Part shown: in pieces, positions 1 through 64,000 of the stretch
How positions within the stretch are numbered: position 1 is the first letter of the stretch
How the letters are laid out: each line of letters begins with the position of its first letter
NCBI GenBank assembly: GCA_018817165.1
Contig: JAHITY010000072.1
Location: 49,164-113,163 of the forward strand
From: Candidatus Omnitrophota bacterium
GTDB lineage: Bacteria > Omnitrophota > Gorgyraeia > B26-G9
Direction of reading: 5' to 3'
DNA length: 64,000 nucleotides
Translations under genes and position numbers: made by a program
Notes under the pieces: generated by a model
What the model saw: only the letters and a program-made list of their open reading frames with translations
Told to the model about the DNA's origin: nothing
Database searches by the model: none

Positions 1-61
1 CAGAAAAATTATTTTTGAACCGAACTTCTGTGATTTTAAGCGTTATTATGATGCGGCGCGT

Positions 62-1147
62 TTGTTAGGTGTAGGAAATATTTATCAATTAGATATCGGC
101 TATCATCCGCTATTTTTTTTAATTTTCAAATTATTTTCTTTTCTTCCCCAGCGATACGCTGGAATTATTTGGTGTATTGTGATGATTTCGTTAGTTTTTA
201 TCTCTATTAAACTTATGTCATCTTTTATCGATAAACGGTTTACTCCACACTCGTCTTTGCCGACAATCTTTGTGCTGATTTTCATCACTTTTTCATATCA
301 ACCTTTGATGGAGGATTTAGTAGTCGGACAAGTTAATATTATTTTAATGCTGCTATTTAGTTTAATGGCTTTTAGATTTCAGAAAAATAATATTTTATCA
401 GGATTATGCATGTCTATTATGCTTTTATTGAAGCTGCAATATGGACTATTCCTGGTTTTATTTTTACTGCGAAAACGGTATAAGGTTATTGCCAGTACTA
501 TTTTTTTCTATTTGTTGTGGGCAGGTATTTTCTCGGTGTTTATCGGTGGGGAAATAATGGGATTATATTTTAAAAAGCTATTTTTCTTTATTGGGCCTCA
601 GGATCGGTTTGCGCTTCTTGCCGGAGATGAATTTTTCCTGCCGTGCATATTTGGGGTTTTATCTAGAGTTTTTTACAATTCTAATTGGCTATCTATGCGT
701 GTAGTAAAAATTATTTATATAGTACTTTCAACCGGATTGCTGATAAATACATATCGGTATATACAAATAAAAAAGGTTACGGATGAGTTAGAAAATATTT
801 ACGCTTTTATCATGACTGCACTGCTTATGCTTTTCATAACTCCGTTTACGGAATGCCATCATTTAACGATCCTTCTTCCAGCGTTTTTCTTTTTATTTTA
901 TGATACGATAGAAAAAAAAGGAAATAATGATAAGATTTTGTACTTAAGTGCTTTTTTTCTAATTGCTTTAAAATATTCATTGAATCAGTTTCCATCTTTT
1001 CATTCAGGAATATCAAGCTTATTATCAATGGGGAAATTTTACGGTTTAATTATGCTTTATGTTCTAGTATTACGTTTAATGAAAAATAGGCAAGGCATAT
1101 CCGGGGAAAGAATTGAGGACAATAATAAAACTAGGGGAGTATTGTGA
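62..1147 (+). CDS. Polytopic integral membrane protein, possibly a GT-C-fold glycosyltransferase (DUF2029/GT87-like); the true 5' end may lie upstream of the window
   Basis: 361-aa ORF that is hydrophobic throughout (>8 predicted TM helices). Its stop overlaps the start of the next GT4 gene (1144) with the ATGA/GTGA-type overlap typical of an operon. No catalytic motif recognised with confidence. Confidence 0.5.
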   Translation: MLGVGNIYQLDIGYHPLFFLIFKLFSFLPQRYAGIIWCIVMISLVFISIKLMSSFIDKRFTPHSSLPTIFVLIFITFSYQPLMEDLVVGQVNIILMLLFSLMAFRFQKNNILSGLCMSIMLLLKLQYGLFLVLFLLRKRYKVIASTIFFYLLWAGIFSVFIGGEIMGLYFKKLFFFIGPQDRFALLAGDEFFLPCIFGVLSRVFYNSNWLSMRVVKIIYIVLSTGLLINTYRYIQIKKVTDELENIYAFIMTALLMLFITPFTECHHLTILLPAFFFLFYDTIEKKGNNDKILYLSAFFLIALKYSLNQFPSFHSGISSLLSMGKFYGLIMLYVLVLRLMKNRQGISGERIEDNNKTRGVL

Positions 1148-2247
1148 AAATTAATATTGTGCATATAGTTGAAGATCTAAAAACCGGAGGCTTGGAAAAA
1201 GTCATAGCGAGTATTGTCACAGGGTTGGATCATGAAAAATTTAACCTTAGGGTTTGGTGCTTGGCAAGAGGCGGGGATATTTTTGACGAACTAAAAATAA
1301 AGGGATTGGAAATCGAAAACCTGGAGATGAAATCGCCAAAAAATCCGCTGTTTTTAATTAAGCTTTGGAAAAAATTTAAAATCAATAAGATTGATATAGT
1401 GCATACTCACGGTTATACAGCGACAACAATCGGCAGGCTAACCGCATTTTTTGCCGGGGTTAAAGTAATTATAGCGCATATTCATTCAACTTATTATAAT
1501 TATAATAAAAAGCAGTTGATTATTGAAAAAATATTCAGTTTGTTTACAAATAAAATTATTTGCTGTTCTAAAGCGGTTGCTGGTTTTGTCAGAGAAAATG
1601 AAAAAATTGATTTGCGTAAAATCCAGGTTATTTATAATGGGATAGATTTGCATAAATTTGAAGTTGTGTCTTCAGTAAAAAACCATGAAAATAAAAGATT
1701 TACTATCGGTTGTGTGGCTTCTTTGGTTGAACATAAAGGGCATAAATATTTATTGGAAGCGGCAAAAGAAGTTTTAATCGCGCTGCCGGATAAAGTAAGG
1801 TTTATGCTTGTGGGAGACGGCGTTTTAAGGCAGCAATTAGAAGATCAGGCCAGAAGTCTGGGGATATCAGAGTATGTTTCGTTTATGGGTAATGTTACGA
1901 ATGTCGAGGCTTTAATCAGCACTTTTGATATTGCCGTGTTGGCATCCTGTGAGCGCGAAGGCCTTGGTTTGGCATTGCTTGAGGCTATGGCTGGCGGAAT
2001 ACCAGTGATTGGGACTAATGTCGGCGGTATTCCGGAAATTATTGAAAATAAGAAGAATGGGCTTTTGGTTAAACCCTATGACTCAAAATCAATTGCCCAG
2101 GCAATTATTCTGATGTGTAGTGACTGGCCTCGAACAAAAAATATGGGGGATAAAGCCCGATTAACCGTGGAAAAAAAATTCTCAAAAGAGATTATGCTCA
2201 AAACAATTACAAAATTATATTTGGAATTATATAATGGAAAAAAATAA
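1144..2247 (+). CDS. Glycosyltransferase family 4 (GT-B fold)
   Basis: 367 aa. N-terminal 'IVHIVEDLKTGGLEKV' with 'VHTHGYTATTIGRL'. C-terminal 'EGLGLALLEAMAGGIPVIGTNVGGIPEII' is the E-x7-E / nucleotide-sugar binding signature of GT4. Paralogous to the CDS at 55717. Confidence 0.85.
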   Translation: MKINIVHIVEDLKTGGLEKVIASIVTGLDHEKFNLRVWCLARGGDIFDELKIKGLEIENLEMKSPKNPLFLIKLWKKFKINKIDIVHTHGYTATTIGRLTAFFAGVKVIIAHIHSTYYNYNKKQLIIEKIFSLFTNKIICCSKAVAGFVRENEKIDLRKIQVIYNGIDLHKFEVVSSVKNHENKRFTIGCVASLVEHKGHKYLLEAAKEVLIALPDKVRFMLVGDGVLRQQLEDQARSLGISEYVSFMGNVTNVEALISTFDIAVLASCEREGLGLALLEAMAGGIPVIGTNVGGIPEIIENKKNGLLVKPYDSKSIAQAIILMCSDWPRTKNMGDKARLTVEKKFSKEIMLKTITKLYLELYNGKK

Positions 2248-3331
2248 AAAAAGACCATATAGAATTTTATTTATCAGTAGTTTTGGTGATTTAAAAGGCG
2301 GTGGGCAGAGAAGTTTACTTTTATTGCTTAAGTATCTGAATAAACAGAAATTCATTCCAATTGTTATTGTTCCGGAAAAGGAAGAAGTTGCAATGGAATT
2401 AGAAAAAATGGGAATTGAAGTGATTATTTTGAGTTTCCCCAGGATACGCTCAATAAACACATTTAAAGTATTAGCGGCTTTCTTCAAACTTAAGTCAATT
2501 GTTAAAGCCAAAGAGATTGATCTGATTCATGCTGATTCTCCCCGGGAAACTGCTTATGCCGGAATTGTCCGATTTTTTCTAAAAGTCAGAGTAATCCTGC
2601 ATTTAAGAGTTAGCGATAAAATAAGCTGGATCGATAAGATTGTATATCAATTAACCGACAGAATGATCGCGGTTTCCAGGTCACTGACTTCTCGGTTTAA
2701 AGGTATTGATAAGAAAAATAAAATTTCAGTTGTTTATAATGCGGTAGATTTAAATGAATTCAAACCTTTAGCTTATAAACAGGATAATGAAAACAAAGCT
2801 TTACGCATCGGGTATTTTGGAAGAATTGTCAAGCGCAAGGGAATTGATGTATTGATCAAGGCATTTAATTATTTAGATGGTGAGATCAGTCTCTTGATTA
2901 TGGGCAGCGGCGAGGATCAATATCTTGAGGAACTTAAAAAAATGGCAGAAACCGATAAGCGGATAGAGTTTAGGCCTTATCAGCAAAATATCCATGATGA
3001 AATTAATTTAGTTGATATAGTTGTGTTACCATCAGTGCAAGGAGAAGGTTTATCGAGAATTATTATTGAGGCAATGGCTATGGGTAAAATAGCAATAGCA
3101 TCAAATCATCCGGAGAATTTAGAAGCATTAGGTTGTGATCTGGAAAGGTTTGTTTTTGAAAATAATGATGAGAAAGACCTGGCGAGAATCATCACCAAGA
3201 TCAGGAATAATAAAGGCCTTCAAGATAGTATTCGTTTAGTCGCTCGCAAAAGAGCAGAGCATTTTTTTGACGCGCGAAAAAACACGGTTTTAATCGAGAA
3301 TATCTATTATTCTATTTTAGGAAAAAAATGA
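2234..3331 (+). CDS. Glycosyltransferase family 4
   Basis: 365 aa. 'ILFISSFGDLKGGGQRSLLLL' N-terminus and 'EGLSRIIIEAMAMGKIAIAS' EX7E-type motif. Overlaps the upstream gene by 14 nt. Confidence 0.8.
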   Translation: MEKNKKRPYRILFISSFGDLKGGGQRSLLLLLKYLNKQKFIPIVIVPEKEEVAMELEKMGIEVIILSFPRIRSINTFKVLAAFFKLKSIVKAKEIDLIHADSPRETAYAGIVRFFLKVRVILHLRVSDKISWIDKIVYQLTDRMIAVSRSLTSRFKGIDKKNKISVVYNAVDLNEFKPLAYKQDNENKALRIGYFGRIVKRKGIDVLIKAFNYLDGEISLLIMGSGEDQYLEELKKMAETDKRIEFRPYQQNIHDEINLVDIVVLPSVQGEGLSRIIIEAMAMGKIAIASNHPENLEALGCDLERFVFENNDEKDLARIITKIRNNKGLQDSIRLVARKRAEHFFDARKNTVLIENIYYSILGKK

Positions 3332-4440
3332 AAAAAACAAAAAGCAGAATTAAACAATTAATTCATTTTCTGAATTTAGGCTGGATGGTCGGATTAATTC
3401 GCAAAGCTAAATATGCTTTACTGGATGTGTTCGGGAATATTTTTTTCACGGCGGCAAGATTGTTAAAATTTTTACCCTTTGCAAAGACTTGGGATGAGAA
3501 TGCTGCTAAAAATATTTTAATCGTGCGTAATGATAGAGTCGGGGATCTGGTGCTTTCCACTCCGGCTTTGCGCGCGGTCAGGGAAAAATATTTTGACGCG
3601 AAAATCCACTTATTGGTCAATAATTATGCCAAAGATTTAGTAATTAATAATTTGAATATTGATAAAATTCTCACAGAGGAAAAGGAAGTTTTAAATACAA
3701 AGTATGATTTGGCGATTGCTTTGCATGCTGGGTTTAAGCAGAATCAGATACTTTTTCAAAGCAGAGCAGATTGTCGGATAGGGTTTATTGGCGCGGGAGG
3801 TGGGTTTTTTTTAACGGAAAAGATTAAAGATGATCGCAGCGCAAATCCGATGCATGAGATTGATTTTACTTTGCTGGCTGCGCAAAAGGCCGGAGCAGAT
3901 ATCGCGAATAAAAAGCTGGAAGTTTCGATAACAAATCAGGGAGAAAAATTTGCTGATAAATTTTATTTTGATAATAAACTTACTGGGTTGACAATAGTTA
4001 TCCACCCCGGGGCAAGACAAGAGATCCTCCGCTGGTCAAAACATAGCTTTGCCCAACTGGGTGATTTACTGATTAAGCAGTTTAAAGCGAAAGTTGTTTT
4101 AACCGGCACAGCTAAAGAAAAAGAACTGATCGCTGATATTATTGCTGAAATGAAGAGTAAACCAGCAGTTTGTTTGGATGTTAAATTAACGGAATTGGTT
4201 TCAGTTATGAAAAGAGGATCAATGTATGTGGGCAACATAACCGGGCCAATGCATATTGCCTGCGCGCTGAATATCCCGGTAGTGGCGATTACGGGTTTAT
4301 TTGGTTCGTTGGATGATATTAGATATTGGGGACCGCGCTGTGATAAATTCGAGATTGTGCGCAAGCAAGGCATTGATGCAATAACGGTAGATGATGTTTA
4401 TCAAGCAGTGCTAAGATTAGCAGGTGAAAATGCGGCGTGA
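3328..4440 (+). CDS. Glycosyltransferase family 9 (ADP-heptose:LPS heptosyltransferase-like, RfaF/WaaC family)
   Basis: 370 aa. 'ILIVRNDRVGDLVLSTPALRAVREKYFDAKIHLLV' is the canonical GT9 N-terminus. 'GNITGPMHIACALNIPVVAITG' is the C-terminal GT9 motif. Confidence 0.8.
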   Translation: MKKTKSRIKQLIHFLNLGWMVGLIRKAKYALLDVFGNIFFTAARLLKFLPFAKTWDENAAKNILIVRNDRVGDLVLSTPALRAVREKYFDAKIHLLVNNYAKDLVINNLNIDKILTEEKEVLNTKYDLAIALHAGFKQNQILFQSRADCRIGFIGAGGGFFLTEKIKDDRSANPMHEIDFTLLAAQKAGADIANKKLEVSITNQGEKFADKFYFDNKLTGLTIVIHPGARQEILRWSKHSFAQLGDLLIKQFKAKVVLTGTAKEKELIADIIAEMKSKPAVCLDVKLTELVSVMKRGSMYVGNITGPMHIACALNIPVVAITGLFGSLDDIRYWGPRCDKFEIVRKQGIDAITVDDVYQAVLRLAGENAA

Positions 4441-5146
4441 GATAAATGCTGAGGTTTATGACCAGAATGTTTTAGCTGAGGGATTGCAGGTTCAGATAGA
4501 TAATTATTATCAGCCGAAAACTATTGCTCAGAAGAGACGGATTGAGCTTGTAGTGGGTTTGCTGGATCCTCAGCCTGATCAGAAAATTCTGGACATTGGT
4601 TGCGGCGTGGGAACTTTTGCTTATGCCGCGGCTAAACAGCAATCCCAGGCATATGGTTTGGATTATTCTCATGAATCGCTGAAAGTGGCTAAACTATTAG
4701 CAAATAGGTTTAAAACAGGGCAAAACAGTGTTTTTGTAACAGCCAGCGCATTAAGTTTGCCGTACAAAGATAATTGTTTTGATAAAGTGGTGATCGCTGA
4801 TTTTATTGAGCATATAACTGATCCTGAAAAAAAACTTCTTTTGGAAGAGGTTTGGCGGGTTTTAAAGCCAGGAGGGGAAGGGGTGGTTTTCACTCCTAAT
4901 GCAATCAGAGAAAATATCGGAGAGATTTATTGGAAACTAAGACATCTAGTGTCCAAAGAGAAAATTCCTAAAACAGATTTACATTATGGGTTGATAAGCC
5001 GCAGAAAGTTTGAGCGGATATTAAAACAGAATAACTTTAAATTTAGTTTTAAATACGCGGATACAACCAGACCTTATTTGGCAAGGATTCCTTTGTTTAA
5101 TTATTTACTGGCGCTTAATCTTTTATGGAAAATAAAAAAGGTATGA
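4424..5146 (+). CDS. Class I SAM-dependent methyltransferase
   Basis: 240 aa. 'ILDIGCGVGTFAYAAA' (motif I) and 'VLKPGGEGVVFTP' (motif post-II). Start overlaps the GT9 stop. Confidence 0.75.
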   Translation: MKMRREINAEVYDQNVLAEGLQVQIDNYYQPKTIAQKRRIELVVGLLDPQPDQKILDIGCGVGTFAYAAAKQQSQAYGLDYSHESLKVAKLLANRFKTGQNSVFVTASALSLPYKDNCFDKVVIADFIEHITDPEKKLLLEEVWRVLKPGGEGVVFTPNAIRENIGEIYWKLRHLVSKEKIPKTDLHYGLISRRKFERILKQNNFKFSFKYADTTRPYLARIPLFNYLLALNLLWKIKKV

Positions 5147-6207
5147 ATTATCAGAAGATATTAATAATAAATTTAGCGGGAATCGGCGATTTACTTTTGT
5201 CAACTCCAGCTTTAAAAGCATTGCGTAAATCTTTTCCCAAGGCAAAAATTTTGATGCTAACTTCTGCAAAAGTTTATGAGCTTGCCCAAGAGTTTGAATT
5301 TATTGATAAAGTCTTCTGTATAGAACTTAATTACGGAGGAATTATCGGAACGGCTAATTTTTGGAGCCAATCCATTGGTTTAATAAGATTAAGGATGGAA
5401 AGATTTGATATCGCCATTAATATGCGCACTTTGGTCAGTGATAAAAGCGCGCATAAAATGCACGCATTAATAAAATTCATTAAACCGCGTAAATCCGCGG
5501 GCAGAGACACAGAGAAAAGAGGTAGTTTTTTTGATATAAAAATTCCGGAAACTCAAATCGGACAAAAATATGAATCTGATTATGATATTGATTTAGTTGA
5601 GGCTGTGGGTGCAACTGTTATTGATCGGAAAATTGATTTTAAACCCAAAGACAATGATTTAACTGATATTAAACAAAAATTGCTTGCAAAGAATATTAGT
5701 AAAGATTCTATAATAATCGGTATCCACCCGGGAGGAATGCCGACTCGTCGTTGGCCTATTGAAAAATTTTGCCAACTTATGGAAAAAATAAGTAAGGAAA
5801 TTAATTGTTATTTTGTAATTACTGGCGGGAATAATGAATTATCTTTGGAGCAAAGACTTGTGGGGACTTTGCCGAACAGGACGATTTCTTTTATAAATAA
5901 GCTTAATATTAACCAAACAGCGGCTTTGATATCCAGGTGTAATGTTTTTGTTTCCAATGATACCGGGCCAATGCATATTGCCGCTATTTTAAAAACACCG
6001 CTAATCGCTTTATTCGGACCAGGAGATATAAAACGTTTTGATCCGCGCGTGATATTTGAACCGGCAAAAGTGTTTTACAATAAACAAGAATGTGCTCCTT
6101 GTGAGCAGGTTTTTTGTGATAATATGCAGTGCATGCGATCAATAGACCCAGAAACTGTGGCAAAAACAGTGATTAATTTACTGAAAAAGGATAATAATGC
6201 TGAATAA
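5125..6207 (+). CDS. Glycosyltransferase family 9 (heptosyltransferase-like), second paralog, with a C-terminal 4-Cys motif
   Basis: 360 aa. 'ILIINLAGIGDLLLSTPALKALRKSFPKAKILMLT' and 'SNDTGPMHIAAILKTPLIALFGP'. C-terminus 'CAPCEQVFCDNMQC' (C-x2-C-x4-C-x4-C). Confidence 0.8.
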   Translation: MENKKGMNYQKILIINLAGIGDLLLSTPALKALRKSFPKAKILMLTSAKVYELAQEFEFIDKVFCIELNYGGIIGTANFWSQSIGLIRLRMERFDIAINMRTLVSDKSAHKMHALIKFIKPRKSAGRDTEKRGSFFDIKIPETQIGQKYESDYDIDLVEAVGATVIDRKIDFKPKDNDLTDIKQKLLAKNISKDSIIIGIHPGGMPTRRWPIEKFCQLMEKISKEINCYFVITGGNNELSLEQRLVGTLPNRTISFINKLNINQTAALISRCNVFVSNDTGPMHIAAILKTPLIALFGPGDIKRFDPRVIFEPAKVFYNKQECAPCEQVFCDNMQCMRSIDPETVAKTVINLLKKDNNAE

Positions 6208-6859
6208 ATTTTATTGCTGGATTCATCGAAAATTATCAAGACCAGATGAACAAGGAGAGTATTCTGCTGGTGTCTGGCAAAATGCGGTAAGAGATGAAGT
6301 AATCGCTTTATCTGCTGACGCGTCAGGAAAAGTCCTGGAAGTCGGTTGCGGAGAGGGTTTGCTGCTATTAAAGCTTGCTAGGTTGGAAGCAAAACTTGAT
6401 ATCTATGGTATAGATATTTGGAATGATATATTGGTAAGGGCGCAGAGCAAACTTGATAAAAATAATATTCATAATGTGAAACTTAGCCAGGCGGACGCGA
6501 CGAAACTTCCGTTTAGTGATAATTTTTTTGATCGGGTTATCTGTATTAATGTTTTTTTTAATTTACCCCAAGAAGAGATGGTTTTACAAACGATAAAAGA
6601 GATTTCAAGGGTTGTAAGAAAAAATGGTAAAATAATCGTGGATATCCGTAATAGTTTGAATCCCTTGCTTTATTTGAAATATAAATTTGCTAAATATTAT
6701 GATTCCACAGTCAAAGATTTACCATTGCGAACCTATAGCTATAAGAAAATAGTAAATTATTTGGAAGAGAATAATTTTAAAGTGATTAAAAAAATAGAAA
6801 TTGGTTTTCCTAAGAATAGTTTAGCGCCAATTTTTGTGATTAAAGCCCAAAGGATATGA
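6197..6859 (+). CDS. Class I SAM-dependent methyltransferase (second copy)
   Basis: 220 aa. 'VLEVGCGEGLLLLKLA' motif I and 'VRKNGKIIVD'. Follows the second GT9, mirroring the GT9-MTase pair upstream. Confidence 0.75.
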   Translation: MLNKFYCWIHRKLSRPDEQGEYSAGVWQNAVRDEVIALSADASGKVLEVGCGEGLLLLKLARLEAKLDIYGIDIWNDILVRAQSKLDKNNIHNVKLSQADATKLPFSDNFFDRVICINVFFNLPQEEMVLQTIKEISRVVRKNGKIIVDIRNSLNPLLYLKYKFAKYYDSTVKDLPLRTYSYKKIVNYLEENNFKVIKKIEIGFPKNSLAPIFVIKAQRI

Positions 6860-8040
6860 TGATGATCAAGAAAATTCCAATCAGCGGGACAAAACTAGGG
6901 ATTATGAGTGTTTGGGCAAGTCTGATAAGCTTGTTTGATGATAAACGTATTGTCTTAAAATTGAAAAAAATAGTGCAAAAATATACTCAATCGGAGCATG
7001 TTTTTTTTCTAAACTCAGGACTCAGCTGTCTGTCGGCAATTTTAGAAGCGCTTAAAAACAAATCTGCAAAAACTGAAGTGATCTTGCCAGCATACACTGC
7101 AGGATCATTGATTGTCGCGATTCAAAAAGCAGACTTAAAACCAGTGCTTTGCGAAGTGTCTCCGGAGGACTTTAATTTTGACAGCAATTTTTTGGACAAA
7201 ATTGTTTGTTCAAACACGCTGTGTATAATCGCAGTGCATATGTTTGGCATTGCCGCTGTTGATATTGAAAAAATTAAAAATAAATACCCGGATATAGTAA
7301 TTGTCGAAGATGCCTGTCAAAGTATGGGGACAGTGATAAATAATAAATCGGTGGGGAATCTGGGGCATTTAAGCTTCTTTAGCTTGAATAAGGGGAAAAA
7401 TCTATCGACTTTTGGCGGAGGGATCATTGCCACTAATGATCTCTCTCTGTCGGAAAAAATAAAAGCACAAGGAACTAAATCAAAAAAACAAAGTCTGCTT
7501 AGGAAAATAGAAATTTTCATCAAGCTGATTGTTTTATCAGTGGTAGTTAATCCGATTGTCTATGGGTTGTTATATCCGATTGTCGAGCGGTTTAAAGAAA
7601 CTGCTCCACCGGAAAATGTGGAGATCAAGGATTATACTGGATTACAGGCGCATCTGGCATGTTCTTTGTTTGAGAAATTAGGGAGAGCATCAGATGAGAG
7701 ATATGCGAATGGGATGAGCTTAATCGCAGGACTCAGCTCTGAAAAACAATTGATCTTGCCGCAAATTGCTGAAAATTCCAAACCAGCGTTTAATCGTTTG
7801 CCGATAGTATTTCGGGATCTTAAGAAAAGACAGCGAGTAGAAGTAAAATTAAAACAGGCGGGAATTGAAACTTCGCGGATGTATCTTAAGCCATTGCATC
7901 ATATGTTTGATTTGGGGTATGCTTGGGGTAATTTCCCAAATGCGGTTTTTTTAGCAGGACATTTATTAACGTTGCCTTGTCACCCATTACTTAAGCAGAG
8001 TGATATTGATAAGATTATAAAAATAATAAAAAGCGCGTAG
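6856..8040 (+). CDS. DegT/DnrJ/EryC1/StrS-family PLP-dependent sugar aminotransferase
   Basis: 394 aa. 'DIVIVEDACQSMG' and 'SFFSLNKGKNLSTFGGG' (Schiff-base lysine context) are characteristic of the DegT family. Confidence 0.7.
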   Translation: MMMIKKIPISGTKLGIMSVWASLISLFDDKRIVLKLKKIVQKYTQSEHVFFLNSGLSCLSAILEALKNKSAKTEVILPAYTAGSLIVAIQKADLKPVLCEVSPEDFNFDSNFLDKIVCSNTLCIIAVHMFGIAAVDIEKIKNKYPDIVIVEDACQSMGTVINNKSVGNLGHLSFFSLNKGKNLSTFGGGIIATNDLSLSEKIKAQGTKSKKQSLLRKIEIFIKLIVLSVVVNPIVYGLLYPIVERFKETAPPENVEIKDYTGLQAHLACSLFEKLGRASDERYANGMSLIAGLSSEKQLILPQIAENSKPAFNRLPIVFRDLKKRQRVEVKLKQAGIETSRMYLKPLHHMFDLGYAWGNFPNAVFLAGHLLTLPCHPLLKQSDIDKIIKIIKSA

Positions 8041-8139
8041 ACACAAGGAAACAAAAAACAGAAGCAGGTGTGATAAACACTGATAAAAAAAAGTATTGAT
8101 GAACACAGATGGAATTGACCATCGACCATAAGTGTTCTT

Positions 8140-8280
8140 TGCTCATCCATGGCGGTCTAGAATCAATTATTTATGCTCATTCTCGCTTTACATCCTGTAA
8201 AGCTCCGAGGATAGATCTCTGATTTTGCCAGTCCTATCAAAATCAGGCTCTAAACCCGCCAAAATAATTATTCTAGCCCT
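8140..8280 (+). repeat. Dispersed structured repeat family 1, copy 1 (~135 bp; TIR-bounded, MITE-like or ncRNA)
   Basis: Near-identical to 48590..48729. Ends 'ggtCTAGAATcAATTATTt ... aAATAATTATTCTAGcc' form a ~15-bp inverted repeat. Internal hairpins gctttaca-tcc-tgtaaagc and ctgattttg-N10-caaaatcag. Confidence 0.6.
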
Positions 8281-8363
8281 CTGCAGTTATTAATTACGAA
8301 TTGTTAGTTTTTACTTTTTACTATTAGCCATCGACAATTAGCAATTAGCCTTATGCTTTTCCC

Positions 8364-8398
8364 TTGTGACCTTGTGTCTTGGTGACTTTGTGACCTTG
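8364..8398. repeat. Degenerate heptamer microsatellite (CTTGTGW)x5
   Basis: 'cttgtga ccttgtgt cttggtga ctttgtga ccttg' directly abutting the stop of the minus-strand ABC permease gene. Same motif family as 38829, 44632, 48817 and 62067. Confidence 0.6.
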
Positions 8399-8400
8399 AA

Positions 8401-9207
8401 TCAATACTGGGTTAGACTGCCGCGGCAGCAGGCAATATAGATTGCTTTTTTAAAAGCTTTTAGGCTGAGAGGGCAAAGGACAATAGAGAATATAAGCAAA
8501 AATAGCAGTTCGTTTTTAAGTTGAAAAATGCTATAACCTTGATAAACCGCTAGTTCTATGGCCCGGATCGCATAAGTTACCGGCAAGCAATGGGCAATAA
8601 TTTGCAAATATCCCGGTAAAACACTGATCGGAAAGTAAACTCCGCCTACCACACCCTCTAAAGTACTGATCAGCCAAGCCGTGGGATTGCCTCTTTTATA
8701 AATTAAAATAAAGCTGGCTGAGAGAATTCCCAAACTGCTAAAAGAAATGATAGTTAAAATTAGTGCGGCAAAAGTTGAGATCAGGTTAATGTTGGAGAAG
8801 TTTATTTTAAATAAAAACAGACCAAAAAGAAAATAAATCAAAACATCTATTGTGGCAAAGATAATGTTCCAAATTGTCATGCTTAATAGTATTATTTCAG
8901 TTTTTGTCGGTGTCAGAAGTAGAGATTCGAGGGTTCCTTGTAATTGTTCAAATCGAATTCGAGATGAAAAGGATCCTATCCCAACTCCAATATAGCTAAA
9001 AAATGCCATGCTTAATAAAACATAGGAAAAATAATTTACCCCAAATTCCTCTAAGTATTTGTTCATATTGTTGCCAAATAATTTATTAATGAAGAAATAT
9101 ATTAATAGCGATGCGCAAACACTGAAGATATTCATAATAAAAGCTAATTTATAGCTAGATTCCATTAAGAAATCTTTTTTAAGCAAAGCAAAAATTTTTC
9201 TAAGCAT
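8401..9207 (-). CDS. ABC-2 type transporter permease (Wzm/TagG-like polysaccharide export permease)
   Basis: 268 aa with 6 predicted TM helices. 8-nt overlap with the upstream ATPase gene. Context of glycosyltransferases. Confidence 0.7.
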   Translation of the reverse strand: MLRKIFALLKKDFLMESSYKLAFIMNIFSVCASLLIYFFINKLFGNNMNKYLEEFGVNYFSYVLLSMAFFSYIGVGIGSFSSRIRFEQLQGTLESLLLTPTKTEIILLSMTIWNIIFATIDVLIYFLFGLFLFKINFSNINLISTFAALILTIISFSSLGILSASFILIYKRGNPTAWLISTLEGVVGGVYFPISVLPGYLQIIAHCLPVTYAIRAIELAVYQGYSIFQLKNELLFLLIFSIVLCPLSLKAFKKAIYIACCRGSLTQY

Positions 9208-9991
9208 TTTTCATCACCGTCTTATAAATATCAGTTAAAGAGGCATCAGCGTTCTTAAGGTTTTGGTGTAAAGTATCGATACTGCCTAAGGCAGCAATTT
9301 TTCCACTTTTGAGAAACATGAATGTATCACAAAGATTTTCTGCTTCTGGAATATTATGACTGGTTAAGATAATGGTTGTCTTGTTTGCGCTAAGATCCTT
9401 AATGAATTTATAGAGACTCATTGATGTGTCAAAATCAAGGCTTTTGGTTAATTCGTCGACTAAAAGTATTTTAGGCCGATGAATAATTGCTCTTAAAAGA
9501 GAAAGCTTTCTTTTCATTCCAGAGGAATATGTGTCAAAGCGTTTGTGAATATAATTTATATCAAATATTGATAAAAGCTCATTAATGCGAAGTTTTGTTT
9601 GCTTGGGCGTTAATCCGTACATAGCGGCAAAAAACTCTAGGTTTTGTATGCCGCTTAAACGCCAATAAAAACTGCGTTCTTCATTGTCGACAAATCCAAA
9701 AAGAGATTTTATCTTATCGGCTGGGGTATTAGCAAGATAGTGGTCGATAACTATAGAGCCTTTATCTGGAATGATTAAAGTACAAAGGCATTTTAGTAGT
9801 GTGGTTTTTCCGGCCCCATTTGGTCCGAGTATTCCCAGTATTTTGCCCGAATCTAATTGGAAATTTATGTCTTCCAATGCGCTAACAGGATTCTTGTTTG
9901 CGAGTCTAAACTTGAGGATATCCTGCAAGGTTAGCACGGGGGAAAATGATTTACTCATATGGGAGACGTGTATAATATTAGCTTGATTCAT
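9200..9991 (-). CDS. ABC transporter ATP-binding protein (Wzt/TagH-like, no C-terminal extension)
   Basis: 263 aa. Walker A 'GPNGAGKTTLLKCL', signature 'YSSGMKRKLSL', Walker B 'ILLVDELTKSLD'. Confidence 0.85.
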   Translation of the reverse strand: MNQANIIHVSHMSKSFSPVLTLQDILKFRLANKNPVSALEDINFQLDSGKILGILGPNGAGKTTLLKCLCTLIIPDKGSIVIDHYLANTPADKIKSLFGFVDNEERSFYWRLSGIQNLEFFAAMYGLTPKQTKLRINELLSIFDINYIHKRFDTYSSGMKRKLSLLRAIIHRPKILLVDELTKSLDFDTSMSLYKFIKDLSANKTTIILTSHNIPEAENLCDTFMFLKSGKIAALGSIDTLHQNLKNADASLTDIYKTVMKNA

Positions 9992-10173
9992 TTTATTAAT
10001 TTATCAGATAGATAAATTTCAGTCAAGATATGTTTTTTCTCTCGGAGATAAACAAGATTTATCCTTTTATTATGACTTGAAAAAAATATGCGATATATGT
10101 TAAAATAAGTCACACTAAAGGTATAGCTTAAAATTAAGGGAGTTTAAATTAATTTTCTAAGGGAGGGGTTTTT

Positions 10174-11574
10174 ATGTATAAATTATTTAGCAAGGGGATT
10201 GCTGGTTTAATAGTATTTTGTTTTATAGCCACAATGAATATATCTAGTGTCTTAGCTCAGGATGCTAAAATTGATGAATCTCAAGTCGCCGGTGAATTTT
10301 TCGGAATGCCTGTTTCTGCGGCAAATTACTATTTTGCTAAAAGGGTTGTAATGACATTTGGCGCAAAATGGCGAGGAACGCCTAAAGACGAAGCAGAGCT
10401 GGAAGATCTTGTTTGGCAAGAACTGCTTTTCTCTTATGAGGCATTTAACCGCGGAATTACAGTTTCTGATCAGGAGATTGATGCAGAAATTGAAAAGATT
10501 TTGCAATCCAATAAAGTGGATTTTAGCTTTAGGGTCGATAAAGAAAAATATCAGCAGTGGGTTAAGGATACTTTAGGCGTGCCTTTAGACGCGTTTAGAA
10601 ACCAAATAGAACATTTAGTAAAGCTAGAAAAACTAAGAACTCAGATTATTGATGGGTTTGATCCTGAAGTTACAGAGGCAGATGCTTATGCTAAATTTCT
10701 GAATGAGTATAATACGCTGATGGTGGAGTTAAAAGAGTTTGGAGATATTGAAACAGCTCAAGAGTTTTATGAAAAGTCAGTGGCTCCCATTTCGGAAAAA
10801 GCTGATGATCAATTGATCTGGAATGACTTGATCTATTCTTATGCAGCTAGTTTGCGAAAATTCAAAGCGCAGGATGCGGATGTGGATAAAACAATTGAAA
10901 CATTATTGCGCAATGATGAAGTTAGTTTTAAATGGAAAGAGGAGTCTGATAAGTATCATCAATGGATTAAGGATAAATTTGATATGAATTCAGCTGATTT
11001 TAGAAATCATATGACAAGTTTGACCACTATCGATGATTTTAGCCGTAAGCTATTAGCTAAAGAACAGCCAGAGATTGAAAATAAAACAAAATTTGGTGAT
11101 TTTCTGAAGAAAAATAAAACAGTTTCTATTGCCTATAATTTCTTTTTTGATACATTTGAGTCTGCCGGACCCGATGTGCTAAGATTTGCTTCAGCTAATC
11201 AGGCAAAGAAGTTTTATGCGAAGGCAGGTAGAGTACCGGGGTTTTGGGAAGATGAGAAAAGAAAAGATCCGTCAGCTTTTAAGGTCCCGGGTTTTGTTGC
11301 TTTAGACTTTCTTATCCATATGTGGGGTTTTACCAAAGAAGATGCTTATAAAATGCTAGATGAACAAATAGGGGCATATTATCCTCCATCGCCGATTTAT
11401 AAAGGATATGGAGTTTTTAAAATAAAAAAAATTCGTAAGGCTGATCCAGCAGAATTTGAGAGTAAAAAAGAGGATTATCTAAAAAAAGTAAAGATGATCA
11501 AACAATATGATATGTATCAACAATGGGTAGATGATTATAAGAAAAAAGCAGTGATAAAAGTTTACATTAAATAG
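10174..11574 (+). CDS. Secreted protein with internally duplicated SurA-N-like (chaperone-like) domain; function unknown
   Basis: 466 aa. Signal peptide 'MYKLFSKGIAGLIVFCFIATMNISSVLAQ'. Two homologous segments ('EDLVWQELLFSYEAF...YQQWVKD' and 'DQLIWNDLIYSYAAS...YHQWIKD'). Good RBS 'aagggagggg' upstream. Confidence 0.55.
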   Translation: MYKLFSKGIAGLIVFCFIATMNISSVLAQDAKIDESQVAGEFFGMPVSAANYYFAKRVVMTFGAKWRGTPKDEAELEDLVWQELLFSYEAFNRGITVSDQEIDAEIEKILQSNKVDFSFRVDKEKYQQWVKDTLGVPLDAFRNQIEHLVKLEKLRTQIIDGFDPEVTEADAYAKFLNEYNTLMVELKEFGDIETAQEFYEKSVAPISEKADDQLIWNDLIYSYAASLRKFKAQDADVDKTIETLLRNDEVSFKWKEESDKYHQWIKDKFDMNSADFRNHMTSLTTIDDFSRKLLAKEQPEIENKTKFGDFLKKNKTVSIAYNFFFDTFESAGPDVLRFASANQAKKFYAKAGRVPGFWEDEKRKDPSAFKVPGFVALDFLIHMWGFTKEDAYKMLDEQIGAYYPPSPIYKGYGVFKIKKIRKADPAEFESKKEDYLKKVKMIKQYDMYQQWVDDYKKKAVIKVYIK

Positions 11575-11576
11575 TA

Positions 11577-12059
11577 ATGGAAAATACTGTTCAGCAGGCT
11601 AAAGCAGAGATATATAAGCGAGATATTGCTAAAAAGGGCAAGCTTCAGATTACGGTTATTGGAAATTCAATGTATCCCTTTTTAAAAAATAAAGACATTA
11701 TTTTCCTTAATCCCGCCAAATTAACAGACATTTATGTTGGTGATATTGTTTTAACTTATAATGGAATGAGGATGCTTTGTCATCGGGTTTTTAAAATAAA
11801 TAAAGATAGCTTTCAGACTAAAGCTGATGCCTTGATTGGTCCTGATTTAATAGTTTGTGAAAATGATTTAATCGGAAAAGTTGTTGAAAAAATTAGCCCT
11901 AAAAACAAAAGAAGAGTTAATGTTTTGCCGGCAAAATGGTCGGGATTTTTTATTTCGAGAGTTATGATTATTGGCGCTTTTTTTTATATTCCTGCAAGAC
12001 TGCTAAGAAAAATATGGAGAGCTTTAATCTCTTTTTTATCTTTTCAAAGACAACCTTAA
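11577..12059 (+). CDS. S24/S26-family (signal-peptidase-I-like) serine peptidase, possibly SipW/ER-type Ser-His
   Basis: 160 aa. 'VIGNSMYPFLKNKDIIF' resembles the GDSMxPTL nucleophile box. 'LCHRVFKI' is a candidate His box. 'GDIVL' box and a C-terminal TM helix. Confidence 0.45.
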   Translation: MENTVQQAKAEIYKRDIAKKGKLQITVIGNSMYPFLKNKDIIFLNPAKLTDIYVGDIVLTYNGMRMLCHRVFKINKDSFQTKADALIGPDLIVCENDLIGKVVEKISPKNKRRVNVLPAKWSGFFISRVMIIGAFFYIPARLLRKIWRALISFLSFQRQP

Positions 12060-12062
12060 GAT

Positions 12063-13223
12063 TTGTATAATATGCATAATTATAGAAACGCGATTAATTC
12101 TGAAGCGAGCATAGATAAGCTGATTATCGCTTGTTTGCGCAATTCGGCTGATTGTCAATTGGCGCTAGAAAGCGTGGATTTGCCTCATTTTAACTGGCAG
12201 CTTTTTTTGAAGAAAATTTTCAGTGAGGGGGTTGCTGGATTATTATTTGATAATTTTAGTAAATGGGGCTTGGGAAAGAAATTACCGGATTGGGTCTTAG
12301 CTGAAATAAAACAAAATTATATGCGCAATCTGGGCAGAAATTTATTGATTGCTACTTATTTAGAAAGTGTATTGCAAACTTTCGAGGAAAATCAATTAGA
12401 GGTATTGCTGCTGCGCGGAGCTGATTTTTTAAGCCGATTATACCCGAAGCTGGGCAGCCGGACGATGAGTGATGTTGATTTAGTAATTCATAAAGAAGAT
12501 ATATCCAAAGTTAAGAGTTGTTTGGAAGCTCTTGGCTATCGGCATCCTCAAGGCTATCAATTCCTGTTTGATAACAATGTTTTATTTATAGACCTGCATA
12601 TAGACTATATTGGCTCTTATAAATTAGCGCAGAATTCTTCGTCTCCGACTATAAAAAACCAAGTTATTTGGATGGATGCAATTCCTTTTAAAAGTAATGC
12701 TGTTTATGTTAAGACATTATCAGTTTACGATGCTATTGTCAGTTGTTGCGCCCATTTACAGGAGCATTCATTTTCCAAGCTGATCTGGTTTTATGATATT
12801 CGAAATCTTATAGCTGAAAGCAAAGATGCTTTTGATTGGGATAATTTGATTTTAAAAGCTAGACAGTTTGATTTGGAAAAACCAGTTTTTTATGTGTTAA
12901 GTTACTTGAATATTAATAGGATTTTAAGTGTTCCGGATAAAGTAATGCAGGAACTTCCCTTGCTTAAATTAAATGGTTTGGAAAAGAAATCGCTTAAAAT
13001 GCTATTGAGTTATAGGCGAAGCGATATTTCGGGGGAACTGCTTTATGTTTTTTCTAAAAAAGGATTAATTTCCAAGTTTAAATGTCTATGGCAGTCAATA
13101 TTTATTGATAAAGAGAATTTTCATTTGTCTGTAGAAAAAATAACATTTTGGCATTATCTGAAGCGATTTTTTTCTATGAGCTTGTATGGAATTCGGAAAA
13201 TGTTTAAGCTGATCGTTACTTAA
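12063..13223 (+). CDS. Nucleotidyltransferase-family protein (NTP_transf_5-like) of the HprK-related/PqqD/rSAM cassette
   Basis: 386 aa. 'LLLRGADFLSRLYPKLGSRTMSDVDLVIHKED' is the G-x-D...D-x-D minimal nucleotidyltransferase signature seen in 'uncharacterised nucleotidyltransferase' proteins of RiPP-like clusters. Confidence 0.55.
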   Translation: MYNMHNYRNAINSEASIDKLIIACLRNSADCQLALESVDLPHFNWQLFLKKIFSEGVAGLLFDNFSKWGLGKKLPDWVLAEIKQNYMRNLGRNLLIATYLESVLQTFEENQLEVLLLRGADFLSRLYPKLGSRTMSDVDLVIHKEDISKVKSCLEALGYRHPQGYQFLFDNNVLFIDLHIDYIGSYKLAQNSSSPTIKNQVIWMDAIPFKSNAVYVKTLSVYDAIVSCCAHLQEHSFSKLIWFYDIRNLIAESKDAFDWDNLILKARQFDLEKPVFYVLSYLNINRILSVPDKVMQELPLLKLNGLEKKSLKMLLSYRRSDISGELLYVFSKKGLISKFKCLWQSIFIDKENFHLSVEKITFWHYLKRFFSMSLYGIRKMFKLIVT

Positions 13224-13226
13224 ATA

Positions 13227-14048
13227 ATGAAAAATAGAGAAAGCCAAGTGATGGATTTATTAATTGGCGGTATATATATTAAAATCAAGAGCAATAATTC
13301 TTATTTTTTAAGGAAAACGGCAGATGAGTTTAAGTCATTTGTTTTAGAAAATAAGACAAGTGATTATTTTTTGATTGAAGTGATTGATGATTATATACCT
13401 AAAGAAATTGACGCTATTAGTGTTAAGAGAAAAGATAGTGTTTTTAAAGCCCAGGCGGATGAGTTTATTGCGAGCATTGATCTGGGGAAAAAGATAGCTA
13501 AAGTGCATGTAGCTGATCTGGCAGGGGTTTTTAATTGTTTCCTTAGGGTGTTTTATTCAATTGTCCTATTGGACAATAATGGTTTCTTGGTTCACGCGGC
13601 TGGATTGTCTTTTCAAGGGAAGGGGTATGTGTTTTCCGGAGCTTCAGAAAGCGGCAAAACAACCACTGCAAGAATGGCGCAGGATTGTAAGGTTTTCAGC
13701 GATGAACTGGTTCTTATTAGGCAAATTAACAAACACAATTTTATTTATTCAACGCCGTTTCATGGTGAATTTGAGGGGGATATCTTAAGTGATTGTGTTG
13801 ATTTGGAGGCATTAGCTTTTTTAAGTAAGGATATTCCCCGGGGATACAAGCGATTAAGCAAAATAGAAATATTTACTAGTTTAATGGTAAATATTTTCTT
13901 TTTTTCCTGGGATGATGAATCTAATCAGAAATTGATCAACCTAGTTAGCTGTATAGGTGAAAGTCAAAGTGGTTATAAGGTTGATTTATTTAATTATGAT
14001 ATTAGGAGGGTTATTAATGGAATCAGTAAAAACAATAATTCGCAATAA
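13227..14048 (+). CDS. HPr kinase/phosphorylase C-terminal-domain-like protein (HprK-related kinase)
   Basis: 273 aa. 'VHAAGLSFQGKGYVFSGASESGKTTTA' matches the HprK P-loop region (H-x-x-x-L...G-x-S-G-x-G-K-S/T). Confidence 0.65.
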   Translation: MKNRESQVMDLLIGGIYIKIKSNNSYFLRKTADEFKSFVLENKTSDYFLIEVIDDYIPKEIDAISVKRKDSVFKAQADEFIASIDLGKKIAKVHVADLAGVFNCFLRVFYSIVLLDNNGFLVHAAGLSFQGKGYVFSGASESGKTTTARMAQDCKVFSDELVLIRQINKHNFIYSTPFHGEFEGDILSDCVDLEALAFLSKDIPRGYKRLSKIEIFTSLMVNIFFFSWDDESNQKLINLVSCIGESQSGYKVDLFNYDIRRVINGISKNNNSQ

Positions 14049-14292
14049 TAAAGCAGCGTGGCAGCAAGTAGAGGATAATGTAATTGTTGTTACCAGTCAG
14101 ACAAGAAAAATGCATATTCTCGAAGGAGTTGGTGGCAGGATTTGGCAATTGCTTGAAAATCCTATGAGTAGGAATGAATTAATTGAAAAAATTCAAATAG
14201 AATATGATGCTCCTCCATGGCAAATACAGGAAGATATCGATAATTTTCTAAAAGAATTATCAGAAAAATTAATAATTAAAATAAATGGATAA
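14017..14292 (+). CDS. PqqD-family protein (RiPP recognition element / peptide chaperone)
   Basis: The ORF track starts at 13957, overlapping the HprK-like gene. The in-frame ATG at 14017 gives a ~91-aa protein 'MESVKTIIRNNKAAWQQVEDNVIVVTSQ...HILEGVGGRIWQLLENPMSRNELIEKIQIEYDAPPWQIQEDIDNFLKELSEK', which is the canonical PqqD fold sequence. Confidence 0.75.
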   Translation: MESVKTIIRNNKAAWQQVEDNVIVVTSQTRKMHILEGVGGRIWQLLENPMSRNELIEKIQIEYDAPPWQIQEDIDNFLKELSEKLIIKING

Positions 14293-15322
14293 GCAGATGC
14301 AAACTATTTGGAGCAAAGTTAAAGCGGATTTAAAACAAAAAGCAATCCCGATTGATGTTGTGCTTGAGTTGACTCGGAAATGTAATCTGAGTTGCTGTCA
14401 TTGTTATAATTTTAAAGATAATGCAGAGCTTAGTTTTGTCCAGGTTAAGGATATTGCCAGGCAATTAAGACAGGCAGGAACTTTATTTTTATCATTAACC
14501 GGCGGGGAAATTTTTACAAAAGCGGATATTTTTGAAATCTGTTTTTATTTGCGTCAGAGTTGCTTTGCTCTATCGATATTTACGAATGGAACCTTAATAA
14601 ATCAGAGCAATATCAAGATTATCCGGGAATTAGATCTTAATGAAGTGGGAATCAGCATACAGGGGGCAATAGCAAAAACTCATGACAAGATTGTTGGTTG
14701 TCAGGGGGCTTTTGCTAAATCAATAAACGCGATAAAATTATTGAAAAACGCTCAAATTCCGGTTAATTTAAAATGCACATTAATGCAAGATAACTTTGCG
14801 GAATATCATGATTTGATCAAGCTGGCAAGTGAACTGGGGGTGCCTTATATTATTGACCCGGTTGTTTCGCCAAAAGATGATGGCTCAAAAGATGTTTTAG
14901 CGCATCGCTTAGATGAAAAACAATTGTTTGATTTTTATCAAAATGAGTTACTCGAACAAAATAGTTTTATGCAAAAAAAAGAAGAAGATCCTGATGCTGA
15001 TTTCAGTTGTCCGGCAGGAACGGTTATGGCGAGTATTTCGGCAAAAGGAGATGTTTATCCTTGTATTCAGCTTCCCAAAAAGTTAGGTAATGTGTTTGAT
15101 ACTGATTTTAGAGGAATTTGGGAAAATTCAAAATTTTTAACTGAGCTAAGAGAAAAAACAAATATTCCGGCTTGTCGTAATTGCCGATTAGCGGCTTATT
15201 GCACCAGATGTCCTGGCTTAGCCTATCTTGAAGACGGAAATGCCTTTGGGATATCAAGCATTGCTTGCATTAATGCCGCGGTTTATGAGAAAATAGTAAA
15301 GCAAGAAACCTTAAACAAATGA
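14285..15322 (+). CDS. Radical SAM enzyme with C-terminal SPASM domain (peptide-modifying maturase-like)
   Basis: 345 aa. 'CNLSCCHCYN' (CxxxCxxC), 'SLTGGEIF', and the C-terminal Cys cluster 'CPAGTVMASISAKGDVYPCIQ ... CRNCRLAAYCTRCPG' (SPASM). Confidence 0.85.
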   Translation: MDKQMQTIWSKVKADLKQKAIPIDVVLELTRKCNLSCCHCYNFKDNAELSFVQVKDIARQLRQAGTLFLSLTGGEIFTKADIFEICFYLRQSCFALSIFTNGTLINQSNIKIIRELDLNEVGISIQGAIAKTHDKIVGCQGAFAKSINAIKLLKNAQIPVNLKCTLMQDNFAEYHDLIKLASELGVPYIIDPVVSPKDDGSKDVLAHRLDEKQLFDFYQNELLEQNSFMQKKEEDPDADFSCPAGTVMASISAKGDVYPCIQLPKKLGNVFDTDFRGIWENSKFLTELREKTNIPACRNCRLAAYCTRCPGLAYLEDGNAFGISSIACINAAVYEKIVKQETLNK

Positions 15323-17274
15323 GGATTATGAATAATCGATTGATTAAAAAACTTACGATTCAAATAATTATTATAGTGGTGATTATTGCCGCAGTATTTT
15401 CCTTTCTAATTAGTATGCAGACCAAAGAGCTTAAGTCTCGGATCATTGATAAGGCGGGGTTGTTTTCGTCTATTCTGGGAGCGCATCTAGATAATATAAT
15501 CGAAAATAATTTACGGGCATATGAAGCTTTGCAGCAAAATGTTGTGCAATTAACCAAAGATAATCAGGATATTGAAGAAATCAGTATTATTGCTCAGGAA
15601 AAAGTAGTTATCGCTGCCAGTGATAAAAATCTGATTGGTAAGGTTCCAGAGTTCGCGCATATCGCGATAATTGATGATGTTATTAAAACTAAACGTTCAA
15701 GAGCGATTGTCAGCTCTGAATTGGGGCGGGAGATTGTGATCCATTTCTTACCTTTATTCGCTGCGGATATAAATAAAAATGAGCTGTTGGGAATTATGCA
15801 GATGAAAGCAAAATTTCCTTCGCAAAAGGGCGAGATCGTCACTGCTTTGCGAAAAAATCGAAATGCTTACTATAAAGAAGAGGCTTTGCGTTTTGCGACG
15901 TCTCTTTCCAAATCGCTGGAAATTGTTTTAGGGGAAGTCAAAAGAAACTCGACTTATCTTGATGAATTAATCAGCAATATGTTAAAAGATAAGGAAATCC
16001 GAGATATAAAAATATTTTTAAAAGATTTAGAGTTTTTAATATCAGCAACTAAGGGCAGAGGTAATTTGGCTTTAACAGAGCAAGAAAAATCAATTTTTCT
16101 TAAAGTGATGCAAGATGAAAAAATAATGACCCATACAGTGGGAAAAAAAGAATATTTAACTGAAATTATCAGCCCGCTATATATAAGTTTAGATAATCAG
16201 AAAAAATCGCTGGGCGCGGTGGGAATTGTGATTTCAGCGGAGCAGGTGACTTCTTTGATTCGCATACGGAGAAATTACATTATTTTAATGAGTTTTGTGA
16301 TTATCTGTGCTTTTGTGTTGATAATCGGAATATTTTTTAAGCTGTCGATTATTCGACCGATTCGGGATCTTATAAATATGACTAAAGGGATTGCCCTGGG
16401 AGATTTTTCTAAAAAAGTTATGCTGGCGGCTAATGATGAAATAGGAGATTTAACCAAGGCATTTAATCATATGGCAGATGAACTGTCAAGTTCAAAGCAG
16501 GAAATTGAAGATTGGAATCTGCGGCTGCAAGATAAAATTGAAGCAGTGACCAAGGATCTTAATGCTAAACAGCAAATGCTGATTGAATCAGAAAAAATGG
16601 CTTCTCTGGGCGTTTTATCCGCAGGGATCGCGCATGAAATCAATAATCCCTTGGGGGTTATTTTAGGGCATGCTCAAATGCTGATAAAAGAATTAAAAGA
16701 AAAAAAATCATTAGATAATCCTCAAGAATCAATTCAGATGCTGGAGACAATTGAAAGTTATACTAGGCGCTGTTCATATATTGTAAATAGTTTAATTCAA
16801 TTTGCCAGGGAAAAACAAATGCAGATGATTGATGTGGATGTGAATCAGGCAATAGAAAATGCTTTGATTTTTACGCAGAACCGGATATCGAATAAAAGCA
16901 TTGAAATCGTTAAAACCCTCGAAGAAAATCTGCCAAATATCGCTGCTGATCAGATTCATCTGGAGCAGGTGTTTATTAATATTATTCTGAATGCTGAAGC
17001 AAGCATGCCGCAAGGCGGGAGCCTTAAAATTTCTACTCAGAAAACTAATGCACAAATAAAAGTTTTATTCGAAGATAATGGCCAAGGGATTTCTAAGGAT
17101 GATATGAATCGGATTTTTGAGCCGTTCTTTTCCACCAAAGATCCGGGCAAAGGTTCCGGCTTGGGATTGTCATTAAGTTATGGGATTATCCAGGCGCATG
17201 GAGGGGATATAAAGATCGTCAGTAAAAAAAATAAAGGGACATTGGTTGAAGTTTTATTACCGCTTAAGGGGTAA
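15319..17274 (+). CDS. Sensor histidine kinase (periplasmic sensor domain, TM, HAMP, HisKA, HATPase_c)
   Basis: 651 aa. N-terminal TM, second TM ~aa 320 followed by a HAMP-like segment. H-box 'SAGIAHEINNPLGVILGHAQML'. N/G boxes 'IILNAEASMPQGG', 'FEDNGQGI', 'GSGLGLSLSYGII'. 4-nt overlap with the rSAM gene. Confidence 0.85.
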   Translation: MRIMNNRLIKKLTIQIIIIVVIIAAVFSFLISMQTKELKSRIIDKAGLFSSILGAHLDNIIENNLRAYEALQQNVVQLTKDNQDIEEISIIAQEKVVIAASDKNLIGKVPEFAHIAIIDDVIKTKRSRAIVSSELGREIVIHFLPLFAADINKNELLGIMQMKAKFPSQKGEIVTALRKNRNAYYKEEALRFATSLSKSLEIVLGEVKRNSTYLDELISNMLKDKEIRDIKIFLKDLEFLISATKGRGNLALTEQEKSIFLKVMQDEKIMTHTVGKKEYLTEIISPLYISLDNQKKSLGAVGIVISAEQVTSLIRIRRNYIILMSFVIICAFVLIIGIFFKLSIIRPIRDLINMTKGIALGDFSKKVMLAANDEIGDLTKAFNHMADELSSSKQEIEDWNLRLQDKIEAVTKDLNAKQQMLIESEKMASLGVLSAGIAHEINNPLGVILGHAQMLIKELKEKKSLDNPQESIQMLETIESYTRRCSYIVNSLIQFAREKQMQMIDVDVNQAIENALIFTQNRISNKSIEIVKTLEENLPNIAADQIHLEQVFINIILNAEASMPQGGSLKISTQKTNAQIKVLFEDNGQGISKDDMNRIFEPFFSTKDPGKGSGLGLSLSYGIIQAHGGDIKIVSKKNKGTLVEVLLPLKG

Positions 17275-17283
17275 ATTAGAAAA

Positions 17284-18663
17284 ATGAAAAAAGAACATAT
17301 TCTAGTTGTAGATGATGAACCGGGAATGCGGCAGTTTTTAAATAAACTGTTAAGCGATAATGGTTATAAAATTTCAACAGCGGAAAATGGAAATGATGCA
17401 CTTGATTTAATCGCGAAACAGGTCCCGGATTTGGCAATAATTGATTTTAAAATGCCGGGCATGGATGGATTACAGTTATTAAGCAAGATAAAAGAAAAGT
17501 TTCCCCAAGTAACTGTGATCATGATGACAGCTTATGGCACAATGGAGAACGCTATCCGGGCAATCAAATCAGGAGCATATGATTATCTTTCTAAGCCTTT
17601 TGAGATTGAATCAATATTGTTGGTTATAAATAAGGCTTTAGAGAAAAAACGTTTAGAAGCGGAAAACCTAACCTTACGCCAAGAGCTTAAAAAAACCTAT
17701 ACTTTTTCTGATATTATTTCCGAAAACGCGGCAATGCATAAAATATTTGATCTGATTAAAAAAGTCGCGCCAACTAAAAGTACAGTTTTAATCCAAGGCC
17801 AGACCGGAACAGGCAAAGAACTAGTTGCTCGAGCGATTCATGCTTTAAGTCCCAGGCAGGAAAAGAATTTTGTGCCGGTTGATTGCGCGGCTTTAACGGA
17901 AAGTCTGCTGGAGAGTGAATTGTTTGGCCATGTAAGAGGGGCGTTTACCGGCGCCAGCCAGGATAAAAAGGGCTTGTTTGAAGTTGCGGATGGCGGAACA
18001 ATCTTTCTCGATGAAATTGGGCATATTTCCAAAGAAGTGCAGGCAAAACTTTTAAGAGTATTGCAGGATGGTGATATCAAAAGGGTGGGCGAAGCATTGA
18101 CCAGAACAGTTGATGTGCGATTGATTGCAGCCAGCAATGAAGATATTGAAAAAGCGGTTAAGCAAGGGACTTTTCGGGAAGACCTTTTTTATCGTTTGAA
18201 TGTAGTGCCGGTTTGGATTCCAGCGCTGATGGACAGAGCGGAAGATATTCCGATGCTGGTAGAGCACTTTATTTTAAAATACAATCGGATTGAAGCAAAA
18301 AAAGTCGAGGGCATGACCAGTACTGCTTTAAAAATCTTGATGGAGTATTCTTGGCCTGGTAATGTTCGGGAGTTGGAAAATATTATTCACCGGGCAGTGG
18401 TTATGGCTACAGAGGCTAAGATTGACCTTGCGGATTTGCCGCAGGTTGTAAGAATTGCTCCGACCGCTGACCTAAGAGACAAGTCGCGTACGCTTAATTT
18501 TAAAAAGGCAAAGCAAAGGGCGATAGAGGTTTTTGAACAGAGGTTCTTAACAGAGGCCCTTATGCGGCATGAAGGAAATGTGAGCCGGACAGCTAAAGAG
18601 ATAGGCCTGGACAGAAGGAACCTACACAAAAAATTAAAAAGTTACAAGATAAAATCCCGCTAA
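17284..18663 (+). CDS. Sigma-54-dependent response regulator (NtrC family: REC + AAA+ sigma-54 activator + Fis-type HTH)
   Basis: 459 aa. REC 'ILVVDDEPGMRQFL...DFKMPGMDG'. Walker A 'GQTGTGKELVARAIH'. 'GAFTGA' motif present verbatim ('VRGAFTGAS'). C-terminal 'NVSRTAKEIGLDRRNLHKKLK' HTH. Confidence 0.9.
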   Translation: MKKEHILVVDDEPGMRQFLNKLLSDNGYKISTAENGNDALDLIAKQVPDLAIIDFKMPGMDGLQLLSKIKEKFPQVTVIMMTAYGTMENAIRAIKSGAYDYLSKPFEIESILLVINKALEKKRLEAENLTLRQELKKTYTFSDIISENAAMHKIFDLIKKVAPTKSTVLIQGQTGTGKELVARAIHALSPRQEKNFVPVDCAALTESLLESELFGHVRGAFTGASQDKKGLFEVADGGTIFLDEIGHISKEVQAKLLRVLQDGDIKRVGEALTRTVDVRLIAASNEDIEKAVKQGTFREDLFYRLNVVPVWIPALMDRAEDIPMLVEHFILKYNRIEAKKVEGMTSTALKILMEYSWPGNVRELENIIHRAVVMATEAKIDLADLPQVVRIAPTADLRDKSRTLNFKKAKQRAIEVFEQRFLTEALMRHEGNVSRTAKEIGLDRRNLHKKLKSYKIKSR

Positions 18664-18664
18664 T

Positions 18665-18760
18665 TTCCCCTTTCTTAAAACATAAAAAATACTTAAAAAT
18701 CTCCATAAGTAACAAAACAAGCAATGCTTGAAATGTAATAAATTGTAGTTTAAAATAATA
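18665..18760. repeat. Left copy of a ~90-bp direct repeat flanking the RAYT-like gene; contains the palindrome AAGCAaTGCTT (18719..18729)
   Basis: 'cccctttcttaaaacataaaaaatac...ccataagtaacaaaacaagcaatgcttgaaatgtaataaatt' is matched by 19770..19865. Confidence 0.6.
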
Positions 18761-18779
18761 TGGAGGAAAAGGAGGGAAA

Positions 18780-19631
18780 ATGAGAAAGGTAGAAGGGGTT
18801 CCGCTGGCTAGGGAAAGAATAATCTATCCTAATGCTGTTTATCATATTACGCACCGGGCGCCGGGGCGAGAGATGCTATTCCTCGAAGATAGTGATTATC
18901 TTTACATGCTTTCCTTGTTAAAAAGTATTCCGCAGAAATTTAGCTGGAAGATATTTTCATTTTGCTTGATGCCTAATCATTTGCATTTATTGGTTCGAAT
19001 AAAAGATGTAAATCTTTCGCTGGGAGCAAAATATTTATTTGAAAAATACGCAAAATATCTTAACGCGAAATATTCAAGAAAAGGTCCGGTTTTTTGTAAG
19101 CCTTTTAGGGCGAGTTTATGCTTGAATGATAAATATTTGCTTGCTATTTCTTTGTATATTCATTTGAATCCATTTAAAGCCGGATTAATTATGGAATTGA
19201 GTAAATACAGGTGGAGTTCTTTGAATTTATTTATAGGAAGAATTAGTACTCAAAGTTTTGTTGATTGTGATTTTATCTTAAATATGTTAAACGACAATAC
19301 TGAGAAATCAAAAGAAATATATATTAATTTAATAAACGATGCGATAAATGTCCGGCTAAATGCTATTTCTCAGGATCGCAATGCCTTAAACAATTTTAGG
19401 CTGGAATTTGCTTATTACATGAAATCAAAAAATAAGGTAGATAACGTTGATGAAGACACATTGAAGCTATGTGAGGAAATAGAAAGAAGTAAAAAAAACA
19501 AGCAGTGCACTCATCCGGAAGATGTAGCTGCTCTAAAATATCTAGGGAGCAGCTACTTGCCAACGGCTATACAATTTCAGAAATTGCCAAAATGCTGCAC
19601 AAAAGCCGACAGCTTATTTCCCGCAAATTAA
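18780..19631 (+). CDS. HuH Y1 transposase-like protein (IS200-like / REP-associated tyrosine transposase RAYT family) with C-terminal extension
   Basis: 283 aa. 'YHITHRA', HuH motif 'MPNHLHLLV', catalytic-Tyr region 'YIHLNPFKAGLIMELSKYRWSS' (cf. the Y-x-H-x-NP...GLV...W-SS motif of RayT/IS200 TnpA). Strong RBS 'ggaggaaaaggagggaaaATG'. Confidence 0.7.
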   Translation: MRKVEGVPLARERIIYPNAVYHITHRAPGREMLFLEDSDYLYMLSLLKSIPQKFSWKIFSFCLMPNHLHLLVRIKDVNLSLGAKYLFEKYAKYLNAKYSRKGPVFCKPFRASLCLNDKYLLAISLYIHLNPFKAGLIMELSKYRWSSLNLFIGRISTQSFVDCDFILNMLNDNTEKSKEIYINLINDAINVRLNAISQDRNALNNFRLEFAYYMKSKNKVDNVDEDTLKLCEEIERSKKNKQCTHPEDVAALKYLGSSYLPTAIQFQKLPKCCTKADSLFPAN

Positions 19632-19769
19632 TCAAGTAATCCTGTTTACTGCTAAAAATAATCAAATATAACATAAAGAGCATTGCTTATAATGTTATAT
19701 TTGGCTTGGATAGAGAAATATGGATAAAAAATTAAGGTTTTACCAGATAAATCTTCGCAAGTCTCCCTT

Positions 19770-19865
19770 TTTTAAAACACACAAAATATTATTTAATTTG
19801 GAAGCATTAAAGAGCACTAAAGTATCTATAAGTAACATTATAAGCAATGCTTGAAATGTATATTT
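19770..19865. repeat. Right copy of the ~90-bp direct repeat; palindrome AAGCAaTGCTT at 19842..19852; an inverted partial copy 'gagcattgctta' at 19688..19699
   Basis: 'tctcccttttttaaaacacacaaaatatt...ctataagtaacattataagcaatgcttgaaatgtatatttta' matches 18665..18760. Confidence 0.6.
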
Positions 19866-20021
19866 TATTAGTTGGGAAATGTGTAAAATAGTACTCAGTG
19901 AGGCATTTTGTACGCATTTATTTTAATAAATTTGTGATGGGATAGTATTTATTGAATTATTAGTGTTGTAACACGCTCAAAATAAAGATATTATGAGTAA
20001 GGAGAATTTAATTTTTACAAG

Positions 20022-20050
20022 TTGTCTTGGCATAGCTATTGCTCTATAAT
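20022..20050 (+). promoter_or_regulatory. Candidate promoter of the giant gene: sigma-54 -24/-12 element TGGCAT-N5-TTGCT (20028..20043), overlapping a sigma-70-like TTGTCT-17-TATAAT (20022..20050)
   Basis: 'tTGGCATagctaTTGCTctataat'. GG (20029-30) and GC (20041-42) are separated by exactly 10 nt as in the sigma-54 consensus TGGCAC-N5-TTGCW. An NtrC-type activator gene lies 1.4 kb upstream. Confidence 0.4.
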
Positions 20051-20082
20051 ACTGAATATCTTTATTTTTAAAATTAAGGTGC

Positions 20083-20271
20083 AGTATGTTAAAAAATACG
20101 AAAAGGGAATAGTCTGTTAAGAAAAATGAAAAAATAGTATGCTAAGAAATATGAAAAAGGAATAGTATGCTAAGAAAAATGAAAAAAGAGCAGGATGTTA
20201 AGAAAAATGAAAAAATAGTATGTTAAAAAATACGAAAAGGGAGTAGTATGCTAAGAAATACGAAAAAGGTT
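20083..20271 (+). repeat. Six or seven tandem ~27-bp copies of the giant gene's own RBS/start-codon region (AGTATGYTAARAAAWAYGAAAARGGRAT), creating serial mini-uORFs
   Basis: Units begin at 20083, 20111 (CTG instead of ATG), 20136, 20164 (extended), 20217 and 20245 (the real start at 20248). uORFs: MLKNTKRE*, MLRNMKKE*, MLRKMKKEQDVKKNEKIVC*, MLKNTKRE*. Each ATG is preceded by 'aagggaat/aaaggaat' (SD-like). Confidence 0.8.
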
Positions 20272-23200
20272 AATAATATAGATTTTCCTAATAATCTGTT
20301 AAAATTTTGCTTAACTTTTTTGTTTTTTATTGGACCTTTAATTATCTTTACATCTTTTGCGCAAGCTGATGTGCCTGTGTTTATGGCTTATTCGCAAGCA
20401 AGTGCTACCAGTGGAGGCACTATTAATGTTACTAAGCCTTCTGGGACTGTACAGGGTGATTTACTTATTGCCAGTTATGTATCTGATGACATATATACCT
20501 TAACCGCGCCCTCAGGTTGGACGCTTATTCAAGGCGGATATTCAAATCCGGTTGATAATACGCCAAGTTTTGGTGTCTGGTATAAGATCGCCGATGCTTC
20601 AGAACCGACCAGCTATACATTTTCTTCAGGGGGAAACGATGACCAATATGTAGCGATTCTCAGATATCAAGGCCATGATCCGGCAGCGCCGATAAATAAT
20701 TCGGCAATTGCTTATTCCACTGGCAGCAATGCTCCTACAGCACCTTCAATAAATACTACGAGGGAAGAGTGTGTTATTTTACGGGTGTTTGGGGCTGATG
20801 ATGATGATACTCCGTATAATGTTCCGGCTGGATATTCGGAGCGCTATAATGGGAAAAGTACTGCCAGTAATAGTTCCTGCGGAGGTGCAGGCGCTGATAC
20901 TACACAGGCTTTGCCCGGGGCAACTGGGACCGCTGCTTTTTCGATGAATGCTATTGAAGAGTGGATGGCTGTAACTATTGCAATAGCTCCGCCGCCAAAG
21001 CCAAATGTAAATATCACAGTCACCCCTAACCAGACAAAGGCTCAGAACAGCGGCGGTTTGGAGTTTAAACTTGTTTTTGATCAGGTGATGAATACTTCAA
21101 TAGCGCCGGTGGTAAGTTATGACCCGGCAGGAGTACTCGGAGCCCAGTCGTGTACTGGAGGAACATGGTCAACTACGACACTGACAAATGATACATACAA
21201 AGTTTACAATGACAATCCGATAACTGATTCTACTGGTGATGGCACAGCCACGATAAGCGTGAGTGCAGCTAAAAGCGCAGCAGGGGCAATAATGAACCCT
21301 GATACGAATGACACTTTTCTTATTGATGCGACTGTTCCTATTAATCCTACACAGCCTTGCAGCGCATGGAATTCTAGCAGTAAAATAAATTCGATAGCCA
21401 ATGATACTTGGCAGGAAGCAGATAATACGCCTTATTTTGAATGGTCAGGCGCAACAGATACTGGCGGCACAGGAGTCAACGGTTATTCGGTTTATTGGGG
21501 AAATGACGCGTACGGTGAACCAGCATTAATCCAAGAACAGTCGGCCAGCAATTATAATGTTTCCTCAGGAACGGCAGATGGGGTTTATTATCTAAGAGTT
21601 AGAACTTTTGATATTATTGGTAATTACAGTCAGTCGGTAACTTTGTTTACTTTTCGCTATGATGCCGGTGTTCCTTTAAATCCGGATATTCCCTGTGCTG
21701 CTTGGCAATCAAATCTAAAAGTAAATCCCATCAGTAATAATACATGGCAGCAAGCTGATGATACGCCTTATTTTGAATGGACCGGTGCTAATGACAGCGG
21801 AGGTTCAGGAATAAGCGGCTATTCAGTTTATTGGGGTACTGATATTAATGGAGCACCAGGAGTAAGTCAAGAACAGGGCAATGCTGATTATGAGATCAGT
21901 ACTCCGACGGGTGATGGGACCTATTATTTAAGGATAAGAACTTTTGATAATCTTAATCATTATAGCGCGCCAATTACTTTATTTACATTTCGATATGACG
22001 CAACTGCTCCTTTGAATCCCACAGTTCCGTGTAATGCCTGGGATTCTTCATCTAAGAATACAGTGATTTCTGATAATACTGCTCAAGGGATTGATTCAAG
22101 TCCTTATTTTGAATGGTCTGGAGCAGATGACGGCAGCGGTCAAGGCGTCAGCGGATATTCAGTTTACTGGGGTATTGACCCAGAGGGCGAGCCGGCAACA
22201 GCACAGGAACAATCAGCGGCAAATTATAATATTGTTTCCGCGGTAAGTGAAGGTACTTATTATTTACGCATAAGGACATTTGATGCTTTGGGACATTACA
22301 GTGATGCTGTAACATTATTTACGTTTATTCTTGATCAAACAAAACCCACGGTCAGCGTGGGTGTTTTGCCTGATCCCTCTGGGCACAGAGCTCCCGGGGA
22401 ATTAGGGTTTACTTTACTTTTTTCTGAATCCATGGATATGGGTACAGATCCAATTGTAAGTTATGATCCTAGCGGAGCAACCGGAGTACAGAACGCAAGT
22501 CTTAATGGGGCTTGGTCAACAACAAATAATCCTAATGATACTTATACTGTTTACAATAGCAATGCGATAAACAGTGCTACCGGAGAAGGCACAGCAACAA
22601 TCTCGATCAGCATGGCAAAAGATATTGCCGGCAATACAATGCTGGCTGACACTAATGATGTTTTCTCGATCAATACAGCGATAGACCATTTTGTAATTGA
22701 GCATGATGGATCAGGATTAATTAATATTCCGGAAACTATAACTATTACCGCGAAAAATATCACTAACTGTACGGTAAATGATTTTACCGGTCAGATAACA
22801 TTAAGTACTTTAAATGAAACAAAACAGATCACCTGGGCTTTGGTCAGCGGCAATGGAACTTTTGTTGATAATGGATTAGGCAATGATTCAGCAACCTATA
22901 CTTTTAATGCCGCTGACAATGGGGTGGTTGTATTGCAGCTTACTTGCAGTGCGGCAAACAACTTGGATATTGAGGCAACGGATGGAACGCATAGTGATGA
23001 TGATACTGAAGGAACCTTGGTTATTTCGACAACGGCTTTAGGCTGGTTTGTGATTGAGCATGATAATGCGGCAGTTGCCGGAGTAAAAGAAGATATAAAA
23101 GTCACAGCCAAAGATACAAATGGCCTGACGAAAACAGATTATGTGGGAACAGTTATTTTAGATACCACGGGAACACCAACAACAATTTCCTGGACGATCA

Positions 23201-26200
23201 GTACTGGACTGGGAACTTTTAGCGAAGGCGGAGCAAGTGTTGATACAGCGCAATACACATTTAATCCCAATGATAATGGTGTGGCTATATTTACTATAAA
23301 GGATACTAAAGCGGAAACTTTGAATATATCGGTTGATGACGCAGGGAAAACTGATAATAATCTTGAGGGTAATCTAGTTATTGCCCCAGGGGCATTGAAT
23401 CATTTTATTGTCAGCCATGATGCTCAAGCCATAGCCGGCATAGCGGACAGTGTGACAATCAGAGCTTATGATATTTATAATAATATTAAAACTGATTATG
23501 TCGGGACAATGACAGTAGATACAAATGGAACAGACAGCGCGATCAGTTGGGCAAAGATCAGCGGTAATGGAATATTTACTGACGGCGGTCCCTCGGCTGA
23601 TACCGCGACCTATGGTTTTGTATCAGCTGACGCGGGGGTAGTTGTTTTAAGTATTACTGATACAAAAAAAGAAACAATTGATATTGATGCCAGTGCTGAG
23701 GGGAAAACAGATACTGATTCTGAGGGGACAATGGTGATCAGTGCCGCGGCAATTGATTATTTTCTGATCAGTCATGATACGGCGGGATCCGCGGGAGTTG
23801 CTGAACAGGTGACTGTTTTGGCAAAAGACAGTTATGGAAATACCAAGACTGATTATACCGGGACAATTACTTTGGATACTAATGGTACGGCAGCAGCAAT
23901 CAGCTGGGCCAAGGCAGTGGGCAATGGAATATTTACGGATAATGGGCCGAGTGTTGATACAGCAACCTATGTTTTTGATTTAACTGACAATGGTATTGCC
24001 GTATTTTCAATAATTGATAGTACCGCTGAATCGATTAATATTTCTGTAAGCGGAGACGCTAAGACAGATAATAATACTGAAGGTAATTTAGTCATCGGGC
24101 CAGCGGTTATCTGGTCATTTCGGGTAACACATGACGGCGCGGGTAATGCTGGGTTAGCGGAAACAGTTACAATTACCGCATTGAACAGTATTGGCCAGAT
24201 AAAAACGGATTATACCGGAACGATTACAATTGATACCAACGGAACAGCTACAGCAATCAGTTGGACTAAATTGATCGGCAATGGGACATTTAATGATGGC
24301 GGTGTGGCTGTTGATACAGCGGTTTATACTTTTTCTGCTTTGGATAATGGTGTGGTAACGCTGGCGATAACGGATAATGCGGTAGAGAGTATTGATATTG
24401 ATGTCAGCGGAAGCGGGAAGACTGATGATGACAGCGAAGGCTTGATGAATATTGATACTGCTTTGCTTGCTTATTTTAGGATAGCGCATGATGGGATTGC
24501 TGTTGCGGGAATAAATGAAAATATTACAATTACCGCCAAAGATACCTTAGGGCAAACTAAGACAGATTATACGGGAACAATATATATAGATACTGACGGC
24601 ACGGCGAATACAATTACCTGGACAAAGATCAGCGGAGCAGGCGGATTTGTCGATGACGGAGCAGCCGCGGATACTTGTGCTTATACATTCAGCGCAGCGG
24701 ATAATGGTGTTGTTGTGCTGGGGATGTCTGATACTTTTACTGAAACAATCAATATCTCAGTATCCGGCAGCGCGTCTGATGATAATACTGAAGGATTATT
24801 ACAGGTTCGTCCCGGAACATTGAGTAAATTTATTATTTCGCATGATAATAATGCGTTTACCGGAATTCCCGAGCATATTACTATAGCAGCTTATGATGGA
24901 TTTAATAATATTAAAACAGATTATACTGGTTCAATCATCGTTGATACCAATGGCACGGCAACAACTATTTCTTGGGCAAAATATCAAGGCGCAGGAACTT
25001 TTGTTGATGGCGGTGCAAGTGTTGATACAGCAACTTATACATACAATTCAGCAGACACGGGAATTGTAACATTGGATATGACTGATATGACTGCTGAGAC
25101 AATAAATATTTCGGTAAGCGGAGGCGGCAGTGTTGATGATAATACTGAAGGCAATCTGGTTATTACTCAGTTTTTACTGGGCAATTGGACTTATAATAAG
25201 GAAGTGACGATTGATCGGACAAAAGTAATGGCTGCTCTGACTGATTTCCCTGTGCTGATAAGTATTGTGGATACAGCTTTGCGGGACAATGCCCGCAGCG
25301 ATGGTTTTGACATTGTGTTTACAGCAAGTGATAAGAATACTAAGTTGGATCATGAAATAGAAAGCTTTGATAAGGCAACCGGGACTTTAGTCGCCTGGGT
25401 AAAAATTCCCAGTCTTTTGGCATCAGCAGACACAAAAATTTATATGTATTACGGAAATCCGGCTGCCAGTGATCAGCAGAATAAAAGCGGAGTATGGGAT
25501 TCATCATACAAAGGAGTATGGCATTTAAATAATGATCCTTCAATAACAGCGCCGCAGGTAAAAGATTCAACTTCTAATAATAATGCGATGACTTCTTACG
25601 GCACAATGACCAATACTGATTTAGTTTACGCGAAAGTCGGCAAAGGAATTGATTTTGACGGCAGTAATGATTACTTTAAAAAAACCAGTCCGGTTGGAGT
25701 GGGAACACCGGGTGATTATACTGTTTCGGCATGGTTTAAATACACTTCTTCTCCGGCAAATTACGGAACGATTTATAATCATAATAATTATTCTCCTCAA
25801 TTTGGTTTTTATAATCAAAGCGTAGCCATGGTTTATCACAGTTCCTTAATTACTTCCAGCGGAACAGCCACGCATAATGATAATCAATGGCATAAGGTTG
25901 ACTATCGCAGAGTAGGGTCAACTGTTTACTTTTATGTTGATGGTGTTTTGCATGGAACCGGCAGTCATACCCGGACATTTCCTACAGCAACATCAGCCTT
26001 GATTGGCTGGTCAAATTACAGCAATGAGTATTGGCTAGGGCAGCTGGATGAAGTGCGCTACTCAACCACAGCGCGTTCTCCGGAATGGATCGCCACAGAA
26101 TATAATAATCAAAATTCACCAGCTACTTTTATAAATGTTGGTTTAGCGGCAACCGCAACAGCAAATCCAGTGATAACGGATACTGTTCCTGTCGGGCAGA

Positions 26201-29200
26201 CAGGTAATTTAATCCTTAATGTTTCGGTTACTAACAATGAAGGAAGCGTTTTAACGATAAACAGCATTACCCTGAATAATGTCGGGACAGCCAGTGATGC
26301 TGAGATAACAGCAGTAAAACTTTACTATGATTCGAATAATTCTTTGGATTATACTCCGGGAGTGGATACACAGGTTGGCAATAGCGGTTTTTCTTCAGGC
26401 ACTAAGATGTTTTCCGGATTTAATATAAATATTTCGGCGGGAGCAACCCAATATTTATTCGCGGTTGTTGATGTGGCTTCGGCTTGCGCTAGTGGTAAAA
26501 TATTGGATGTCTCTATTCCGATCAATGGGATCACTTTTTCTAATGGTAAGAAACTGGCTAGCGCGGTTTTAAATTCCAATGGGACAAGACAGACATATAT
26601 AGGTTTGAATCATTTTGTGATTAATCATGATGGCGCGGCGATTGCCGGCTTAGATGAACATATTACGATTACAGCTAAAGATGCTTATGGTAATACTAAA
26701 ACAGACTATACCGGGACAATAACTGTTGATACTGATGGTACCGCGGAATCAATCTCCTGGTCAAAATACGCAGGTAACGGAGTGTTTACTGACGGAGGTT
26801 CAAGCCTTGATACGGCGACATATACTTTCGCGCTATCAGATGGAGGAGTTGTAGTTTTAAATATCAGCAATCAGATCGCTCAGACAATCAATATCTCGGT
26901 AAACGGTGACGCTAAGAGTGATGATAATACAGAACCTGATCTTAGTTTTTCCGCGGGGTTGGTGGATAAATTTATTCTAAATCATGATCAGGCGGCGATT
27001 GCCGGGCAAGGAGAAACAATTACGATTATTGTGAAAGATAGTTTTGGCAATACAGTGACTAATTATTCCGGACAGATAACTTTGGGAACAGATGGTTCGG
27101 CTGCGGATATTAGCTGGACACTTAATTCCGGTTCAGGCATATTTTTGAATAATGGAGCTGGTGCCGGCACGGCAATGTATACTTTTGATCCGAGTGATTC
27201 CGGAACAGCGAGCTTTGAAATAATGGATAATAAAGCAGAGACAATAAATATTATCGCGGTTGGGGATGGAAAATATGATGATAATAGTGAAGGAGCGCTT
27301 GTTGTGGCGCCTGGAGAATTACACCATTTTGTGATCAGTCATGATCAATCTGCTAATGCCGGCAGCGCGGAAGTGATTTCCATAACAGCTTTAGACAGTT
27401 TAAATAATATAAAAACTAATTATACCGGAACAGTTACTTTGGATACAACAGGGACAGCGACAAAAATTACTTGGGCGCTTAATGCGGGTAATGGAATTTT
27501 TATTGACGGCGGAGGATCATTAGATACGGCGACATATACGTTTAATGCTTTGGATAATGGGATAGCGGTATTTAATTTAACTGATACAAAAGCAGAAATA
27601 ATTAATATTTCAGTTGTTGCCGGCAGTATTACTGATAATGATACTGAGGGCAATATGATTGTTGGACCCGGAGAAATAGATTATTTTCTGATCAGTCATG
27701 ATAGAATAGCGACAACTGATGTTTCAGAGCAAATAATGATCACAGCTTATGATGCTTTTGCGAATATTAAAAATGATTATACCGGGACAATAGGATTAGA
27801 TACCACGGGAACGGTTACGACAATCACCTGGACATTGATCAGCGGTGAAGGGATATTTAATGACTCAGGCCCTTCAGATGATACTGCCAGCTATACTTTT
27901 ACCGCGGATGATTCAGGAGTGGTTATTGTAAGCATTATTAATTATACAGCGGAATCAGTAAATATATCGGTTACAGGAGATGGTAAAACAGATAATAATC
28001 TTGAAGGAAATCTAGTATTTGTTTCTTCCGGGATCGATCATTTTTTAATTGTTCATGATAATAACGCGATTGCCGGTATCGCGGAAAGTATTTCAATTTA
28101 TGCTAAAAACGCTAATGGCGATACCTTGACCAGTTACGGCGGGCAAATTACGATTGATACAACCGGAACCCCCGGAACAATCAGCTGGGCATTACAATCA
28201 GGTACCGGGGATTTTACTGATTCCGGTGCTGCTGATGATACTTGTTCTTATATATATGATGATGCTGATTTGGGTGTAGTTGTTTTGACTATGATTGATT
28301 CTACGGAAGAAACAATAAATATTTCAGTTTTCGGTGAAGCTAAAACAGATAATAATACAGAAGGAAATTTAGTGATTAATCCCGCAGGGCTGCATCATTT
28401 TTCAATCACCCATGATAATAACGCAATTGCTGGAATCGGGGAAACAGTAACTATTCAGGCAAAGGACGCGAATAATAATACTTTAAATACTTATGCCGGA
28501 CAAATTAATCTGGATACAACTGGGACAGCAACAACAGTTACTTGGGCAAAAATTTCCGGTAATGGCAGTTTTAGTGATGGGGGAGCTTTGGTTGATACAG
28601 CAACATATTCGTATGTTGCCGGAGACAGCGGGACTTGTGTTTTGAGTATTACAGATACTAAAGTAGAATCCTTAAACATATCAGTAGCTGGCGGGGGGAA
28701 AACTGACGATGATAAAGAAGGCTTATTAACAATTGGGGCAGGAGCGATTGATCATTTTACAATCAGTCATGATGGAATCGCGGTTGCCGGGGTCGCGGAT
28801 AATGTAACGATAACGGCTTATGATGCTTATGGTAATATTAAGACTAATTATACAGGTCAAATTACTTTGGATACTAATGGTACCGCGACAACAATAACCT
28901 GGGCCAAAGCTGCGGGACTGGGAACTTTTATTGAAGGCGGAGCAGCAGTGGATACAGCGACATATACATTTTTAGCTGCGGATAATGGGCAATGCATACT
29001 TAAAATAACTGATACAAAATCAGAAAGTCTGAATATTTCTGTTATCGGAGATGGAAAAAGTGACAATGATTCAGAAGGTAATTTAATTGTCAGTCCAACC
29101 AGTTTACAGTATTTTATGGTCAGTCATGATACTAATGCTGAGGCGGGAGTAGCGGAAAATATAACAATCACAGCCTATGATCTATATTCAAATATCAAAG

Positions 29201-32200
29201 ATAATTATACCGGGACAATAACTTTGGATACAAATGGAACGGCAACAACAATCAGCTGGTCGAAAGTAACTGGTAATGGTGTGTTTACTGATGGCGGGGC
29301 AGCTGTAGATACCGCTACTTATACTTATACTGACAGTGATAAAGGCATTGTGGTATTAAGTATTAATGACACTAAAAAAGAGAATATTGATATTGATGTT
29401 TTTGGCGGAGGAAAAACCGATACGGATACTGAGGGTATTTTAGTTATAGCTCCGACCAGTATTAATCACTTTGTAATTACGCATGATGGCAATGCTGAGG
29501 CTGGGATAGCGGAAAATATAACAGTTAAAGCATATGATATTTACTCAAATTTAAAAGATAATTATATGGGTACGATCGGCTTAAATACTAATGGAACAGA
29601 GACAACTATAACCTGGGCAAAGATAACTGGTAATGGCGTATTTGTCGATGGCGGCGCGGCTGTGGATACAGCAAGTTATACTTACGCAGATAGTGATGAT
29701 GGTATTGCGGTTTTTTCGATTACAGATACAAAAAAAGAGGTAATCAATATTACTATATCCGGGGATGGTAAAAGCGATACTAATACCGAAGGTGATTTAA
29801 CAGTAGGCGCTTCGGCGATTAATTATTTTACGATTTTTCATGACGGATCAGGGGTGGTTGGTTTGGGCGAATCAATCGCGATTTACGCTAAAGATACTTG
29901 GGGAAATATTAAAGATAATTATATCGGACAGATCACTGTGGATACTAATGGAACAGCAACAGCGATTGCCTGGACATTATCTGCCGGAGTCGGCGTATTT
30001 GTCGACGGAGGAGCGGCAGCTGATACCGCGACATATACTTTCAGTGATGCTGATGACGGTTTGGTTGTTCTGTCTTTAAATAACAGTGTCGCGGAAACAA
30101 TAAATATTTCAGTCAGCGGTGACGGCAAGACAGATGATAATACAGAAGGCAATTTAATTATAAATCCAGTGGGCGGATTAAATACCGGTTATTTATCGCC
30201 AACAGCAAATAGCGGTAATTTTACCAGCCCGGCAAATGCTTATGCTAATGATACCTCGCGGGCAACTTCATCTAATGGGCAATCACAGCAGTATTCTAAT
30301 TACGGGATCAATATTCCTGCGGGATCAACGATTTTAGGGATTGAAGTACAGATGGACGCGTATGCTTCAACTACTACTGGTTTGATCCAAGGACTGGTTG
30401 AATTATCCTGGAATGGTGGAACAAATTTTACTTCCACTGGAAAAATTACTCCGGATATGATTACCTCTGAAGTAACTTATATTTTGGGCGGGCCAACTGA
30501 TATTTGGGGCAGGACATGGACAGTCGCGGATTTAACCAATGCTAATTTTCGTTTAAGAATTAATGCCAGCACCCCTGGGACAACAAGTTATTTATATCTG
30601 GATTGGATCCCGGTCAGGGTTTATTATGATCTGCCGCCAGACGCGATTGCTAATCCTGTCAGCACAAATTCAGTGTCCGCCGGGGCAAGTAATATTTTAA
30701 GCCTTGACATTACGGTTACCAACTCTGCCAGCCAGAATAGAATTATAAATTCTCTGACAATTAATAATACCGGAACTTTATCAGATACAGAGATTGCTTC
30801 ATTAAAATTATATTATGACAGTAATAATTCCGGGGATTATACAGTAAATGTTGATAATCAAGTCGGCTCAGGGGTATTTAATTCCGCCTCAAAAACTTTT
30901 ACTGGCTTAATTATAACTGTTCCGCCCAGCGGTTCGGCAGATCTTTTTGTAGTTTGTCAGATCGCGCAAACTGTAAATGACGCGGATACTTTGGATATAC
31001 AGATCCCGAGCAATGGAATAAGTTTTGCTAATGGAGTTCAAATAGAAGATACAGCATTAAATTCAGCAGGGATAATCCCGGTTTCCTTAGTATTAAATCA
31101 TTTTGTGATTGTGCATGATCAAGCGGCGGTCACTGGTATTCCGGAACAGGTAAGAATCACGGCGCATGATGTTTATGGAAATATTAAGACAGCCTACACC
31201 GGGACAATAACTTTGGATACAAACGGAACCGCAACAGCGATAACTTGGGCAAAAGTCACAGGTAATGGGGTGTTTACAGACGGCGGAGCAGCTGTTGATA
31301 CAGCGACATATATATTTAACGCAACGGATAATGGTACTGCTTTGTTTAGCATTGTTGATAATAAAGCTGAGACAATTAATATTTCAGTCAGCGGAAACGC
31401 TAAAATTGATGATAATACTGAAGGCAATCTTGTGATTTCTTCGGGAGCAATCGACCATTTTCAGATTAGTCATGATAGCGCGGCTGTTGCCGGAGTCCCG
31501 GAAAACATAATCATAACAGCAAAAGACGTGTTTAATAATACGGTTGCTAATTATACCGGACAAATAATTCTAGACACAAATGGCACTGCCGCGGGAATAA
31601 GCTGGGAATTGTTTTCCGGTTTTGGAGTTTTTGCTGATGGCGGTCAAGGAGTTGATACGGCAACTTATACTTTTAATTCCTCGGATAATTCAACTGTTAC
31701 TTTTACGCTTACCGCAACAGTAGCGGAAACTCTTAATATCGCGGTAACCGGGGATGGGAAAGCTGATGATAATACTGAGGCAAATCTGATTGTTTCGGCT
31801 GCGGGTTTGAATCATTTTTTAATTAATCATGACGGAGCAGCGCAAGCGGGAGTAGCGGAGACAATAACAATCACGGCAAAAGATCAGTATGGGAATACGA
31901 AAAAGAATTATACTGAACAGATCAGTTTGGATACCAATGGAACAGCCTCGACAATAGTTTGGGCAAAAATCAGCGGTAATGGTACATTTGTTGACGGCGG
32001 TTTATCTGTTGATACTGCTACCTATACCTATAATTTGGCGGATAATGGCGTAGTTATATTATCACTGAAAGATACAAATCTTGAATCTTTAAATATTTCA
32101 GTTTCCGGATCAGGCAAAACAGATAATGATAGTGAAGGGCTACTTAATGTCGGCCCAGGGATAATTAATCATTTTTCAATTATCCATGATGGTTTTGGAT

Positions 32201-35200
32201 TGCAGAATCAAGCAGAGGAAATCATTATTAAAGCGTATGACGCGTATAATAATATTAAAACTGATTATACAGGATCAATAATTGTAGACACAAATGGGAC
32301 AGCAAATGCTATTACCTGGGCATTGAATGCCGGCAGCGGAGTTTTTAATGATAACGGGGCGAGTGTAGATACAGCGACTTATACATTTAATCTTAGTGAC
32401 AATGGACAGGTTATATTATCGTTGACTGATACTGTTTCTGAAATAATTAATATTTCAATATCCGGTGATACGAAAACAGATGATGATAATGAAGGTGTTC
32501 TGGAAATTGTTGCCGCGGGATTTCATCATTTTAAAATCACGCATGATGGAAACGCGATTGCTGGTATTGCTGAACAGATCATGGTCACGGCTAAGGATGC
32601 TAGTGATGTGACGATTACTAATTATGCCGGAACTATTACTTTGGATACAAATGGCACTGCTACGGAAATAAGCTGGGCATTGCAGTCAGGAACCGGAGCA
32701 TTTAATGACAATGGGCTAACGGTTGATACAGCAACATATACTTTTAATCTGAGTGACAATGGAACTGCGGTTTTTACAATTACGAATACACAGATTCAGA
32801 CAATTAATATAAGTGTTAGCGGCAGTGGGAAAACTGATGATAATACGGAAGGCAATTTAGTTTTTAATCCTCCGGGATTAAAGCATTTTAGGATTACACA
32901 TGATGGTTCAGCAATTGCCGGAGTCGTTGAAAATATTATAATTACCGCGCGTGACGCAAACAGTAATCCAGTTGTGAATTATACCGGGTCTATTACTCTT
33001 GATACAAACGGCACTAGCGGAACAATTGCCTGGTCAAAAATTTCCGGTAATGGCACATTTACTGACGGCGGAGCAGCAGTTGATACAGCGACTTATTCAT
33101 TTGCCGCCGCGGATAATGGCACAGTTACTCTGGGTATAGTCAACACTAAGGCTGAGTTGTTTAATGTTTCGGTCATTGGTGACGCCAAGACTGATGATAA
33201 TTTAGAAGGGGATATTACAGTTATCGCGAATGCACTGAATAAATTTATTATTGTTCATGATGCCAGCGCGCAGGCTGGTATTGCGGAGAATATAATAATT
33301 ACCGCTAAAGACGCTTATGCAAATACAATCATTAATTATACCGGGACAATAAATTTAGATACAAATGGAAACGCAACAACAATCAGCTGGGCCAAGGTAA
33401 CAGGCAGTGGAGTGCTGAATGATGGGGGCGCCTTGGTTGATACAGCTGATTATACTTTTGGGTTGGCGGATAATGGAGTGGTTGTTTTAAGCATTACAGA
33501 TACGACAGTAGAAAACCTGAATATCTCAGTGGCTAGTGATGGTAAATCCGATGATGATACGGAAGGGATTTTGATTGTCGGGGCAGGGGCTTTAGATAAA
33601 TTTATTGTCAGTCATGATGGTTCAGGATACGCGGGTATCGGAGAATTGATCACAGTAAAAGCCTATGATATATACGCAAACATAAAGACAAATTATAGCG
33701 GAACGATCACTGTGGATACTAATGGAACAATGAACGCGATCAGCTGGTCATTAAATTCCGGATTGGGTGTCTTCACTGATGGCGGGGCCGCGGTTGATAC
33801 GGCGACATATACTTTTGTGGCTGGAGATAATGGCTTGGTTGTGCTGATGCTTATTGATACAGCCGCTGAATCTATAGATATTGATATTTCCGGCTCAGGA
33901 AAATTTGATGATGATAGCGAAGGAAATATGTTGGTTTCTCCCAGCGGATTACATCATTTTTTGATTGAGCATGATGCGAGTGCCATGGCCGGTATCGCGG
34001 AAAGTATCAATATTTATGCCAAAGATTATTATAATAATACGCAAAATGATTATACCGGAACGATTACCTTGGATACTACGGGGACAGCGACAACAATTAC
34101 CTGGTCAAATATTTCCGGCAATGGAATGTTTAATGATAATGGAGCAAGTCTGGATACAGCTGCTTATACTTTTATTTTAGCAGATAATGGCTTGGTTAGT
34201 TTTTCGCTTAATGATACTACCGCGGAAATCCTGAATATTTCGGTCAGCGGTGACGGTAAATTTGATGATGATACTGAAGGTGGTTTAACAGTAAGCCCCA
34301 ATGTTTTGAATTATTTTTCAATAAGTCATGATGGGTCGGCAGTGCAATCAATCGGTGAAGAAATAATGGTTACAGCTAAAGATCAATATGGCAATATAAA
34401 AACCGACTATATCGGAACAATTATTCTAGATACGGATGGGGATGTGAATAATATCAGTTGGGAGTTGAAAAACGGGGCAGGGTTTTTTACTGACGGCGGT
34501 TCTGGGGTTGATACAGCGATGTATACTTTTGCTTTACAGGATAATGGAGAAGCTTTTTTTAATATAACTGACAATACAGCGCAAACCATAGACATTGATG
34601 TGAATGATGGTTCGATTATTGATGATGACACAGAGGGCGCTCTTGTTGTACAGGCTTCATCATTAAGTGTGGATATTACGGCTAATACTTTGAGCAGCGG
34701 GTATATAAGTCAAACAGTGACTGATAAATTAATTTTGGATCTTACGCTTACAAATAACAATGTTCTGGCCGCTGACACGATTCAGAGCCTGACGATTAAT
34801 AATAGCGGAACAATCCCTGATAGCCAGATCAGCGCAATAAAACTTTTTTATGACAGCAATAACTCCGGTGAATTTGAACCAGGTATTGATGCGCAGATCG
34901 GGACTAAAGTTTTTAGCGGCGGAGCAGCTGTATTTAATGATATTGATGTATTGATTCCAATTGCCGGAACAGAAGAATTATACGCAACAGTAGATTTAAG
35001 CGGAACGGTTACTAATGGGGCAAGCGTGGATATAAGTGTTCCGATTAATGGAATTAGTTTTGAATTTTCGCCAACAGCTGAAGATAGTATTTTAAATTCG
35101 ACAGGAAGCTATATTGTTGATTCCGTGGGTCCGGGTAATGTTTCCGGCTTGGCAACAAACTCCCATAATAATGCGATCAGCACTTGGAGCGATCCGCAAT

Positions 35201-38200
35201 CAAAAGATAATACTGTATCAGTAACCTGGAGTCCGGCAATTGACGCAGACAGCGGTTTGGATGGTTATTCTTTGCTCTGGGATACAAATCCGACAACAAT
35301 TCCCGACACTATAAAAGATATAGAACAAACACAGAATTCAAATACAAGCCCTGCGCTGGTAAATGGGAATACTCATTATGTGCACATAAGAAGCGTAGAC
35401 AATGTCGGTAACTGGGCATCAACAGCAGTCCATCTTGGGCCATTCTATATTGACACACAAGTTCCAACGCCAGTTTCAGTTTATCAAATCAGTGAATACG
35501 CTGGAGGAGATTATTTGAGTGTAAGCGGAAATACAATTTATTATTCGGGACTCGCTTATTCCGCATTTCGGGTTTATCTGGCTGCCAGTGATGCCGCATC
35601 AGGATTAAAAGAAGCATTATTTCCCACAACAACAAGCTCCGGAGGAACAGACACAACTGAAGATGTTGGCGCATATCAATATTTATATACATATGAAATC
35701 GCAGCACCGGCAACTAGTTTTAATAATGTGAATGCTGTGGTTTATGATAATGCGGGTAATTCGATTAATGTTCCCTTTAGTGTGGTTTTAGACAGTACAG
35801 CGCCAAATTTTGTGACAACCCTTACATCATCATCGCATACTCAGGGCGTTCCCTCAATTAATAATGATATTACCTTTACCTGGTCGGATGTGAGTGATAC
35901 TCAGTCCGGAGTCGCGGGATATAGTATTATTGTAAATACAAATCCAACTACTATCCCGCCACAATATCTGAATGTGGATCAAGGCCAAGGAACGTATACA
36001 GCAAATGATCGGGCTTCCGGTAGTTATTATGGACATATCCGCAGTGTGGATAATGTGGGTAATTGGTCAAGTACAGTTACTCATGCCGGACCATATATAA
36101 TCGGTAGAGGGAATCTAAACGCGGCGATTACCAGTTCGAAAAATATTGTCAGCACGGATCAGCAGTTTTCAATTACGATGACAGTGGACAATAGCGGAAG
36201 TTCGGCGGTTAATGATGTTGATCCGAGTACTTTGACTGTGAGTACAACCGGCGCGGCAACAGCTACTACAAGTTCCAATCCAGCTGCTCAGGATATTGCC
36301 GCGGCAGGGCAAAAACAATTTCAATGGGTATATACAGCGGGAGCAAATCCCGGAACAATTAGTTTTAAAGGTTACGCGCAGGGCACAGATACTGATGGGA
36401 TAATTAAATCGAGTGTTATTTCTTCAAATGATATTACGGTCGAACAAAAAGCTAATTTGAGCTTGAGCGTTTCCGCTGCTCCGTCAACTGTAAATACCAA
36501 TGAAAACATAACGATCAAAGTAACTGTTTCTAATAGCGGGCAAGCCGACGCGGTAAATGTGGCGCTATTGTTAACTCCATCTGGTTCTGCGAATCCGATT
36601 ATTGATTCAGGTCCCAGTCCGGCTACATCAACAATAAAGGGCGGAAGGTCAAAGGAGTTTACTTTTATTGCGCATGGAGCGGGTGCGGGTGTTGCTAATT
36701 TCGCGGCTTATATTTCCCAGGGAACTGATGAGAATTCTAATCTGCTTTTGCTAGCAATACAAGCGCAGGATTCAGTCACAGTGCAATCACCGCCATTCTA
36801 TGAGCTGACATCGTCAATAAGCGCAACTCCTGTTTCGGTGCAGCCAGCAGAGACAATTACAATTATAATGAATGTGCAGAATACCGGAGGCAGTATATTA
36901 ACTAATATTACTCCGTCAAGTTTGGCGGTGGGAGGAACTTCCTCAGACGCTATTTATGCGACTGGGCCTACTCCGGCTAATGTATCAACTTTGGCTGCTG
37001 GAGCAGCGCAGCAGTTTAGCTGGACTTATACCGCGGGCAGTACATTAGGCAGTATTAACTTTACGGGTAATGCTAATTCAACAGAAATAGGATCCAGCGC
37101 AACAGCTTCCAGTGATATTACGATTTTAACTGAAGCAGCTGTTTTAACATCAGCGATTGCCGCTACGCCAGCATCTTTACTGACTAATGCGACAATAACC
37201 GTGACAATGAGTGTGACCAATACAGCTAATAGCGGAGGGGCAACAGCAGAGAATGTGATTCCTTCGATTTTAACAATCGGCGGCAGCAGCGGAGAAGCAA
37301 ATTTATTGACTGGTCCAAGTCCCTCCAGCGCAAACATCGCTCCTCAGGCGCAGCAGAATTTTGTCTGGACCTATAAAGCGGGAATAACTCCGGGTACAGT
37401 TAATTTTACGGGGAATGCCTCAGGTACTGATTCCAGTGATTCTTCAGATGTAAGTTCCGCGGCTAATGCTTCAGCTAATGTGAGCATCAGCACGCTAAAC
37501 GCGGATTGGATATATCCTACAGGGGCAAATGTGCTGGGGCCGATCCGGAGCATTCCGATTGCTTATTGGGGCATGGAAAATAAAATTTATATTGGATCAG
37601 ATGATAATAATCTATACATCTTAAACGGAGATACGCATGAACTTGATAGCAGCTTTACAACCTCGGGAAAGATCAGAGGTTTGCCATATCCATCAACGGA
37701 TATTGATGGAGCGGATTTAAAAGATATTGTTTATTTTGGAACAGTGGGTAAAACAGTTTATGGTTTATGGGCAGACAATACGCTCAGATGGAATAGGGTA
37801 ATGGGTGAGGCCCTGACAACCACAGTATTATATGATTATGTTTCCGGCGTCTATTTTGGGACAACCGCGAATAATATTTATTGTATTGATGCCGCGGATG
37901 GAACAGATTTCTGGGGAGCTCCGGCAGCTGTAGGCGGGGCGATTGAATCATCGCCGGCAATGATTTATGTGCCGACTTTGGATTATGATGAAATATACTT
38001 TGGAGCAAGCGATGGAAAAGTTTATGGGTTTAAGGCGATTGACGGCACCGGAGCGCGCACATTTGATACGGGTTTTGGGGCAGAGGGGGCAATTAAAACA
38101 GCGCCAACAATTACTTTACAAAACCCGAGTGTCGGCAGTTCAAGGCGCTTGATGGTATTTGGCACGGCCAATGGAAAATTTTACGCGGTGAATACAGCGA

Positions 38201-38640
38201 ATCTAAGTTCAGCTCCCGCGGATACAGGTTGGAGTGTTAATCCGATTTCCGTGGGCGGGGCAGTTTATTCCGCGCCCTGGTTTGATACTGGTTCACGCTA
38301 TGTATTTTTTGGTTCGCAGGATGGCAAACTGTATGCAGTGAGTATTGCTGATGGGAGTATGAAGCCAAATTTTCCAGTAGACGTGGGATCGCCGATTGAT
38401 TCCTGGCCATTGGTTGAAAACGGTATAGTTTATTTTGGCGCGGATAATGGCAAGTTTTACGCAGTTGATGTTGTCACTGGGCAAATAGTTCCGGGATGGC
38501 CTTATGATACCGGCGATGCGATTAAAGGCGGCGCGGCGCTGCATTTGATATATAATACTGATACCTGGGATGTGGAAGAAACTTATGTAATCGTTGGTTC
38601 AGACTCGGGTAAGGTTTATTCGTTTAGAGCCGTGAGATAA
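20248..38640 (+). CDS. Giant (6130 aa) secreted multi-repeat surface/adhesin-like protein: signal peptide, Fn3-like x3, 27 Ig-like (~119 aa) repeats in three blocks, LamG-like, three copies of a beta-sandwich 'SITLNN' domain, Fn3-like x2, DUF11-like repeats, C-terminal PQQ-type beta-propeller
   Basis: Uninterrupted 18.4-kb ORF. N-terminus 'LLKFCLTFLFFIGPLIIFTSFAQA'. Fn3-like 'PYFEWSGATDTGGTGVNGYSVYWG...YYLRVRTFD' x3 (~21350-22330). Ig-like repeats 'HFVI.HDG.A.AG..E.ITITAKD.YGN.KTDYTGTITLDTNGTA..ISWAK..GNG.F.DGG..VDTATYTF...DNGV.VLS..DT..E.INISV.GDGKTDDNTEGNL' starting ~22690, 26610 and 31100 (7+10+10). LamG signature 'GQLDEVRYS' (~26040). DUF11-like 'ITSSKNIVSTDQQFSITMTVDNSG' (~36100-37500). 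PQQ-like 'IYCIDAADGTDFWG', 'LYAVSIADGS', 'FYAVDVVTGQ' (37500-38640). Confidence 0.9.
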   Translation: MLRNTKKVNNIDFPNNLLKFCLTFLFFIGPLIIFTSFAQADVPVFMAYSQASATSGGTINVTKPSGTVQGDLLIASYVSDDIYTLTAPSGWTLIQGGYSNPVDNTPSFGVWYKIADASEPTSYTFSSGGNDDQYVAILRYQGHDPAAPINNSAIAYSTGSNAPTAPSINTTREECVILRVFGADDDDTPYNVPAGYSERYNGKSTASNSSCGGAGADTTQALPGATGTAAFSMNAIEEWMAVTIAIAPPPKPNVNITVTPNQTKAQNSGGLEFKLVFDQVMNTSIAPVVSYDPAGVLGAQSCTGGTWSTTTLTNDTYKVYNDNPITDSTGDGTATISVSAAKSAAGAIMNPDTNDTFLIDATVPINPTQPCSAWNSSSKINSIANDTWQEADNTPYFEWSGATDTGGTGVNGYSVYWGNDAYGEPALIQEQSASNYNVSSGTADGVYYLRVRTFDIIGNYSQSVTLFTFRYDAGVPLNPDIPCAAWQSNLKVNPISNNTWQQADDTPYFEWTGANDSGGSGISGYSVYWGTDINGAPGVSQEQGNADYEISTPTGDGTYYLRIRTFDNLNHYSAPITLFTFRYDATAPLNPTVPCNAWDSSSKNTVISDNTAQGIDSSPYFEWSGADDGSGQGVSGYSVYWGIDPEGEPATAQEQSAANYNIVSAVSEGTYYLRIRTFDALGHYSDAVTLFTFILDQTKPTVSVGVLPDPSGHRAPGELGFTLLFSESMDMGTDPIVSYDPSGATGVQNASLNGAWSTTNNPNDTYTVYNSNAINSATGEGTATISISMAKDIAGNTMLADTNDVFSINTAIDHFVIEHDGSGLINIPETITITAKNITNCTVNDFTGQITLSTLNETKQITWALVSGNGTFVDNGLGNDSATYTFNAADNGVVVLQLTCSAANNLDIEATDGTHSDDDTEGTLVISTTALGWFVIEHDNAAVAGVKEDIKVTAKDTNGLTKTDYVGTVILDTTGTPTTISWTISTGLGTFSEGGASVDTAQYTFNPNDNGVAIFTIKDTKAETLNISVDDAGKTDNNLEGNLVIAPGALNHFIVSHDAQAIAGIADSVTIRAYDIYNNIKTDYVGTMTVDTNGTDSAISWAKISGNGIFTDGGPSADTATYGFVSADAGVVVLSITDTKKETIDIDASAEGKTDTDSEGTMVISAAAIDYFLISHDTAGSAGVAEQVTVLAKDSYGNTKTDYTGTITLDTNGTAAAISWAKAVGNGIFTDNGPSVDTATYVFDLTDNGIAVFSIIDSTAESINISVSGDAKTDNNTEGNLVIGPAVIWSFRVTHDGAGNAGLAETVTITALNSIGQIKTDYTGTITIDTNGTATAISWTKLIGNGTFNDGGVAVDTAVYTFSALDNGVVTLAITDNAVESIDIDVSGSGKTDDDSEGLMNIDTALLAYFRIAHDGIAVAGINENITITAKDTLGQTKTDYTGTIYIDTDGTANTITWTKISGAGGFVDDGAAADTCAYTFSAADNGVVVLGMSDTFTETINISVSGSASDDNTEGLLQVRPGTLSKFIISHDNNAFTGIPEHITIAAYDGFNNIKTDYTGSIIVDTNGTATTISWAKYQGAGTFVDGGASVDTATYTYNSADTGIVTLDMTDMTAETINISVSGGGSVDDNTEGNLVITQFLLGNWTYNKEVTIDRTKVMAALTDFPVLISIVDTALRDNARSDGFDIVFTASDKNTKLDHEIESFDKATGTLVAWVKIPSLLASADTKIYMYYGNPAASDQQNKSGVWDSSYKGVWHLNNDPSITAPQVKDSTSNNNAMTSYGTMTNTDLVYAKVGKGIDFDGSNDYFKKTSPVGVGTPGDYTVSAWFKYTSSPANYGTIYNHNNYSPQFGFYNQSVAMVYHSSLITSSGTATHNDNQWHKVDYRRVGSTVYFYVDGVLHGTGSHTRTFPTATSALIGWSNYSNEYWLGQLDEVRYSTTARSPEWIATEYNNQNSPATFINVGLAATATANPVITDTVPVGQTGNLILNVSVTNNEGSVLTINSITLNNVGTASDAEITAVKLYYDSNNSLDYTPGVDTQVGNSGFSSGTKMFSGFNINISAGATQYLFAVVDVASACASGKILDVSIPINGITFSNGKKLASAVLNSNGTRQTYIGLNHFVINHDGAAIAGLDEHITITAKDAYGNTKTDYTGTITVDTDGTAESISWSKYAGNGVFTDGGSSLDTATYTFALSDGGVVVLNISNQIAQTINISVNGDAKSDDNTEPDLSFSAGLVDKFILNHDQAAIAGQGETITIIVKDSFGNTVTNYSGQITLGTDGSAADISWTLNSGSGIFLNNGAGAGTAMYTFDPSDSGTASFEIMDNKAETINIIAVGDGKYDDNSEGALVVAPGELHHFVISHDQSANAGSAEVISITALDSLNNIKTNYTGTVTLDTTGTATKITWALNAGNGIFIDGGGSLDTATYTFNALDNGIAVFNLTDTKAEIINISVVAGSITDNDTEGNMIVGPGEIDYFLISHDRIATTDVSEQIMITAYDAFANIKNDYTGTIGLDTTGTVTTITWTLISGEGIFNDSGPSDDTASYTFTADDSGVVIVSIINYTAESVNISVTGDGKTDNNLEGNLVFVSSGIDHFLIVHDNNAIAGIAESISIYAKNANGDTLTSYGGQITIDTTGTPGTISWALQSGTGDFTDSGAADDTCSYIYDDADLGVVVLTMIDSTEETINISVFGEAKTDNNTEGNLVINPAGLHHFSITHDNNAIAGIGETVTIQAKDANNNTLNTYAGQINLDTTGTATTVTWAKISGNGSFSDGGALVDTATYSYVAGDSGTCVLSITDTKVESLNISVAGGGKTDDDKEGLLTIGAGAIDHFTISHDGIAVAGVADNVTITAYDAYGNIKTNYTGQITLDTNGTATTITWAKAAGLGTFIEGGAAVDTATYTFLAADNGQCILKITDTKSESLNISVIGDGKSDNDSEGNLIVSPTSLQYFMVSHDTNAEAGVAENITITAYDLYSNIKDNYTGTITLDTNGTATTISWSKVTGNGVFTDGGAAVDTATYTYTDSDKGIVVLSINDTKKENIDIDVFGGGKTDTDTEGILVIAPTSINHFVITHDGNAEAGIAENITVKAYDIYSNLKDNYMGTIGLNTNGTETTITWAKITGNGVFVDGGAAVDTASYTYADSDDGIAVFSITDTKKEVINITISGDGKSDTNTEGDLTVGASAINYFTIFHDGSGVVGLGESIAIYAKDTWGNIKDNYIGQITVDTNGTATAIAWTLSAGVGVFVDGGAAADTATYTFSDADDGLVVLSLNNSVAETINISVSGDGKTDDNTEGNLIINPVGGLNTGYLSPTANSGNFTSPANAYANDTSRATSSNGQSQQYSNYGINIPAGSTILGIEVQMDAYASTTTGLIQGLVELSWNGGTNFTSTGKITPDMITSEVTYILGGPTDIWGRTWTVADLTNANFRLRINASTPGTTSYLYLDWIPVRVYYDLPPDAIANPVSTNSVSAGASNILSLDITVTNSASQNRIINSLTINNTGTLSDTEIASLKLYYDSNNSGDYTVNVDNQVGSGVFNSASKTFTGLIITVPPSGSADLFVVCQIAQTVNDADTLDIQIPSNGISFANGVQIEDTALNSAGIIPVSLVLNHFVIVHDQAAVTGIPEQVRITAHDVYGNIKTAYTGTITLDTNGTATAITWAKVTGNGVFTDGGAAVDTATYIFNATDNGTALFSIVDNKAETINISVSGNAKIDDNTEGNLVISSGAIDHFQISHDSAAVAGVPENIIITAKDVFNNTVANYTGQIILDTNGTAAGISWELFSGFGVFADGGQGVDTATYTFNSSDNSTVTFTLTATVAETLNIAVTGDGKADDNTEANLIVSAAGLNHFLINHDGAAQAGVAETITITAKDQYGNTKKNYTEQISLDTNGTASTIVWAKISGNGTFVDGGLSVDTATYTYNLADNGVVILSLKDTNLESLNISVSGSGKTDNDSEGLLNVGPGIINHFSIIHDGFGLQNQAEEIIIKAYDAYNNIKTDYTGSIIVDTNGTANAITWALNAGSGVFNDNGASVDTATYTFNLSDNGQVILSLTDTVSEIINISISGDTKTDDDNEGVLEIVAAGFHHFKITHDGNAIAGIAEQIMVTAKDASDVTITNYAGTITLDTNGTATEISWALQSGTGAFNDNGLTVDTATYTFNLSDNGTAVFTITNTQIQTINISVSGSGKTDDNTEGNLVFNPPGLKHFRITHDGSAIAGVVENIIITARDANSNPVVNYTGSITLDTNGTSGTIAWSKISGNGTFTDGGAAVDTATYSFAAADNGTVTLGIVNTKAELFNVSVIGDAKTDDNLEGDITVIANALNKFIIVHDASAQAGIAENIIITAKDAYANTIINYTGTINLDTNGNATTISWAKVTGSGVLNDGGALVDTADYTFGLADNGVVVLSITDTTVENLNISVASDGKSDDDTEGILIVGAGALDKFIVSHDGSGYAGIGELITVKAYDIYANIKTNYSGTITVDTNGTMNAISWSLNSGLGVFTDGGAAVDTATYTFVAGDNGLVVLMLIDTAAESIDIDISGSGKFDDDSEGNMLVSPSGLHHFLIEHDASAMAGIAESINIYAKDYYNNTQNDYTGTITLDTTGTATTITWSNISGNGMFNDNGASLDTAAYTFILADNGLVSFSLNDTTAEILNISVSGDGKFDDDTEGGLTVSPNVLNYFSISHDGSAVQSIGEEIMVTAKDQYGNIKTDYIGTIILDTDGDVNNISWELKNGAGFFTDGGSGVDTAMYTFALQDNGEAFFNITDNTAQTIDIDVNDGSIIDDDTEGALVVQASSLSVDITANTLSSGYISQTVTDKLILDLTLTNNNVLAADTIQSLTINNSGTIPDSQISAIKLFYDSNNSGEFEPGIDAQIGTKVFSGGAAVFNDIDVLIPIAGTEELYATVDLSGTVTNGASVDISVPINGISFEFSPTAEDSILNSTGSYIVDSVGPGNVSGLATNSHNNAISTWSDPQSKDNTVSVTWSPAIDADSGLDGYSLLWDTNPTTIPDTIKDIEQTQNSNTSPALVNGNTHYVHIRSVDNVGNWASTAVHLGPFYIDTQVPTPVSVYQISEYAGGDYLSVSGNTIYYSGLAYSAFRVYLAASDAASGLKEALFPTTTSSGGTDTTEDVGAYQYLYTYEIAAPATSFNNVNAVVYDNAGNSINVPFSVVLDSTAPNFVTTLTSSSHTQGVPSINNDITFTWSDVSDTQSGVAGYSIIVNTNPTTIPPQYLNVDQGQGTYTANDRASGSYYGHIRSVDNVGNWSSTVTHAGPYIIGRGNLNAAITSSKNIVSTDQQFSITMTVDNSGSSAVNDVDPSTLTVSTTGAATATTSSNPAAQDIAAAGQKQFQWVYTAGANPGTISFKGYAQGTDTDGIIKSSVISSNDITVEQKANLSLSVSAAPSTVNTNENITIKVTVSNSGQADAVNVALLLTPSGSANPIIDSGPSPATSTIKGGRSKEFTFIAHGAGAGVANFAAYISQGTDENSNLLLLAIQAQDSVTVQSPPFYELTSSISATPVSVQPAETITIIMNVQNTGGSILTNITPSSLAVGGTSSDAIYATGPTPANVSTLAAGAAQQFSWTYTAGSTLGSINFTGNANSTEIGSSATASSDITILTEAAVLTSAIAATPASLLTNATITVTMSVTNTANSGGATAENVIPSILTIGGSSGEANLLTGPSPSSANIAPQAQQNFVWTYKAGITPGTVNFTGNASGTDSSDSSDVSSAANASANVSISTLNADWIYPTGANVLGPIRSIPIAYWGMENKIYIGSDDNNLYILNGDTHELDSSFTTSGKIRGLPYPSTDIDGADLKDIVYFGTVGKTVYGLWADNTLRWNRVMGEALTTTVLYDYVSGVYFGTTANNIYCIDAADGTDFWGAPAAVGGAIESSPAMIYVPTLDYDEIYFGASDGKVYGFKAIDGTGARTFDTGFGAEGAIKTAPTITLQNPSVGSSRRLMVFGTANGKFYAVNTANLSSAPADTGWSVNPISVGGAVYSAPWFDTGSRYVFFGSQDGKLYAVSIADGSMKPNFPVDVGSPIDSWPLVENGIVYFGADNGKFYAVDVVTGQIVPGWPYDTGDAIKGGAALHLIYNTDTWDVEETYVIVGSDSGKVYSFRAVR

Positions 38641-38644
38641 GAGC

Positions 38645-38668
38645 AGCGTATAGCGAATAGCGTTTAGG
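38645..38668 (+). repeat. Post-stop heptamer motif AGCGTATAGCGAATAGCGTTTAGG (family (W)TAGCG(W)n-TTAGG)
   Basis: Begins 5 nt after the giant gene stop. The same motif class occurs at 54092..54118, 55327..55357 and 60097..60127, each directly after a plus-strand stop codon. Confidence 0.6.
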
Positions 38669-38735
38669 AAAAACAGAAAACCGGATGGGTTATCCTGAAA
38701 TAGGTTTAGAGTAAAGAATATAATTTTAAAAATCG

Positions 38736-38828
38736 TAGGGGCGCTGCTTGCCTGCGCCCGCTTATTAATGATTTTACCGATTCATGTAATTGTATATTAT
38801 TTCGGGCCGGGGCAAGCGCGGCCCCTAC
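38736..38828 (+). terminator. GC-rich structured element: either two local hairpins (GGGCGC-N9-GCGCCC; GGGCCG-N9-CGGCCC) or one ~18-bp long-range stem; candidate terminator or attenuator between the giant gene and the PQQ gene
   Basis: 'cgtaggggcgctgcttgcctgcgcccg ... cgggccggggcaagcgcggcccctacat'. The two arms are near-perfect reverse complements. Stands out in an AT-rich intergenic region. No canonical long U-tract. Confidence 0.35.
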
Positions 38829-38877
38829 ATTGTGTCCTTGTGACTTGTGAACTTGTTATTTAAATAAGGGAGTTTGT

Positions 38878-40011
38878 ATGAAAAGGATTATTTGCGCTGT
38901 AGTTCTAATCGTAATTTTGTGTGCTGTGCCGGCAGTTGCCGCGGACTGGCCGATGTTTCGTAATGATGCTTTACATCAAGCGCAATCTAAAGAAATATTG
39001 CAGCCGCCTTTAAAGGAAAAATGGCATTTCAGCACTCAGGGAAAAATTATTTCATCGCCCAGTGTTTATAATAATGCGGTATTGATCGGCTCAAGAGATA
39101 ATTATTTGTATTGCCTTAATGCGGAGAACGGTGGTTTAAATTGGAAATTCCAAACAAGAGGATGGATAGATTCATCGCCAGCGGTTTCTAATGACAAAGT
39201 TTATATTAGCTCTAGAGATGGAAATTTATATTGTTTGAATTTTGAAGATGGCAAGCTTTTATGGAAATATGCAACTGGCGGCACTGATTTTTCTTCGCCC
39301 TTGGTCGCGGATAATAAAGTGTTTTGCGGCAGTGGGTTTCCAAATAAGTTTATTTACGCGCTTGACGCAAAGAGTGGTAAAGAGATATGGAAAGTGGAAA
39401 CAAATCAAATGGTATATTCATCAGCAGCTTTGGATGGAGATCAATTGTATGTCGGGTCTAATGATGGATATGTTTATTGTTTGAATAAAGACACTGGAGC
39501 TGTGCTGTGGAAGTATCAGACCAAAGGCGGTATTTATATGGCATCACCGACTATGGATGCAAATAAATTATATATTGCTGCCGGTGATTTCGACTGGTCG
39601 GTTTACGCGCTTAATCTTGATAAAGGCACTGAGGCATGGAAGTATACAATTGAAGATAGTCAGTCTACCCCTAATTATGTATCAACAGTGGCGGTATCGG
39701 ATAAAGGTATCTTTATTATCGCGGGTTATGAACAACAATATATTTATTGTTTAAATGGTTTAAATGGAAAATTGCAGTGGAAGCAGGCATTAGGTCCAGC
39801 AGCGCGATATGGATTTGCCTCTTCAGCTTGCGTTACCGAAGATATTGTTTATGTTGCTTCAGCAAAAGGCATATTAATCGGTTTGGAAATCAGCACAGGT
39901 GTGTTAAAATGGCAGTATGGATTAGGCTCAGGAGTGCTTTCATCTCCGGCAGTATCTGAGGGCAAATTATTTATTGGTACAATTGATGGTAAATTGTACG
40001 CGTTTGAATAA
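38878..40011 (+). CDS. Secreted PQQ-repeat beta-propeller protein (BamB-like)
   Basis: 377 aa. Signal peptide 'MKRIICAVVLIVILCAVPAVAADW'. Repeated 'LYCLNAENGGLNWKF', 'LYCLNFEDGKLLWKY', 'IYALDAKSGKEIWKV', 'VYCLNKDTGAVLWKY' (PQQ enzyme repeat pattern). RBS 'aagggag'. Confidence 0.8.
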   Translation: MKRIICAVVLIVILCAVPAVAADWPMFRNDALHQAQSKEILQPPLKEKWHFSTQGKIISSPSVYNNAVLIGSRDNYLYCLNAENGGLNWKFQTRGWIDSSPAVSNDKVYISSRDGNLYCLNFEDGKLLWKYATGGTDFSSPLVADNKVFCGSGFPNKFIYALDAKSGKEIWKVETNQMVYSSAALDGDQLYVGSNDGYVYCLNKDTGAVLWKYQTKGGIYMASPTMDANKLYIAAGDFDWSVYALNLDKGTEAWKYTIEDSQSTPNYVSTVAVSDKGIFIIAGYEQQYIYCLNGLNGKLQWKQALGPAARYGFASSACVTEDIVYVASAKGILIGLEISTGVLKWQYGLGSGVLSSPAVSEGKLFIGTIDGKLYAFE

Positions 40012-40025
40012 TCAAGGAAATAAAA

Positions 40026-40433
40026 ATGAAGCTTAAATCAAACAAAGGATTTAGTCTGGCAGAAGTTTTAGTCGCGGGATTCGTCGCGGCAGTTGCTTTT
40101 GTGGCAATTTTAGGGACATTAAGTAATATCACATTGCTCAATGAGCTTAATCAGGAAAAGACTTTTGCCGCAATGCACGCGCAGTATCTTCTTGAGGAAA
40201 TCCGTGACGCGGCATTTGCTAATCTTGAGAATAATATTAATAATGGGAATTGGGATTTTACGCTTAATCAGCTTGCGGCAAATCCCTATAATTTTACCGG
40301 ACTAAATTTAGAAAGTGTAGATACAATGGTTGTTAATACGGGCAATCCTTTACAAGTAAGGTTGACGGTTAATTGGACTGATCGCAGGGGATCAGCCAGG
40401 ACTTATGCTTTAGAAATGCTGAGGACAGATTAA
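40026..40433 (+). CDS. Prepilin-type (class III signal peptide) pilin/pseudopilin
   Basis: 135 aa. 'MKLKSNKGFSLAEVLVAGFVAAVAFVAIL' = K-G|F-S-L-A-E prepilin cleavage/methylation motif with Glu+5. Confidence 0.7.
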   Translation: MKLKSNKGFSLAEVLVAGFVAAVAFVAILGTLSNITLLNELNQEKTFAAMHAQYLLEEIRDAAFANLENNINNGNWDFTLNQLAANPYNFTGLNLESVDTMVVNTGNPLQVRLTVNWTDRRGSARTYALEMLRTD

Positions 40434-40904
40434 ATGAAAGGATTCACATTAGTAGAGTTAATGGTTTCTGTTTTGATAATGACGGGAATGGTCATTGGTT
40501 TGCTTGCGGCTTTTGAAGTGGGCAGAAATGTTTATGATTCTAATCAGGGTTTAATGGAAAAACAAAGGATAATCCAGCAAACAATGGGAGCAATAGTAAA
40601 AGAAATCCGGCAGTCAAAACTGGCTGATATTACAATAAGCAATGGAAATACGCGGATTGATTTTATAATTCCGACAAGTGTCAATCCTTTGACTAATTCC
40701 AGTAATATCAGGTATTCGATTTTAAATAATCAGATTGTCCGGGAGCATCCTCCGGGCAATCAGCAGGTTTTGGCAATTAATGTTGATTCTCTGATGTTTG
40801 ATTTAAGCGGCAATTTGTTGGAAATAGAAATTCAAGCGCGTATTTCATTGAGAACCGGAGATATGCTGTTTACTGTCAAGGAAAAGGTTTCTTTACGCAG
40901 CTAG
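40434..40904 (+). CDS. Prepilin-type minor pilin (PilW/PilV-like)
   Basis: 156 aa. 'MKGFTLVELMVSVLIMTGMVIGLLAAF' = G|FTLVE motif. Start abuts the preceding stop. Confidence 0.7.
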   Translation: MKGFTLVELMVSVLIMTGMVIGLLAAFEVGRNVYDSNQGLMEKQRIIQQTMGAIVKEIRQSKLADITISNGNTRIDFIIPTSVNPLTNSSNIRYSILNNQIVREHPPGNQQVLAINVDSLMFDLSGNLLEIEIQARISLRTGDMLFTVKEKVSLRS

Positions 40905-40912
40905 CGGGGGTT

Positions 40913-42130
40913 ATGATGAACAAAAAAGGTTTTGCCATGGCTTTGAATTTGGTGATTATTGTTGTTTTAACAATTCTTGCCAGCGCTTTACTTTTACGCG
41001 GAGCTGTAGCCAGTAAGCGAACCGAAGGGTTTGTTGATCAGACACGGGCATTTTGGATGGCTGAATCCGGAGTTGCCAAGGCAGTATACGCGCTTAATAA
41101 TGGATCATGGGCAGGCTGGACAGCGCAGGGAAACAATAGAATATTGCAGGGATCGCTGGGTACTGCGGGCGATTATGATATCACGGTTTATAATTATCTG
41201 AGCGCTAATGCGCGGATTGAATCAACCGGATTTTTTCCCAGCAGAATAGCGGCAAGTCCGATCACGCGTAAGGTTGAAGTGCTTGTATCCAAAGCGAATA
41301 ATTCCTTGTTTAAGTACGCGGCTTTTGCAGAAGGCACGCTGTCGCTTAGCGGTCAGGGTTCAACTGATAGTTATGATTCATCTTTAGGGGCTTATGGCGG
41401 AGCGAATATTGGTTCGGATGGAGATGTGGGCAGTAATACGGAGTTTTCCGGCTCAGGCCAAGCTTATGTTGATGGTGATATAAATATTCCAGTAGGCGAA
41501 ACAGCTCCGGCGGCAAATTATTATTCCGGAACAGTCATTGAAGAAGATAAGCCGACTTTAACCACAGTTTCTGTGCCAGCAAATCTAACAACATTAACTA
41601 ATCTGGGCAGTATTTCCAGCACAACTACTTTGAATCCCGGAGATTATCAATACTGGATGATTAATGTAGCTAGTCATACGACAGTGACACTTGTTGGTCC
41701 AATAAATCTTTATTTAACTGGAACAACAGCGATAAAAGTAGCTGGGCAAGCCGAAATTTATATTGACCCAGCCAGCGCTGGTCCGGTAAATATTTATTTT
41801 GACGGAGACGTGAGCTTAACTGGACAAGGGATAACTAATGGCACCAGTGTTCCGGCAAATCTGATTTTGTATGGAACCGGGACAACTCAAGACATTAAAT
41901 TATCAGGTCAAGGTGATTTTTACGGAGGGATATATGCTCCTAATTCAGATCTGAAACTTACCGGGCAAGGTTCATTGCTGGGCGCTTTTGTGGGGAATAC
42001 TGTTACAATTAGCGGCCAAGGCGGGATTCATTATGATACTCAATTAGGCTCAGCAGGCGCTTCAGCGGTAAATACTTATTCAATTACCAGTTGGAGTGAT
42101 ACGCAGAATTCTTTTGGAATTTTTCAGTGA
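40913..42130 (+). CDS. PilX-N-domain minor pilin-like protein with a GQG-repeat C-terminal region (possible tip/adhesin component)
   Basis: 405 aa. 'MMNKKGFAMALNLVIIVVLTILASALLLRGAVASKRTEGFVDQTRAFWMAESGV' resembles the PilX_N consensus (KGFALVLALLVLVVLTLLG...R...A..AAEAG). C-terminal repeated 'LSGQG', 'LTGQG', 'ISGQG'. Confidence 0.55.
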   Translation: MMNKKGFAMALNLVIIVVLTILASALLLRGAVASKRTEGFVDQTRAFWMAESGVAKAVYALNNGSWAGWTAQGNNRILQGSLGTAGDYDITVYNYLSANARIESTGFFPSRIAASPITRKVEVLVSKANNSLFKYAAFAEGTLSLSGQGSTDSYDSSLGAYGGANIGSDGDVGSNTEFSGSGQAYVDGDINIPVGETAPAANYYSGTVIEEDKPTLTTVSVPANLTTLTNLGSISSTTTLNPGDYQYWMINVASHTTVTLVGPINLYLTGTTAIKVAGQAEIYIDPASAGPVNIYFDGDVSLTGQGITNGTSVPANLILYGTGTTQDIKLSGQGDFYGGIYAPNSDLKLTGQGSLLGAFVGNTVTISGQGGIHYDTQLGSAGASAVNTYSITSWSDTQNSFGIFQ

Positions 42131-42241
42131 TTTATTTTAGGAATATTTTTTTGTGCCGCGGATACAGCTTATGCTCAGAGAAATATTAGCAGCACTAACA
42201 CATTTGGCACAGCCTAAGGCATTAATTTCATAAATTTCCCG

Positions 42242-42275
42242 AGTATCGACGCGTGGCGGCTGATACTTTTTTTTC
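42242..42275 (+). terminator. Candidate intrinsic terminator after the plus-strand pilin genes
   Basis: 'AGTATCgacgcgtggcggctGATACTtttttttt': 6-bp stem, GC-rich loop region with an inner CGC/GCG stem, then an 8-T run. Confidence 0.4.
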
Positions 42276-42341
42276 TGCTCTGATTTCTTGTCTTTTTTAT
42301 CCATGTTTTTTATTATACATTATTTGGGAATATTCAACAAA

Positions 42342-44123
42342 CTATTTTTTCACTGGTTGATCCTGATGGGTTTTTCTGGTTTTATTTTTTGTTTTCTTTT
42401 TGGTCTTTTTTTGTGAGTCAGGATTAACCACAGTTTCTACTGCTGCTTTTAATTCTTCTGTGGTCTGCGCTTGTCCGATTATATTCAGTTTATCTTTAGA
42501 AGCTTGAGTCATTTCCTGAAGTTCTTTGATGCTTTTAAGGATTGTCGGGCTGAGGAAAATAAGCAATTCTGTTTTTAATGTTGTTTTTTCGGTTTTCTTA
42601 AATAAATTTCCAATAAAAGGAATATCGCCAAGTAAAGGTACTTTATTTTCAATAATGCTATCATTGTCGCGCATTAATCCGCCAAGAACAACAGTATGGC
42701 CATCAGGAACCATTACAGTGGCATCAGCTTCCCGCTTATTGATTATGCTGGCATCAAATAATGTTTTAGCGCTCAAGTCTTTTAATTCAGCATGCACTTT
42801 TAAATTAACAAATCCATCTTGACTTATTCGGGGCGTGACTTTAAGGCCTAGGCCAACATCTTGATATTTGAAATTAACAGTAGTGACATTATTTACCAAA
42901 TCAGTGACTGATGATTCAATGATTGGAATTTCCTGTCCTACAGTGATAGATGATTCCTGATTATTAGAGGCTAAAATCCGGGGGGTGGAAAGCACTTTTG
43001 TGTTTTCCTGAGTTTTTAAAATAAAGCCTAAAAGATTCGTCCGTTCATTTTGATTTAAAATTCGATAAGTGAATCCTTGAGTCGAGGCTTCAGTGGATAA
43101 ATTAAGCAGGGAGTGAAAGATGTTTTGATCCTTGCTACCGCTTTTAATTCCTTCGGTTGTCAGCGTGGGGTTAGTTGAAGACGCGTATTCAACTCCCATG
43201 GTCAGGTCATCGCTGAGGGTGACATCCATCAGGATGACTTCAATCATTGCCTGAGGAGGGAAAACATCAAGTTTTGTGATCAAACGCTCAATCGCCGGAA
43301 AATTAACCAAAGCAGTAGCTACTACTATTGAATTTGTTTCTTCTTCGGAATAAGCTTCAATCGCGCCAAAAATTTCTAAAGGAATATCGCCTAAGCCCAG
43401 CTCGCTAAATTCCGGGTATCTGGCATCTTTATCTTCTTTGGACAGATCATTTAATATTTTAGAAATTTTAACAGCATCGCCATAATTAACTACAAAGGTT
43501 TTAACCTGCATGCTTGCTGGCAGAGGCCGGTCGATTTGCGAGATAATAGTAGCTAAACGTTTAATATTAGAAGAAGTATCTGTAATTACTATAGTATTTG
43601 TCCGCTCATTAGCCAGGATATTGCCATGTTTGCCGATTAAGGATTGGAGCTCATTTTTAATTTTGATCGCTGAAGAGTATTTTAGAGGCATTACTTGAGT
43701 GATAACAATATCCTGATCTTTTATAAATCCCGGCCAGCTTCCGACTTGGACTTCAACGCTTGATTGCTTAATGTCAGCTACCGGGACAATTTTCAAAGTT
43801 TCTCCTGACTTTATGACTGTAAATCCGCGGATCATTAGCGCGCTTTCCAACACATTTATTACTGTTTCAGGTTTTACTTTTTCCATGCTTACTATGGAGA
43901 TAGTTCCTTTAAGATTTTCATTGGGAATTATTATTGTACCGGTTAAATCGCCTAATACCTTAATTGCTTGATTTATATCCGTATCTTGGAAGCTCAAAGA
44001 AATTAGATTTTCAGACTCAGGGTTGTTTTCAGAAGTTTCCCTGTATTCCTGGGAAAAAATATTCACTGGATTGGAAAAAAGTAAGAGAAAAATCCCGATA
44101 CAGATTAATTTATAATATTTCAT
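42342..44123 (-). CDS. pilQ: Secretin (PilQ/GspD family outer-membrane channel)
   Basis: 593 aa. Signal peptide. C-terminal secretin signature 'VPDGHTVVLGGLMRDNDSIIENKVPLLGDIPFIGNLFK'. Lys-rich C-terminal tail. Downstream of pilMNOP-like genes on the same strand. Confidence 0.9.
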   Translation of the reverse strand: MKYYKLICIGIFLLLFSNPVNIFSQEYRETSENNPESENLISLSFQDTDINQAIKVLGDLTGTIIIPNENLKGTISIVSMEKVKPETVINVLESALMIRGFTVIKSGETLKIVPVADIKQSSVEVQVGSWPGFIKDQDIVITQVMPLKYSSAIKIKNELQSLIGKHGNILANERTNTIVITDTSSNIKRLATIISQIDRPLPASMQVKTFVVNYGDAVKISKILNDLSKEDKDARYPEFSELGLGDIPLEIFGAIEAYSEEETNSIVVATALVNFPAIERLITKLDVFPPQAMIEVILMDVTLSDDLTMGVEYASSTNPTLTTEGIKSGSKDQNIFHSLLNLSTEASTQGFTYRILNQNERTNLLGFILKTQENTKVLSTPRILASNNQESSITVGQEIPIIESSVTDLVNNVTTVNFKYQDVGLGLKVTPRISQDGFVNLKVHAELKDLSAKTLFDASIINKREADATVMVPDGHTVVLGGLMRDNDSIIENKVPLLGDIPFIGNLFKKTEKTTLKTELLIFLSPTILKSIKELQEMTQASKDKLNIIGQAQTTEELKAAVETVVNPDSQKKTKKKTKNKTRKTHQDQPVKK

Positions 44124-44737
44124 TTTGTCCCCCTAGTGCCAGATCTTATTTGCTGGATTGTATTTGCTCTTAAAGTTGGTGGTGATAAATCTTCTTCCAT
44201 AATAACAGGTTCTTGTTCAATATTGATTTCTGTTTTTTCAGTGGTAGGTTCTGAATTTTTTTGCTGAGCAGCTTGCTGGAGTTTTAATTCAAAGTCTTTT
44301 CCATCTTTTTGAATGATTATCTTATTTAGCATGATCGATTTAACGGTATAATCTTCAATAGCTTCATTAACCGAAACATAAAATCCCTTTTTTGTGCTTT
44401 TTTGCTCGACGATTGCTTTATAACCGTTTTTAATTTCAATAACTCCGGTGAGAATTAGATCTAAGCTGTCTTTTTCCTGTTTTATGTTTGTTTCAATTGG
44501 AATTGATCCAATTTCCGGTTGATCTTTTTTGGGGCGAAAAAAATTTCGCTGCTCAATAACTTTGTAATAATTGAAGGAGGCATCTTCATCAACCAGCAAG
44601 GCTGAATCAGTTGTCTGGGCATAACAGCAGCAAGATACAAGACACAAGACACAAGACACAAGAGTTGATAGTGTAAAATTTACAAAAAACGATTTCCGGT
44701 CTGCAGTTTGTGTGCTGTGAGTTATGGACTGATTCAT
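44120..44737 (-). CDS. pilP: PilP-like lipoprotein (inner-membrane pilus assembly lipoprotein); N-terminal lipobox encoded by a heptamer microsatellite
   Basis: 205 aa. Position between the pilO-like gene and pilQ. 'FTLSTLVSCVLCLVSCCCYAQ' contains an L-V-S-C lipobox, duplicated. 4-nt overlap with pilQ. Confidence 0.5.
   Translation of the reverse strand: MNQSITHSTQTADRKSFFVNFTLSTLVSCVLCLVSCCCYAQTTDSALLVDEDASFNYYKVIEQRNFFRPKKDQPEIGSIPIETNIKQEKDSLDLILTGVIEIKNGYKAIVEQKSTKKGFYVSVNEAIEDYTVKSIMLNKIIIQKDGKDFELKLQQAAQQKNSEPTTEKTEINIEQEPVIMEEDLSPPTLRANTIQQIRSGTRGTK
44632..44664. repeat. Heptamer microsatellite (ACAAGAC)x~5 inside the pilP signal-peptide coding region
   Basis: 'acaagat acaagac acaagac acaagac acaagag'. 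Reads CTTGTGT in mRNA sense and encodes 'LVSCVLCLVSC'. Confidence 0.7.
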
Positions 44738-44739
44738 GT

Positions 44740-45264
44740 TTACTGCTCCTTTAAAAATATAGTTGATATAATTAAATGACCTTTTAATAAAGCGGAACGC
44801 TCTGATTTTGGCTGCAGACTTAAGCGGTTGGCAACTAAGACAACTGATGATTTGCGCATTTCGTAGAGAAATCGGACAATATTTCCCAAATTAGCTTCCA
44901 TATTAATTTCCACGGATAATTCATTGGAAAAACCTAATTCTCTTAAAGGCTGAGGGTTCATTGATTCAATGTGGATGTTTGTTTTTCTGGCAACTTCTCC
45001 AATGGCGGTTAGAAAATTACTTTGGCCTCGCTCGGAGGGGAGTTTAGCCTGAATTTTTTTGTTCATGTTAGAATATGACTGATTCAGTGCTTCTTTTTGT
45101 TGAATGATTTTTCGGCTTTTTTCGAGCAAAGCCAGCTTTTGGTTTATCTGAGTTTTTTGTTCGTTTGATTTTCTAAGAAAAGGGCTGATTATAGAAATAT
45201 AAACCAGGCAAAGAGCAGCGATGCTGGCAATTATGAGTATAAGTTTTTTATTTTTTAGCCACAT
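44740..45264 (-). CDS. pilO: PilO-like pilus assembly protein (N-terminal TM + coiled coil + periplasmic domain)
   Basis: 174 aa. 'MWLKNKKLILIIASIAALCLVYISIISPF' TM followed by a coiled-coil 'KTQINQKLALLEKSRKIIQQKEAL'. Operon position between pilMN and pilP. Confidence 0.5.
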   Translation of the reverse strand: MWLKNKKLILIIASIAALCLVYISIISPFLRKSNEQKTQINQKLALLEKSRKIIQQKEALNQSYSNMNKKIQAKLPSERGQSNFLTAIGEVARKTNIHIESMNPQPLRELGFSNELSVEINMEANLGNIVRFLYEMRKSSVVLVANRLSLQPKSERSALLKGHLIISTIFLKEQ

Positions 45265-45265
45265 A

Positions 45266-47080
45266 TTAGTTTGCCTCTTTATTTTTTATTTTACTAATAA
45301 TTTCAAAATCAATTATTTCTTCACCCGGCAGCCCTTTTTTTCGGGTAAATAAAATTTTCACATCAGCAAAGAAGGACGAGTCATTTAAAAGTTGAGAAAA
45401 ATTAACTACTGATGAATGTGATTGGGCTATGCCTGATAAAATTACCGATTCGTTTTTTTCAAAAGTAAAATTATCGATCATAATGTCATATGGGGCAATT
45501 ATGCTTATTTCCCGTAAGATTTCCATGCAGGAATTATTAGCACCGACATAGTCTTCGATTGTTTGGATTCTGTCTTTTAATTGCGATACAATTAATAAAT
45601 CAGGTTCTAAGGCCTGTAGTTGTTTGTCGAGAGCTTTTAGACGATTATTATTTAAAGATAATAGCCAGGCCGGTAATGCGAATAAAGATATGAGCGCAAA
45701 CAGGCAAACCGCTATGTAGGTAATTTGTTTTATTTTTAAATTTTTAGCTTTTTTTGCGTGTTTAATATCTTCCGGGACAAGATTTAAATTTAAATATCCA
45801 GTATTCGGTTCTTTTTTTATTAGTCCGGTACAAAGCTGAAATTCTTGAGCGTGCTTTTCGTAATTATTGATTACCGCGGGGTTGCCATCGAAGGTCAGGG
45901 GTTTTTCCATGACAATTTTTACTTTTAGTTTTTCTCTTAAATACTCATTGAAATTTATCAAGCAAGCTCCGCCGCCACTTAAATTAAGCTGCTGAATGTC
46001 GATTTTTCCGGTATTTATCTGGAAGGATTCCAACGTGCGATTGATTTCTAATATAAGATCATCTGCCCATTTAGTTGATATTGAAGAAATATTTTTTTGA
46101 ATTTCATTAGTGTCTTGTTTTGTAATAATAATTCCATTTTCGTGCTTTAATTTTTGAGCATTATCAAAACTGAGATTAAGATTCTTACTCAGACGGAGAG
46201 TTAAATCTTTTGATCCCCAGGTAATATTTCGGCAAAAGCTAAGTTGATTGTTATTAATAATATTTATATCAGTATATGTTGCTCCAATATGGACTTGGAG
46301 ATAAATGCCTTGTTTTCTGTTTTTAGATAATGAACAGTTGTAAAGGGCAATAGAACTTGCTTTGATGCTATCAGGATATAAATTTAATGTTTCAAGCAAA
46401 TCAAGATGATCTTTTATTAACGATTTTTTGGCAGCAATAAGAATTATTTTACTTTCCGGTGACTCTTGAGAAAGAATATTATAATCCATCTCAATCTCAG
46501 AAAGGGGAAACGGTAAATGCTGTTCAGCTTCAAACACGAGCATTTTTTCTATTTCATGTTTTTGGATCGTGGGCAGACTGATGAATTTTACAATCATTGT
46601 GCTTCGGGAAAGCAGGGTATTTATTTTAGAGTTTTTAAATAAAAGATTTTTGGTGAAAGGAAGGATGCTTTTCTTGGTGAAATTATTTAGCTTTTCTACA
46701 GTATTAGTGATAATATTTGGAACCGGGATAAAAATCGCATCTTGCAGGGTAATGTTTTGTTTTTCATACTTTAAAATCAGTATTTTTATGCTGCTTGATC
46801 CGATATCGATGATAATTTGGTTGTCAGTTTTTTGCGCATTAATATTTGCCAAAAAATTATCAATAAATCTAGAGAGTCTATCAGTGTATTTGAGCGGTAC
46901 GCCTTGACTGATTTTTTTAATAAGCTGCAGCTCATCATCAGGAGTGTTAGGCTTTGTCCCTGATTTTTTTTGTTCATCTTTTTGAGTGATATCTACTTGA
47001 TGAAATAGGGCATCAAGGCCTAAGCCTTTAATTTTAGACTTAACAATATCATCTATTTTATCTTTATGCTTATCGTTCAT
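45266..47080 (-). CDS. PilM-PilN fusion protein (actin-like ATPase-fold PilM domain, then TM and PilN-like coiled-coil/periplasmic domain)
   Basis: 604 aa. 'IIIDIGSSSIKILILKYEKQ' (PilM phosphate-1-like), 'YLQVHIGATYTDINII', 'NLSGGGACLINFNEYL'. Then TM 'ITYIAVCLFALISLFALPAWLL' and coiled coil 'NRLKALDKQLQALEPDL'. Confidence 0.7.
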   Translation of the reverse strand: MNDKHKDKIDDIVKSKIKGLGLDALFHQVDITQKDEQKKSGTKPNTPDDELQLIKKISQGVPLKYTDRLSRFIDNFLANINAQKTDNQIIIDIGSSSIKILILKYEKQNITLQDAIFIPVPNIITNTVEKLNNFTKKSILPFTKNLLFKNSKINTLLSRSTMIVKFISLPTIQKHEIEKMLVFEAEQHLPFPLSEIEMDYNILSQESPESKIILIAAKKSLIKDHLDLLETLNLYPDSIKASSIALYNCSLSKNRKQGIYLQVHIGATYTDINIINNNQLSFCRNITWGSKDLTLRLSKNLNLSFDNAQKLKHENGIIITKQDTNEIQKNISSISTKWADDLILEINRTLESFQINTGKIDIQQLNLSGGGACLINFNEYLREKLKVKIVMEKPLTFDGNPAVINNYEKHAQEFQLCTGLIKKEPNTGYLNLNLVPEDIKHAKKAKNLKIKQITYIAVCLFALISLFALPAWLLSLNNNRLKALDKQLQALEPDLLIVSQLKDRIQTIEDYVGANNSCMEILREISIIAPYDIMIDNFTFEKNESVILSGIAQSHSSVVNFSQLLNDSSFFADVKILFTRKKGLPGEEIIDFEIISKIKNKEAN

Positions 47081-47837
47081 TGGCTTTTTTATCCACTTCT
47101 TTTGCTAGGGCCATAAACATTTGCGCAGCCGGATTATCCGGAGCATATTGCTGAATGCTTTGTCCGTGAATTTCCGCTTCGGGAATTTTGGGATTGCGAC
47201 AAATTCTGGAACTAAATACTTTTCGGGCAGTAAAATACTCAATGATTGCTTGCGTGATCGAAGAGTGCAAGGGAATTGATTGATCATACATATTAATAAC
47301 TACTCCCATAAAGCGGACATAATGTTCAAGATCATCTTTAACTTTTAAAATTGTGCTCATCAGCATGCTCATCCCTTTTAAAGCGTAACTGCTGGGCTCA
47401 ATCGGAACCAGTAAATCAGTGCTGGCGACAATCGCATTAACTGTGAGTATGCCCAAAGAGGGCGGGCAGTCAATTATGATGTAATCATATTTGGATATTT
47501 CCGGGCGGATAGATTTTCTCAGTTTAAAGGGACGGGAAATATCCGAAGCAAGCTCAGTTTCCGCGCCGGATAGACTGATATTAGCCGGAGCAATAAAAAG
47601 ATTTTTAAGTTGATTGGGAATAATGATATCGCTTAAAGGGATATCATTGAGCAAGGCATCATAAATCGTATTATCCAGTTTATTAGTATTAATACCCAGT
47701 CCATCTGATGAGTTTCCCTGAGGATCTAAGTCTATAACCAAGACTCTGTATCCGAGTACAGCCAGGGAAGCTGATAAATTAATGGTGGTAGTGGTTTTGC
47801 CGACACCACCTTTTTGATTGGTCACAGCAATAATCAT
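47070..47837 (-). CDS. ParA/MinD-family P-loop ATPase co-operonic with the pilus assembly genes
   Basis: 255 aa. Deviant Walker A 'NQKGGVGKTTTTINLSASLA', 'VLVIDLDPQGNSS', 'DYIIIDCPPSLG'. Overlaps pilMN by 11 nt and the upstream HTH gene by 1 nt. Confidence 0.85.
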   Translation of the reverse strand: MIIAVTNQKGGVGKTTTTINLSASLAVLGYRVLVIDLDPQGNSSDGLGINTNKLDNTIYDALLNDIPLSDIIIPNQLKNLFIAPANISLSGAETELASDISRPFKLRKSIRPEISKYDYIIIDCPPSLGILTVNAIVASTDLLVPIEPSSYALKGMSMLMSTILKVKDDLEHYVRFMGVVINMYDQSIPLHSSITQAIIEYFTARKVFSSRICRNPKIPEAEIHGQSIQQYAPDNPAAQMFMALAKEVDKKANER

Positions 47838-48055
47838 TATTGCTCTCTTTTTTTATGTTTATTAAGATCCTGTTTAATTTCCTCAGCAAATAAGGCTTTA
47901 ATCTTTAAAACATCTTCTATTGTATAATAACGCCATTTTTTATCATCGCGTCTGGCTTTGGGCAAAATCCCCCAAGTCTCATAGTTCTTGATGGTTTGAA
48001 TCGAGACATTTAGTTCTTTTGCCAGATTATTTATTTTAAGGTTAACTTTTTTCAT
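47837..48055 (-). CDS. Small MerR-like HTH DNA-binding protein
   Basis: 72 aa. 'INNLAKELNVSIQTIKNYETWGILPKARRDDKKWRYYTIEDVLKIKAL' resembles the MerR-type HTH followed by a wing ('R...G.R.Y'). Confidence 0.5.
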   Translation of the reverse strand: MKKVNLKINNLAKELNVSIQTIKNYETWGILPKARRDDKKWRYYTIEDVLKIKALFAEEIKQDLNKHKKREQ

Positions 48056-48096
48056 AATTGTTAAATTTAGCGACTTTTGATATTAAACCCAATAAA

Positions 48097-48125
48097 ATAG
48101 TACCTTATTTTGATTATTTTGTCAA
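48097..48125 (-). promoter_or_regulatory. Candidate sigma-70 promoter for the minus-strand merR-parA-pilMNOPQ operon
   Basis: Minus-strand reading 'cTTGACAaaataatcaaaataaggTACTATttt': -35 TTGACA (48120..48125), 17-nt spacer, -10 TACTAT (48097..48102), ~40 nt upstream of the start codon at 48055. Confidence 0.35.
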
Positions 48126-48184
48126 GAACTTGTTGAGTTTTAAATTTATAAACTTGCACATGGTGTCCTGTAATAACGCGGCCA

Positions 48185-48370
48185 GGCAAAAACACATCTT
48201 TTCGCTAAGCCTGAGCCTGCATCGTGCAGGCCCAGCCGCGCATTCTCACTATTTTGACATCCTTGTCAAAATTACGTTCGAAAGCGCCGCTCAAAGAGAA
48301 TTTTTGCCCAGCGGAGCGACCGTCAGCTATCAACATTGCGAACTTGTGAAAGATGATGGGGAAATTTTTA
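48185..48370 (+). repeat. Dispersed structured repeat family 2, copy A (core 48185..48313 plus conserved tail)
   Basis: Core 'GGCAAAAAcac.tcttttcgctaagcctgaGCCTGCAtcgTGCAGGCccagccgcgc.ttctcactaTTTTGACAtccTTGTCAAAAttacgttcgaaagcgccgctcaaagagaaTTTTTGCCcagcg'. Terminal GGCAAAAA/TTTTTGCC inverted repeat and two internal perfect hairpins. Copies at 55475..55603 (+) and 60184..60312 (-). Confidence 0.65.
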
Positions 48371-48589
48371 AGCTTCTCACAAATTTAGGTAAATACGTTT
48401 TGTATTTTTGGGGACCCTTTAGGGCACGAGGACCTGTATGAGCCCTTGCAAAATAAAAGAAAGGCGTTTACGCCAACTTTAAAGGGCGAGTTCCGCAAGT
48501 GCCAAGAATACAAAGCGGATTTACCGTTATTGATGTTTACATCAATAAAATTTGTGTCAGCGTAAAATTTGCCTGTTATCTTGTTATCA

Positions 48590-48729
48590 ACTTATCCAAG
48601 GCGGTCTAGAATCAATTATTTATGCTCATTCTCGCATTACGTCCTGTAATGCTCCGAGGATGAATCTCTGATTTTGCCGGTCCTGACAAAATCAGGCTTC
48701 AAACCCGCTAAAATAATTATTCTAGCCCT
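48590..48729 (+). repeat. Dispersed structured repeat family 1, copy 2
   Basis: ~90% identical to 8140..8280. Hairpin 1 shows compensatory substitutions (gcTttacA / tgtaaAgc versus gcAttacG / tgtaaTgc). Confidence 0.6.
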
Positions 48730-48844
48730 TTAATAATAAGTTACTAATTACAAATTTTAAGTTTTTGCTTTTTACTATTAGTTATCGACAATCAGCCATT
48801 AGCCCTAAGCTTTTACCTTGTGACCTTTGTCCTTTTTAATCACA

Positions 48845-48873
48845 TTGACCGACAGAAGTTATTTTGTTATAAT
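48845..48873 (+). promoter_or_regulatory. Candidate strong sigma-70 promoter for pilB (extended -10)
   Basis: 'TTGACCgacagaagttattTTGtTATAAT': -35 TTGACC (48845..48850), 17-nt spacer, TG-n-TATAAT (48865..48873), ~50 nt upstream of the pilB ATG. RBS 'aaaggatg'. Confidence 0.45.
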
Positions 48874-48923
48874 CAAATAAAGAAATTATGGACAAAAGGT
48901 AAATCTAAAGGGATGGTCAAAGG

Positions 48924-50642
48924 ATGAGTGTTAATGCCCGTTTTCAGTTTATTACTAATATTTTGGTGGAAAAAGGGATTTTAACCCAAAATAAAGTATC
49001 TGAGTTTCAGGATCGATTTGAGTCAAGTTTTCCAAAAACTCATGAAGAACTTGAAACTTTTATAATCCAAAAAGGACTTGTCAGTGAAAATGATTTGCTG
49101 CTTGCTTATAGCAAACATTTGAATATTCCAATCAAAGATTTAACTCAAATTGAAATTGATCCGCAAGCGATTTCCTTAATCCCGGCAAAATTCGCTAATC
49201 GTAATAAAGTTATTGCTACTGAAAAACAAGGGCTTAATCTTGTGGTAGCAATGCGCAATCCATTTGCTATTCATGTGATTGATGAGCTTAAAGTTTTAAC
49301 AAATTATAAAATCACTTGTGTATTAGCTAGAATTGAAGGGATTGAAACCGCGATTAGAATCCATTATGGGGTTGGCGCAGAGACAGTAGAAACATTGGTT
49401 CTTGCTTCAAAGGAAAATATTCAAGCTGAACAGGCATTATTAAAACAAGGGGCGGAATCGCCTGAAAAAATGGCGGAAAATGCTTCGATTATAAACTATG
49501 TAAATCAGATATTACTTGAAGCTTATCAAAAAAATGCGACGGATATACACATTGAACCTTTTGATAGTAAATTAAGAATTCGCTATCGGATAGATGGAGT
49601 ATTACAGGAAGCTAAGACATCTCCGGATATAAAACAATTGCAGGTGTTTATTATATCCAGGTTGAAAATTATGGCGGGAATTAATATTGCTGAACGCAGA
49701 AGACCTCAGGATGGTAGGTGTAAGGTAAAATTAGCCGGGGAGGATGTAGACCTTAGGCTGTCAACTTTTCCTACTCTTTTTGGTGAAGGCGTAAGCATTC
49801 GTTTATTAAGCAAGAAAATGCTTGATTTTGGAATTAATCAGCTGGGGTTTCCGCAGGAAAGCATAGAAAAACTAAAAGCAATTTTAAAAAAACCAAATGG
49901 GATTATTTTGGTAACCGGACCAACCGGCTGTGGTAAGACAACAACGCTTTATTCTTGTTTGAGTTATATTAATGATACAAAAGTTAATATAATTACTTTG
50001 GAAGACCCGATCGAATATCAGCTTGAAGGGATTAATCAAATCCAGATAAATCCGCAGGTTGATTTGACTTTTGCCACAGGATTGCGGTCAATCCTACGCC
50101 AAGACCCAGATATTATAATGGTGGGGGAAATCCGGGATATTGAAACAGCGCAAATATCTATTCGCGCGGCTTTAACTGGTCATCTTATGTTCAGCACTTT
50201 GCATACAAATGATGCTTTATCATCAATAACCCGATTACTTGATTTAGGCATAGAACCCTACCTGGTAAGCGGAACGGTTAGAGCGGTTATTGCCCAAAGG
50301 TTGGTCAGAAAAATATGCAAACAATGTAAGGTAGAATATAAACCTGAGCGAAATATCCTGGATGCTCTGGGATTTGCCGTGAATACAGATATGATCTTTT
50401 ACAAAGGAACGGGATGCGCTGAATGCAGTGATACGGGATTTAGCGGAAGAATCGGTATTTATGAAATATTGATTGTCGATGAAAAATTAGGAGCTTGTAT
50501 TGTTTCCGGAGGATCGGCTAAACAGTTAAAAGAACAAGCAATTAAAGATAATATGATCAGTTTGAAAATTGATGGCTTAGATAAAGTCAAACAAGGAATA
50601 ACAACTATCGAAGAAGTATTAAGAGTCACGGAACAGGAATAG
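48924..50642 (+). CDS. pilB: Type IV pilus assembly / type II secretion ATPase (GspE/PilB family)
   Basis: 572 aa. N-terminal GspE_N-like domain. Walker A 'VTGPTGCGKTTTLYS', Asp box 'IITLEDPIEY', His box 'MFSTLHTNDA'. Tetracysteine 'CKQCK...CAECSDTG' Zn motif. Confidence 0.9.
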   Translation: MSVNARFQFITNILVEKGILTQNKVSEFQDRFESSFPKTHEELETFIIQKGLVSENDLLLAYSKHLNIPIKDLTQIEIDPQAISLIPAKFANRNKVIATEKQGLNLVVAMRNPFAIHVIDELKVLTNYKITCVLARIEGIETAIRIHYGVGAETVETLVLASKENIQAEQALLKQGAESPEKMAENASIINYVNQILLEAYQKNATDIHIEPFDSKLRIRYRIDGVLQEAKTSPDIKQLQVFIISRLKIMAGINIAERRRPQDGRCKVKLAGEDVDLRLSTFPTLFGEGVSIRLLSKKMLDFGINQLGFPQESIEKLKAILKKPNGIILVTGPTGCGKTTTLYSCLSYINDTKVNIITLEDPIEYQLEGINQIQINPQVDLTFATGLRSILRQDPDIIMVGEIRDIETAQISIRAALTGHLMFSTLHTNDALSSITRLLDLGIEPYLVSGTVRAVIAQRLVRKICKQCKVEYKPERNILDALGFAVNTDMIFYKGTGCAECSDTGFSGRIGIYEILIVDEKLGACIVSGGSAKQLKEQAIKDNMISLKIDGLDKVKQGITTIEEVLRVTEQE

Positions 50643-50913
50643 AAACTGTGATATCCTGAAATAGATTTACATAAAACAGAGAACAGAAAAAAATTACTAA
50701 TTTCTAAACTCTAAATAAACTCCAATTACTAAAGTCAAAAAAAACAAAAAGAAAAATAGAGTAAAAAGTTTGTAAAGTTATAAAGGTTGTATCAGCAGAA
50801 AAATTTGCTGATAATCTTTAGTATAGGGGCTGGAGTAGAAAATTGTCCCCGATACATAAAGGCGGTAGAGGAAACTCTATTAGAACAAAATAACAAAAAT
50901 CGAGAAATAATTA

Positions 50914-52119
50914 ATGGAAAAATTTAAGTATGATGCCCGTGATAAAGCCGGTAATAGTGTAAGCGGAATAGAACAGGCGGCTAATCGCAATCAAGTTTTG
51001 TCTAAACTGCGTCAATCAGGGCTGTTTCCGATAAACATTGAAGAAGTCTCAGGACATAATATAATAATCAAAAAAAACAAACTGCGGCTTAATGATAATG
51101 AAACAGTGTTTTTTACCCGGCAGCTTTCAAATCTTTTAGACGCAGGACTGCCTTTAGCCCAAGCTTTGAATCTCCTGACTAATCAAGCAAATAATCCTAA
51201 AATAAAAAATATATGTTCTAAATTATACACTAAGATTTCTGAAGGCGGGTATCTTTGGGAAGCATTGGGTAAGTATCCGGATGTTTTTTCTCGCGCCTAT
51301 GTCGGAATGGTTCGGGCCGCGGAAATGGGCGGCGATGTGGAAAGTGTGTTTAGCAATCTTGCTGATTTTATTGAACGGAAAAAAGAAGTCAAGGATTCGG
51401 TGATTTCAATGCTTATTTATCCAGTGATTATTTTGCTGGTAGGTATGGGCACGGTAATTTTTTTAATGACATTTATAATCCCGAAAATGGTTTTTATGTT
51501 TCAGGAGGGAGATATAGCCTTACCGGTGATCACAAAGCTTTTGATTGGCGCGAGTATGTTTTTAGCGGATTATTGGATGGGGCTTATTATTTTCGCAATT
51601 TTGATTTTGGGGGGATTGGGGAAAATTTATTCACAAACAAAAAACAAATTAATTCTGGATAATTTTGTTTATAAATTACCTTTAATCGGAGAAATACTGA
51701 GAAAAATAGCATTTGCCCGGTTTTGCTATATTGTCAGTCTTTTATCCGCTAATGGAATGTCAATTCTGGATTGTCTGGATATTAGCCGCGATGTTCTTCC
51801 GAATAAAATGCTCAAAGATTCGGTTGATGCGATAATAAGCCGAGTAAAGAGCGGCAGTTCTTTTTCAGTCAGTATGAAGCAGGAAACTATTTTTCCTCTG
51901 GTTATGGTGGATATGATCGCGGTAGGAGAACAAACCGGACGTTTAGAAAAAACTCTGCGGAAAGTCGCTGATTCGTTTGATAAACAAATAAAAGAAGACC
52001 TAAGGCGGCTGCTGAATGTCTTAGAGCCAATGATAATATTATTTATCGCGTTTATAGTCGGCGCATTGGTCGCGGCTGTGCTGCTTCCGATTTTTCAATT
52101 TAACCTCCAGACATTCTAA
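50914..52119 (+). CDS. pilC: Inner-membrane platform protein (GspF/PilC family)
   Basis: 401 aa. Two T2SSF-like repeats ('FFTRQLSNLLDAGLPLAQAL' and 'FARFCYIVSLLSANGMSILDCL'), 3 TM helices, typical size. Confidence 0.85.
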   Translation: MEKFKYDARDKAGNSVSGIEQAANRNQVLSKLRQSGLFPINIEEVSGHNIIIKKNKLRLNDNETVFFTRQLSNLLDAGLPLAQALNLLTNQANNPKIKNICSKLYTKISEGGYLWEALGKYPDVFSRAYVGMVRAAEMGGDVESVFSNLADFIERKKEVKDSVISMLIYPVIILLVGMGTVIFLMTFIIPKMVFMFQEGDIALPVITKLLIGASMFLADYWMGLIIFAILILGGLGKIYSQTKNKLILDNFVYKLPLIGEILRKIAFARFCYIVSLLSANGMSILDCLDISRDVLPNKMLKDSVDAIISRVKSGSSFSVSMKQETIFPLVMVDMIAVGEQTGRLEKTLRKVADSFDKQIKEDLRRLLNVLEPMIILFIAFIVGALVAAVLLPIFQFNLQTF

Positions 52120-52497
52120 ATGGTAAGTACGGATATGAAGAAGCGGAATAAAAAAGGATTTACTCTCTTAGAAGTAATGCTGGCTTTATCAATTATCAGT
52201 ATTTCTTTAGTGGTTATTATTAATTCTTTTTCTCAGGCAATTGCCGTCAAATCCGCTGTGTCGAATTATACCAAAGCAATGTTTCTTTCGCAAAAAAAGT
52301 TATTCGAGATCAATATTAACAATCTAAGTACAGTAGAAAAACAAGGGAAATTTATACAACCATTTGAACAATTTAATTGGCAGATTAATTCGGATAGCAC
52401 TAATTTTAGTGAATTGGCTAAAGTCGATTTGACTATTGAATGGAATCAACAGGGAAAATCAAAAAATATCCAGGTTTCGGCGATTATGGAGAAATGA
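52120..52497 (+). CDS. Prepilin-type pseudopilin (GspG/H-like)
   Basis: 125 aa. 'KRNKKGFTLLEVMLALSIISISLVVII' = G|FTLLE motif. Start abuts the pilC stop. Confidence 0.7.
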   Translation: MVSTDMKKRNKKGFTLLEVMLALSIISISLVVIINSFSQAIAVKSAVSNYTKAMFLSQKKLFEININNLSTVEKQGKFIQPFEQFNWQINSDSTNFSELAKVDLTIEWNQQGKSKNIQVSAIMEK

Positions 52498-53110
52498 TTT
52501 GCTTAAAAAAAGTAGAGCGTTTAGTTTAATCGAATTGCTTTTAGCAACTGCGATAATGGTGATGATATTCGCGGCAGTATATAGCAGCTTTTCTTTGGGA
52601 ATACGGACTTGGAAAAGAGTTAATATTAAAATCGCGAATAATGCGACTGATCTGCTTATTCCTTTAACCAGACAGTTACGCTGCGCTTATCTTGCTCCAG
52701 GGCAGGATCCTGATTTTGTATTTCAAGGCAGTTTGTCAGCAATTAGCTTTGTGTCAACAGCGGTAATAAATGATGATATCTATAGAGACAATGTTACTGA
52801 TTTGCAAAAAGTTTCATGCCGGATCAGGGCTGATGAGGATACAGGACAAAACGCTTTTATTTATGAATCATATGATATCCTGGGGGAAAATAAGGAAAAT
52901 TTTAAGCAAATTAAATTGTCAAATATGATCAAATCTATTTCTTTTGCTTTTTATGATGGAGAAAAATGGCTAAAAGCTTGGAATTCTACTAAGAATTTAC
53001 CTCAGGCAGTAATGATCAGAGCTGATTTTCAAGAGGGAATTTATCAAGATTCTTTTGAAACAGTGGCTCAAATACATTGCGCGAATAAAGGGGTAATGGA
53101 TGATTTATGA
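52436..53110 (+). CDS. Prepilin-type pseudopilin (GspJ/I-like); the true start is probably the in-frame TTG near 52499 (M/L-LKKSRA|FSLIELLLA)
   Basis: ORF-track start overlaps the previous gene by 60 nt. 'SRAFSLIELLLATAIMVMIFAAVY' is a prepilin N-terminal motif (Ala at -1, Glu+5). Confidence 0.55.
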   Translation: MNGINRENQKISRFRRLWRNDLLKKSRAFSLIELLLATAIMVMIFAAVYSSFSLGIRTWKRVNIKIANNATDLLIPLTRQLRCAYLAPGQDPDFVFQGSLSAISFVSTAVINDDIYRDNVTDLQKVSCRIRADEDTGQNAFIYESYDILGENKENFKQIKLSNMIKSISFAFYDGEKWLKAWNSTKNLPQAVMIRADFQEGIYQDSFETVAQIHCANKGVMDDL

Positions 53111-54081
53111 TTAAAAATTTAACCAGACAAAAGGCCTCGGTTTTAATTATTACATTATTTGTAGTGTTTTTTTTATCAGGGATTGCTTTGAGTATTTCTC
53201 AGGCAATGCGGATCAACGCGAAAATTATCAGCCGACATGTTCAGAATCAAAAGTCTTTAAATATCGCTGAGTCAGCAGTTTTACTGGCGCTGGCTGAACT
53301 TAAAACAGATAAAAAAGATAATAATTATGATGCTTTTCAGGATGGCTGGTATGGGAAATTCCAGGAGCGAGCAAAAATCAAAAGTTTTAAATTTAAAAAC
53401 AACGAGAATAGTGATATTGGTAAATATAGCATTAGTATTTCTGATGAGTCCGCTAGAATGAATATTAATACCATATCAGTTGAGATAATCGGTAATCTTA
53501 TAAATCAATTATCTAAAACTGATAATAGCAAACTTATTCAAGCAGTCGCGGATTACAGAATTGATTTAGGCCAAAAACAAATAGTGAAAAGTGTTTATCA
53601 GCTTTTAAAAATAAAGCTAATCGATAAATCAGTGTTTTGGGGTGAAGATACTAATGATAATAATCAATTGGATCCGTGGGAAGATGATCAAGCGGATAGC
53701 CAGCCTGATGATAATGGAAATAATTTTTTAGATTTAGGGGTAAAGGATTTTTTTACAGTATTTACTGATGGGAAGATAAATTTAAACACTGTATCAGAAA
53801 AAGTTCTTTTAAGTTTGCCGGGGATGACTGAGGAAGGGGCTCAGGCAATTATTAATTTTCGAAAAAACCAGCCTTTTGCGAATGAAAAAGATTTGGAGAA
53901 TATTACTTCGATTGGCAAACAGACAAGTCAGTTTATTATGCGCTGGGGTTCAGTGCGTTCGGATATTTTTAGGATTATTGTAACTGCTCAGGCGATTGAT
54001 GCTAAGAACTATAAGCAGATCATCGCGGTTGTCGACCGTTCCCAGTTGCCGATAAAAATTCTTTATTGGAGAGAAAACTGA
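53107..54081 (+). CDS. GspK-like minor pseudopilin (N-terminal TM, HhH-type motifs)
   Basis: 324 aa. 'ASVLIITLFVVFFLSGIALSISQA' TM. 'INLNTVSEKVLLSLPGMTEEGAQAIINFR' helix-hairpin-helix-like as in GspK. Size and position after pseudopilins. Confidence 0.5.
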   Translation: MIKNLTRQKASVLIITLFVVFFLSGIALSISQAMRINAKIISRHVQNQKSLNIAESAVLLALAELKTDKKDNNYDAFQDGWYGKFQERAKIKSFKFKNNENSDIGKYSISISDESARMNINTISVEIIGNLINQLSKTDNSKLIQAVADYRIDLGQKQIVKSVYQLLKIKLIDKSVFWGEDTNDNNQLDPWEDDQADSQPDDNGNNFLDLGVKDFFTVFTDGKINLNTVSEKVLLSLPGMTEEGAQAIINFRKNQPFANEKDLENITSIGKQTSQFIMRWGSVRSDIFRIIVTAQAIDAKNYKQIIAVVDRSQLPIKILYWREN

Positions 54082-54091
54082 AAAAGCAGGG

Positions 54092-54118
54092 ATTAGCGTG
54101 TAGCGTTTAGCGTTTAGG
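54092..54118 (+). repeat. Post-stop heptamer motif ATTAGCGTGTAGCGTTTAGCGTTTAGG
   Basis: 11 nt after the gspK-like stop. Same family as 38645, 55327 and 60097. Confidence 0.6.
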
Positions 54119-54163
54119 CAAATTAAATTAAGTTAACCGCTAAAAATATAAAAGGATGTTAAT

Positions 54164-55321
54164 ATGATAATACCATGGAAAAATATCTACCGATTTACTG
54201 CTAAATTGCTTAAACAGCCTCAATATGCGATTTGGGTAGCGCTAAAACGCCTGCAGGCATTTTTATCATATTATACCGGGAAAGGGAAAAGTTTTCAGCC
54301 TGAATCAATAACCTTGTTTTTAACCGAGAAATGTAATCTGCGCTGTAAAATGTGCGGGCAATGGGGCGAGAGCGGGGTAACGAAAAATAAAGCTGCTGGC
54401 GATGTTAAAGCAGAACTTGATTTTGAAACTCTCAAGAAGTTCATTGATCAGATAAGCTATTTTAAGCCAAGCATAACTTTATTTGGCGGGGAACCGATGC
54501 TTTATCCCAAATGCGTAGAACTGATAAAGTATATTAAAAATAAAAAAATGCATGTATTAATGATCACTAATGCCGCATTGATCAAGGGGAAAGCCGCGGA
54601 GCTAGTTGAGTCCGGCTTGGATGAGCTGAATGTTTCTTTAGATGGTCCTCGAGATCTGCATGATCAGATTAGAGGATTGCCCGGATTGTTTGAGACAATT
54701 ACTGCGGGGCTAAAAAAAGTTCAGGCATATAAAAAAGCAAAAAAACTTAAATTTCCGTTGATTAATCTGCAATGTACAATTACTAAATATAATTATTTGC
54801 AATTGGAAAAAATGATTGAGGTGGCTGAGGATATTGGGGCTAATTCATTAACTTATCATAATCTGATTTTTGTCAATCAAGATTTAATTGAAAAACAAAA
54901 GGTTTATGATCATCAATTAAAATGCTCATCAGATAATTGGAAAGGGTTTGTTTTTGCCCCGGAAATAGATTCAGATATACTTTATGATAAAATGCAGCTC
55001 ATTTTAAACAGAAAATATTCTTTTAGTGTGGACTTCTACCCTAATCTGAGCAGAGATGGATTGAAGGATTATTATAATAATCCTTCGTATCTGCCGGATG
55101 AATATCCTAAACGTTGTTTGAGTCCATGGGTATGTGCTTATGTTTTTCCCGATGGGGGGGTAAGACCTTGTCTTAATTCTACTTATGCTTTTGGAAATAT
55201 TAACAATGAAAAGTTTAATGCTATCTGGAATAGCCGTAAAGCGGTGGAATATCGCCAAATATTAAAGAAAAATAAATTATTCGCCACATGCATAAGGTGT
55301 ACAGAATTATATAGATATTGA
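54164..55321 (+). CDS. Radical SAM/SPASM-domain protein (second, stand-alone copy)
   Basis: 385 aa. 'EKCNLRCKMCGQWGESG' (CxxxCxxC), 'TLFGGEPML'. C-terminal 'CLSPWVCAYVFPDGGVRPCLNS ... CIRCTELY' auxiliary-cluster cysteines. Confidence 0.8.
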   Translation: MIIPWKNIYRFTAKLLKQPQYAIWVALKRLQAFLSYYTGKGKSFQPESITLFLTEKCNLRCKMCGQWGESGVTKNKAAGDVKAELDFETLKKFIDQISYFKPSITLFGGEPMLYPKCVELIKYIKNKKMHVLMITNAALIKGKAAELVESGLDELNVSLDGPRDLHDQIRGLPGLFETITAGLKKVQAYKKAKKLKFPLINLQCTITKYNYLQLEKMIEVAEDIGANSLTYHNLIFVNQDLIEKQKVYDHQLKCSSDNWKGFVFAPEIDSDILYDKMQLILNRKYSFSVDFYPNLSRDGLKDYYNNPSYLPDEYPKRCLSPWVCAYVFPDGGVRPCLNSTYAFGNINNEKFNAIWNSRKAVEYRQILKKNKLFATCIRCTELYRY

Positions 55322-55326
55322 AAAGC

Positions 55327-55357
55327 AGCGTATAGCGATTAGCGTTTAGCGGTTAGG
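55327..55357 (+). repeat. Post-stop heptamer motif AGCGTATAGCGATTAGCGTTTAGCGGTTAGG
   Basis: 6 nt after the rSAM stop. Confidence 0.6.
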
Positions 55358-55474
55358 GAAATCGAAGGACGAGGGATGATCGCTGCGCTAGGACGCAAAA
55401 GCAGTTATGAGTTACTAGTTAAAAGCAGAAAAGCAAAAAAGCGCTTGGCTTATGTGCAAAGAAATTGTGTGCAT

Positions 55475-55709
55475 GGCAAAAACACGTCTTTTCGCTAAGC
55501 CTGAGCCTGCATCGTGCAGTCTCAGCCGCGCGTTCTCACTATTTTGACTTCCATGTCAAAATTACGTTCGAAAGCGCCGCTCAAAGAGAATTTTTGCCCA
55601 GCGTATTGACTATGGACCATCAGCCATCGACTATTAGCTATAAGTATAGAGAACATAAAGCAGAAAAGCATGAAAAGCGAACTTTGCGAAAGATGATTGG
55701 GAAATTTTA
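55475..55709 (+). repeat. Dispersed structured repeat family 2, copy B (core 55475..55603 plus tail running up to the GT4 start)
   Basis: ~93% identical to copy A across the core. The tail 'gcgaactttgcgaaagatgattgggaaattttaaag' parallels copy A's 'gcgaacttgtgaaagatgatggggaaatttttaag'. Confidence 0.65.
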
Positions 55710-55716
55710 AAGGATA

Positions 55717-56880
55717 TTGATGAAGAAAATAAAAGTTGCTCAGGTCATTACCCGGATGGATTGGGGAGGGTCTCCGGATATCGTGCGGATATTAACTCAA
55801 TATCTGGATAAGAGTAGGTTTGAGGTCAGTTTTATTTGCGGTCCAAGTTCATTTCCTACCGCAAAAACTCAAATTTTCTTTAAAAAAATTAAAGATAATC
55901 TGATCGAGGTAAACAGTTTGCGCCGTGATATAAATCCGATTATTGATTTGATTGGGTTTGTAAAATTGTATTTTATTTTCAAAAAACATAAATTTGATAT
56001 TGTGCATACGCATACAGCTAAGGCGGGAGCTTTGGGCAGATTGGCTGCTTTTTTCGCCGGAGTAAAAGTTATTGTGCATACATCGCATGGTCATAATTTT
56101 TATGGCTACTTTAATCCGCTGATGAGTAAGTTTATTGTTTTGATTGAAAGGTTCCTAAGTAGTTTTACCAGTAAAATAATCGCGTTAACAGAACTTGAAA
56201 AAAAGGATTTGGTTGAGTTTGGCGTTTGCCAGGATGGAAAAATTGAAGTGATTAATACGGTAATAGAAGTAAATGCCGAATTTAAAGAAGATAAATCAAT
56301 AACAGTAAAGCATGATTTAGGTTTTTCCAAAGAAGATATTATTATTGGTATGGTGGGAAGATTGGAGCCGATTAAAGGTTTGGAATGTTTTATTCAAGCC
56401 GCGATAATGATCGCTAAAAAATTTTCCAAAGTTCATTTTGTTCTAGTGGGAGAAGGAAGCCTTAGGGAATCGCTTGAGGCGAATATCGCTGGGCAAAACC
56501 TAAGTAAGCGATTCACCTTTACCGGGTGGCAGGATGATCCATTGTCCTATATGCAGGCAATGGATATGCTGGTTTTGGCATCTTTAAATGAAGCGGTAGG
56601 GCTTGTGCTTATTGAGGCACAAAGCATGGGAGTGCCGGTTATTGCCACAAAGGTCGGTGGGGTGCCGGAAATTGTCAAAGACGGGAAAAGCGGGATATTA
56701 GTTGAGCCTGGTAGTCCGGCGGAATTGGTCGCGGCAATGGAGAAATTAATTAGCAATTCTACCCAACGCCGAGAAATGGGTAAATACGCAAAAAAAAATA
56801 TAAGTGAAAAATATTCAGTTAATGCATTTATTAATAATATCAGTCAAACATATGAACAGTTAATCCAGGCAAAGGATTAG
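55717..56880 (+). CDS. Glycosyltransferase family 4 (paralog of 1144..2247)
   Basis: 387 aa. 'FDIVHTHTAKAGALGRLAAFFAGVKVIVHTSHGH' is near-identical in pattern to 'IDIVHTHGYTATTIGRLTAFFAGVKVIIAHIHST'. 'EAVGLVLIEAQSMGVPVIATKVGGVPEIV' EX7E motif. Confidence 0.85.
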   Translation: MMKKIKVAQVITRMDWGGSPDIVRILTQYLDKSRFEVSFICGPSSFPTAKTQIFFKKIKDNLIEVNSLRRDINPIIDLIGFVKLYFIFKKHKFDIVHTHTAKAGALGRLAAFFAGVKVIVHTSHGHNFYGYFNPLMSKFIVLIERFLSSFTSKIIALTELEKKDLVEFGVCQDGKIEVINTVIEVNAEFKEDKSITVKHDLGFSKEDIIIGMVGRLEPIKGLECFIQAAIMIAKKFSKVHFVLVGEGSLRESLEANIAGQNLSKRFTFTGWQDDPLSYMQAMDMLVLASLNEAVGLVLIEAQSMGVPVIATKVGGVPEIVKDGKSGILVEPGSPAELVAAMEKLISNSTQRREMGKYAKKNISEKYSVNAFINNISQTYEQLIQAKD

Positions 56881-56882
56881 AT

Positions 56883-58394
56883 ATGGGAGAAAAGAAGAAT
56901 TCAAAATTAAAAACGCTTATTCGCATAATTAGTTTGACGATGCTGTTTGGGGTAAGTATTGGGCCAAAAGTTGTTTTTAGTCAAGAACAACAGTATGTGC
57001 AAGTTCCGGCTTTGATCCACATCAGCTCGAATGTCAGTGATGGGCGTTATGCGCCAGAACAAATCATTGATATTGCGGTTAAAGCAGGCTTTAAGGTTGT
57101 AGTTTTTACTGAACGGGAAGTTATGCGCTGGGAGTACGGCATATGGCCTTTAAGAAGAATATTGAAAAAAGTGATTAAAAATAATTCTTTAGAAACATAT
57201 GGAATAAAGAATTATTTAAAAAAAATAAATGATCTGCAAGCTATAAATCCGAATGTATTATTAGTCCCTGGGATTGAATCAACGCCTTTTTACTATTGGA
57301 GCGGCAGTGTTTTTAAGCATGATTTCACGCTGCATAATGCGCATAAACATTTGCTTGTTTTAGGTCTTAATACAGTAAAAGATATAAAAAAAATGCCAAT
57401 TGTGGCTAATCCGCATACGCTGATCAAAGCTTTTAAACTTTCAGATTTGTTAAAGCTATGGCCCGGATTATTTCTGGCTTTAGGATTAATCCTGGTTTTA
57501 ATAAACAGCCAGAAAACATTCCGGAATTCTTTGGAAAAACAGGAGTCTGCGCAGCGGAAAATTTTTGGCATAATAATTTCCGTAATCAGTATTTTGTTTT
57601 TAATTAATAATTTCCCGTTTAGAGAATCATTATTTGATCAGTATCATGGGGATGCAGGAGTTTTGCCTTATCAAAATATGATTGATTATATTAATCAAAA
57701 AAATGGTCTTGTTTTCTGGGCGCACCCGGAATCGGAGAATGTATCGCAAACTGAACATGTGAAAATTTCTACAAAAGAACACACACAAGATTTTTACGCG
57801 ACAAAAGATTATACAGGGTTTAATGTGTTTTATGATGGTTATAATAATATCGGCAGGCCGGAAAAACTCTGGGATCGGGTATTGCTTGAATATGTTCAAG
57901 GAAAGCGGAGCAAGCCTGTCTGGGCGATTGGCGGCTTGGCTTTTGATTTTAGCGGTGATCTGAAGCAGGCAGTAAAGGATCTGCGAAACATTGTTTTGCT
58001 GGATAGTTTTAGCAATCAAAGCTTTATGCAGGCTTTGAACAGCGGTAAAGTATATGTTGTCAGAGGCCTTAGGTCAGAGAATTTTGTACTTGATGATTTT
58101 TCTGTTTATGATCCGGTTTCCGGGCAAAGCCGGATAATGGGGCAAAGCTTAAAACCCAGCAGCGCGCAAGTAATGGTAAAGATAAAAGGGGAGTTTAAGG
58201 TCGATGCAGCGGATAATCTCCTGAGTATTCATTTGATTAAAAATGGAGAAATAATCAAGACTTTTAAAACCAGCGGTAGTTTTGAAATAGAATATCCAGA
58301 TGATCTTAATGATTTCAATAATAAAGCGTTCTACCGGATAGAAATAAGATCACATGGATTACATGTAATTGCTAATCCGATTTTTCTGAAATAA
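56883..58394 (+). CDS. Membrane-anchored protein of unknown function, possibly a PHP-like metal-dependent phosphoesterase
   Basis: 503 aa. N-terminal signal/TM, two central TM helices. 'ALIHISSNVSDGRYAPEQIIDIAVKAGFKVVVFTE' and 'VFWAHPE' are loosely PHP-like. Weak call. Confidence 0.3.
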   Translation: MGEKKNSKLKTLIRIISLTMLFGVSIGPKVVFSQEQQYVQVPALIHISSNVSDGRYAPEQIIDIAVKAGFKVVVFTEREVMRWEYGIWPLRRILKKVIKNNSLETYGIKNYLKKINDLQAINPNVLLVPGIESTPFYYWSGSVFKHDFTLHNAHKHLLVLGLNTVKDIKKMPIVANPHTLIKAFKLSDLLKLWPGLFLALGLILVLINSQKTFRNSLEKQESAQRKIFGIIISVISILFLINNFPFRESLFDQYHGDAGVLPYQNMIDYINQKNGLVFWAHPESENVSQTEHVKISTKEHTQDFYATKDYTGFNVFYDGYNNIGRPEKLWDRVLLEYVQGKRSKPVWAIGGLAFDFSGDLKQAVKDLRNIVLLDSFSNQSFMQALNSGKVYVVRGLRSENFVLDDFSVYDPVSGQSRIMGQSLKPSSAQVMVKIKGEFKVDAADNLLSIHLIKNGEIIKTFKTSGSFEIEYPDDLNDFNNKAFYRIEIRSHGLHVIANPIFLK

Positions 58395-58550
58395 TAAATC
58401 AGGTTCAATGGAATAACGGGTATTTTTCTGTTTATTAGCTTAAGACTTATGGTATAATAAATCAAATAAAATTTTGGATAATATAATCAGAATAAAAGTT
58501 ATTTTTTAGCAAATCGACAAAGAGTTTGCAGTTAAAATACAAGGAAATCA

Positions 58551-59252
58551 ATGATTCTTTCAGCGCATCAACCTCAATATCTGCCTTGGCTTGGATATTT
58601 TGACAAGATTGATAAAAGTGATTGCTTTGTTTTTTTGGATACTGTACAATATAAAAAGAGGGAATTCCAAAATCGCAATAAAATTCGCACCCAAACAGAT
58701 TCTATTTGGTTGACTGTACCAGTAAAGACAAAAGGGGCTAGCCTGCAAAGGTTAAGTGATGTGCAGATTGACAATGAAATAGATTGGCAAAAAGAGCATA
58801 TTAATAGTCTGCAAACTTGGTATGCCGCAGCTCCTTATTTTAGTGATTATTTTTCTTTTTTTAAAGCTGTTTATTCTGAGAAATGGGAAAAATTAATTGA
58901 CTTAAATATTCATATTATTAAGTTTATTTTAGATGTTCTGAATATTAAAACTAAAATTTACCTTGAGTCAGAGATAAAAACAACAAATGTAAGCACTTTG
59001 AGAATAATTGAACTGTGCAAAAAGCTTGAGGCAGATACTTATTTATCAGGGATTGGCGGTAAAGAATATTTAGATATTGCTGAATTTACGAAAAGTAGAA
59101 TTGATTTGGAGTATCAGAATTTTGGGCATCCTAATTATTTGCAGCAGTTTACATCGGAGAAAAAGGATTTTTATCCATATATGTCGATAGTGGATCTATT
59201 GTTTAATGCTGGTCCAAAAAGTATGGAAATATTAAGAAAAAAGATTAGCTAA
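58551..59252 (+). CDS. WbqC-like family protein (O-antigen/polysaccharide cluster-associated)
   Basis: 233 aa. 'MILSAHQPQYLPWLGYFDKIDKSDCFVFLDTVQYKKREFQNRNKI' matches the conserved WbqC-like N-terminus (QP-YLPW-GYF...D-FV-LD-VQ). Confidence 0.7.
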   Translation: MILSAHQPQYLPWLGYFDKIDKSDCFVFLDTVQYKKREFQNRNKIRTQTDSIWLTVPVKTKGASLQRLSDVQIDNEIDWQKEHINSLQTWYAAAPYFSDYFSFFKAVYSEKWEKLIDLNIHIIKFILDVLNIKTKIYLESEIKTTNVSTLRIIELCKKLEADTYLSGIGGKEYLDIAEFTKSRIDLEYQNFGHPNYLQQFTSEKKDFYPYMSIVDLLFNAGPKSMEILRKKIS

Positions 59253-59272
59253 AATTAAAACCAAGGAAGGTT

Positions 59273-60088
59273 ATGTACGAATCACATTGGGGATTATCCA
59301 AAAAACCATTTGAAAATACTCCTGATCCTAATTTTCTTTATCATTCTCCACAACATGAAGAAGGTTTGTCAAGATTGCTGTATGTTGTTAGCGAAGGTAA
59401 AGGGGCGGGATTGCTTACCGGAGTTTTTGGCTGCGGTAAAACTTTAATTGGCCAGACTTTGTTTAAAGAGCTTGACCGGGATATTTATAAAACCGCTTTT
59501 ATTGCCAATCCTTTCTTGACTTATTCTGAACTGCTGATGCATATTACCTATAGTCTCGGGGCTAGAGATTTGCCGAAAAACAAGCAGGATGTTTTGGTTA
59601 ATGTGGTGCTGGAGCGTTTAGGGGAAATTCTGGAAAATAATATGCGTGATGGTAAAAAAACTGTGGTGGTTATTGATGAAGCGCATGTTATTACTGATCT
59701 AAGAGTTTGGGAAGAATTAAGATTGCTTTTAAATTTTCAGATTGAAAATCAATTTTTACTAACGCTTTTAATTCTGGGACAGCCGGAACTAAAGGCGATT
59801 ATTGATTCGAATAAGCAGTTTTCTCAGCGGCTGGCAGTTAAATATCATTTAGGGCCTCTGACCGAAGAAGAGACAAAAGATTATATTAGTCATCGCTTAA
59901 ATATCGCTGGGGCTAATCAATCAATTTTTGCCCAAGGAACTGATAAGCTTATTTTTAAGAAAACCGGGGGTATTCCCCGGAGAATAAATCATTTGTGCGA
60001 TTTGGCATTATTTGCCGGCTTTGGTAAAAACGCCAAGGTTGTCGATGAAAACTTGATCAATGAAGTAAGTGCTGATGTGGAGAGTTAA
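59273..60088 (+). CDS. ExeA/GspA/MshM-family AAA ATPase (AAA_22-type)
   Basis: 271 aa. 'HWGLSKKPFENTPDPNFLYHSPQHEEGLSRLLYVV...GLLTGVFGCGKTLI' is the typical ExeA-like N-terminus plus Walker A. 'VVVIDEAHVI' is the Walker B. Confidence 0.75.
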   Translation: MYESHWGLSKKPFENTPDPNFLYHSPQHEEGLSRLLYVVSEGKGAGLLTGVFGCGKTLIGQTLFKELDRDIYKTAFIANPFLTYSELLMHITYSLGARDLPKNKQDVLVNVVLERLGEILENNMRDGKKTVVVIDEAHVITDLRVWEELRLLLNFQIENQFLLTLLILGQPELKAIIDSNKQFSQRLAVKYHLGPLTEEETKDYISHRLNIAGANQSIFAQGTDKLIFKKTGGIPRRINHLCDLALFAGFGKNAKVVDENLINEVSADVES

Positions 60089-60096
60089 CATAAAAC

Positions 60097-60127
60097 AGCG
60101 GATAGCGATTAGCGAATAGCGATTAGG
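60097..60127 (+). repeat. Post-stop heptamer motif AGCGGATAGCGATTAGCGAATAGCGATTAGG
   Basis: 9 nt after the ExeA-like stop. Confidence 0.6.
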
Positions 60128-60183
60128 AAAAGCAAAAGATAAAACAGGTCATAAAGTCAATGGCTAATGGTCAAGAGTCGATC

Positions 60184-60312
60184 CGCTGGGCAAAAATTCT
60201 CTTTGAGCGGCGCTTTCGAACGTGATTTTGACAAGGATGTCAAAATAGTGAGAACGCGCGGCTGGGCCTGCACGATGCAGGCTCAGGCTTAGTGAAAAGA
60301 CGTGTTTTTGCC
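60184..60312 (-). repeat. Dispersed structured repeat family 2, copy C (inverted orientation)
   Basis: Reverse complement matches the core of copies A and B, including both hairpins and the terminal GGCAAAAA/TTTTTGCC. Confidence 0.65.
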
Positions 60313-60353
60313 TCTTGCAAAAAATAACCGGATAGATGCGGGAGGGGTTGTAG

Positions 60354-60971
60354 ATGAATGTTTTAGTTATAGGGGCGCATCCGGATGATATTGAAATAGG
60401 CTGCGGCGGCAGCTTGCTTAAATACGCTCAGGCGGGACATAATGTTTATTTGCTTGTACTTACATCAGGCGAGGTTGGCGGTGACCCGCAGATTCGTTGT
60501 AATGAGCAGGAAGAATCAGCTAAAAATATGGGGGCTAAGCAGGTTTTCTGGGGAAATTTTGAAGATACCAGGCTGATGAATGTTCGGGAACTGATTGATA
60601 GAATTGAAGAAACGATTAATGAAGTCGATCCCCAGGTAGTATTTATAAATTATTTGGAGGATGTGCATCAGGATCATCGAGCTTTGGCAAAAGCTTGTTT
60701 GTCAGCAACCCGCTATATTAAAGAAGTGCTTTATTATGAAGTGCCGACAACTCAGAATTTTAATCCGGAAATTTTTGTGGATATTGGCAGCGTGTTTAAG
60801 CAAAAGCTTAATTTGCTCAGATTGCACGCGTCACAAGTAAATCGGACAAGAGTTGAGGATCTATCGATTCTCGATATTGCTACTTCCATGGCTAATTTTC
60901 GTGGTTTTCAGGCAAGAGTTAAATATGCTGAAGGGTTTTCAGCGGTAAGAGTCTTAAAGGATATTGAATAG
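60354..60971 (+). CDS. PIG-L/LmbE-family N-acetylglucosaminyl deacetylase
   Basis: 205 aa. 'VLVIGAHPDDIEIGCGGSLLKYAQAGHNVYLLVLTSGEVGG' is the hallmark LmbE N-terminus (AHPDDE box). Confidence 0.85.
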   Translation: MNVLVIGAHPDDIEIGCGGSLLKYAQAGHNVYLLVLTSGEVGGDPQIRCNEQEESAKNMGAKQVFWGNFEDTRLMNVRELIDRIEETINEVDPQVVFINYLEDVHQDHRALAKACLSATRYIKEVLYYEVPTTQNFNPEIFVDIGSVFKQKLNLLRLHASQVNRTRVEDLSILDIATSMANFRGFQARVKYAEGFSAVRVLKDIE

Positions 60972-61006
60972 TCTTTATTTTATGCAAATGTTAAAGGATT
61001 AATATT

Positions 61007-62062
61007 GTGCAAACATTTAATGCTTTTGTTATTGCCTTTCTAATTACTTTTCTGAGTGTGCCTTTTTTTCGAAAAATGGCTTTAGCCCTCAATATAGTTG
61101 ATATGCCTAATCATAAAAAAATTCATATAATTCCGACTCCTTTGCTGGGAGGATTAGCGATTTATCTGGGAGTATTGGGGGCTTTTTTCTTTTTTGCTGA
61201 AGGATTTAGAATGCTGGCTCCGATTTTTATCTGCGCGACAATCATTCTTTATATGGGCACATACGATGATATTAAAGGCCTTTCCGCGCGATTGAGATTG
61301 TTTATTCAAATCCTTTTGGCGCTAATTTTGATGCTTAATGGTATTCGGATATCTTTTTTGCCGCAGAGTATATGGGGCGATATTGGGGAAATATTAGTTA
61401 CGGTTATTTGGATTGTCGGAGTAACTAATGCTTATAATTATTTGGATGGATTAGATGGTTTGGCAACTGGTTCGGCAATTCTTAATTTTTTATGTTTTTT
61501 TGTAATTCTTTATAATACAAATCAATACGCTTTGGGTTTGGCAATCGCGATTCTTATTGGTTCCTGTCTGGGCTTTCTGCCATATAATTTCTTGCACAAG
61601 ACCAGAATGTTCTTAGGTGATGCCGGCAGCACATTTATTGGTTTCTGCCTGGCTTGTATCGCGATTCAGGGAGATTGGGCCGGTGATAATATCGTAAGAT
61701 TATTTATTCCGATTTTAATCTTAGGGGTACCGATATTCGATATGATATTTACTACTGTTATGCGCATAAAAGAGCAGAAGATTAAAAATATCATTGAATG
61801 GCTGAAATATGGAGGCAAGGATCATTTTCATCATTATTTAGTTGACCTGGGATTAAGTCAAAAAGGAGCGGTTTTATTCATATATTATATAACTTTTTCG
61901 CTGGGTTTAAGCGCGATTATGGTAAGCAATGATACTGCTGTTGAAGGCATTATGACAATACTGCAGTCATCAATAATATTCTGGGTTATTGGGGTATTAA
62001 TTGTCTTGGGTAAAAAACAGCAGAATAAATCGGATGCGCGATGTGATTGTGAAAACAGGTAG
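61007..62062 (+). CDS. Polyprenyl-phosphate N-acetylhexosamine-1-phosphate transferase (WecA/TagO/MraY family initiating transferase)
   Basis: 351 aa, ~10 TM helices. 'NAYNYLDGLDGLATGSA' (N-x-x-N-x-x-D-G-x-D-G-L) and 'FLGDAGSTFIGF' motifs. Confidence 0.85.
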   Translation: MQTFNAFVIAFLITFLSVPFFRKMALALNIVDMPNHKKIHIIPTPLLGGLAIYLGVLGAFFFFAEGFRMLAPIFICATIILYMGTYDDIKGLSARLRLFIQILLALILMLNGIRISFLPQSIWGDIGEILVTVIWIVGVTNAYNYLDGLDGLATGSAILNFLCFFVILYNTNQYALGLAIAILIGSCLGFLPYNFLHKTRMFLGDAGSTFIGFCLACIAIQGDWAGDNIVRLFIPILILGVPIFDMIFTTVMRIKEQKIKNIIEWLKYGGKDHFHHYLVDLGLSQKGAVLFIYYITFSLGLSAIMVSNDTAVEGIMTILQSSIIFWVIGVLIVLGKKQQNKSDARCDCENR

Positions 62063-62066
62063 AACG

Positions 62067-62122
62067 ACACAAGACACAAGACACAAGACACAAGACACAA
62101 GACACAAGACACAAGACACAAG
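62067..62122 (+). repeat. Perfect heptamer microsatellite (ACACAAG)x8
   Basis: 56 bp of exact tandem ACACAAG starting 5 nt after the wecA-like stop codon. Confidence 0.9.
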
Positions 62123-62190
62123 GTAAAAATTAAAAGCTTAAAGCAAAAAGGATATAGGCATATTAAAGTATTTATATTGTTGGAGTTAAT

Positions 62191-62382
62191 GTGAAAAAAG
62201 TTGCTGGTCTGATAATCGCTGTGGGAGCAGTTAGTTTTGTGGTGGGTATTGTATCGCGTATTTTAGTTATGCCTTTTCCGACTAGAGCCTATGGTTTAGA
62301 GGCAAGTGCTTTTATGCGATTTACAGATACTTGTTTGCTTACATCAATAGCTTTGCTTTTACTGGATAAATCCAATAAATAA
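62191..62382 (+). CDS. Small (63 aa) two-TM membrane protein, hypothetical
   Basis: GTG start with RBS 'ggag'. Hydrophobic 'VAGLIIAVGAVSFVVGIV' and 'LLTSIALLLL'. No homolog recognised. Confidence 0.3.
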   Translation: MKKVAGLIIAVGAVSFVVGIVSRILVMPFPTRAYGLEASAFMRFTDTCLLTSIALLLLDKSNK

Positions 62383-62431
62383 AAGGGGTTATGATTGGAG
62401 ACATGTTTAAGTAAATACTTTTATAAAGCAT

Positions 62432-62460
62432 TGACTTGTGTAGCAATGCGTGGTATACTT
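62432..62460 (+). promoter_or_regulatory. Candidate sigma-70 promoter (TTGACT-17-TATACT) driving a short non-coding transcript
   Basis: 'gcaTTGACTtgtgtagcaatgcgtggTATACTtg'. Confidence 0.4.
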
Positions 62461-62466
62461 GTATTA

Positions 62467-62639
62467 GTAGAAAAAGGCAAACTCGTGGTAACGCGAGGGC
62501 ATTCTGTATTATTATGCAGAATCACGTATTCTTTGTATTTAGGAATATGTGGCAAAGCTGATGCGTCCGTTTATGGATTGGCAGGCTGCCCTATATAATG
62601 TTACTGTTACCTTAGACGAGTTGTCTAAGGTTTTTTTTT
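62467..62639 (+). ncRNA. Candidate ~170-nt small RNA bracketed by the promoter at 62432 and a canonical intrinsic terminator (62610..62639)
   Basis: Terminator 'CCTTAGACgagttGTCTAAGGttttttttt' (8-bp perfect stem, 5-nt loop, 9 U). Internal hairpin 'cATTCTGtattattatgCAGAATc'. The 67-aa ORF in the track (62395..62598) starts upstream of the promoter. Confidence 0.3.
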
Positions 62640-62738
62640 GAGAATATTGAAAAGTGTCAGGTATAACCGTTGTAAATCGTTAAAAGTGCCAGGCATGTAC
62701 AGGTATGGATACGTTAAATTAACAAAATGGAGTGAGTA

Positions 62739-63902
62739 ATGCCTAGATTACCGAGAGTTTATATAGAAAATTCGGTTTATTATATTAGCTGTTATGGTTT
62801 GCAGAATCAGGTGATTTTTAAAGACGCGAGGGATTACGAAATGTACTTTGGATTGCTCAGGAAATATAAAGACCAATACGGAGTAAAACTTTATGCATAT
62901 ACTTTATTGCATAATCATTTGCATTTATTGATGGAAGTTGATAATAAATCAAGTATTTCCACAATGATGCATGATCTAACTTCTTCGTATACCAAATATT
63001 TCAATGGCCGATATGACCGCAAAGGGCATCTTTTTCGGGAGCGGTTTAAAGCCGCGGTAGTGGAAAAAGATTCGCAAACTCTTTTAAATCTAACCGCATA
63101 TATTCATCTTAATTCTGATCGATTAAATATAGCGATACAAGGTCAAACATATCAATACAGTAGTTATGGTTTGTATTTAGAATATTCTCAGGCCTCTGAT
63201 CGAGGACTGAATATTAAAAATGAGATCGAAGGCATTATTAATGGCTTGATCGGTGGAAATTACTCAGAGTTTATGCAGAGAATTAAGGACGATGAGGAGT
63301 TTAAAAAACATTATAAAAAGCTGCAGCGCAAAGGAATTATTGGTTCAAAAGATTTTATGCATCATGTTCAGCAACAGATCGAATTGCAGCGTCAAGAGCC
63401 GAATAATGCGCAGGCTGAAGAAAACAAATCAAGGATTAATAATAAATTTATAAGTGCGGGAACCGCTTTATTGATTGTCGCGATCACTGCTGGAGGGGCT
63501 TATTTGTATTTTGATTATAATGCCCAGCAGAAAAAAACAAGAGAAAATAAAGGTGTTGCAGTTGTGACTGAGCAGCGCTTAACTGATCTGAACAATACTG
63601 AATGGCAGATTGAGCTGTTTAATCTCGATGGTTCAGTGGCTCGCTCTGATATTATAAGTTTTATTCAGGGGAAATTTAGCGCGGGATATCTTGCTCAATT
63701 TAAATTTTCCAATGTTAATTATTCCACGGTTATGGAAGGAAATAAGATTATCTGGGAAACAATTCAGACATCAGCCGAAGGAACAGCATCATGGCGTGGT
63801 GAATTTGTTAATGACCAGATGGTGGGAATGCTTAGCCTGCAGCTAAATGGAAAACAGTCGCAGGATTTTTCATTTAAAAGTCTAAAATACAGGAGAAAAT
63901 AA
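62739..63902 (+). CDS. Second HuH Y1 (IS200/RAYT-like) domain protein with an internal TM helix and a ~150-aa C-terminal domain (possibly domesticated)
   Basis: 387 aa. 'YYISCYGLQNQVIF', HuH 'LLHNHLHLLMEV', 'YIHLNSDRL...YQYSSYG'. TM 'FISAGTALLIVAITAGGAYLYF'. RBS 'ggagtgagtaATG'. Confidence 0.6.
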   Translation: MPRLPRVYIENSVYYISCYGLQNQVIFKDARDYEMYFGLLRKYKDQYGVKLYAYTLLHNHLHLLMEVDNKSSISTMMHDLTSSYTKYFNGRYDRKGHLFRERFKAAVVEKDSQTLLNLTAYIHLNSDRLNIAIQGQTYQYSSYGLYLEYSQASDRGLNIKNEIEGIINGLIGGNYSEFMQRIKDDEEFKKHYKKLQRKGIIGSKDFMHHVQQQIELQRQEPNNAQAEENKSRINNKFISAGTALLIVAITAGGAYLYFDYNAQQKKTRENKGVAVVTEQRLTDLNNTEWQIELFNLDGSVARSDIISFIQGKFSAGYLAQFKFSNVNYSTVMEGNKIIWETIQTSAEGTASWRGEFVNDQMVGMLSLQLNGKQSQDFSFKSLKYRRK

Positions 63903-63936
63903 AATGAAAACAAAAATTTTATACCAGGAGATTAAA

Positions 63937-64000
63937 ATGAAAAATTTATTATTTATCTGTATGGTCGCTTTGTTATTGAATATTGGCCTGAACGCATCGG
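63937..64000 (+). CDS. 5' end of a secreted protein gene (partial, runs off the window)
   Basis: 'caggagattaaaATG' then 'MKNLLFICMVALLLNIGLNAS' signal-peptide-like. In frame to the window edge. Confidence 0.3.
   Translation, partial: MKNLLFICMVALLLNIGLNAS

Follow-up and report, generated by a model that had tools for sequence, protein, structure and literature searches.

A structured, mobile repeat of MITE/REPIN-like kind in the gene gaps of an Omnitrophota clade

INTRODUCTION

Omnitrophota are uncultured, often ultra-small bacteria. In a 64,000-nt stretch of Omnitrophota DNA (here called the window), two gene gaps carry similar copies of a short sequence with complementary ends, and the locus raises the question of what kind of element this is. 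A sequence-only reading of the window had described it as a TIR-bounded structured element and had argued that it is under selection as RNA, as opposed to being a decaying MITE. Bacterial MITEs are generally ~100-200 bp long, non-coding, TIR-bounded and intergenic, with stable predicted stem-loops and presence/absence differences between strains (PMC10969869). We found no literature report of small repeat elements in Omnitrophota. Our analysis identifies a new, somewhat unusual structured mobile repeat of a known general kind, MITE/REPIN-like, and nothing in it shows an RNA gene.

RESULTS AND DISCUSSION

Two copies of a 128-nt core

Copy A is flanked by a DegT-type aminotransferase gene and an ABC-2 exporter gene, and copy B by a MerR-ParA-PilMNO operon and a PilB-like ATPase gene. 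Both sites had been located correctly, but the core is better set at 8153-8280 (copy A) and 48602-48729 (copy B), two 128-nt plus-strand units that score 155.9 and 152.1 bits, respectively, under R1, a covariance model built from six copies of this family (family 1). The cores are 91% identical over the aligned 128 nt, close to the ~90% first reported. The full extent of similarity between the window copies had been put at ~135 bp, but alignment gives ~230 bp (8146-8375 versus 48595-48827), which reaches ~100 nt rightward of the core and 8 to 11 nt leftward (ATCCAWGG). An exact 36-nt stretch common to the two copies was reproduced in 0 of 100 shuffles of the window. The 128-nt unit itself, CGGTCTAGAAT...ATTCTAGCCCT, is common to every family-1 copy found later.

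The ends, described earlier as a ~15-bp inverted repeat, pair over 17 to 19 bp with one bulged C (GGTCTAGAAT(C)AATTATTT / AAATAATTATTCTAGCC). In copy A, this terminal stem, P1, is formed by arms at 8154-8176 and 8258-8279, which enclose hairpin P2 (8179-8212), hairpin P3 (8213-8251), and a junction (8252-8257); copy B has the same architecture. The two internal hairpins of the sequence-only reading are real, with a plus-strand fold of -37.3 kcal/mol (z = -4.7) and a minus-strand fold of -41.5 kcal/mol (z = -3.6). All six reading frames are closed in the family-1 core.

A second, homologous family and copies in relatives

R1 also found a seventh copy in locus L003 and gave weak, full-length, same-strand matches at three further window sites, which define family 2. 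The copy at 48183-48310 (plus strand; 155 bits, fold z = -5.8) has the terminal stem GGCAAAAA/TTTTTGCC and the hairpins GCCTGCA-TCG-TGCAGGC and ATTTTGACA..TGTCAAAAT; the copy at 55473-55601 (plus strand) lies between radical-SAM and glycosyltransferase genes; and the copy at 60187-60313 (minus strand) lies between AAA_16/22 and PIG-L genes, on the strand opposite to both. Family 2 has the length and three-way-junction fold of family 1, a similar P3 hairpin (ATTTTG...CAAAAT) and common junction residues (GCT, CCGC), with a different terminal stem, whose inverted repeat is 8 + 5 bp. Its own covariance model, R2, scores every family-1 copy at 23 to 34 bits, and R1 scores family 2 at 17 to 30 bits. 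Since each model detects the other family at full length and on the same strand, the two families are homologous. The description of a TIR-bounded, structured, multicopy element thus stands, but linking only two copies was too narrow, as the three family-2 copies of the window are related to them. With search filters off, the 64-kb window holds exactly five copies (two of family 1 and three of family 2) and no third family. Core lengths across both families are 126 to 128 bp, inside the ~50 to 500 bp range of MITEs.

A search for further copies and a covariance model had been proposed from the sequence; the models were built, and relatives do carry more copies. Scanning a single genome of each species with a 20-mer revealed two family-1 copies in JAZDHZ01 (L001 and L003), and a TIR-anchored pattern found two in metagenome Ga0180007 (L007 and L008). 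Syntenic loci added family-1 copies in L013, L019, L020 (partial), and L022, and family-2 copies in L011, L013, L015/L016 (partial), and L025. L017/L018 holds a 195-nt family-2 variant in which two other hairpins take the place of the P3 interior, while P1, P2, and the P3 base are retained. In all, ~315 kb of DNA from seven or more related genomes or metagenomes of Omnitrophota yielded 16 full copies, 10 of family 1 and 6 of family 2, together with this one arm-swapped variant; the results on structure and mobility concern these copies and the variant.

Relatives with 83 to 86% PilB identity include GCA_043805415.1 (JAZDHZ01), GCA_018817585.1 (JAHITE01), and Logan assemblies, and two genomes with 64% PilB identity have no copies in ~21 kb each. 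The pattern scan of the genome collection returned two real loci and one chance locus; of two metagenome pattern scans, the first returned nothing and the second returned two real loci and one chance locus. Pattern scans of viral contigs gave chance matches or none, and BLAST searches of plasmids (PLSDB) and phage records gave no match. Several contigs or assemblies break inside copies, and a family as dense as five copies in 64 kb breaks metagenome assemblies.

A coding role was considered and rejected. One frame is open through family 2, with plus-strand open frames at 48058-48441 (127 amino acids) and 55465-55710 (81 amino acids) of the window, but every difference seen by eye when the two plus-strand copies are compared changes the amino acid, so we take these frames as spurious genes. 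A protein-database search with the open frame found a single match, the 55-amino-acid JGI “hypothetical protein” P0001 in L011, so public data rarely contain this family.

The core is mobile

We compared four gene gaps across relatives. The MerR/PilB gap holds plus-strand copies of both families in the window, neither in L013 and L012, a plus-strand family-2 copy in L015, and a minus-strand family-2 copy in L025; in L013, the remainder of the gap aligns at 83 to 94% on both sides of each missing core, that of the family-2 copy at 48183-48310 included. The radical-SAM/glycosyltransferase gap has family 2 (plus) in the window, family 1 (minus) in L013, only 3 nt between the genes in L012, and only heptamers in L015. 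The AAA/PIG-L gap has family 2 on the minus strand in the window and on the plus strand in L013, whereas its L012 counterpart has heptamer arrays alone. In the DegT/ABC-2 gap, the site of copy A, the window has family 1 at 113 nt after the stop codon, L019/L020 have another sub-family at 40 nt, L017 has the family-2 variant at 18 nt, and L022 has family 1 at 185 nt; none of the five genomes seen has this gap empty, and all members lie in the DegT orientation. Because the same gaps are empty in relatives, or hold a member of the other family or a copy in the opposite orientation, the 128-bp core is mobile. The gap of L015 between the radical-SAM and glycosyltransferase genes, which lacks a core, contains at 6425-6440 a 10-mer, GGGCTAGAAT, that is identical to the family-1 terminus and adjoins the ribosome-binding site, perhaps as the footprint of an excision, perhaps by chance.

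The elements mark hot spots of gene-gap turnover, including gaps beside type IV pilus and cell-envelope glycosylation genes.

The flanking heptamer arrays are resident DNA

Each copy had been reported to be followed by an ATCGACAATyAGCmATTAGCC motif and CTTGTGW runs, and both are indeed present. They belong to degenerate heptamer arrays on the plus strand at 8281-8398 after copy A (AGTTATT/AATTACG..., ATTAGCC/ATCGACA, CTTGTGA) and at 48730-48830 after copy B. The array after copy B (AGTTACTAATTAC...ATTAGTTATCGACAATCAGCCATTAGCC...CCTTGTGACC), of degenerate period 7, is orthologous to arrays at the empty L013 and L012 sites; arrays homologous to the one after copy A likewise stand without a core, at L013 9800-9904 and L012 9814-9905. 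The proposal of a composite modular element does not survive this comparison: the orthologous gaps of two relatives lack the core and keep the ATTAGCC/ATCGAC/CTTGTGA tail. Because it is retained where the core is absent, the tail is resident heptamer-array DNA and not cargo.

Gene gaps across the clade are mosaics of such arrays (TAGCGAT, AAAGCAG, AAACAGA, ATTAGCC/ATCGACC, CTTGTGA/GACACAA), on either strand and with or without a core. Array sites in the window include 8304-8398, 38837-38856, 44631-44663, 54093-54117, 55327-55356, 55421-55442, 60097-60126, and 62066-62122, and another lies at L012 20365-20611. At orthologous sites, the arrays expand, contract, and persist, and they resemble the STRR repeats of cyanobacteria. 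Cores very often adjoin them, an adjacency that may reflect target preference, with the arrays as the insertion target of the 128-nt elements.

This mosaic landscape also suggests that the cores might not move at all and might be ancient paralogous intergenic DNA of the BIME/BOX type, shuffled by recombination, slippage, and deletion among the heptamer arrays. The expansion and contraction of the arrays and the flanking sequence that window copies A and B have in common beyond the TIR would fit such a history. We give it very little credence, as a single gap can hold different families, offsets, and orientations in close relatives and be empty in others, and as the core boundaries are base-identical in all copies while the flanks are unrelated.

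Pairing is kept by compensatory change

Among nine family-1 copies, 96.0% of pair cells are standard, and eight pairs are changed on both sides, compared with zero to three in slid controls; the covariation score is 0.166 versus 0.016 to 0.070. Among five family-2 copies, 95.9% of cells are paired, and seven pairs are double-changed versus zero or one in slid controls. In one sub-family, hairpin P2 has been rewritten almost entirely, from GCATTAC/GTAATGC to GTCCCGC/GCGGGAC. The terminal arms co-vary as well, with A7G/T122C in three copies, T16C/A114G in L022, and T18C/A110G in the family-2 copy of L025. Since stem pairing has been kept by compensatory changes, for which the added copies give far stronger evidence than the first two could, plain MITE decay does not account for the element.

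The two substitutions singled out between copies A and B, a T:A-to-A:T swap (alignment columns 35:49) and an A:T-to-G:T change (40:44), are both present. The second had been taken as evidence of plus-strand RNA, in which it would survive as a G-U pair, but the plus-strand mismatch positions of 14 copies comprise 4 of the G.T type and 7 of the A.C type, which would read as G.T on the minus strand, and those of family 2 are A.C only. These counts are what strand-blind transitions give, and because the mismatches show no strand signal, the single G:T carries no weight. Selection on structure is thus borne out by the compensatory pairing in the stems, but its RNA-type strand signature is not. The opposition that had been drawn between a passive MITE and a functional RNA is likewise a false one, as the element is both mobile and structurally constrained.

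Conservation is higher in the interior than at the ends. It is strongest in the 3' half and includes the P3 hairpin, its loop GTCCT, and the junction AAACCCGC; conserved unpaired residues of the junction and loops are common to the two families. Non-orthologous copies from different genomes are 90 to 96% identical where the PilB and DegT genes of those genomes have 70 to 80% DNA identity, the same sub-families recur in several genomes, and some copies are 96 to 98% identical to each other. Such identity means either that the element moves between lineages or that its whole sequence is constrained. As a post hoc observation, the P3 loops of the window (8230-8239, 48679-48688, 48260-48265, and 55550-55555) keep the pattern YCC(U/A)U, with GTCCT in 10 of 10 family-1 copies; on the plus strand it resembles an anti-Shine-Dalgarno sequence, and on the minus strand it is AGGA-like. 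The conserved loops may mark a contact with protein or RNA.

These patterns could also belong to a functional structured RNA module (an sRNA, or a cis-acting stabilizer, processing site, or insulator in mRNA) that spreads as DNA and is kept by selection on the RNA, with the three-way junction and the YCC(U/A)U loops as its functional parts; such a role would not exclude mobility. We consider this improbable but worth weighing. Compensatory changes in all three helices agree with it, as they do with a folded DNA strand, and so do the conserved unpaired residues, the excess of whole-element identity over gene identity, and the sub-families found in several genomes. The DegT/ABC-2 gap, occupied in five of five genomes and always in the same orientation, points the same way, and the family-2 variant swaps its P3 interior as RNA families vary their arms. 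What speaks against an RNA is, besides the missing plus-strand G-U bias and the A.C-only mismatches of family 2, the genomic setting. Sequence upstream is not conserved, and no promoter or terminator is shared across copies. Copy B sits between a terminator-like hairpin and the PilB-like gene's own promoter (TTGACC-17-TATAAT, 11/12, at 48845-48873); this promoter lies downstream of the copy and its tail, and the empty site has conserved it as well. The L007 copy sits between sequences that look by eye like a hairpin-plus-T-run terminator and a sigma-70-like promoter. Where the flanking genes are co-directional, copies point either way, and a search of the entire window against Rfam 15 returned nothing at gathering thresholds and, at E values up to 10, only chance-level matches around both copies.

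Target sites and the classical MITE

At 15 copies, allowing 0 to 3 nt of boundary slack, we found no consistent direct repeat, and alignments of filled with empty sites (L013 and L012) show no duplication. The left flanks of the copies have only their last base, C, in common. The filled/empty junctions are not clean because the flanking heptamer arrays themselves vary, and given this blurring, a short, decayed duplication may be present. As a target-site duplication, a defining feature of MITEs, was looked for and not found, we keep the element apart from plain MITEs.

A classical MITE would be an internal-deletion derivative of an IS, moved by a DDE transposase acting on double-stranded TIRs, with incidental hairpins and decayed duplications. 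Size, AT-richness, TIRs, the lack of coding capacity, intergenic location, multiple copies, and insertion polymorphism all fit the textbook description, MITE duplications fade with time, and Correia elements are also able to invert (PMC10969869). We nevertheless regard this origin as unlikely. No duplication accompanies even the copies that are 96 to 98% identical, and the interior is better conserved than the TIR, whose two arms change together so that pairing is kept. The two families have unrelated TIRs and homologous interiors, the reverse of what is expected of IS-derived MITEs, and no full-length partner occurs in the approximately 250 to 315 kb searched. Even if it proved an ordinary MITE, the repeat would still serve to mark the lineage and to caution annotators, given spurious ORFs such as P0001.

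A proposed folded substrate mobilized in trans

The explanation that we prefer, and to which we give an even chance, is a family of non-autonomous mobile repeats with a conserved fold, mobilized in trans either as a folded single strand or through paired ends. The elements are small (126 to 128 bp) and non-coding, would be confined to one Omnitrophota clade, and fall into two homologous families with sub-families. In each unit, two hairpins and a long terminal stem (the “TIR”) meet at a three-way junction, which the stem closes, and the units insert in either orientation into heptamer-rich gene gaps. The mobilizing enzyme, not encoded in the window, would act in trans, and the fold would be conserved since the machinery reads a folded single strand or needs both ends paired. 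Such logic would be that of REP/REPIN-RAYT systems, IS200/IS605 ends, and integron attC sites and not that of a DDE transposase reading two double-stranded TIRs; effects on neighboring transcripts would be secondary.

Several observations count against this explanation. The ATCCAWGG shared on the left of copies A and B (8 to 11 nt) is not explained by a strict TIR-to-TIR unit. The conserved interior and the 90 to 96% identity are accounted for no less well by a cellular or RNA function that is sequence-specific. No mobilizing enzyme gene appears in the annotation syntenic to the window: precomputed Pfam annotation of the syntenic loci contains no RAYT, IS200-like, IS110-like, or DDE gene, and the ~20-kb pieces of the relevant MAGs contain no Y1_Tnp annotation. 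Neither solo ends nor a longer element with these ends occurs in the ~250 kb scanned. A more specific proposal, which we rate low, is a new class of structure-defined mobile module with co-varying ends that leaves no target duplication, homes to heptamer-rich gene gaps, and stays 90 to 96% identical across species whose genes differ by 20 to 30%; its conserved P3 hairpin and junction would be read by a so far unrecognized single-strand- or RNA-guided recombinase, or the cell would use it as a dispersed regulatory RNA with anti-Shine-Dalgarno-like loops.

Three other candidate functions within the core were considered and rejected. A built-in promoter in family 2 would rest on a minus-strand TTGACA-16-GAGAAT in one copy, whose -10 element is by eye not conserved (GAGAAC, GAAAAC) and which has no consistent target; in family 1, transcription from the TAGAAT of the TIR would begin within P1. 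The IHF consensus WATCAANNNNTTR is matched by AATCAATTATTTA in the left arm, but in family 1 only and in one arm only, and we treat the match as chance. An intrinsic terminator is disfavored by the absence of a T-run after P1.

Comparison with known systems

Like the Correia elements of Neisseria (CREE/NEMIS) and the ERIC/IRU elements, the repeat is small, non-coding, TIR-bounded, intergenic, and multicopy, occurs in either orientation, and differs in presence between strains; the enterobacterial ERIC/IRU is ~127 bp long. Correia elements, however, have a TA duplication and promoter, IHF, and RNase III features, whereas this element has no duplication and no conserved promoter. It further departs from both in a three-way junction kept by compensatory change and in an interior more conserved than the TIR.

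REP and REPIN sequences are extragenic hairpin repeats without target duplications; they often lie between convergent genes, are long-lived, and keep their pairing under drift. Our element resembles these sequences, which are mobilized by RAYTs (IS200/IS605-like Y1 transposases whose genes REPs usually flank), in being extragenic and hairpin-forming, in lacking a target duplication, and in maintaining its pairing. REPs, though, are palindromes of 20 to 40 nt with a GTAG-type head, and REPINs are inverted doublets of them, whereas this element is a three-armed, 128-nt unit with two different hairpins, has neither such a head nor an inverted doublet, and ends in GGTCTAGAAT / GGCAAAAAC. Known REP/REPIN and IS200/IS605 ends do not resemble it.

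Integron attC sites and IS200/IS605 ends are recognized as folded single strands, with conserved structure and varying sequence. By analogy, the co-varying arms and the missing duplications suggest that the element may follow the same single-strand logic. It differs from attC sites, which have R''/R' core sites (GTTRRRY), cassette arrays, and an adjoining intI: here the ends have no R''/R' sites, no intI adjoins, and copies are single and dispersed among housekeeping genes. IS200/IS605 ends lack TIRs and insert beside a fixed tetra- or pentanucleotide, and the PATEs of that type, which have distinct subterminal hairpins, also lack TIRs and insert 3' of such a sequence; this element has TIRs and no fixed tetra- or pentanucleotide at the left flank. 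Pneumococcal BOX/RUP/SPRITE and Escherichia coli BIME sequences are likewise modular intergenic repeats beside other short repeats. Unlike in BOX and BIME mosaics, the heptamer arrays here are independent resident DNA, and the core is a single unit of fixed length.

Co-varying terminal arms, the lack of a target duplication, and an interior more conserved than both the ends and the host genes set the element apart from textbook MITEs. Its place is between MITEs and elements recognized by structure, such as REPINs and attC sites. It offers a tractable lead to an unrecognized mobilization system or a dispersed RNA element in a phylum without genetics.

Other features of the window

A conserved 240-nt non-coding segment lies at 48344-48583, with counterparts at L013 9565-9798 and L008 10756-10993 and no Rfam match. 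It starts with AACTTTGYGAAAGATGATKGGRAAATTTTWAAG, which is also present just before the gene start at 55717, and ends in a hairpin and T-run with a compensatory change in L008. In L012, the segment is split (3638-3715 and 9712-9814) by a 6-kb fur-dsbD-znuABC cassette. Because this cassette lies between the halves, the segment resembles a landing pad, or else the promoter/leader and terminator of an operon that the window lacks, and does not resemble an sRNA; we rejected a riboswitch or sRNA in favor of a left-over promoter and terminator of the fur-znu cassette present in L012.

From ~21380 to 34550, the window contains a very long repetitive coding region with at least 24 diverged repeats of 357 nt (119 amino acids), preceded by 336-nt repeats. 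It presumably encodes one of the giant surface proteins that have been reported from Omnitrophota. Just upstream of this gene, tandem units of 25 to 28 nt (AGTATGCTAAGAAAAATGAAAAA, ~7 copies, also with an 81-nt period) occupy 20076-20290, an array that may be regulatory or phase variable. The window as a whole (1-64000; 34 to 44% GC) has a strongly positive GC skew throughout (0.09 to 0.24 in 4-kb bins), and most of its genes are on the plus strand. Finally, a 42-nt motif with a palindromic core (AAGCAATGCTT) occurs three times, at 18696-18737, 19655-19696, and 19819-19860. The syntenic position in relatives, downstream of a HisKA kinase gene, holds a sigma-54 activator, and the motifs may be candidate enhancer-binding sites.

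Follow-up and report, generated by a model that had tools for sequence, protein, structure and literature searches.

A tightly packed operon in an uncultured Candidatus Omnitrophota bacterium (assembly GCA_018817165.1, contig JAHITY010000072.1) is a peptide-modifying (RiPP) cassette, with all of its chemistry inferred from sequence, and it is probably not an orphan. A conserved candidate precursor of 55 residues lies 24 kb away in the same window, the term used here for the whole 64,000-nucleotide stretch analyzed, and belongs to an apparently undescribed peptide family of over 200 members, nearly all of which end in serine. The initial annotation had described an orphan maturase cassette transcriptionally joined to a sensor kinase and a sigma-54 regulator, with no visible precursor. 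This observation was confirmed, including the absence of a precursor from the operon itself, whereas its interpretation was only partly supported, as detailed below.

Organization of the operon

Eight co-directional genes run from 10174 to 18663 on the forward strand, separated by at most 9 nt or overlapping. These encode a secreted 466-aa protein (10174–11574), an S24/S26 peptidase (11577–12059), an NTP_transf_5 nucleotidyltransferase (12063–13223, with a TTG start and an ATG following at 12072), a P-loop kinase (13227–14048), a PqqD protein (14017–14292), a radical-SAM/SPASM enzyme (14285–15322), a histidine kinase (HK, 15319–17274) and a sigma-54 response regulator (RR, 17284–18663). From the peptidase onwards the junctions are, in order, +3 nt, +3 nt, a 32-nt overlap, an 8-nt overlap, a 4-nt overlap and +9 nt, so that two details of the initial annotation require correction. 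The HK to RR gap is 9 nt rather than 3 nt or less, and the tight run starts one gene earlier than reported, since the 466-aa gene ends 2 nt before the peptidase gene. The protein encoded by this first gene is SurA_N-like and of chaperone type (Pfam SurA_N_3, 28.2 bits against a cutoff of 27.2), and is conserved in the related loci L002, L003, L007 and L009 (L-numbers denote loci from other sequences), but absent from L004 and from the distant cassettes. A candidate sigma-70-like promoter lies upstream at 10077–10106 (+) (TTGAAA-18-TAAAAT with a TG-extended −10, 10 of 12 matches), although this is a consensus match only and is not enriched over shuffles.

This arrangement is not a chance feature. 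The order peptidase, nucleotidyltransferase, kinase, PqqD, radical-SAM, HK, RR recurs in six other loci (L002, L003, L004, L007, L008, L009), across which kinase identity to the window falls as low as 34%. The cassette itself recurs with shuffled gene order in Omnitrophota, Methylomirabilota/Rokubacteria, Krumholzibacteriota and Elusimicrobiota, although some cassettes lack the peptidase and nucleotidyltransferase (L031) and one, L020, appears to lack the radical-SAM gene. On the opposite strand, an ABC-2 transporter pair of the DrrA/DrrB type (permease at 8401–9207, ATPase at 9200–9991) is a probable exporter or immunity pump, identified by Pfam ABC2_membrane and ABC_tran and by NCBIfam drrA (193.8 bits), with weaker hits to lantibiotic-protection, SagH and PSM exporters. 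The pair sits next to the cassette in L010, L011, L013, L014, L016 and L046 despite their rearranged gene order.

Proteins of the maturation cassette

HMM searches and a fold search confirmed all domain assignments of the initial annotation. The peptidase is a homologue of the S26B (ER/archaeal, SipW-like) type of signal peptidase with a C-terminal hydrophobic anchor, reaching the TIGR02228 cutoff for archaeal-type signal peptidase I (56 bits against 51.85), and its catalytic motifs are intact. In an alignment of 14 homologues Ser31 (GNSM) is conserved in at least 90% of sequences and His69 and Asp84 are invariant, while the surrounding His69-Arg70 (CHRV) and Lys82/Asp84 (TKGDA) pairs are likewise conserved. 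In L004 and L007 the peptidase is fused to the nucleotidyltransferase, which in the window scores 150.5 bits against Pfam PF14907 and displays a GS...DVD motif. The kinase has a PEPCK/HprK fold with Walker A and acidic motifs, its catalytic motifs are intact, and it is assigned to Pfam ScmC (PF27840) in precomputed annotations. The PqqD protein, a RiPP recognition element (RRE) that would act as a leader-binding chaperone, scores 49 bits against a Pfam cutoff of 23.4, and its best NCBIfam hit is lasso_PqqD_Bac (42.7 bits, below the cutoff of 80).

The radical-SAM enzyme carries a full SPASM domain (Pfam Radical_SAM 67.6 bits, SPASM 44.6 bits), with CNLSCCHC and seven C-terminal Cys visible in the sequence, and reaches no NCBIfam equivalog cutoff. 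Its scores against the SkfB (78.9 against 300), AlbA (107 against 850) and StsB (80 against 625) models all fall short, but its closest solved relative is the peptide maturase SkfB (6efn, 72.7 bits, E 2.7e-19). The RiPP reading therefore survived a condition set in advance for its rejection, since the enzyme is not a sulfatase maturase and the PqqD protein passes its model. In contrast, the suggestion that the cassette represents the TIGRFAM HprK-related kinase A/B system was not supported, as HprK_rel_A and HprK_rel_B (TIGR04352 and TIGR04355) score 15.5 and 27.9 bits against cutoffs of 200.

A family of candidate precursors

No precursor-like ORF of 20 aa or more lies between 7900 and 20400, and a family HMM likewise found none there. 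However, at least 16 related cassettes from other candidate phyla (L010–L018, L026, L028, L031, L037, L038, L040 and L044) carry a 45–70 aa gene of one family next to the cassette, usually directly after the radical-SAM gene. The reciprocal test also holds, in that three peptides chosen without regard to context each sit inside a ScmC-PqqD-rSAM cassette. Of 208 family peptides, which combine a conserved leader with a variable core, 204 have YxxP and 201 the YxxPxL leader motif, the first Cys is 18 residues after the Tyr in 148, the residues before that Cys are mostly A-L-[AGS], and 195 end in Ser.

A single member of this family occurs in the 64 kb, at 42137–42304 (−), encoding MDKKDKKSEQKKKYQPPRVDTREIYEINALGCAKCVSAANISLSISCIRGTKKYS. 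An HMM built from five cassette-adjacent peptides hit it modestly (21 bits, E 1.7e-4), but hhalign of its subfamily against the cassette-adjacent subfamilies gave a probability of 91% (E 8.9e-7), and BLASTP to cassette-adjacent peptides gave E-values of 3e-7 and 7e-8. The peptide is under purifying selection (dN/dS 0.07–0.21 against three orthologues) and shows the family hallmarks, namely Y14xxP17 within the YxxPxL-type leader motif (Y14-Q-P-P-R-V), a first Cys 18 residues after the Tyr and preceded by A-L-G, a CxxCx11C pattern as in the cassette-adjacent L012 and L031 peptides, and a C-terminal Ser. It also weakly hits the SkfA model (16.6 bits against a cutoff of 45, E 0.0058). Its gene follows by 37 nt the last gene, encoding a secretin, of a type IV pilus/type II secretion-like operon (42342–47837 (−); ParA-like, PilM-PilN, PilO, T2SSC-like, secretin), and the same order of secretin then peptide occurs in L021, L022 and L024.

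The link between this peptide and the cassette, 24 kb apart and on opposite strands, rests on family membership and on co-occurrence on the same contig in all three genomes with long enough contigs. No peptide was seen within 10 kb, the extent of sequence at hand, in L004, L008 or L009, and in the contig of P0066 no cassette lies within 10 kb of the peptide. Nonetheless, the existence of a dedicated precursor family makes it unlikely that the substrate is a segment of the 466-aa protein or of the giant protein, as had been speculated.

Coupling to a two-component system

The HK is a membrane sensor with an unassigned extracytoplasmic domain of about 290 aa followed by HAMP, HisKA and HATPase domains, and the RR combines receiver, AAA+ (Sigma54_activat, 238 bits, with GAFTGA) and HTH_8 domains; the catalytic motifs of the nucleotidyltransferase, radical-SAM, HK and RR proteins are intact in the sequence. 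Only one clade has this pair in the slot after the radical-SAM gene, which in other lineages usually holds the precursor gene, so that the coupling noted initially is specific to that clade and not to the cassette in general. The RR is followed by a near-consensus sigma-54 promoter (−24/−12) at 20028–20043 (+), TGGCATAGCTATTGCT, about 205 nt upstream of the gene (20248–38640 (+)) for a giant 6130-aa surface protein, whose orthologues carry DUF2341, Golvesin_C and beta-propeller domains. This is the only site in the 64 kb with one mismatch or fewer, and perfect TGGCAC-N5-TTGCT sites lie at the same position after the regulator gene in L002, L004 and L007, although sites with up to two mismatches are not enriched in the window as a whole (23 found, 29 expected). 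The giant-protein gene is thus a probable target of the regulator, in line with the initial annotation, which had proposed its co-regulation with the modified product.

Proposed pathway and alternative readings

The explanation favored here, with moderate confidence, is that the operon encodes the maturation machinery of a ribosomal peptide whose precursor family was not previously linked to it. In this view the 55-aa peptide is bound through its Y-Q-P-P-R-V leader by the PqqD protein, and its Cys-containing core (CxxCx11C) is cross-linked by the radical-SAM/SPASM enzyme, most likely through thioether bonds. The kinase would then phosphorylate the almost invariant C-terminal Ser, and the NTP_transf_5 enzyme would add a glycosyl or nucleotidyl group to that phosphate, as in phosphoglycosylated lasso peptides. 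The membrane-anchored peptidase would cut the leader at the A-L-G/C junction, and the divergent ABC-2 pump would export the product, thereby joining SkfB-like thioether chemistry to lasso-type tailoring. In this Omnitrophota clade the HK/RR pair would have taken the slot after the radical-SAM gene, with the precursor gene now residing after a secretin gene, and the regulator would drive the promoter of the giant-protein gene, so that peptide maturation and giant-protein expression would be co-regulated. The analysis itself establishes gene content, domain identities, the kinase fold, conservation, the peptide family and its linkage to the cassette, and the promoter motif, while every chemical step, leader binding, the cleavage site, the exporter role, the signal sensed by the HK, and the assignment of the distant peptide as substrate of this cassette are inferred, the chemistry by analogy alone.

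A possible but tentative variation retains these enzymes and precursor but assigns the product a signaling role, as neither an antimicrobial nor a structural molecule. The exported peptide would be the ligand of the co-transcribed HK, forming an autoinduction loop that switches on the sigma-54-dependent giant adhesin. This is consistent with the overlap of the HK and radical-SAM genes, the large extracytoplasmic domain, the conserved sigma-54 promoter, and the presence of HK/RR in the former precursor slot in exactly the clade where the precursor has moved, and peptide-sensing two-component systems inside RiPP clusters are an established pattern, for example nisin NisK/NisR. However, there is no evidence on what the kinase binds, no sigma-54 site precedes the precursor gene or the maturase operon, so that the loop is not visibly closed, and most cassettes have no HK/RR. 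A bolder extension, not excluded but doubtful, would see here a new RiPP class of uncultured candidate phyla (Omnitrophota, Methylomirabilota, Elusimicrobiota, Krumholzibacteriota), with a radical-SAM cross-linked, Cys-containing peptide phosphorylated on its C-terminal Ser and then glycosylated or nucleotidylated, serving as an HK-read extracellular signal in one Omnitrophota clade. The same family might then also supply the long-missing substrate for the ScmC-PqqD-rSAM type cassettes.

It is less likely that the cassette modifies another peptide encoded outside the window, and that the ORF at 42137–42304 is an unrelated accessory protein of the pilus/secretion operon that only resembles the precursor family. 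Its position after the secretin gene, its synteny with that operon rather than with the cassette, the modest first HMM hit and the contig of P0066 favor this view, but the agreement of independent similarity measures, the shared hallmarks, the lack of any other family member in the 64 kb and the co-occurrence on three long contigs speak against it. Least likely is a role in glycan or envelope biosynthesis, like that of the exosortase-linked HprK-related kinase systems, acting on a sugar, a lipid or a large secreted protein (the giant or SurA-like protein) and not on a small peptide, for although the cassette does sit in exopolysaccharide-type loci as initially proposed (among GT4, GT9 and GT87 glycosyltransferases, methyltransferases and a DegT aminotransferase in the window, beside Wza/Wzc/Wzy/flippase genes in relatives, often near large beta-propeller or C25-peptidase proteins, and with a PMT_2 glycosyltransferase in an Elusimicrobia variant), PqqD domains are peptide-leader binders, a dedicated peptide gene accompanies at least 16 loci including L028, which has no polysaccharide genes nearby, the HprK_rel_A and HprK_rel_B scores are far below cutoff, and a glycan context fits glycosylation of the peptide equally well.

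Relation to known systems

The exosortase/PEP-CTERM-locus HprK-related kinase A/B systems share an exopolysaccharide-locus context and a P-loop HprK-like protein with a PqqD, and the RR resembles the PEP-CTERM-box regulator of the PrsK/PrsR pair (PEP_resp_reg, 416 bits). This score is nevertheless below the cutoff of 502.6, so that the RR is not PrsR, and no exosortase or PEP-CTERM protein was seen in the window.

Phosphorylated and phosphoglycosylated lasso peptide clusters (paeninodin PadeK, pseudomycoidin PsmK/PsmN, Bradymonas BsfK/BsfN with the B1 RRE) share a discrete PqqD-type RRE, an HPr-kinase-like P-loop kinase, a nucleotidyltransferase, a YxxPxL leader motif at a fixed distance from the core, and a precursor C-terminal Ser. 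In these systems HPr-kinase homologues phosphorylate the C-terminal Ser of linear precursors, one characterized kinase was assayed together with the PqqD-like RRE, nucleotidyltransferases add hexoses to the phosphate and are sometimes fused to the leader peptidase, as mirrored in L004 and L007, and YxxPxL lies at −17 to −12 of the leader (PMC8498205, PMC10368454), although one characterized lasso kinase phosphorylates an internal Ser instead (PMC10368454). No lasso cyclase (asparagine-synthetase homologue) or transglutaminase-type B2 protease occurs in any ORF from 62 to 19631 or from 38878 to 50642; the core-forming enzyme here is a radical-SAM/SPASM protein, the peptidase is S26-type, and the cores are Cys-rich and lack the Gly1...Asp/Glu ring pattern.

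The sporulation killing factor system (SkfA precursor, SkfB thioether synthase, SkfEF ABC-2 exporter) offers the best solved relative of the radical-SAM protein, and SkfA has the same G-C-x-x-C-x11-C framework as the window peptide, with an ABC-2 type exporter lying next to the cassette here. In addition to the sub-cutoff scores, SkfB carries its own N-terminal RRE whereas here the PqqD is a separate protein, this enzyme has a seven-Cys SPASM region, the skf cluster has no kinase or nucleotidyltransferase, and SkfA has no terminal Ser.

The SynChlorMet (SCM) cassette (ScmC, ScmD, ScmE, ScmF) and the GeoRSP system have the same core trio of an HprK-like P-loop protein, a PqqD homologue and a radical-SAM/SPASM protein, and SCM has reportedly been described by its curators as a peptide-modification cassette with no known precursor. 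Only the broader Pfam ScmC family is matched here, since NCBIfam scores are far below cutoffs for ScmC (15.6 against 125), ScmD (20.5 against 100) and ScmE/ScmF (117.9 against 400 and 83 against 400). The window cassette has one radical-SAM gene rather than two, and its S26 peptidase, nucleotidyltransferase, ABC-2 pump and HK/RR pair are extra.

Operon organization and identity of the encoded proteins

In this Candidatus Omnitrophota metagenome-assembled genome the open reading frames described in the initial annotation are all present, comprising an S24/S26 peptidase (11577-12059), a nucleotidyltransferase (12063-13223), a P-loop protein (13227-14048), a PqqD protein (14017-14292), a radical-SAM/SPASM protein (14285-15322), a histidine kinase (HK, 15319-17274) and a response regulator (RR, 17284-18663), so that the observation itself is confirmed. 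Successive junctions are +3 nt, +3 nt, overlaps of 32, 8 and 4 nt, and finally +9 nt, the HK to RR gap thus being slightly larger than the 3 nt or less initially stated. The tight run also starts one gene earlier, since a secreted SurA_N-like 466-aa gene (10174-11574) ends 2 nt before the peptidase gene. The same seven-gene order recurs in six other loci, with kinase identity to the window as low as 34%, and the arrangement is therefore conserved rather than accidental.

Pfam and NCBIfam searches confirmed the domains, with NTP_transf_5 scoring 150 bits and PqqD 49 bits, Radical_SAM and SPASM both present, HAMP, HisKA and HATPase domains in the HK, and receiver, Sigma54_activat and HTH_8 domains in the RR. 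The peptidase just reaches the archaeal/ER-type signal peptidase I cutoff (56 against 51.85), and an alignment of 14 homologues keeps Ser31 (GNSM), His69-Arg70 (CHRV) and Lys82/Asp84 (TKGDA), the Ser-His type of SipW and Sec11-like enzymes. In two related loci, L004 (8463-10004) and L007 (8356-9972), this peptidase and the NTP_transf_5 nucleotidyltransferase are fused into one protein of 513-538 aa, and in L004 the nucleophile Ser is replaced by Cys (GHCM). The 273-aa P-loop protein, identical to NCBI entry KJ915_07115, receives only weak NCBIfam hits (HprK_rel_B 27.9, HprK_rel_A 15.5 and ScmC 15.6 bits, against cutoffs of 125-200), while precomputed annotation assigns it to Pfam ScmC (PF27840). 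A PDB sequence search with the kinase profile returned only generic P-loop hits, and its assignment as an HprK/PEPCK-fold kinase required a fold search instead.

The radical-SAM protein, which carries the CX3CX2C motif and seven Cys in the SPASM region, reaches no equivalog cutoff. Among solved structures its best sequence relative is the peptide maturase SkfB (72.7 bits, E 2.7e-19), with PqqE, CteB and SuiB scoring lower. NCBIfam scores for the HprK_rel_A/B, SCM, GeoRSP, WgkB/C, mycofactocin, PQQ, AhbD/NirJ and anSME-like families were all far below cutoffs, and the cofactor and sulfatase-maturase readings were therefore dropped; no sulfatase gene lies nearby. The RiPP reading thus withstands the conditions that had been set for its refutation, as PqqD is confirmed and the radical-SAM protein is not a sulfatase or cofactor maturase.

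Genomic context

Upstream of the operon lie GT87, GT4, GT9, methyltransferase and DegT genes, together with a divergent ABC-2 pair of the DrrA/DrrB type. The ABC-2 permease (8401-9207) is 57-66% identical between the window and the cassette loci L010, L013, L014 and L016, although the kinase, PqqD and radical-SAM proteins of these loci are only about 30-37% identical, so that the transporter is either under much tighter constraint than the cassette or has been exchanged between lineages. Downstream lie a RAYT-like Y1 transposase gene, a 6130-aa protein, a beta-propeller protein and pseudopilin-like/DUF7305 genes, and beyond these, on the minus strand, a pilus/secretion-like operon ending in a secretin gene. 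The IS200/RAYT-like transposase gene (18780-19631), located between the regulator gene and the giant gene (REP_Tyr_transpos 60.5 bits, cutoff 80), is conserved at 81% identity in the related locus L002 (15485-16375), which is unusual for a mobile-element gene. Large secreted proteins repeatedly sit inside or beside the cassette or the peptide gene described below, as in loci L014 (2532-8090), L016 (9-3209), L018 (5699-9467), L030 (279-6086) and L031 (10150-12789). They include C25 gingipain-like peptidases of up to 1852 aa and PQQ/BNR beta-propeller proteins, echoing the giant beta-propeller-ended protein in the window.

A candidate precursor and its peptide family

In agreement with the initial annotation, no plausible precursor was found in or beside the operon, as none of the small ORFs of 20 aa or more between 7900 and 20400 resembled one. 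A profile of the kinase was then used to retrieve 16 genome loci, and clustering of their unassigned small ORFs yielded, as the only non-trivial clusters, PqqD itself, antisense shadows, and one family of peptides of about 50 aa lying next to the cassette, in most loci directly after the radical-SAM gene. An HMM built from five of these found further members next to cassettes in L013, L015 and L017, and a pattern scan for the leader motif found another in L018. The same HMM gave one hit in the window itself, a 55-aa ORF at 42137-42304 on the minus strand (E 1.7e-4), with the sequence MDKKDKKSEQKKKYQPPRVDTREIYEINALGCAKCVSAANISLSISCIRGTKKYS.

This ORF is annotated as a hypothetical protein (KJ915_07170) and has 17 close homologues. 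Against three orthologues most substitutions fall at third codon positions, and dN/dS is 0.07-0.21. A profile-profile comparison of its subfamily with the cassette-adjacent subfamilies gives 91% probability (E 8.9e-7), and BLASTP against the cassette-adjacent peptides of L044 and L031 gives E 3e-7 and 7e-8; L031 and L012 share its CxxCx11C framework. Its orthologues lie on the same contigs as the cassette in the genome containing loci L002 and L021 and in that containing L007 and L022, always following the secretin gene and converging on the giant-protein genes. A third example has the same local synteny, but no cassette lies within 10 kb. Between the beta-propeller gene and the peptide gene (40434-42130) lie a pseudopilin-like gene (N_methyl motif, weak) and a DUF7305/ice-binding-like adhesive-domain gene, a block found in L021 but not in L022 or in L024, another locus with a peptide gene after the secretin gene. 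The 37-nt spacer between the secretin stop and the peptide's ATG (42305-42341, minus strand) has no obvious Shine-Dalgarno sequence and contains TGTATAAT only 7 nt before the ATG, so that the peptide might be made from a leaderless transcript of its own, although sigma-70 and terminator scans around the gene gave nothing convincing on the minus strand and the consensus scan called no promoter there.

An exhaustive profile search of 1.84 billion representatives returned 159 clusters at E of 1e-3 or better, and pooling these with the earlier hits gave 208 distinct peptides. Of these, 195 end in Ser and 7 in Thr, 204 contain YxxP, and in 148 the first Cys is exactly 18 residues after the Tyr; the residues preceding this Cys are mostly A-L-[A/G/S], and most peptides have two or three Cys. 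Almost all distant members are metagenomic sequences. Pfam and NCBIfam scans of six family peptides identified no family, apart from a sub-threshold hit of the window peptide to the SkfA model (16.6 bits, E 0.0058). The reciprocal test also holds, since three peptides picked without regard to context, from Methylomirabilis, a soil metagenome and Elusimicrobia, each sit directly after the radical-SAM gene of a ScmC-PqqD-rSAM cassette.

A metagenome scan added four more such loci, as well as a divergent precursor-like ORF right after the radical-SAM gene of locus L041 (8987-9136), which has a KYEKPKM leader and three Cys but ends in Leu, one of the rare exceptions to the terminal Ser rule. The peptidase and the nucleotidyltransferase are frequent but not universal. 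The Elusimicrobia version of the cassette (L031) lacks both and has instead a PMT_2/TPR membrane glycosyltransferase (6717-8603) between the PqqD and radical-SAM genes, and a 56-aa ORF ahead of its ScmC gene, considered as a second precursor, proved to be a small hydrophobic membrane protein.

Proposed maturation mechanism

The nearest characterised analogy is the tailoring module of some lasso peptide clusters, in which HPr-kinase homologues phosphorylate the C-terminal Ser of the linear precursor and a nucleotidyltransferase, sometimes fused to the leader peptidase, then adds one or two hexoses to that phosphate (PMC8498205). The leader carries YxxPxL at -17 to -12, and one such kinase was characterised in conjunction with the PqqD-like B1 protein (PMC10368454). 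All of these features have counterparts here, as the terminal Ser is nearly invariant, the leader motif sits at a fixed register, the kinase and PqqD genes overlap, and peptidase-nucleotidyltransferase fusions occur in L004 and L007. What differs is the core chemistry, for in place of a lasso cyclase or B2 protease there is a radical-SAM/SPASM enzyme closest to SkfB, and the cores are Cys-rich. The A-L-[AGS] motif before the first Cys fits the preference of type I signal peptidases for small residues at -3 and -1, and hence the S26-type enzyme as leader peptidase. While gene content, domain identities and conservation of the peptide family are established by the sequence analysis, the exact cleavage site, the type of cross-link and the group added by the nucleotidyltransferase are all inferred, and both the chemistry and the pairing of the distant peptide with this cassette rest on comparative evidence alone.

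Relationship to known systems and significance

The cassette does not fulfil the criteria for the HprK-related kinase A/B system, for the SynChlorMet cassette (scores are too low, and there is one radical-SAM gene rather than two), for lasso clusters, or for the SkfB, AlbA and StsB sactisynthase families. It does satisfy the sequence-level criteria for a generic RiPP system, an S26B-type peptidase, an HprK/PEPCK-fold kinase and a sigma-54 enhancer-binding regulator, and is best described as a RiPP biosynthetic system related to ScmC-type cassettes. The interpretation offered in the initial annotation is partly supported. Its RiPP reading is upheld and made sharper, but the 'orphan' label is probably wrong, because a candidate precursor exists 24 kb away, and the suggested link to the exosortase HprK-related system is not supported at the family level.

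A candidate substrate is thereby provided for a widespread cassette (ScmC-like kinase, PqqD, radical-SAM/SPASM) that curated databases list with no known precursor, and the clear signature of the peptide, a YxxPxL leader, a characteristic 18-residue spacing to the first Cys and a terminal Ser, makes the chemistry directly testable by co-expression and mass spectrometry. It also suggests that the lasso-type module of phosphorylating and then decorating the C-terminal Ser is a portable tailoring unit, here combined with radical-SAM cross-linking and an S26 leader peptidase. No description of this combination or of the peptide family was found in the literature searched, although the collection was incomplete and this is absence of evidence only; searches returned no paper on SynChlorMet, only unrelated acronyms for ScmC, an unrelated genome-mining paper for HPr kinase with radical SAM and RiPP, and general BGC surveys for Omnitrophota with RiPP.

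The two-component system and the giant-protein promoter

The coupling of the cassette to a two-component system is real but restricted to one clade. In the seven HK-coupled loci no family peptide lies within 10 kb, whereas in the other lineages one almost always lies beside the cassette, most often directly after the radical-SAM gene, so that in this clade the HK/RR pair occupies the precursor's usual slot. The only sigma-54 -24/-12 site in the window with one mismatch or fewer (TGGCATAGCTATTGCT, 20028-20043) lies about 205 nt upstream of the giant-protein gene, and perfect TGGCAC-N5-TTGCT sites lie at the equivalent position after the regulator gene in L002, L004 and L007. This supports the earlier proposal that the giant protein belongs to the sigma-54 regulon, and links peptide maturation to putative sigma-54 control of a 6130-residue surface protein in Omnitrophota, very small and possibly host-dependent bacteria whose giant proteins are unexplained. 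No site with one mismatch or fewer was found upstream of the maturase operon, the precursor gene or the pilus operon, and that the histidine kinase senses the mature peptide is an attractive notion but remains hypothetical.

Two further features surround this promoter. Just downstream of the RAYT-like transposase gene and upstream of the sigma-54 site lie a perfect 19-nt inverted repeat (19679-19697 and 19833-19851, 135 nt apart) and an overlapping 41-nt near-palindrome (19663-19703), together spanning 19663-19851, which could be REP-like elements or binding sites for the regulator. Between the promoter and the giant gene's ATG lies a tandem array (20083-20266) of about 6.8 copies of a 27-28-nt unit, in which, as read by eye, at least the first two units repeat the gene's first codons as a mini-ORF (for example MLKNTKRE followed by a stop), and the last copy supplies the real start.

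Follow-up and report, generated by a model that had tools for sequence, protein, structure and literature searches.

A conserved sigma-54 promoter and a probable upstream enhancer before a giant gene of Omnitrophota, with a Y1 transposase-like unit inserted at the locus

Results

The window analysed here is a 64,000-nucleotide (64-kb) stretch of DNA from a Candidatus Omnitrophota bacterium. On its plus strand, a gene for a sensor histidine kinase (15319..17274; Pfam HAMP, HisKA and HATPase_c) is followed by one for an NtrC-type sigma-54 enhancer-binding response regulator (17284..18663; REC, Sigma54_activat AAA+ and HTH_8) and then by a giant ORF (20248..38640, ATG at 20248). Its 6,130-aa product has a signal-peptide-like sequence at the N-terminus and a beta-propeller at the C-terminus, as well as DUF2341 and Laminin_G_3. 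An earlier note on this DNA had taken 18664-20247 as one intergenic region; we found that it contains a 283-aa Y1 ORF (18780-19631), part of a Y1 (HUH) tyrosine-transposase-like gene of the RAYT/TIRYT type (18780..19639, plus strand; Pfam Y1_Tnp, E 2.7e-9). All further elements described below are also given on the plus strand.

The regulator carries the domain set of a bEBP (PF00072; PF00158, E 6e-71; PF02954), a GAFTGA loop at residue 219 and a C-terminal HTH of the Fis type (HTH_8), and it is preceded by the kinase. These data confirm the earlier reading of an NtrC-type activator with GAFTGA that ends at 18663. Its NCBIfam matches were AtoC/NtrC-like and all fell under the equivalog cut-offs; thus, the regulator is not AtoC, NtrC or ZraR itself. 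rpoN was not found among the window ORFs that were scanned. We compared eight orthologous loci from Omnitrophota/PVC, the window and seven others. The order kinase, regulator, promoter, giant gene was kept in all eight, which bears out the proposal that a two-component sigma-54 system adjoins the giant-gene promoter. The regulators are 61-92% identical across these loci, homologous giant genes lie downstream of the promoter, and the kinase is syntenic in L007, L086, L088, L090, L211 and L212.

A sigma-54-type promoter, TGGCAT-N5-TTGCT, had been proposed 205 nt upstream of the giant gene, and this proposal held. The -24/-12 element TGGCATagctaTTGCT (= TGGCATAGCTATTGCT) lies at 20028..20043, with GG-N10-GC spacing and 205 nt before the ATG, and no other exact match occurred in the 128 kb of strand that were scanned. 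The pattern TGGCAY-N5-KTGCW occurred exactly once in each orthologous locus (8/8), on the correct strand and 13-206 nt before the giant-gene ATG, and these eight sites made up two thirds of the 12 matches in 3.88 Mb of fetched DNA. The element is invariant in the orthologues; the spacer and the flanking sequence are variable. By itself, the window gave one -24/-12 match against 0.33 expected, and at least one turned up in 30 of 100 shuffles, which is not significant on its own; no second sigma-54 site was found in the window. The significance of the promoter, like that of the hairpins described below, comes from conservation across species and not from window statistics. A sigma-54 promoter before the giant gene is therefore strongly supported; if it is active, its transcription start is predicted near 20053-20055.

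Could the giant gene be driven by a sigma-70-type promoter instead, the sigma-54 match being fortuitous? A TTGTCT-17-TATAAT sequence is present at 20022-20050, a 10/12 match with a perfect TATAAT, and the earlier note had raised dual control on this account. However, sigma-70-like sites were no more numerous than chance predicts for such AT-rich DNA (9 against 8.9), and the TTGTCT and TATAAT hexamers were conserved in no orthologue, in contrast to the invariant -24/-12 element. We rejected this site as a promoter and, with it, dual sigma-70 control; a giant gene driven from it is exceedingly improbable.

Downstream of the promoter, a tandem repeat fills the 5' leader (20083..20266; 6.8 copies of 27-28 nt each). 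Each unit corresponds to the giant gene's ribosome-binding site and start codon together with its first ~7 codons, so that the tandem copies create five short upstream ORFs (MLKNTKRE*, MLRNMKKE*, ...). The tandem leader is specific to the window and absent from the other seven loci, where the -12 element lies 13-67 nt from the ATG. The shortest of these distances to the annotated ATG, 13 nt in L002 and 20 nt in L090, imply either leaderless mRNAs or mis-called start codons.

What are the palindromes between the regulator and the giant gene? The earlier note had described two copies of AAGCAaTGCTT and an imperfect inverted one, and proposed them as enhancer sites of the activator. We found AAGCAATGCTT at 18719-18729 and 19842-19852, as described, but placed the inverted third copy, GAGCATTGCTT, at 19678-19688 and not at 19688-19699. 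With up to one mismatch allowed, the 11-mer had 9 matches in the window against 3.5 expected. The 11-mers are only the tips of longer hairpins (c1, c2 and c3, ~30-40 nt) that bracket the Y1 gene; each is a near-perfect palindrome with TTACA...TGTAA feet. Hairpin c1 (GTAACAaaaCAAGCAaTGCTTGaaaTGTAA, 18709..18738) holds the first palindrome 42 nt before the Y1 start codon; it has a ssDNA fold of -3.9 kcal/mol and is kept in L007 (7930-7960) and L088. Hairpin c2 (CAAATATAACATAAAGAGCA t TGCTTATAATGTTATATTTG, 19663..19703) follows directly after the Y1 stop, has 20-nt arms, is inverted relative to c1 and holds the inverted palindrome; it folds at -9.2 kcal/mol (z -3.9) and is kept in L002 and L007. 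Hairpin c3 (19832..19861) carries the second palindrome and ends a diverged duplicate of the activator 3' end and its downstream flank (19700..19862): c1 and c3 lie within a diverged direct repeat of ~140 nt (18604-18740 versus 19700-19862, 76% identity) that includes, at 19726-19761, a remnant of the activator 3' end.

The Y1 gene itself shows signs of damage. Owing to the loss of 1 nt from a G run (19542-19552; G3 versus G4), its ORF stops at 19631, and its Fis-like HTH continues in another frame to a stop at 19637-19639. An intact orthologue, P0002, is 85% identical in alignment, and the family alignment shows no variation in the HLH motif (H67, H69) or in Y126 of YIHLNP. The best NCBIfam model was the RAYT model NF047646 (62 bits against an 80-bit cut-off, positions 3-146 of 146). 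The IS200 model NF033573 gave 16 bits against a cut-off of 55, which places the protein outside IS200/IS605. In the homologues, the C-terminal HTH is of the HTH_23/HTH_28/HTH_7 type, with PF02954 also matched. A second Y1_Tnp ORF in the window (62739-63902) appears to belong to a different subfamily, and no flanking hairpins were found around it.

The hairpins follow the Y1 gene across genomes. A near-identical palindrome pair brackets Y1 homologues in at least 12-14 unrelated distant loci (among them L009-L013, L015, L016, L021-L023, L025 and L027), with one hairpin 30-60 nt before the start codon and one 1-30 nt past the stop. Hairpin sequences are lineage-specific and differ between loci, and such lineage-specific repeats flank Y1 on both sides in the window, L007, L002, L086, L212 and the distant loci. 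The 64-kb window yielded no hairpin copy other than those at the Y1 gene; in L009, a single further copy lies at a distance of 3.3 kb. A metagenome scan with the hairpin core AGCAWTGCTTRWAATGT gave at least 120 matches, which is chance level, and none of those listed had a hairpin context. An Rfam scan of 18500-20500 with E up to 1 returned no family. As intrinsic terminators the hairpins were rejected, being AT-rich and lacking a T tract; the sole match to the terminator pattern is a site with 5 pairs on the minus strand at c1.

We next consider the orthologous loci, where the cassette is present in five of eight lineages (window, L007, L002, L086 and L212). Neither a Y1 gene nor hairpins of this kind occur in L213 (regulator 82% identical), L090 (69%) and L211 (69%), and these loci keep both the promoter and the inverted-repeat island described below. 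In L086, the cassette lies between kinase and regulator instead, and a solitary hairpin copy lies between the regulator gene and the promoter. In L212, the hairpin core is AAGTCaGACTT, unrelated to that of the window. The palindromes thus do not accompany the regulator-promoter pair in every orthologue.

These observations bear directly on the proposal that the palindromes are UAS elements bound by the HTH of the NtrC-type regulator, which would act by looping from 180-1300 nt. Three features speak for it: (i) the three closest species have kept the palindromes; (ii) a copy lies ~155-170 nt before the -24 element in four of the five cassette loci (~275 nt in L002), an enhancer-like position; and (iii) the solitary L086 copy sits between the regulator gene and the promoter. 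However, the palindromes are absent from three loci that keep regulator and promoter, and the L212 hairpin is completely different although the regulator HTH is highly conserved among lineages with completely different hairpins. The same bracket surrounds Y1 genes at the activator-free distant loci, and half-sites 6-7 bp apart centre to centre would be unsuited to a Fis-type HTH dimer. We consider it most unlikely that the palindromes are the activator's enhancers.

The Y1 gene is not a constant partner of the activator either. Among its homologues outside the syntenic loci, the closest are found at glycosyltransferase and housekeeping loci, and tblastn detected no activator homologue within 8 kb of Y1 in L008-L029; this idea was rejected. 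Most Y1 protein clusters are confined to a single contig. The Y1 proteins of the orthologous loci are polyphyletic in a neighbour-joining tree (computed without support values), which points to separate arrivals, and at least three Y1 lineages occupy two positions within the kinase/activator/giant-gene locus. One may speculate that Y1-HTH cassettes home repeatedly to the enhancer-proximal spacer and switch giant-gene expression through the Fis-like HTH or ssDNA processing of the hairpins. In such homing cassettes, a tyrosine transposase would have been domesticated and become part of a sigma-54 enhancer, which we regard as a long shot.

Has the cassette instead been co-opted, a transposase-derived Y1-HTH unit with its hairpins having gained a role in giant-gene control? 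The Y1-HTH might bind the enhancer-side hairpin, or the hairpins might insulate the giant gene or terminate read-through from the regulator or Y1 genes. Cassettes of three different Y1 lineages occur in one control region, in five of eight lineages; a hairpin abuts the island in four of the five cassette loci (4-20 nt away, against ~130 nt in L002); and the HTH at the C-terminus of Y1 is Fis-like, as is the DNA-binding domain of the regulator. In addition, a sigma-70-like TTGAAA-17-TAAAAT (18728..18756), the candidate promoter of the Y1 gene, has its -35 hexamer within the 3' arm of c1, and its hexamers and spacing recur, by eye, in L007 and L088. On the other hand, three lineages do without the cassette, the frameshift has cost the window copy its HTH, the family resides mostly in unrelated contexts, and the hairpins would be poor terminators. 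Co-option therefore seems improbable to us, and a secondary regulatory role of the island-proximal hairpin is conceivable.

If not the palindromes, what could serve as the enhancer? Invariant alignment columns cluster in an inverted-repeat island, TGTGTAAAATAGTACTCAGTGAGGCATTTTGTACGCA (19880..19916), that is present in 8/8 loci and centred ~155 nt before the predicted start site. Its layout is TGTGTA-N6-TACACA-CArTGAGG-N8-TACACA, that is, two adjacent imperfect dyads, TGTGTA-N6-TACACA and TGAGGC-N6-TACACA. In each of the eight loci, 128-133 nt separate the central motif from the -24 GG, with no sequence conservation between island and -24 element, and the distance to the upstream gene varies from 3 to ~400 nt or more. 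A search of the window for TGTGTA-N6-TACACA with up to two mismatches returned only the island and two chance-level matches. The island is thus probably the activator's enhancer (UAS), a better candidate than the palindromes; the regulator is the protein presumed to bind there.

Alternatively, the island could work as a stem-loop in RNA or ssDNA. It might, for instance, stabilise the regulator mRNA at its 3' end or be a relic or target of Y1 hairpins, and the true activator sites would then lie elsewhere or be unneeded. Its inverted repeat co-varies symmetrically (TGTGTAAAA/TTTTACACA versus TGCGCAAAA/TTTTGCGCA in L211), it begins 3 nt past the regulator stop in L213, and its arms (TGTGTAA / TTACACA) are similar to the feet found in some of the Y1 hairpins, so that it could be Y1-related or structural and not regulator-binding. 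Against this, the distance to the -24 element is fixed while that to the upstream gene is not; the island is duplicated in L211, and one of the two copies remained beside the giant-gene promoter; in CArTGAGG it is the sequence, and not merely the pairing, that is conserved; and the predicted fold is weak (-5.1 kcal/mol, z -2.1). We hold the stem-loop to be an unlikely but serious contender to the enhancer.

Discussion

How would the giant gene be switched on? We give a probability of about 75% to the reading, drawn from comparative sequence analysis, that the sigma-54 promoter is real, that the palindromes are the tips of Y1 hairpins and that the island is the enhancer candidate. The giant gene would then be transcribed from the promoter at 20028-20043, which is most likely activated by the adjoining kinase and NtrC-type regulator, a link that we infer from their conserved adjacency. 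From the island, the activator would contact the sigma-54 holoenzyme by DNA looping. The AAGCAaTGCTT sequences would be the apices of ~30-40-nt hairpin or terminal-inverted-repeat elements around the Y1-HTH gene, forming a 'REPtron/TIRtron'-type cassette that sits between the activator gene and the putative enhancer and that presumably is or was mobile. In the window, the cassette is decaying or rearranged: the 1-nt deletion has cut off the HTH, and duplication of a ~140-nt segment (activator 3' end plus hairpin) gave rise to the third palindrome. Overall, the architecture is ordinary regulation plus a mobile-element insertion.

Adhesion or predation has been discussed as the role of the giant genes in Omnitrophota, with a tie to type II secretion-like systems. 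A text search of preprints on these genes found no mention of sigma-54, of response regulators (as regulatory proteins) or of promoters. The combination of kinase, sigma-54 activator, enhancer-like island and -24/-12 promoter in eight lineages offers a testable hypothesis for how this gene family is switched on. It also carries a caution: palindromes near a bEBP gene can be parts of RAYT/TIRYT-type cassettes and not sites of the regulator.

To which known elements is the cassette related? With IS200/IS605 TnpA it shares HUH and Y1 chemistry and a small gene with hairpins at both ends. The Y1 protein here differs from TnpA in being roughly double the length and in carrying an HTH. Its gene's two hairpins are mutually inverted instead of sharing one orientation, there was no sign of multicopy behaviour, and the IS200 model stays far below its cut-off. 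We describe the cassette as a RAYT/TIRYT-like Y1 unit, resembling RAYT/TnpA_REP subclass 2.1 and TIRYT (PMC5581495, PMC6006769, PMC3733652): the protein is a Y1 HUH protein with RAYT as its best profile, and its clusters are mostly limited to one contig each. A C-terminal HTH like that of the Y1 homologues has been described for subclass 2.1.2 (PMC6006769), and TIRtrons are likewise genes bracketed by inverted or self-complementary repeats (PMC3733652). In contrast to these elements, the flanks here are near-perfect ~30-40-nt palindromes with TTACA...TGTAA feet and not GGGGWSAS-type TIRs or GTAG REPs, the Y1 score lies below the RAYT cut-off (62 versus 80 bits), and the dispersed genomic copies that are the hallmark of true REPs were not seen for the hairpins in the 64-kb window. 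By text search, Omnitrophota and Elusimicrobiota are not covered in the RAYT/TIRYT surveys (PMC5581495, PMC6006769, PMC3733652), and the hairpin-gene-hairpin units of both phyla add examples to a poorly characterised branch of Y1 transposases.

The regulatory part of the locus resembles the NtrC/AtoC/ZraR class, with its REC-AAA+(GAFTGA)-HTH_8 regulator, adjoining HAMP/HisKA kinase, TGGCAY-N5-TTGCW promoter and conserved dyad element ~130 nt before -24, within the known range of enhancers. At glnAp2, the NtrC sites lie near -140 and -108. Unlike in that class, the target here is the gene of a 6,130-aa secreted protein, the island TGTGTA-N6-TACACA ... is not a known UAS consensus, and a transposase cassette separates the regulator gene from the candidate enhancer.

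A Conserved Sigma-54 System and Promoter

An earlier note had proposed that a two-component sigma-54 system feeds a promoter of the giant gene (20248–38640, 6,130 aa), with repeated palindromes as enhancer sites. Only part of this proposal holds: it stands for the sigma-54 system and its promoter, but not for the enhancer sites. A histidine kinase (15319–17274; HAMP/HisKA/HATPase domains) is followed by an activator (17284–18663) with REC, Sigma54_activat and HTH_8 domains and GAFTGA at residue 219, which bears out its reading as NtrC-type. The order kinase, regulator, giant gene is common to eight lineages, whose regulators are 61–92% identical to that of the window, and sequence comparison found the regulator HTH strongly conserved throughout.

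Two neighboring gene sets were also observed. Conserved co-directional genes upstream of the kinase (10174–15322), found again in those five orthologues for which upstream flank is available (L007, L086, L088, L090 and L211), encode a SurA_N-like protein, Peptidase_S24, NTP_transf_5, a ScmC-like protein, PqqD and a radical SAM/SPASM enzyme; they look like a RiPP-maturation cluster. Downstream of the giant gene (42342–54081) lie a secretin, PilM/N/O-like proteins, GspE and GspF homologues and pseudopilins (type II secretion/type IV pilus-like), consistent with published T2SS-like loci adjoining Omnitrophota giant genes.

The −24/−12 element TGGCATAGCTATTGCT (20028–20043) has the correct GG-N10-GC spacing and lies 205 nt upstream of the giant-gene ATG. 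By window statistics alone it is weak (1 observed, 0.33 expected). All eight orthologous loci carry exactly one TGGCAY-N5-KTGCW, always on the + strand, with 13–206 nt from the C of the −12 GC to the ATG (window, TGGCATagctaTTGCT; L007, TGGCACattaaTTGCT; L002, TGGCATgtttaGTGCT; L213, TGGCACaatgaTTGCT; L090, TGGCACgttgaTTGCT; L086, TGGCATgattaTTGCT; L211, TGGCATgatatTTGCT; L212, TGGCATataaaTTGCA). The pattern has 12 matches in all fetched DNA (3.88 Mb), 8 of them these promoters, and the upstream alignment shows their spacer and flanks to be variable. On this comparative evidence the sigma-54 system and promoter appear real and conserved, the promoter being established as far as comparative sequence analysis allows. 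The sigma-70 match also reported, TTGTCT-17-TATAAT, is present at 20022–20050, but such sites occur at expectation (9 observed, 8.9 expected) and its hexamers are not conserved in the orthologues.

The −12 GC lies only 13 nt from the annotated ATG in L002 (1419–1446) and 20 nt in L090 (11950–11984). Either the sigma-54 transcripts there are leaderless or nearly so, or the start codons are mis-called. The 5′ leader in the window (20083–20266) is a tandem array of 6.8 copies of 27–28 nt, each a repeat of the giant gene's ribosome-binding site together with its ATG and initial ~7 codons, and yields five upstream mini-ORFs (MLKNTKRE*, MLRNMKKE*, MLRKMKKEQDVKKNEKIVC*, MLRKMKK*, MLKNTKRE*). The array, which could affect translation or be slippage-prone, is absent from all seven other orthologous loci, where leaders are much shorter.

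An Overlooked Y1 Gene between Activator and Giant Gene

The interval between activator and giant gene, previously treated as one intergenic region, contains a 283-aa ORF (18780–19631; Pfam Y1_Tnp), an HUH tyrosine-transposase-like gene hereafter termed Y1. Its database homologues are “transposases” of ~285–300 aa with a C-terminal HTH, from Omnitrophota and Elusimicrobiota MAGs, which also marks the source of the window as a Candidatus Omnitrophota MAG. The family alignment shows no variation at the HUH histidines or at the tyrosine of YIHLNP. Among NCBIfam models, “REP-associated tyrosine transposase” fits best, with 62 bits against a cut-off of 80 bits; the IS200 model reaches 16 bits.

Alignment with an 85%-identical intact orthologue (P0002) revealed that the window Y1 is frameshifted past “KYLG”. 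Relative to L002 and L007, a G4-to-G3 change at 19542–19552 cuts off the C-terminal HTH (GYTISEIAKMLHKSRQLISRKLIK), which runs on in another frame up to 19639. An independent Logan assembly is identical across the region, including this change; possible readings of the frameshift are a genuine pseudogene, a run subject to phase variation, or a read error common to both assemblies. Near the window end, a second Y1_Tnp ORF (62739–63902, + strand, 387 aa, Pfam E 2.2e-12) lacks obvious hairpins on its flanks and probably represents a different Y1 subfamily.

The Palindromes Belong to the Y1 Cassette

Two palindrome copies (AAGCAATGCTT) start, as claimed, at 18719 and 19842; the third, inverted copy is actually at 19678–19688, ~10 bases from where it had been placed. 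The palindromes are portions of larger hairpins: c1 (18709–18738), 42 nt upstream of the Y1 start codon; c2 (19663–19703), with 20-nt arms, directly after the Y1 stop and inverted relative to c1; and c3 (19832–19861), inside a ~140-nt diverged duplicate (19700–19862). The duplicate derives from the activator's last ~60 nt and downstream flank (counterpart 18604–18740, 76% identity). The post-regulator flank of the L002 genome (on L088) is closer to the downstream than to the upstream copy. Single-stranded DNA folding is modest (c1, −3.9; c2, −9.2; c3, −4.2 kcal/mol), and Rfam gave no family match in the region.

To whom do the hairpins belong? As an ownership test, we scanned GTDB genomes with the Y1 alignment and obtained 80 loci. 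In L009–L013, L015, L016, L021–L023, L025 and L027, two near-identical palindromes bracket the Y1 homologue, 30–60 nt before its start and 1–30 nt after its stop, with locus-specific sequences (e.g., AGTTACAAAACAGTTGACAACTGTTTTGTAACT in L015 and CTTTACACTTTTGTCCGGGACAAAAGTGTAAAGTTAG in L027). By tblastn, L008–L029 contain no activator homologue within 8 kb, and the setting of two more close homologues is a glycosyltransferase or a housekeeping locus. Thus the bracket travels with the Y1 gene.

Among orthologous loci, L213, L090 and L211 have neither the Y1 gene nor such hairpins. The palindromes, proposed as activator enhancer sites, are instead hairpins of a RAYT/TIRYT-like cassette. L007 has the window's gene order, but c1 and c2 only. 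The L002/L088 genome has all three hairpins, and its assembly is interrupted between c1 and Y1, suggesting insertion of a multicopy IS there; all four assemblies of this genome type break ~50–165 nt upstream of Y1 (L002 1–164; L088 11500–11646), and the L088 regulator contig ends ~250 nt past the regulator stop, in unrelated sequence. L212 carries a distant Y1 (43% identity) in the window's position, with different hairpins (AAGTCaGACTT core). In L086, the cassette lies between kinase and regulator (8994–9036, 9054–9938), and downstream of the regulator a third hairpin stands alone, 4 nt short of the conserved island described below; the upstream hairpin, with a perfect 16-bp stem (−16 kcal/mol), contains the kinase stop codon. 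The Y1 proteins of orthologous loci fall into three separate clades in a neighbor-joining tree without support values, which suggests separate arrivals. The L090 spacer between regulator and giant gene holds a ~300-nt segment flanked by imperfect inverted repeats (AGTAGCGAGTAGCAAGAAGAGAGTAGAGAG …; 11398–11428 and about 11720–11765) that looks like a MITE insertion.

A Conserved Island Is a Better Enhancer Candidate

Apart from the promoter, the upstream alignment contains only one conserved block, an island of 37 nt (19880–19916; consensus tGTGTAaAAtAnTaCaCAaTGaGGCntaTTTTACaCA), comprising TGTGTA-N6-TACACA, then TGAGGC-N6-TACACA. In each of the eight loci its central motif begins 128–133 nt from the −24 GG, while the sequence between island and promoter and the island's distance to the upstream gene vary freely. 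In L211, regulator and giant gene are separated by an inserted gene (11396–16695) for a 1,604-aa protein with a SecA_DEAD domain, and the island is duplicated (central motifs at 11438 and 16507); the giant-gene copy keeps the usual promoter distance and alone has a sigma-54 element downstream. L211 and L212 share H-to-Q and L-to-C changes in the regulator recognition helix and both have CG-containing half-sites, a weak hint that helix and half-sites co-vary. The island is a better enhancer candidate than the palindromes and would be bound by the regulator.

The island arms are similar to the hairpin feet. Of the five loci that carry the cassette, four have a hairpin 4–20 nt from the island, which may thus play a secondary role there. 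A third, weakly conserved element, TGTAAC/ATAAC … GTTAT (19967–19978; alignment A4 columns ~132–160), is found ~60 nt before the −24 GG in most orthologues. It contains a GTAACA motif reminiscent of the hairpin feet and could represent a bending or IHF-type site.

Comparison with Known Systems

The modest importance of these observations lies mainly in a first specific hypothesis, to judge from two preprints on these genes, of how a family of giant genes in Omnitrophota might be regulated. RAYT properties are available for comparison (PMC5581495). A hairpin bracket moving with a Y1 gene agrees with the REPtron/TIRtron concept and with TnpA_REP subclass 2.1, which has a C-terminal HTH (PMC3733652, PMC6006769). 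The 64-kb window shows no hairpin copies dispersed away from the Y1 gene. Overall, both the regulatory architecture and the mobile or domesticated element inserted into it are of known kinds.

Follow-up and report, generated by a model that had tools for sequence, protein, structure and literature searches.

Seven head-to-tail units, spanning positions 20083–20272 of the window (the whole stretch of 64,000 nucleotides of DNA that was analysed), precede a 6130-aa ORF of an uncultivated member of the Omnitrophota. Each unit copies the authentic initiation region of the gene, and together the units make up a ladder of mini-ORFs ahead of the giant gene, as the initial annotation had proposed and as the sequence and the ORF calls bear out. 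With moderate confidence, we interpret this array as the product of tandem amplification, specific to this lineage, of the initiation segment of the gene; it would be a tolerated by-product that shows coupling-type behaviour with a modest effect, and not a dedicated switch.

Anatomy of the array and its mini-ORFs

The units begin at 20083, 20111, 20136, 20164, 20192, 20217 and 20245 and measure, in this order, 28, 25, 28, 28, 25, 28 and 28 nt; the tandem repeats noticed initially at this position are thus present, and the count of six or seven copies of ~27 bp is revised to seven units of 25–28 nt. Tandem Repeats Finder describes positions 20083–20267 with a period of 28 (6.8 copies, 79% matches, score 185) and with a higher-order period of 81 (2.3 copies, 83% matches, no indels, score 258). 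A 25-nt unit consensus, searched with up to 3 mismatches, yielded 5 matches, every one within the array, and none in 100 shuffles. No sequence similarity was detected between the array and the nearby transposase and REP-like sequences described below. Elsewhere in the same window there is a perfect heptamer array, GACACAA repeated eight times with 100% identity.

Relationships among the units (denoted u1 to u7) do not follow their order. The closest pairs are u1 and u6, identical at 27/28 positions, and u2 and u5 (23/25), and the remaining pairs are identical at 20–24 of 28 positions, neighbouring units included. The longest exact repeat within the array is 27 nt, and exact repeats of 26–27 nt are shared by u1 and u6 as well as by the u2–u3 and u5–u6 junctions. 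This order of units is incompatible with one simple block duplication; the relationships are mosaic, so that several duplication or conversion events must have happened. The elements of the array, with the predicted SD pairing energies of the start sites, are the following.

20076–20081, + strand: SD-like AAGGTG of unit 1, located in unique sequence; duplex energy −4.0 kcal/mol
20083–20272, + strand: array of seven units, each consisting of AGT, a start, 6–7 codons and a junction
20086–20112, + strand: mini-ORF u1, MLKNTKRE, ATG at 20086, TAG at 20110–20112; SD −4.0 kcal/mol
20114–20137, + strand: mini-ORF u2, LLRKMKK, CTG at 20114, TAG at 20135–20137; SD −5.3 kcal/mol, weak start codon
20139–20165, + strand: mini-ORF u3, MLRNMKKE, ATG at 20139, TAG at 20163–20165; no SD, −0.6 kcal/mol
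20167–20226, + strand: mini-ORF u4, MLRKMKKEQDVKKNEKIVC, 19 codons, ATG at 20167, TAA at 20224–20226; SD −5.6 kcal/mol
20195–20218, + strand: mini-ORF u5, MLRKMKK, ATG at 20195, TAG at 20216–20218; AGGA abuts the ATG, −4.5 kcal/mol
20220–20246, + strand: mini-ORF u6, MLKNTKRE, ATG at 20220, TAG at 20244–20246; no SD of its own, −0.6 kcal/mol
20237–20243, + strand: AAGGGAG, SD of the authentic start and stronger than all others in the array (−7.9 vs −0.6 to −5.6 kcal/mol)
20248–38640, + strand: u7, whose ATG at 20248 opens the 6130-aa ORF; SD AAGGGAG, −7.9 kcal/mol

The upstream mini-ORFs, five with ATG and one with CTG, are 7–19 codons long. This corrects the initial statement that four copies terminate, whereas two companion statements, that one copy has CTG in place of ATG (u2, CTG at 20114) and that only the last unit (u7) enters the 6130-aa ORF, are upheld by the ORF translation. 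A single nucleotide separates the stop codon from the following start (TAG-T-ATG type) in five of the six upstream units. The junction between units 4 and 5 reads GAGCAGG, without a TAG, and u4 runs through unit 5 to a TAA that falls 1 nt past the ATG of u6. The SD of the real gene is located within u6, and the terminal TAG of u6 ends 1 nt before the real ATG, an arrangement of the kind expected for translational coupling; u1 and u4, short upstream ORFs each with an SD and an ATG of its own, have the form of leader cistrons.

The genome makes use of SD pairing, given that the mean anti-SD energy is −5.1 kcal/mol for the genes of the window vs −2.65 kcal/mol for random 20-mers, and that energies of −5 kcal/mol or better are reached by 58% of the window genes vs 21% of the random 20-mers; the next gene (38878) has the same SD, AAGGGAGT, as the authentic start. 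The SD-like element that had been ascribed to each copy is present at some of the starts but is missing from u3 and u6, and in u5 it abuts the ATG. Among the upstream units, only u1 and u4 look like competent independent starts and, judging from the CTG of u2 and the lack of an SD in u3 and u6, the upstream copies are partly degenerate, such that the array is not predicted to comprise seven working start sites. Relaxed constraint on the upstream copies, combined with purifying selection on the last one, would produce such graded SDs. The SD-like element of the unit is built from Lys/Arg codons of the signal-peptide n-region (AAA-AAG-G or AAA-AGG-GA), which would explain why duplication of the segment did not kill the gene.

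Extension of the N-terminus of the giant protein by read-through or by serial +1 frameshifting at the TAG junctions was rejected because the frames re-close within 1–2 units. All three stop codons serve as stops in the genes of the window, and we judge GAA-TAG-T to be implausible as a slippery site.

The giant gene, its promoter and related loci

The giant protein starts with a Sec-type signal peptide (MLRNTKK... AQA/DV), followed by a novel N-terminal domain, DUF2341, LamG, a CARDB-like region and a C-terminal PQQ-like beta-propeller. Sequence searches with the N-terminal domain found no match in Pfam or PDB, and protein searches showed the same domain elsewhere fused to pseudopilin-like or other proteins. 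The best protein match to the N-terminus (P0001) is 60% identical and is encoded in L002, the nearest locus with a homologous N-terminus, and the first 300 aa, used as query against genome contigs and against metagenome contigs, yielded a single relative in each set, 40% identical and of different architecture. Identification of the giant protein as an adhesin is plausible. The genes downstream encode minor pseudopilins, a secretin, PilM- and PilO-like proteins and a PilB/GspE ATPase, and the giant gene is set within this type IV pilus/T2SS-like cluster, which matches the published picture of Omnitrophota giant genes adjoining T2SS-like loci (bioRxiv 10.1101/2023.11.21.568195). Two published accounts of Omnitrophota giant genes mention neither sigma factors nor tandem repeats. 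The upstream neighbours include a radical-SAM/SPASM-PqqD-ScmC cassette, and the region around the array contains the following features.

15319–17274, + strand: sensor histidine kinase (HAMP-HisKA-HATPase; Pfam), partner of the activator
17284–18663, + strand: NtrC-type sigma-54 activator (receiver, Sigma54_activat and HTH_8; Pfam)
18780–19631, + strand: IS200-like Y1 transposase (RAYT-like; Pfam Y1_Tnp), between the activator and the giant gene
19880–19917, no strand assigned: candidate enhancer (UAS), TGTGTAAAAT-N-GTGAGGC-ATTTTGTACGCA, ~110–150 bp upstream of the promoter
20028–20043, + strand: predicted sigma-54 promoter TGGCAT-agcta-TTGCT (TGGCATagctaTTGCT), with the −24 GG at 20029–20030 and the −12 GC at 20041–20042
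20248–38640, + strand: 6130-aa ORF, the 18.4-kb secreted-protein gene (ORF call, Pfam, signal peptide)

The activator, named sigma-54 dependent regulator of a Candidatus Omnitrophota MAG by NCBI, has orthologues of 70–92% identity that precede large genes bearing sigma-54 promoters, and synteny of the histidine kinase is kept in L007, L008, L010, L012 and L013. The transposase is flanked by REP-like copies (18696–18737, 19655–19696 and 19819–19860) and by a duplicated flank (18628–18679 and 19726–19777); it is part of the context and not of the array.

The motif TGGCAY-N5-TTGCW has a single match in 64 kb when both strands are searched, with 0.30 expected. The −24 GG and −12 GC of this match are spaced as in TGGCAC-N5-TTGCW, the match lies within the few hundred bases expected for a promoter of the target of the adjacent activator, and it is accompanied by the Sigma54_activat protein and by a conserved upstream block. 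In an alignment of the window with L007, L011 and L012, this block (TGTGTAAAAT...GTGAGGC...TTTTACACA) is conserved, a similar sequence was identified by eye in L002 at ~1310–1350, and a role of positions 19880–19917 as the enhancer site for the activator is plausible. The same sigma-54 motif is found ahead of the large gene in L002, L007, L011 and L012.

The −24/−12 elements predict a transcription start site (TSS) at ~20054, and a sigma-70-like sequence (TTGTCT-17-TATAAT) that overlaps the sigma-54 motif would give nearly the same TSS. Since the predicted TSS lies upstream of every unit, all seven units are predicted to belong to the 5' UTR, which would extend 194 nt to the real ATG. A TSS downstream of most units, which the initial annotation had named as grounds for abandoning its interpretation, is unlikely, the sole sigma-54 match being upstream of them all. 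Antisense promoters inside the array were considered and rejected, given that 7 consensus matches were found against a shuffled expectation of 5.7, no clear excess.

The firmer result of this analysis is that giant genes of this lineage, situated by pilus/T2SS-like loci, lie behind a conserved predicted sigma-54 promoter and candidate enhancer, next to a two-component system. This arrangement offers a testable regulatory handle on unexplained proteins.

Related loci were found via the activator (L007, L011, L012 and L013), and leaders were compared in L002, L007, L011 and L012; L008–L010, with 91% identical activators, end 220–260 bp past the activator, so that their leaders are outside the comparison. 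In L007, the activator is 92% identical and synteny is the same, including the transposase, and the activators of L011 and L012 are 82% and 70% identical, respectively. The four leaders, examined with a repeat finder or by eye, showed no tandem array (0/4). Comparison of orthologous loci, which had been suggested at the outset, therefore speaks against a conserved regulatory architecture, as the array is absent from four loci with the same activator and promoter; the array is known from one MAG, and its nearest N-terminal homologue, at 60% identity, is too distant to inform on conservation at the species or genus level.

Each of the four relatives has one SD and one ATG, 18–65 nt after the promoter TTGCT. 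In the window, the corresponding distance is 42 nt to the ATG of u1 and 204 nt to that of u7. The ATG of u1 falls within the range of the relatives and is preceded by an SD in unique sequence; most simply, u1 would mark the ancestral start position and the copies, ~162 nt in all, would be additions of this lineage, in which case AAGGTG (20076–20081) is probably the ancestral SD. The 4/5 junction, GAGCAGGATG, when read by eye, resembles the unique sequence that precedes u1, GTGCAGTATG, as expected if this was the original duplication junction. From these comparisons, the array looks like a young local amplification rather than an established regulatory device.

Proposed origin and possible effects of the array

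Under the favored reading, slippage or unequal exchange in an A-rich region would have copied a segment of ~28 nt that extends from just 5' of the ATG to codon 7–8. The copies would have been tolerated as the terminal Lys/Arg codons of each unit mimic an SD at the correct distance to the next ATG, whereby the last copy always retains a complete start site, and later duplication or conversion would have reshuffled the units. The mRNA starting at ~20054 would carry a 194-nt A-rich, unstructured leader on which ribosomes could load at u1 and u4, where an SD and an ATG coincide, and directly at u7. With each stop 1 nt before the next start, or just past it in the case of u4, terminating ribosomes would be passed along, and u6, with the real SD inside and TAG-T-ATG at its end, would play the part of the leader cistron in a bicistronic design. 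According to a review (PMC12548453), coupling works best when stop and start lie very close together, and an SD promotes it; uORFs of S. meliloti that terminate at the main start acted via coupling (PMC13285730). Ribosomes occupying u6 would also mask the real SD for a time, making the sign of the net effect uncertain, and the array probably has a modest net influence on expression. The upstream copies show decay rather than maintenance, which favors a tolerated by-product.

The leader, with 52% A and 4% C, shows little sign of a dedicated RNA structure. Its minimum free energy of −28 kcal/mol compares with −23.6 ± 3.2 kcal/mol for shuffled sequences (z = −1.36), and 21 of 200 shuffles reach the same or a better folding energy; pairing between repeats that would hide the real SD, a possibility raised initially, was not seen in this folding check. 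There is no intrinsic terminator in the leader and no Rfam match at E ≤ 1, and a transcription attenuator or a riboswitch-type leader was rejected on the combination of these results. In an equilibrium calculation that covered 1 to 7 units, opening of the real start costs 6.6 kcal/mol with the full array vs 12.5 kcal/mol with one unit, a difference that requires at least 120 nt of coding sequence and vanishes with 40–80 nt of downstream context; shuffled arrays reproduce the effect, which falls within the range of the relatives (4.6–11.6 kcal/mol). As a weak hint from this model, the A-rich spacer may soak up the U-rich codons of the signal peptide.

We regard as unlikely the possibility that the array has been selected as a "ribosome loading ramp", in which coupled mini-cistrons starting ~32 nt past the TSS relay ribosomes to the real start. 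Two points count against the by-product reading: the lower modeled opening cost with the full array hints at a benefit, and the persistence of diverged units could reflect selection, since useless tandem DNA is usually deleted by bacteria. If a ramp exists, nascent mRNA would be engaged at once, with the A-rich start kept unpaired from the U-rich signal-peptide codons; translation would follow tightly behind RNA polymerase over 18.4 kb, shielding the transcript from Rho termination and RNases; and the number of units would be an evolvable tuning knob.

It is similarly doubtful that the array is a copy-number rheostat, in which gain or loss of units alters the length of the leader and its burden of uORFs, thereby adjusting how much of an expensive surface protein is made across the population. 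The mosaic units do testify to repeated duplication or conversion, the exact repeats of 26–27 nt could support RecA-independent deletion, genuine perfect heptamer repeats are present in the same genome, and there is a precedent in HMW1A, expression of which drops as the 7-bp repeats in its 5' UTR increase in number (PMC12721329). Against these points, units of 25–28 nt that are 79% alike are a poor substrate for slippage compared with the eight GACACAA copies, the same seven units are present in two assemblies (for which the read sets are possibly shared), and none of the related loci has an array, hence there is no variation series. Nor can a change in copy number shift the reading frame: since a start is included in every unit, the last unit and the frame stay intact when units are gained or lost in register, a geometry unfit for the on/off phase switch suggested in the initial annotation. 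A frameshift switch is unsupported for the further reason that the array lies between the promoter and the ORF, with all upstream frames closed by stops. The array also fits poorly into the class of simple-sequence-repeat contingency loci, for which homogeneous, near-perfect units are required (79% matches overall).

The spacing of the units, 25–28 nt, is close to the footprint of an initiating ribosome. With starts placed roughly one footprint apart and the real SD embedded in u6, the array might be imagined as a decoy or attenuator, where upstream starts trap ribosomes, and those on u5 and u6 occlude the real SD, limiting expression of the 18-kb gene. Occlusion of a main ribosome-binding site by a close upstream one has been reported (PMC13285730), but there it was tied to uORFs largely overlapping the main ORF, whereas here the stops abut the next start. 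The units nearest to the real start are weak (abutting SD in u5, none in u6), so little de novo loading is expected there, and the real SD is the strongest of all; we consider this explanation improbable.

A platform for an RNA-binding protein, either CsrA-like on GGA motifs or S1 on the A-rich tract, that would repress or enhance initiation appears very unlikely. GGA is present in AGGGAAU, AAGGAAU, CAGGAUG and AGGGAGU, the last of which overlaps the real SD, the base composition of the leader would suit S1, and similar candidates have been proposed for the start-adjacent heptamer repeats of Beggiatoaceae (PMC4679880). These GGA motifs, however, are merely copies of the SD-like element, and none of them (0) is located in a predicted hairpin loop.

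Collapse or expansion of the repeat during assembly, the refutation envisaged at the outset, is hardly credible even though the MAG stems from short reads, which are typically shorter than the 190-nt array: a Logan contig (L003, run SRR7067536) is identical to window positions 12410–23195 over 10,786/10,786 bases, array included (two assemblies that are identical to each other and may stem from the same read set), the longest exact repeat of 27 nt is below usual k-mer sizes and the units are diverged, which leaves a single path through the k-mer graph at k of 31 or more, and an artefact would yield identical copies, not 79% similar ones.

Comparison with known systems

A tandem array built from the start region of the gene itself was not encountered in literature searches, in line with the initial annotation, which was aware of no described bacterial architecture of this kind. 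The components, namely uORFs, translational coupling and repeats in adhesin leaders such as that of hmw1A, are known; their combination is new.

In the attenuators trpL and hisL and the arrest leaders ermCL and secM, short ORFs are translated in the leader, as predicted here, but the array has no terminator/antiterminator pair, no significant structure, no regulatory codon run and no Rfam match. The CAAT repeats of H. influenzae lic1A and the CTCTT repeats of Neisseria opa lie inside the ORF, where gain or loss of units shifts the frame. The array resembles them in offering, close to the 5' end of a gene for a surface protein, alternative starts in all three frames, and in that the repeat touches the signal-peptide n-region; it differs in that stops close every upstream frame, and the correct frame is always re-established by the last unit.

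The TAACTGA heptamers of Beggiatoaceae, Cyanobacteria and Bacteroidetes are likewise direct repeats just 5' of start codons, with a suspected post-transcriptional role (PMC4679880). They consist, however, of 7-nt units spread across many genes, in contrast to the single array of 25–28-nt units described here, derived from the start region of the gene it precedes. The (ATCTTTC)n repeats of H. influenzae hmw1A are also a tandem array transcribed in the leader of a gene for a large surface or secreted protein, where copy number could in principle tune expression, as it could here. The hmw repeats are 7-bp, near-perfect, numerous and non-coding, and act via a long hairpin that is cleaved by RNase III (PMC12721329), unlike the array, in which units of 25–28 nt are 79% alike and contain start and stop codons, and in which folding is not significant (z = −1.36).

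As a tolerated amplification only, the array would be no more than a minor curiosity. Should the mini-cistrons indeed feed ribosomes to the real start, they would illustrate how simple slippage lets a gene fashion a leader out of its own start site, with a bearing on translation initiation and on transcription-translation coupling in very long bacterial genes. Close counterparts are coupled leader cistrons, among them the synthetic bicistronic design (BCD) and natural termination-reinitiation pairs (PMC12548453, PMC13285730), which share with the array a short upstream ORF with an SD and an ATG, the SD of the next cistron in the last codons, and a stop 1–4 nt from the next start (here TAG-T-ATG). 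The array departs from BCD-type pairs in that up to six cistrons are chained and are copied from the start region of the gene itself, and in that several copies have lost the SD or the ATG; a chain that feeds the real start would amount to a natural counterpart, in several steps, of the synthetic design.

Sigma-54 promoter and its surroundings

The sigma-54 promoter, together with an inverted-repeat block upstream of it, is kept before large secreted-protein genes in several Omnitrophota, at the following sites of the conserved promoter and upstream block:

window 19880-19917 and 20028-20043, before the giant secreted-protein gene
L002, 1464, the locus with a related giant-gene N-terminus
L007, 8542; L011, 1832; L012, 5950, the loci found via the activator

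The large genes that follow this promoter are mutually non-homologous, and upstream of them, in several Omnitrophota, lie an orthologous histidine kinase/NtrC-type pair and a radical-SAM/SPASM-PqqD-ScmC cassette. The giant-gene papers searched make no mention of sigma factors.

A transposase insertion, present in L007 and absent at L002, L011, and L012, separates the sigma-54 activator from the giant gene:

18780-19631, Y1 (RAYT-like) transposase gene
18696-18737, 19655-19696 (inverted), and 19819-19860, REP-like copies around it
18628-18679 / 19726-19777 and 18696-18737 / 19819-19860, duplicated segments on either side of it

The promoter is also flanked by a perfect 14-nt inverted repeat (AAAATAAAGATATT / AATATCTTTATTTT, window 19979-19992 and 20055-20068), the right arm of which begins at the predicted transcription start. 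The left arm is partially conserved in L007, where no right-arm counterpart was seen, and the repeat may be a chance occurrence in AT-rich DNA.

N-terminal region of the giant protein

The 60%-identical orthologue in L002 begins MPKNKT-MKNKKNK (1503-1541), possibly reflecting duplication of 18 nt, in frame and with the start codon inside the copied stretch; the signal is weak, with TRF reporting a period of 9 and a score of 32. If this duplication is real, the A-rich n-region of the giant-gene family may be slippage-prone in general.

The N-terminal domain of the giant protein (about 200 aa, window 20248-21000), with the motifs FGVWYKIA and GADDDDTPY, has no match in Pfam or PDB. Further copies of the domain sit at the C-terminal end of pseudopilin-like (PulG-type) proteins and are encoded in other clusters of pilus genes (matching proteins P0002, P0004, and P0008, the last listed with L006), which suggests an uncharacterised domain family associated with pili or T2SS.

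Heptamer repeats

The heptamer GACACAA forms two arrays in the window, against a chance expectation of none:

62066-62122, perfect array of 8.1 units, intergenic
44631-44663, 4.7 units as read on the + strand (TTGTGTC in the coding sense), inside ORF 44120-44737 (-)

The intergenic array begins 4 nt past the stop codon of the gene at 61007-62062, which encodes a family 4 glycosyl transferase. About 600 nt downstream of the array comes a second gene for an IS200-like Y1 transposase (62739-63902). The other array falls near the 5' end of the coding sequence for a pilus-cluster protein of 205 aa, and the residues it specifies, LVSCVLCLVSC, belong to a lipoprotein-like signal peptide. Seven is not divisible by three, so gain or loss of a unit would shift the reading frame. 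This locus is a better candidate for true phase variation than the start-region array at 20083-20272.
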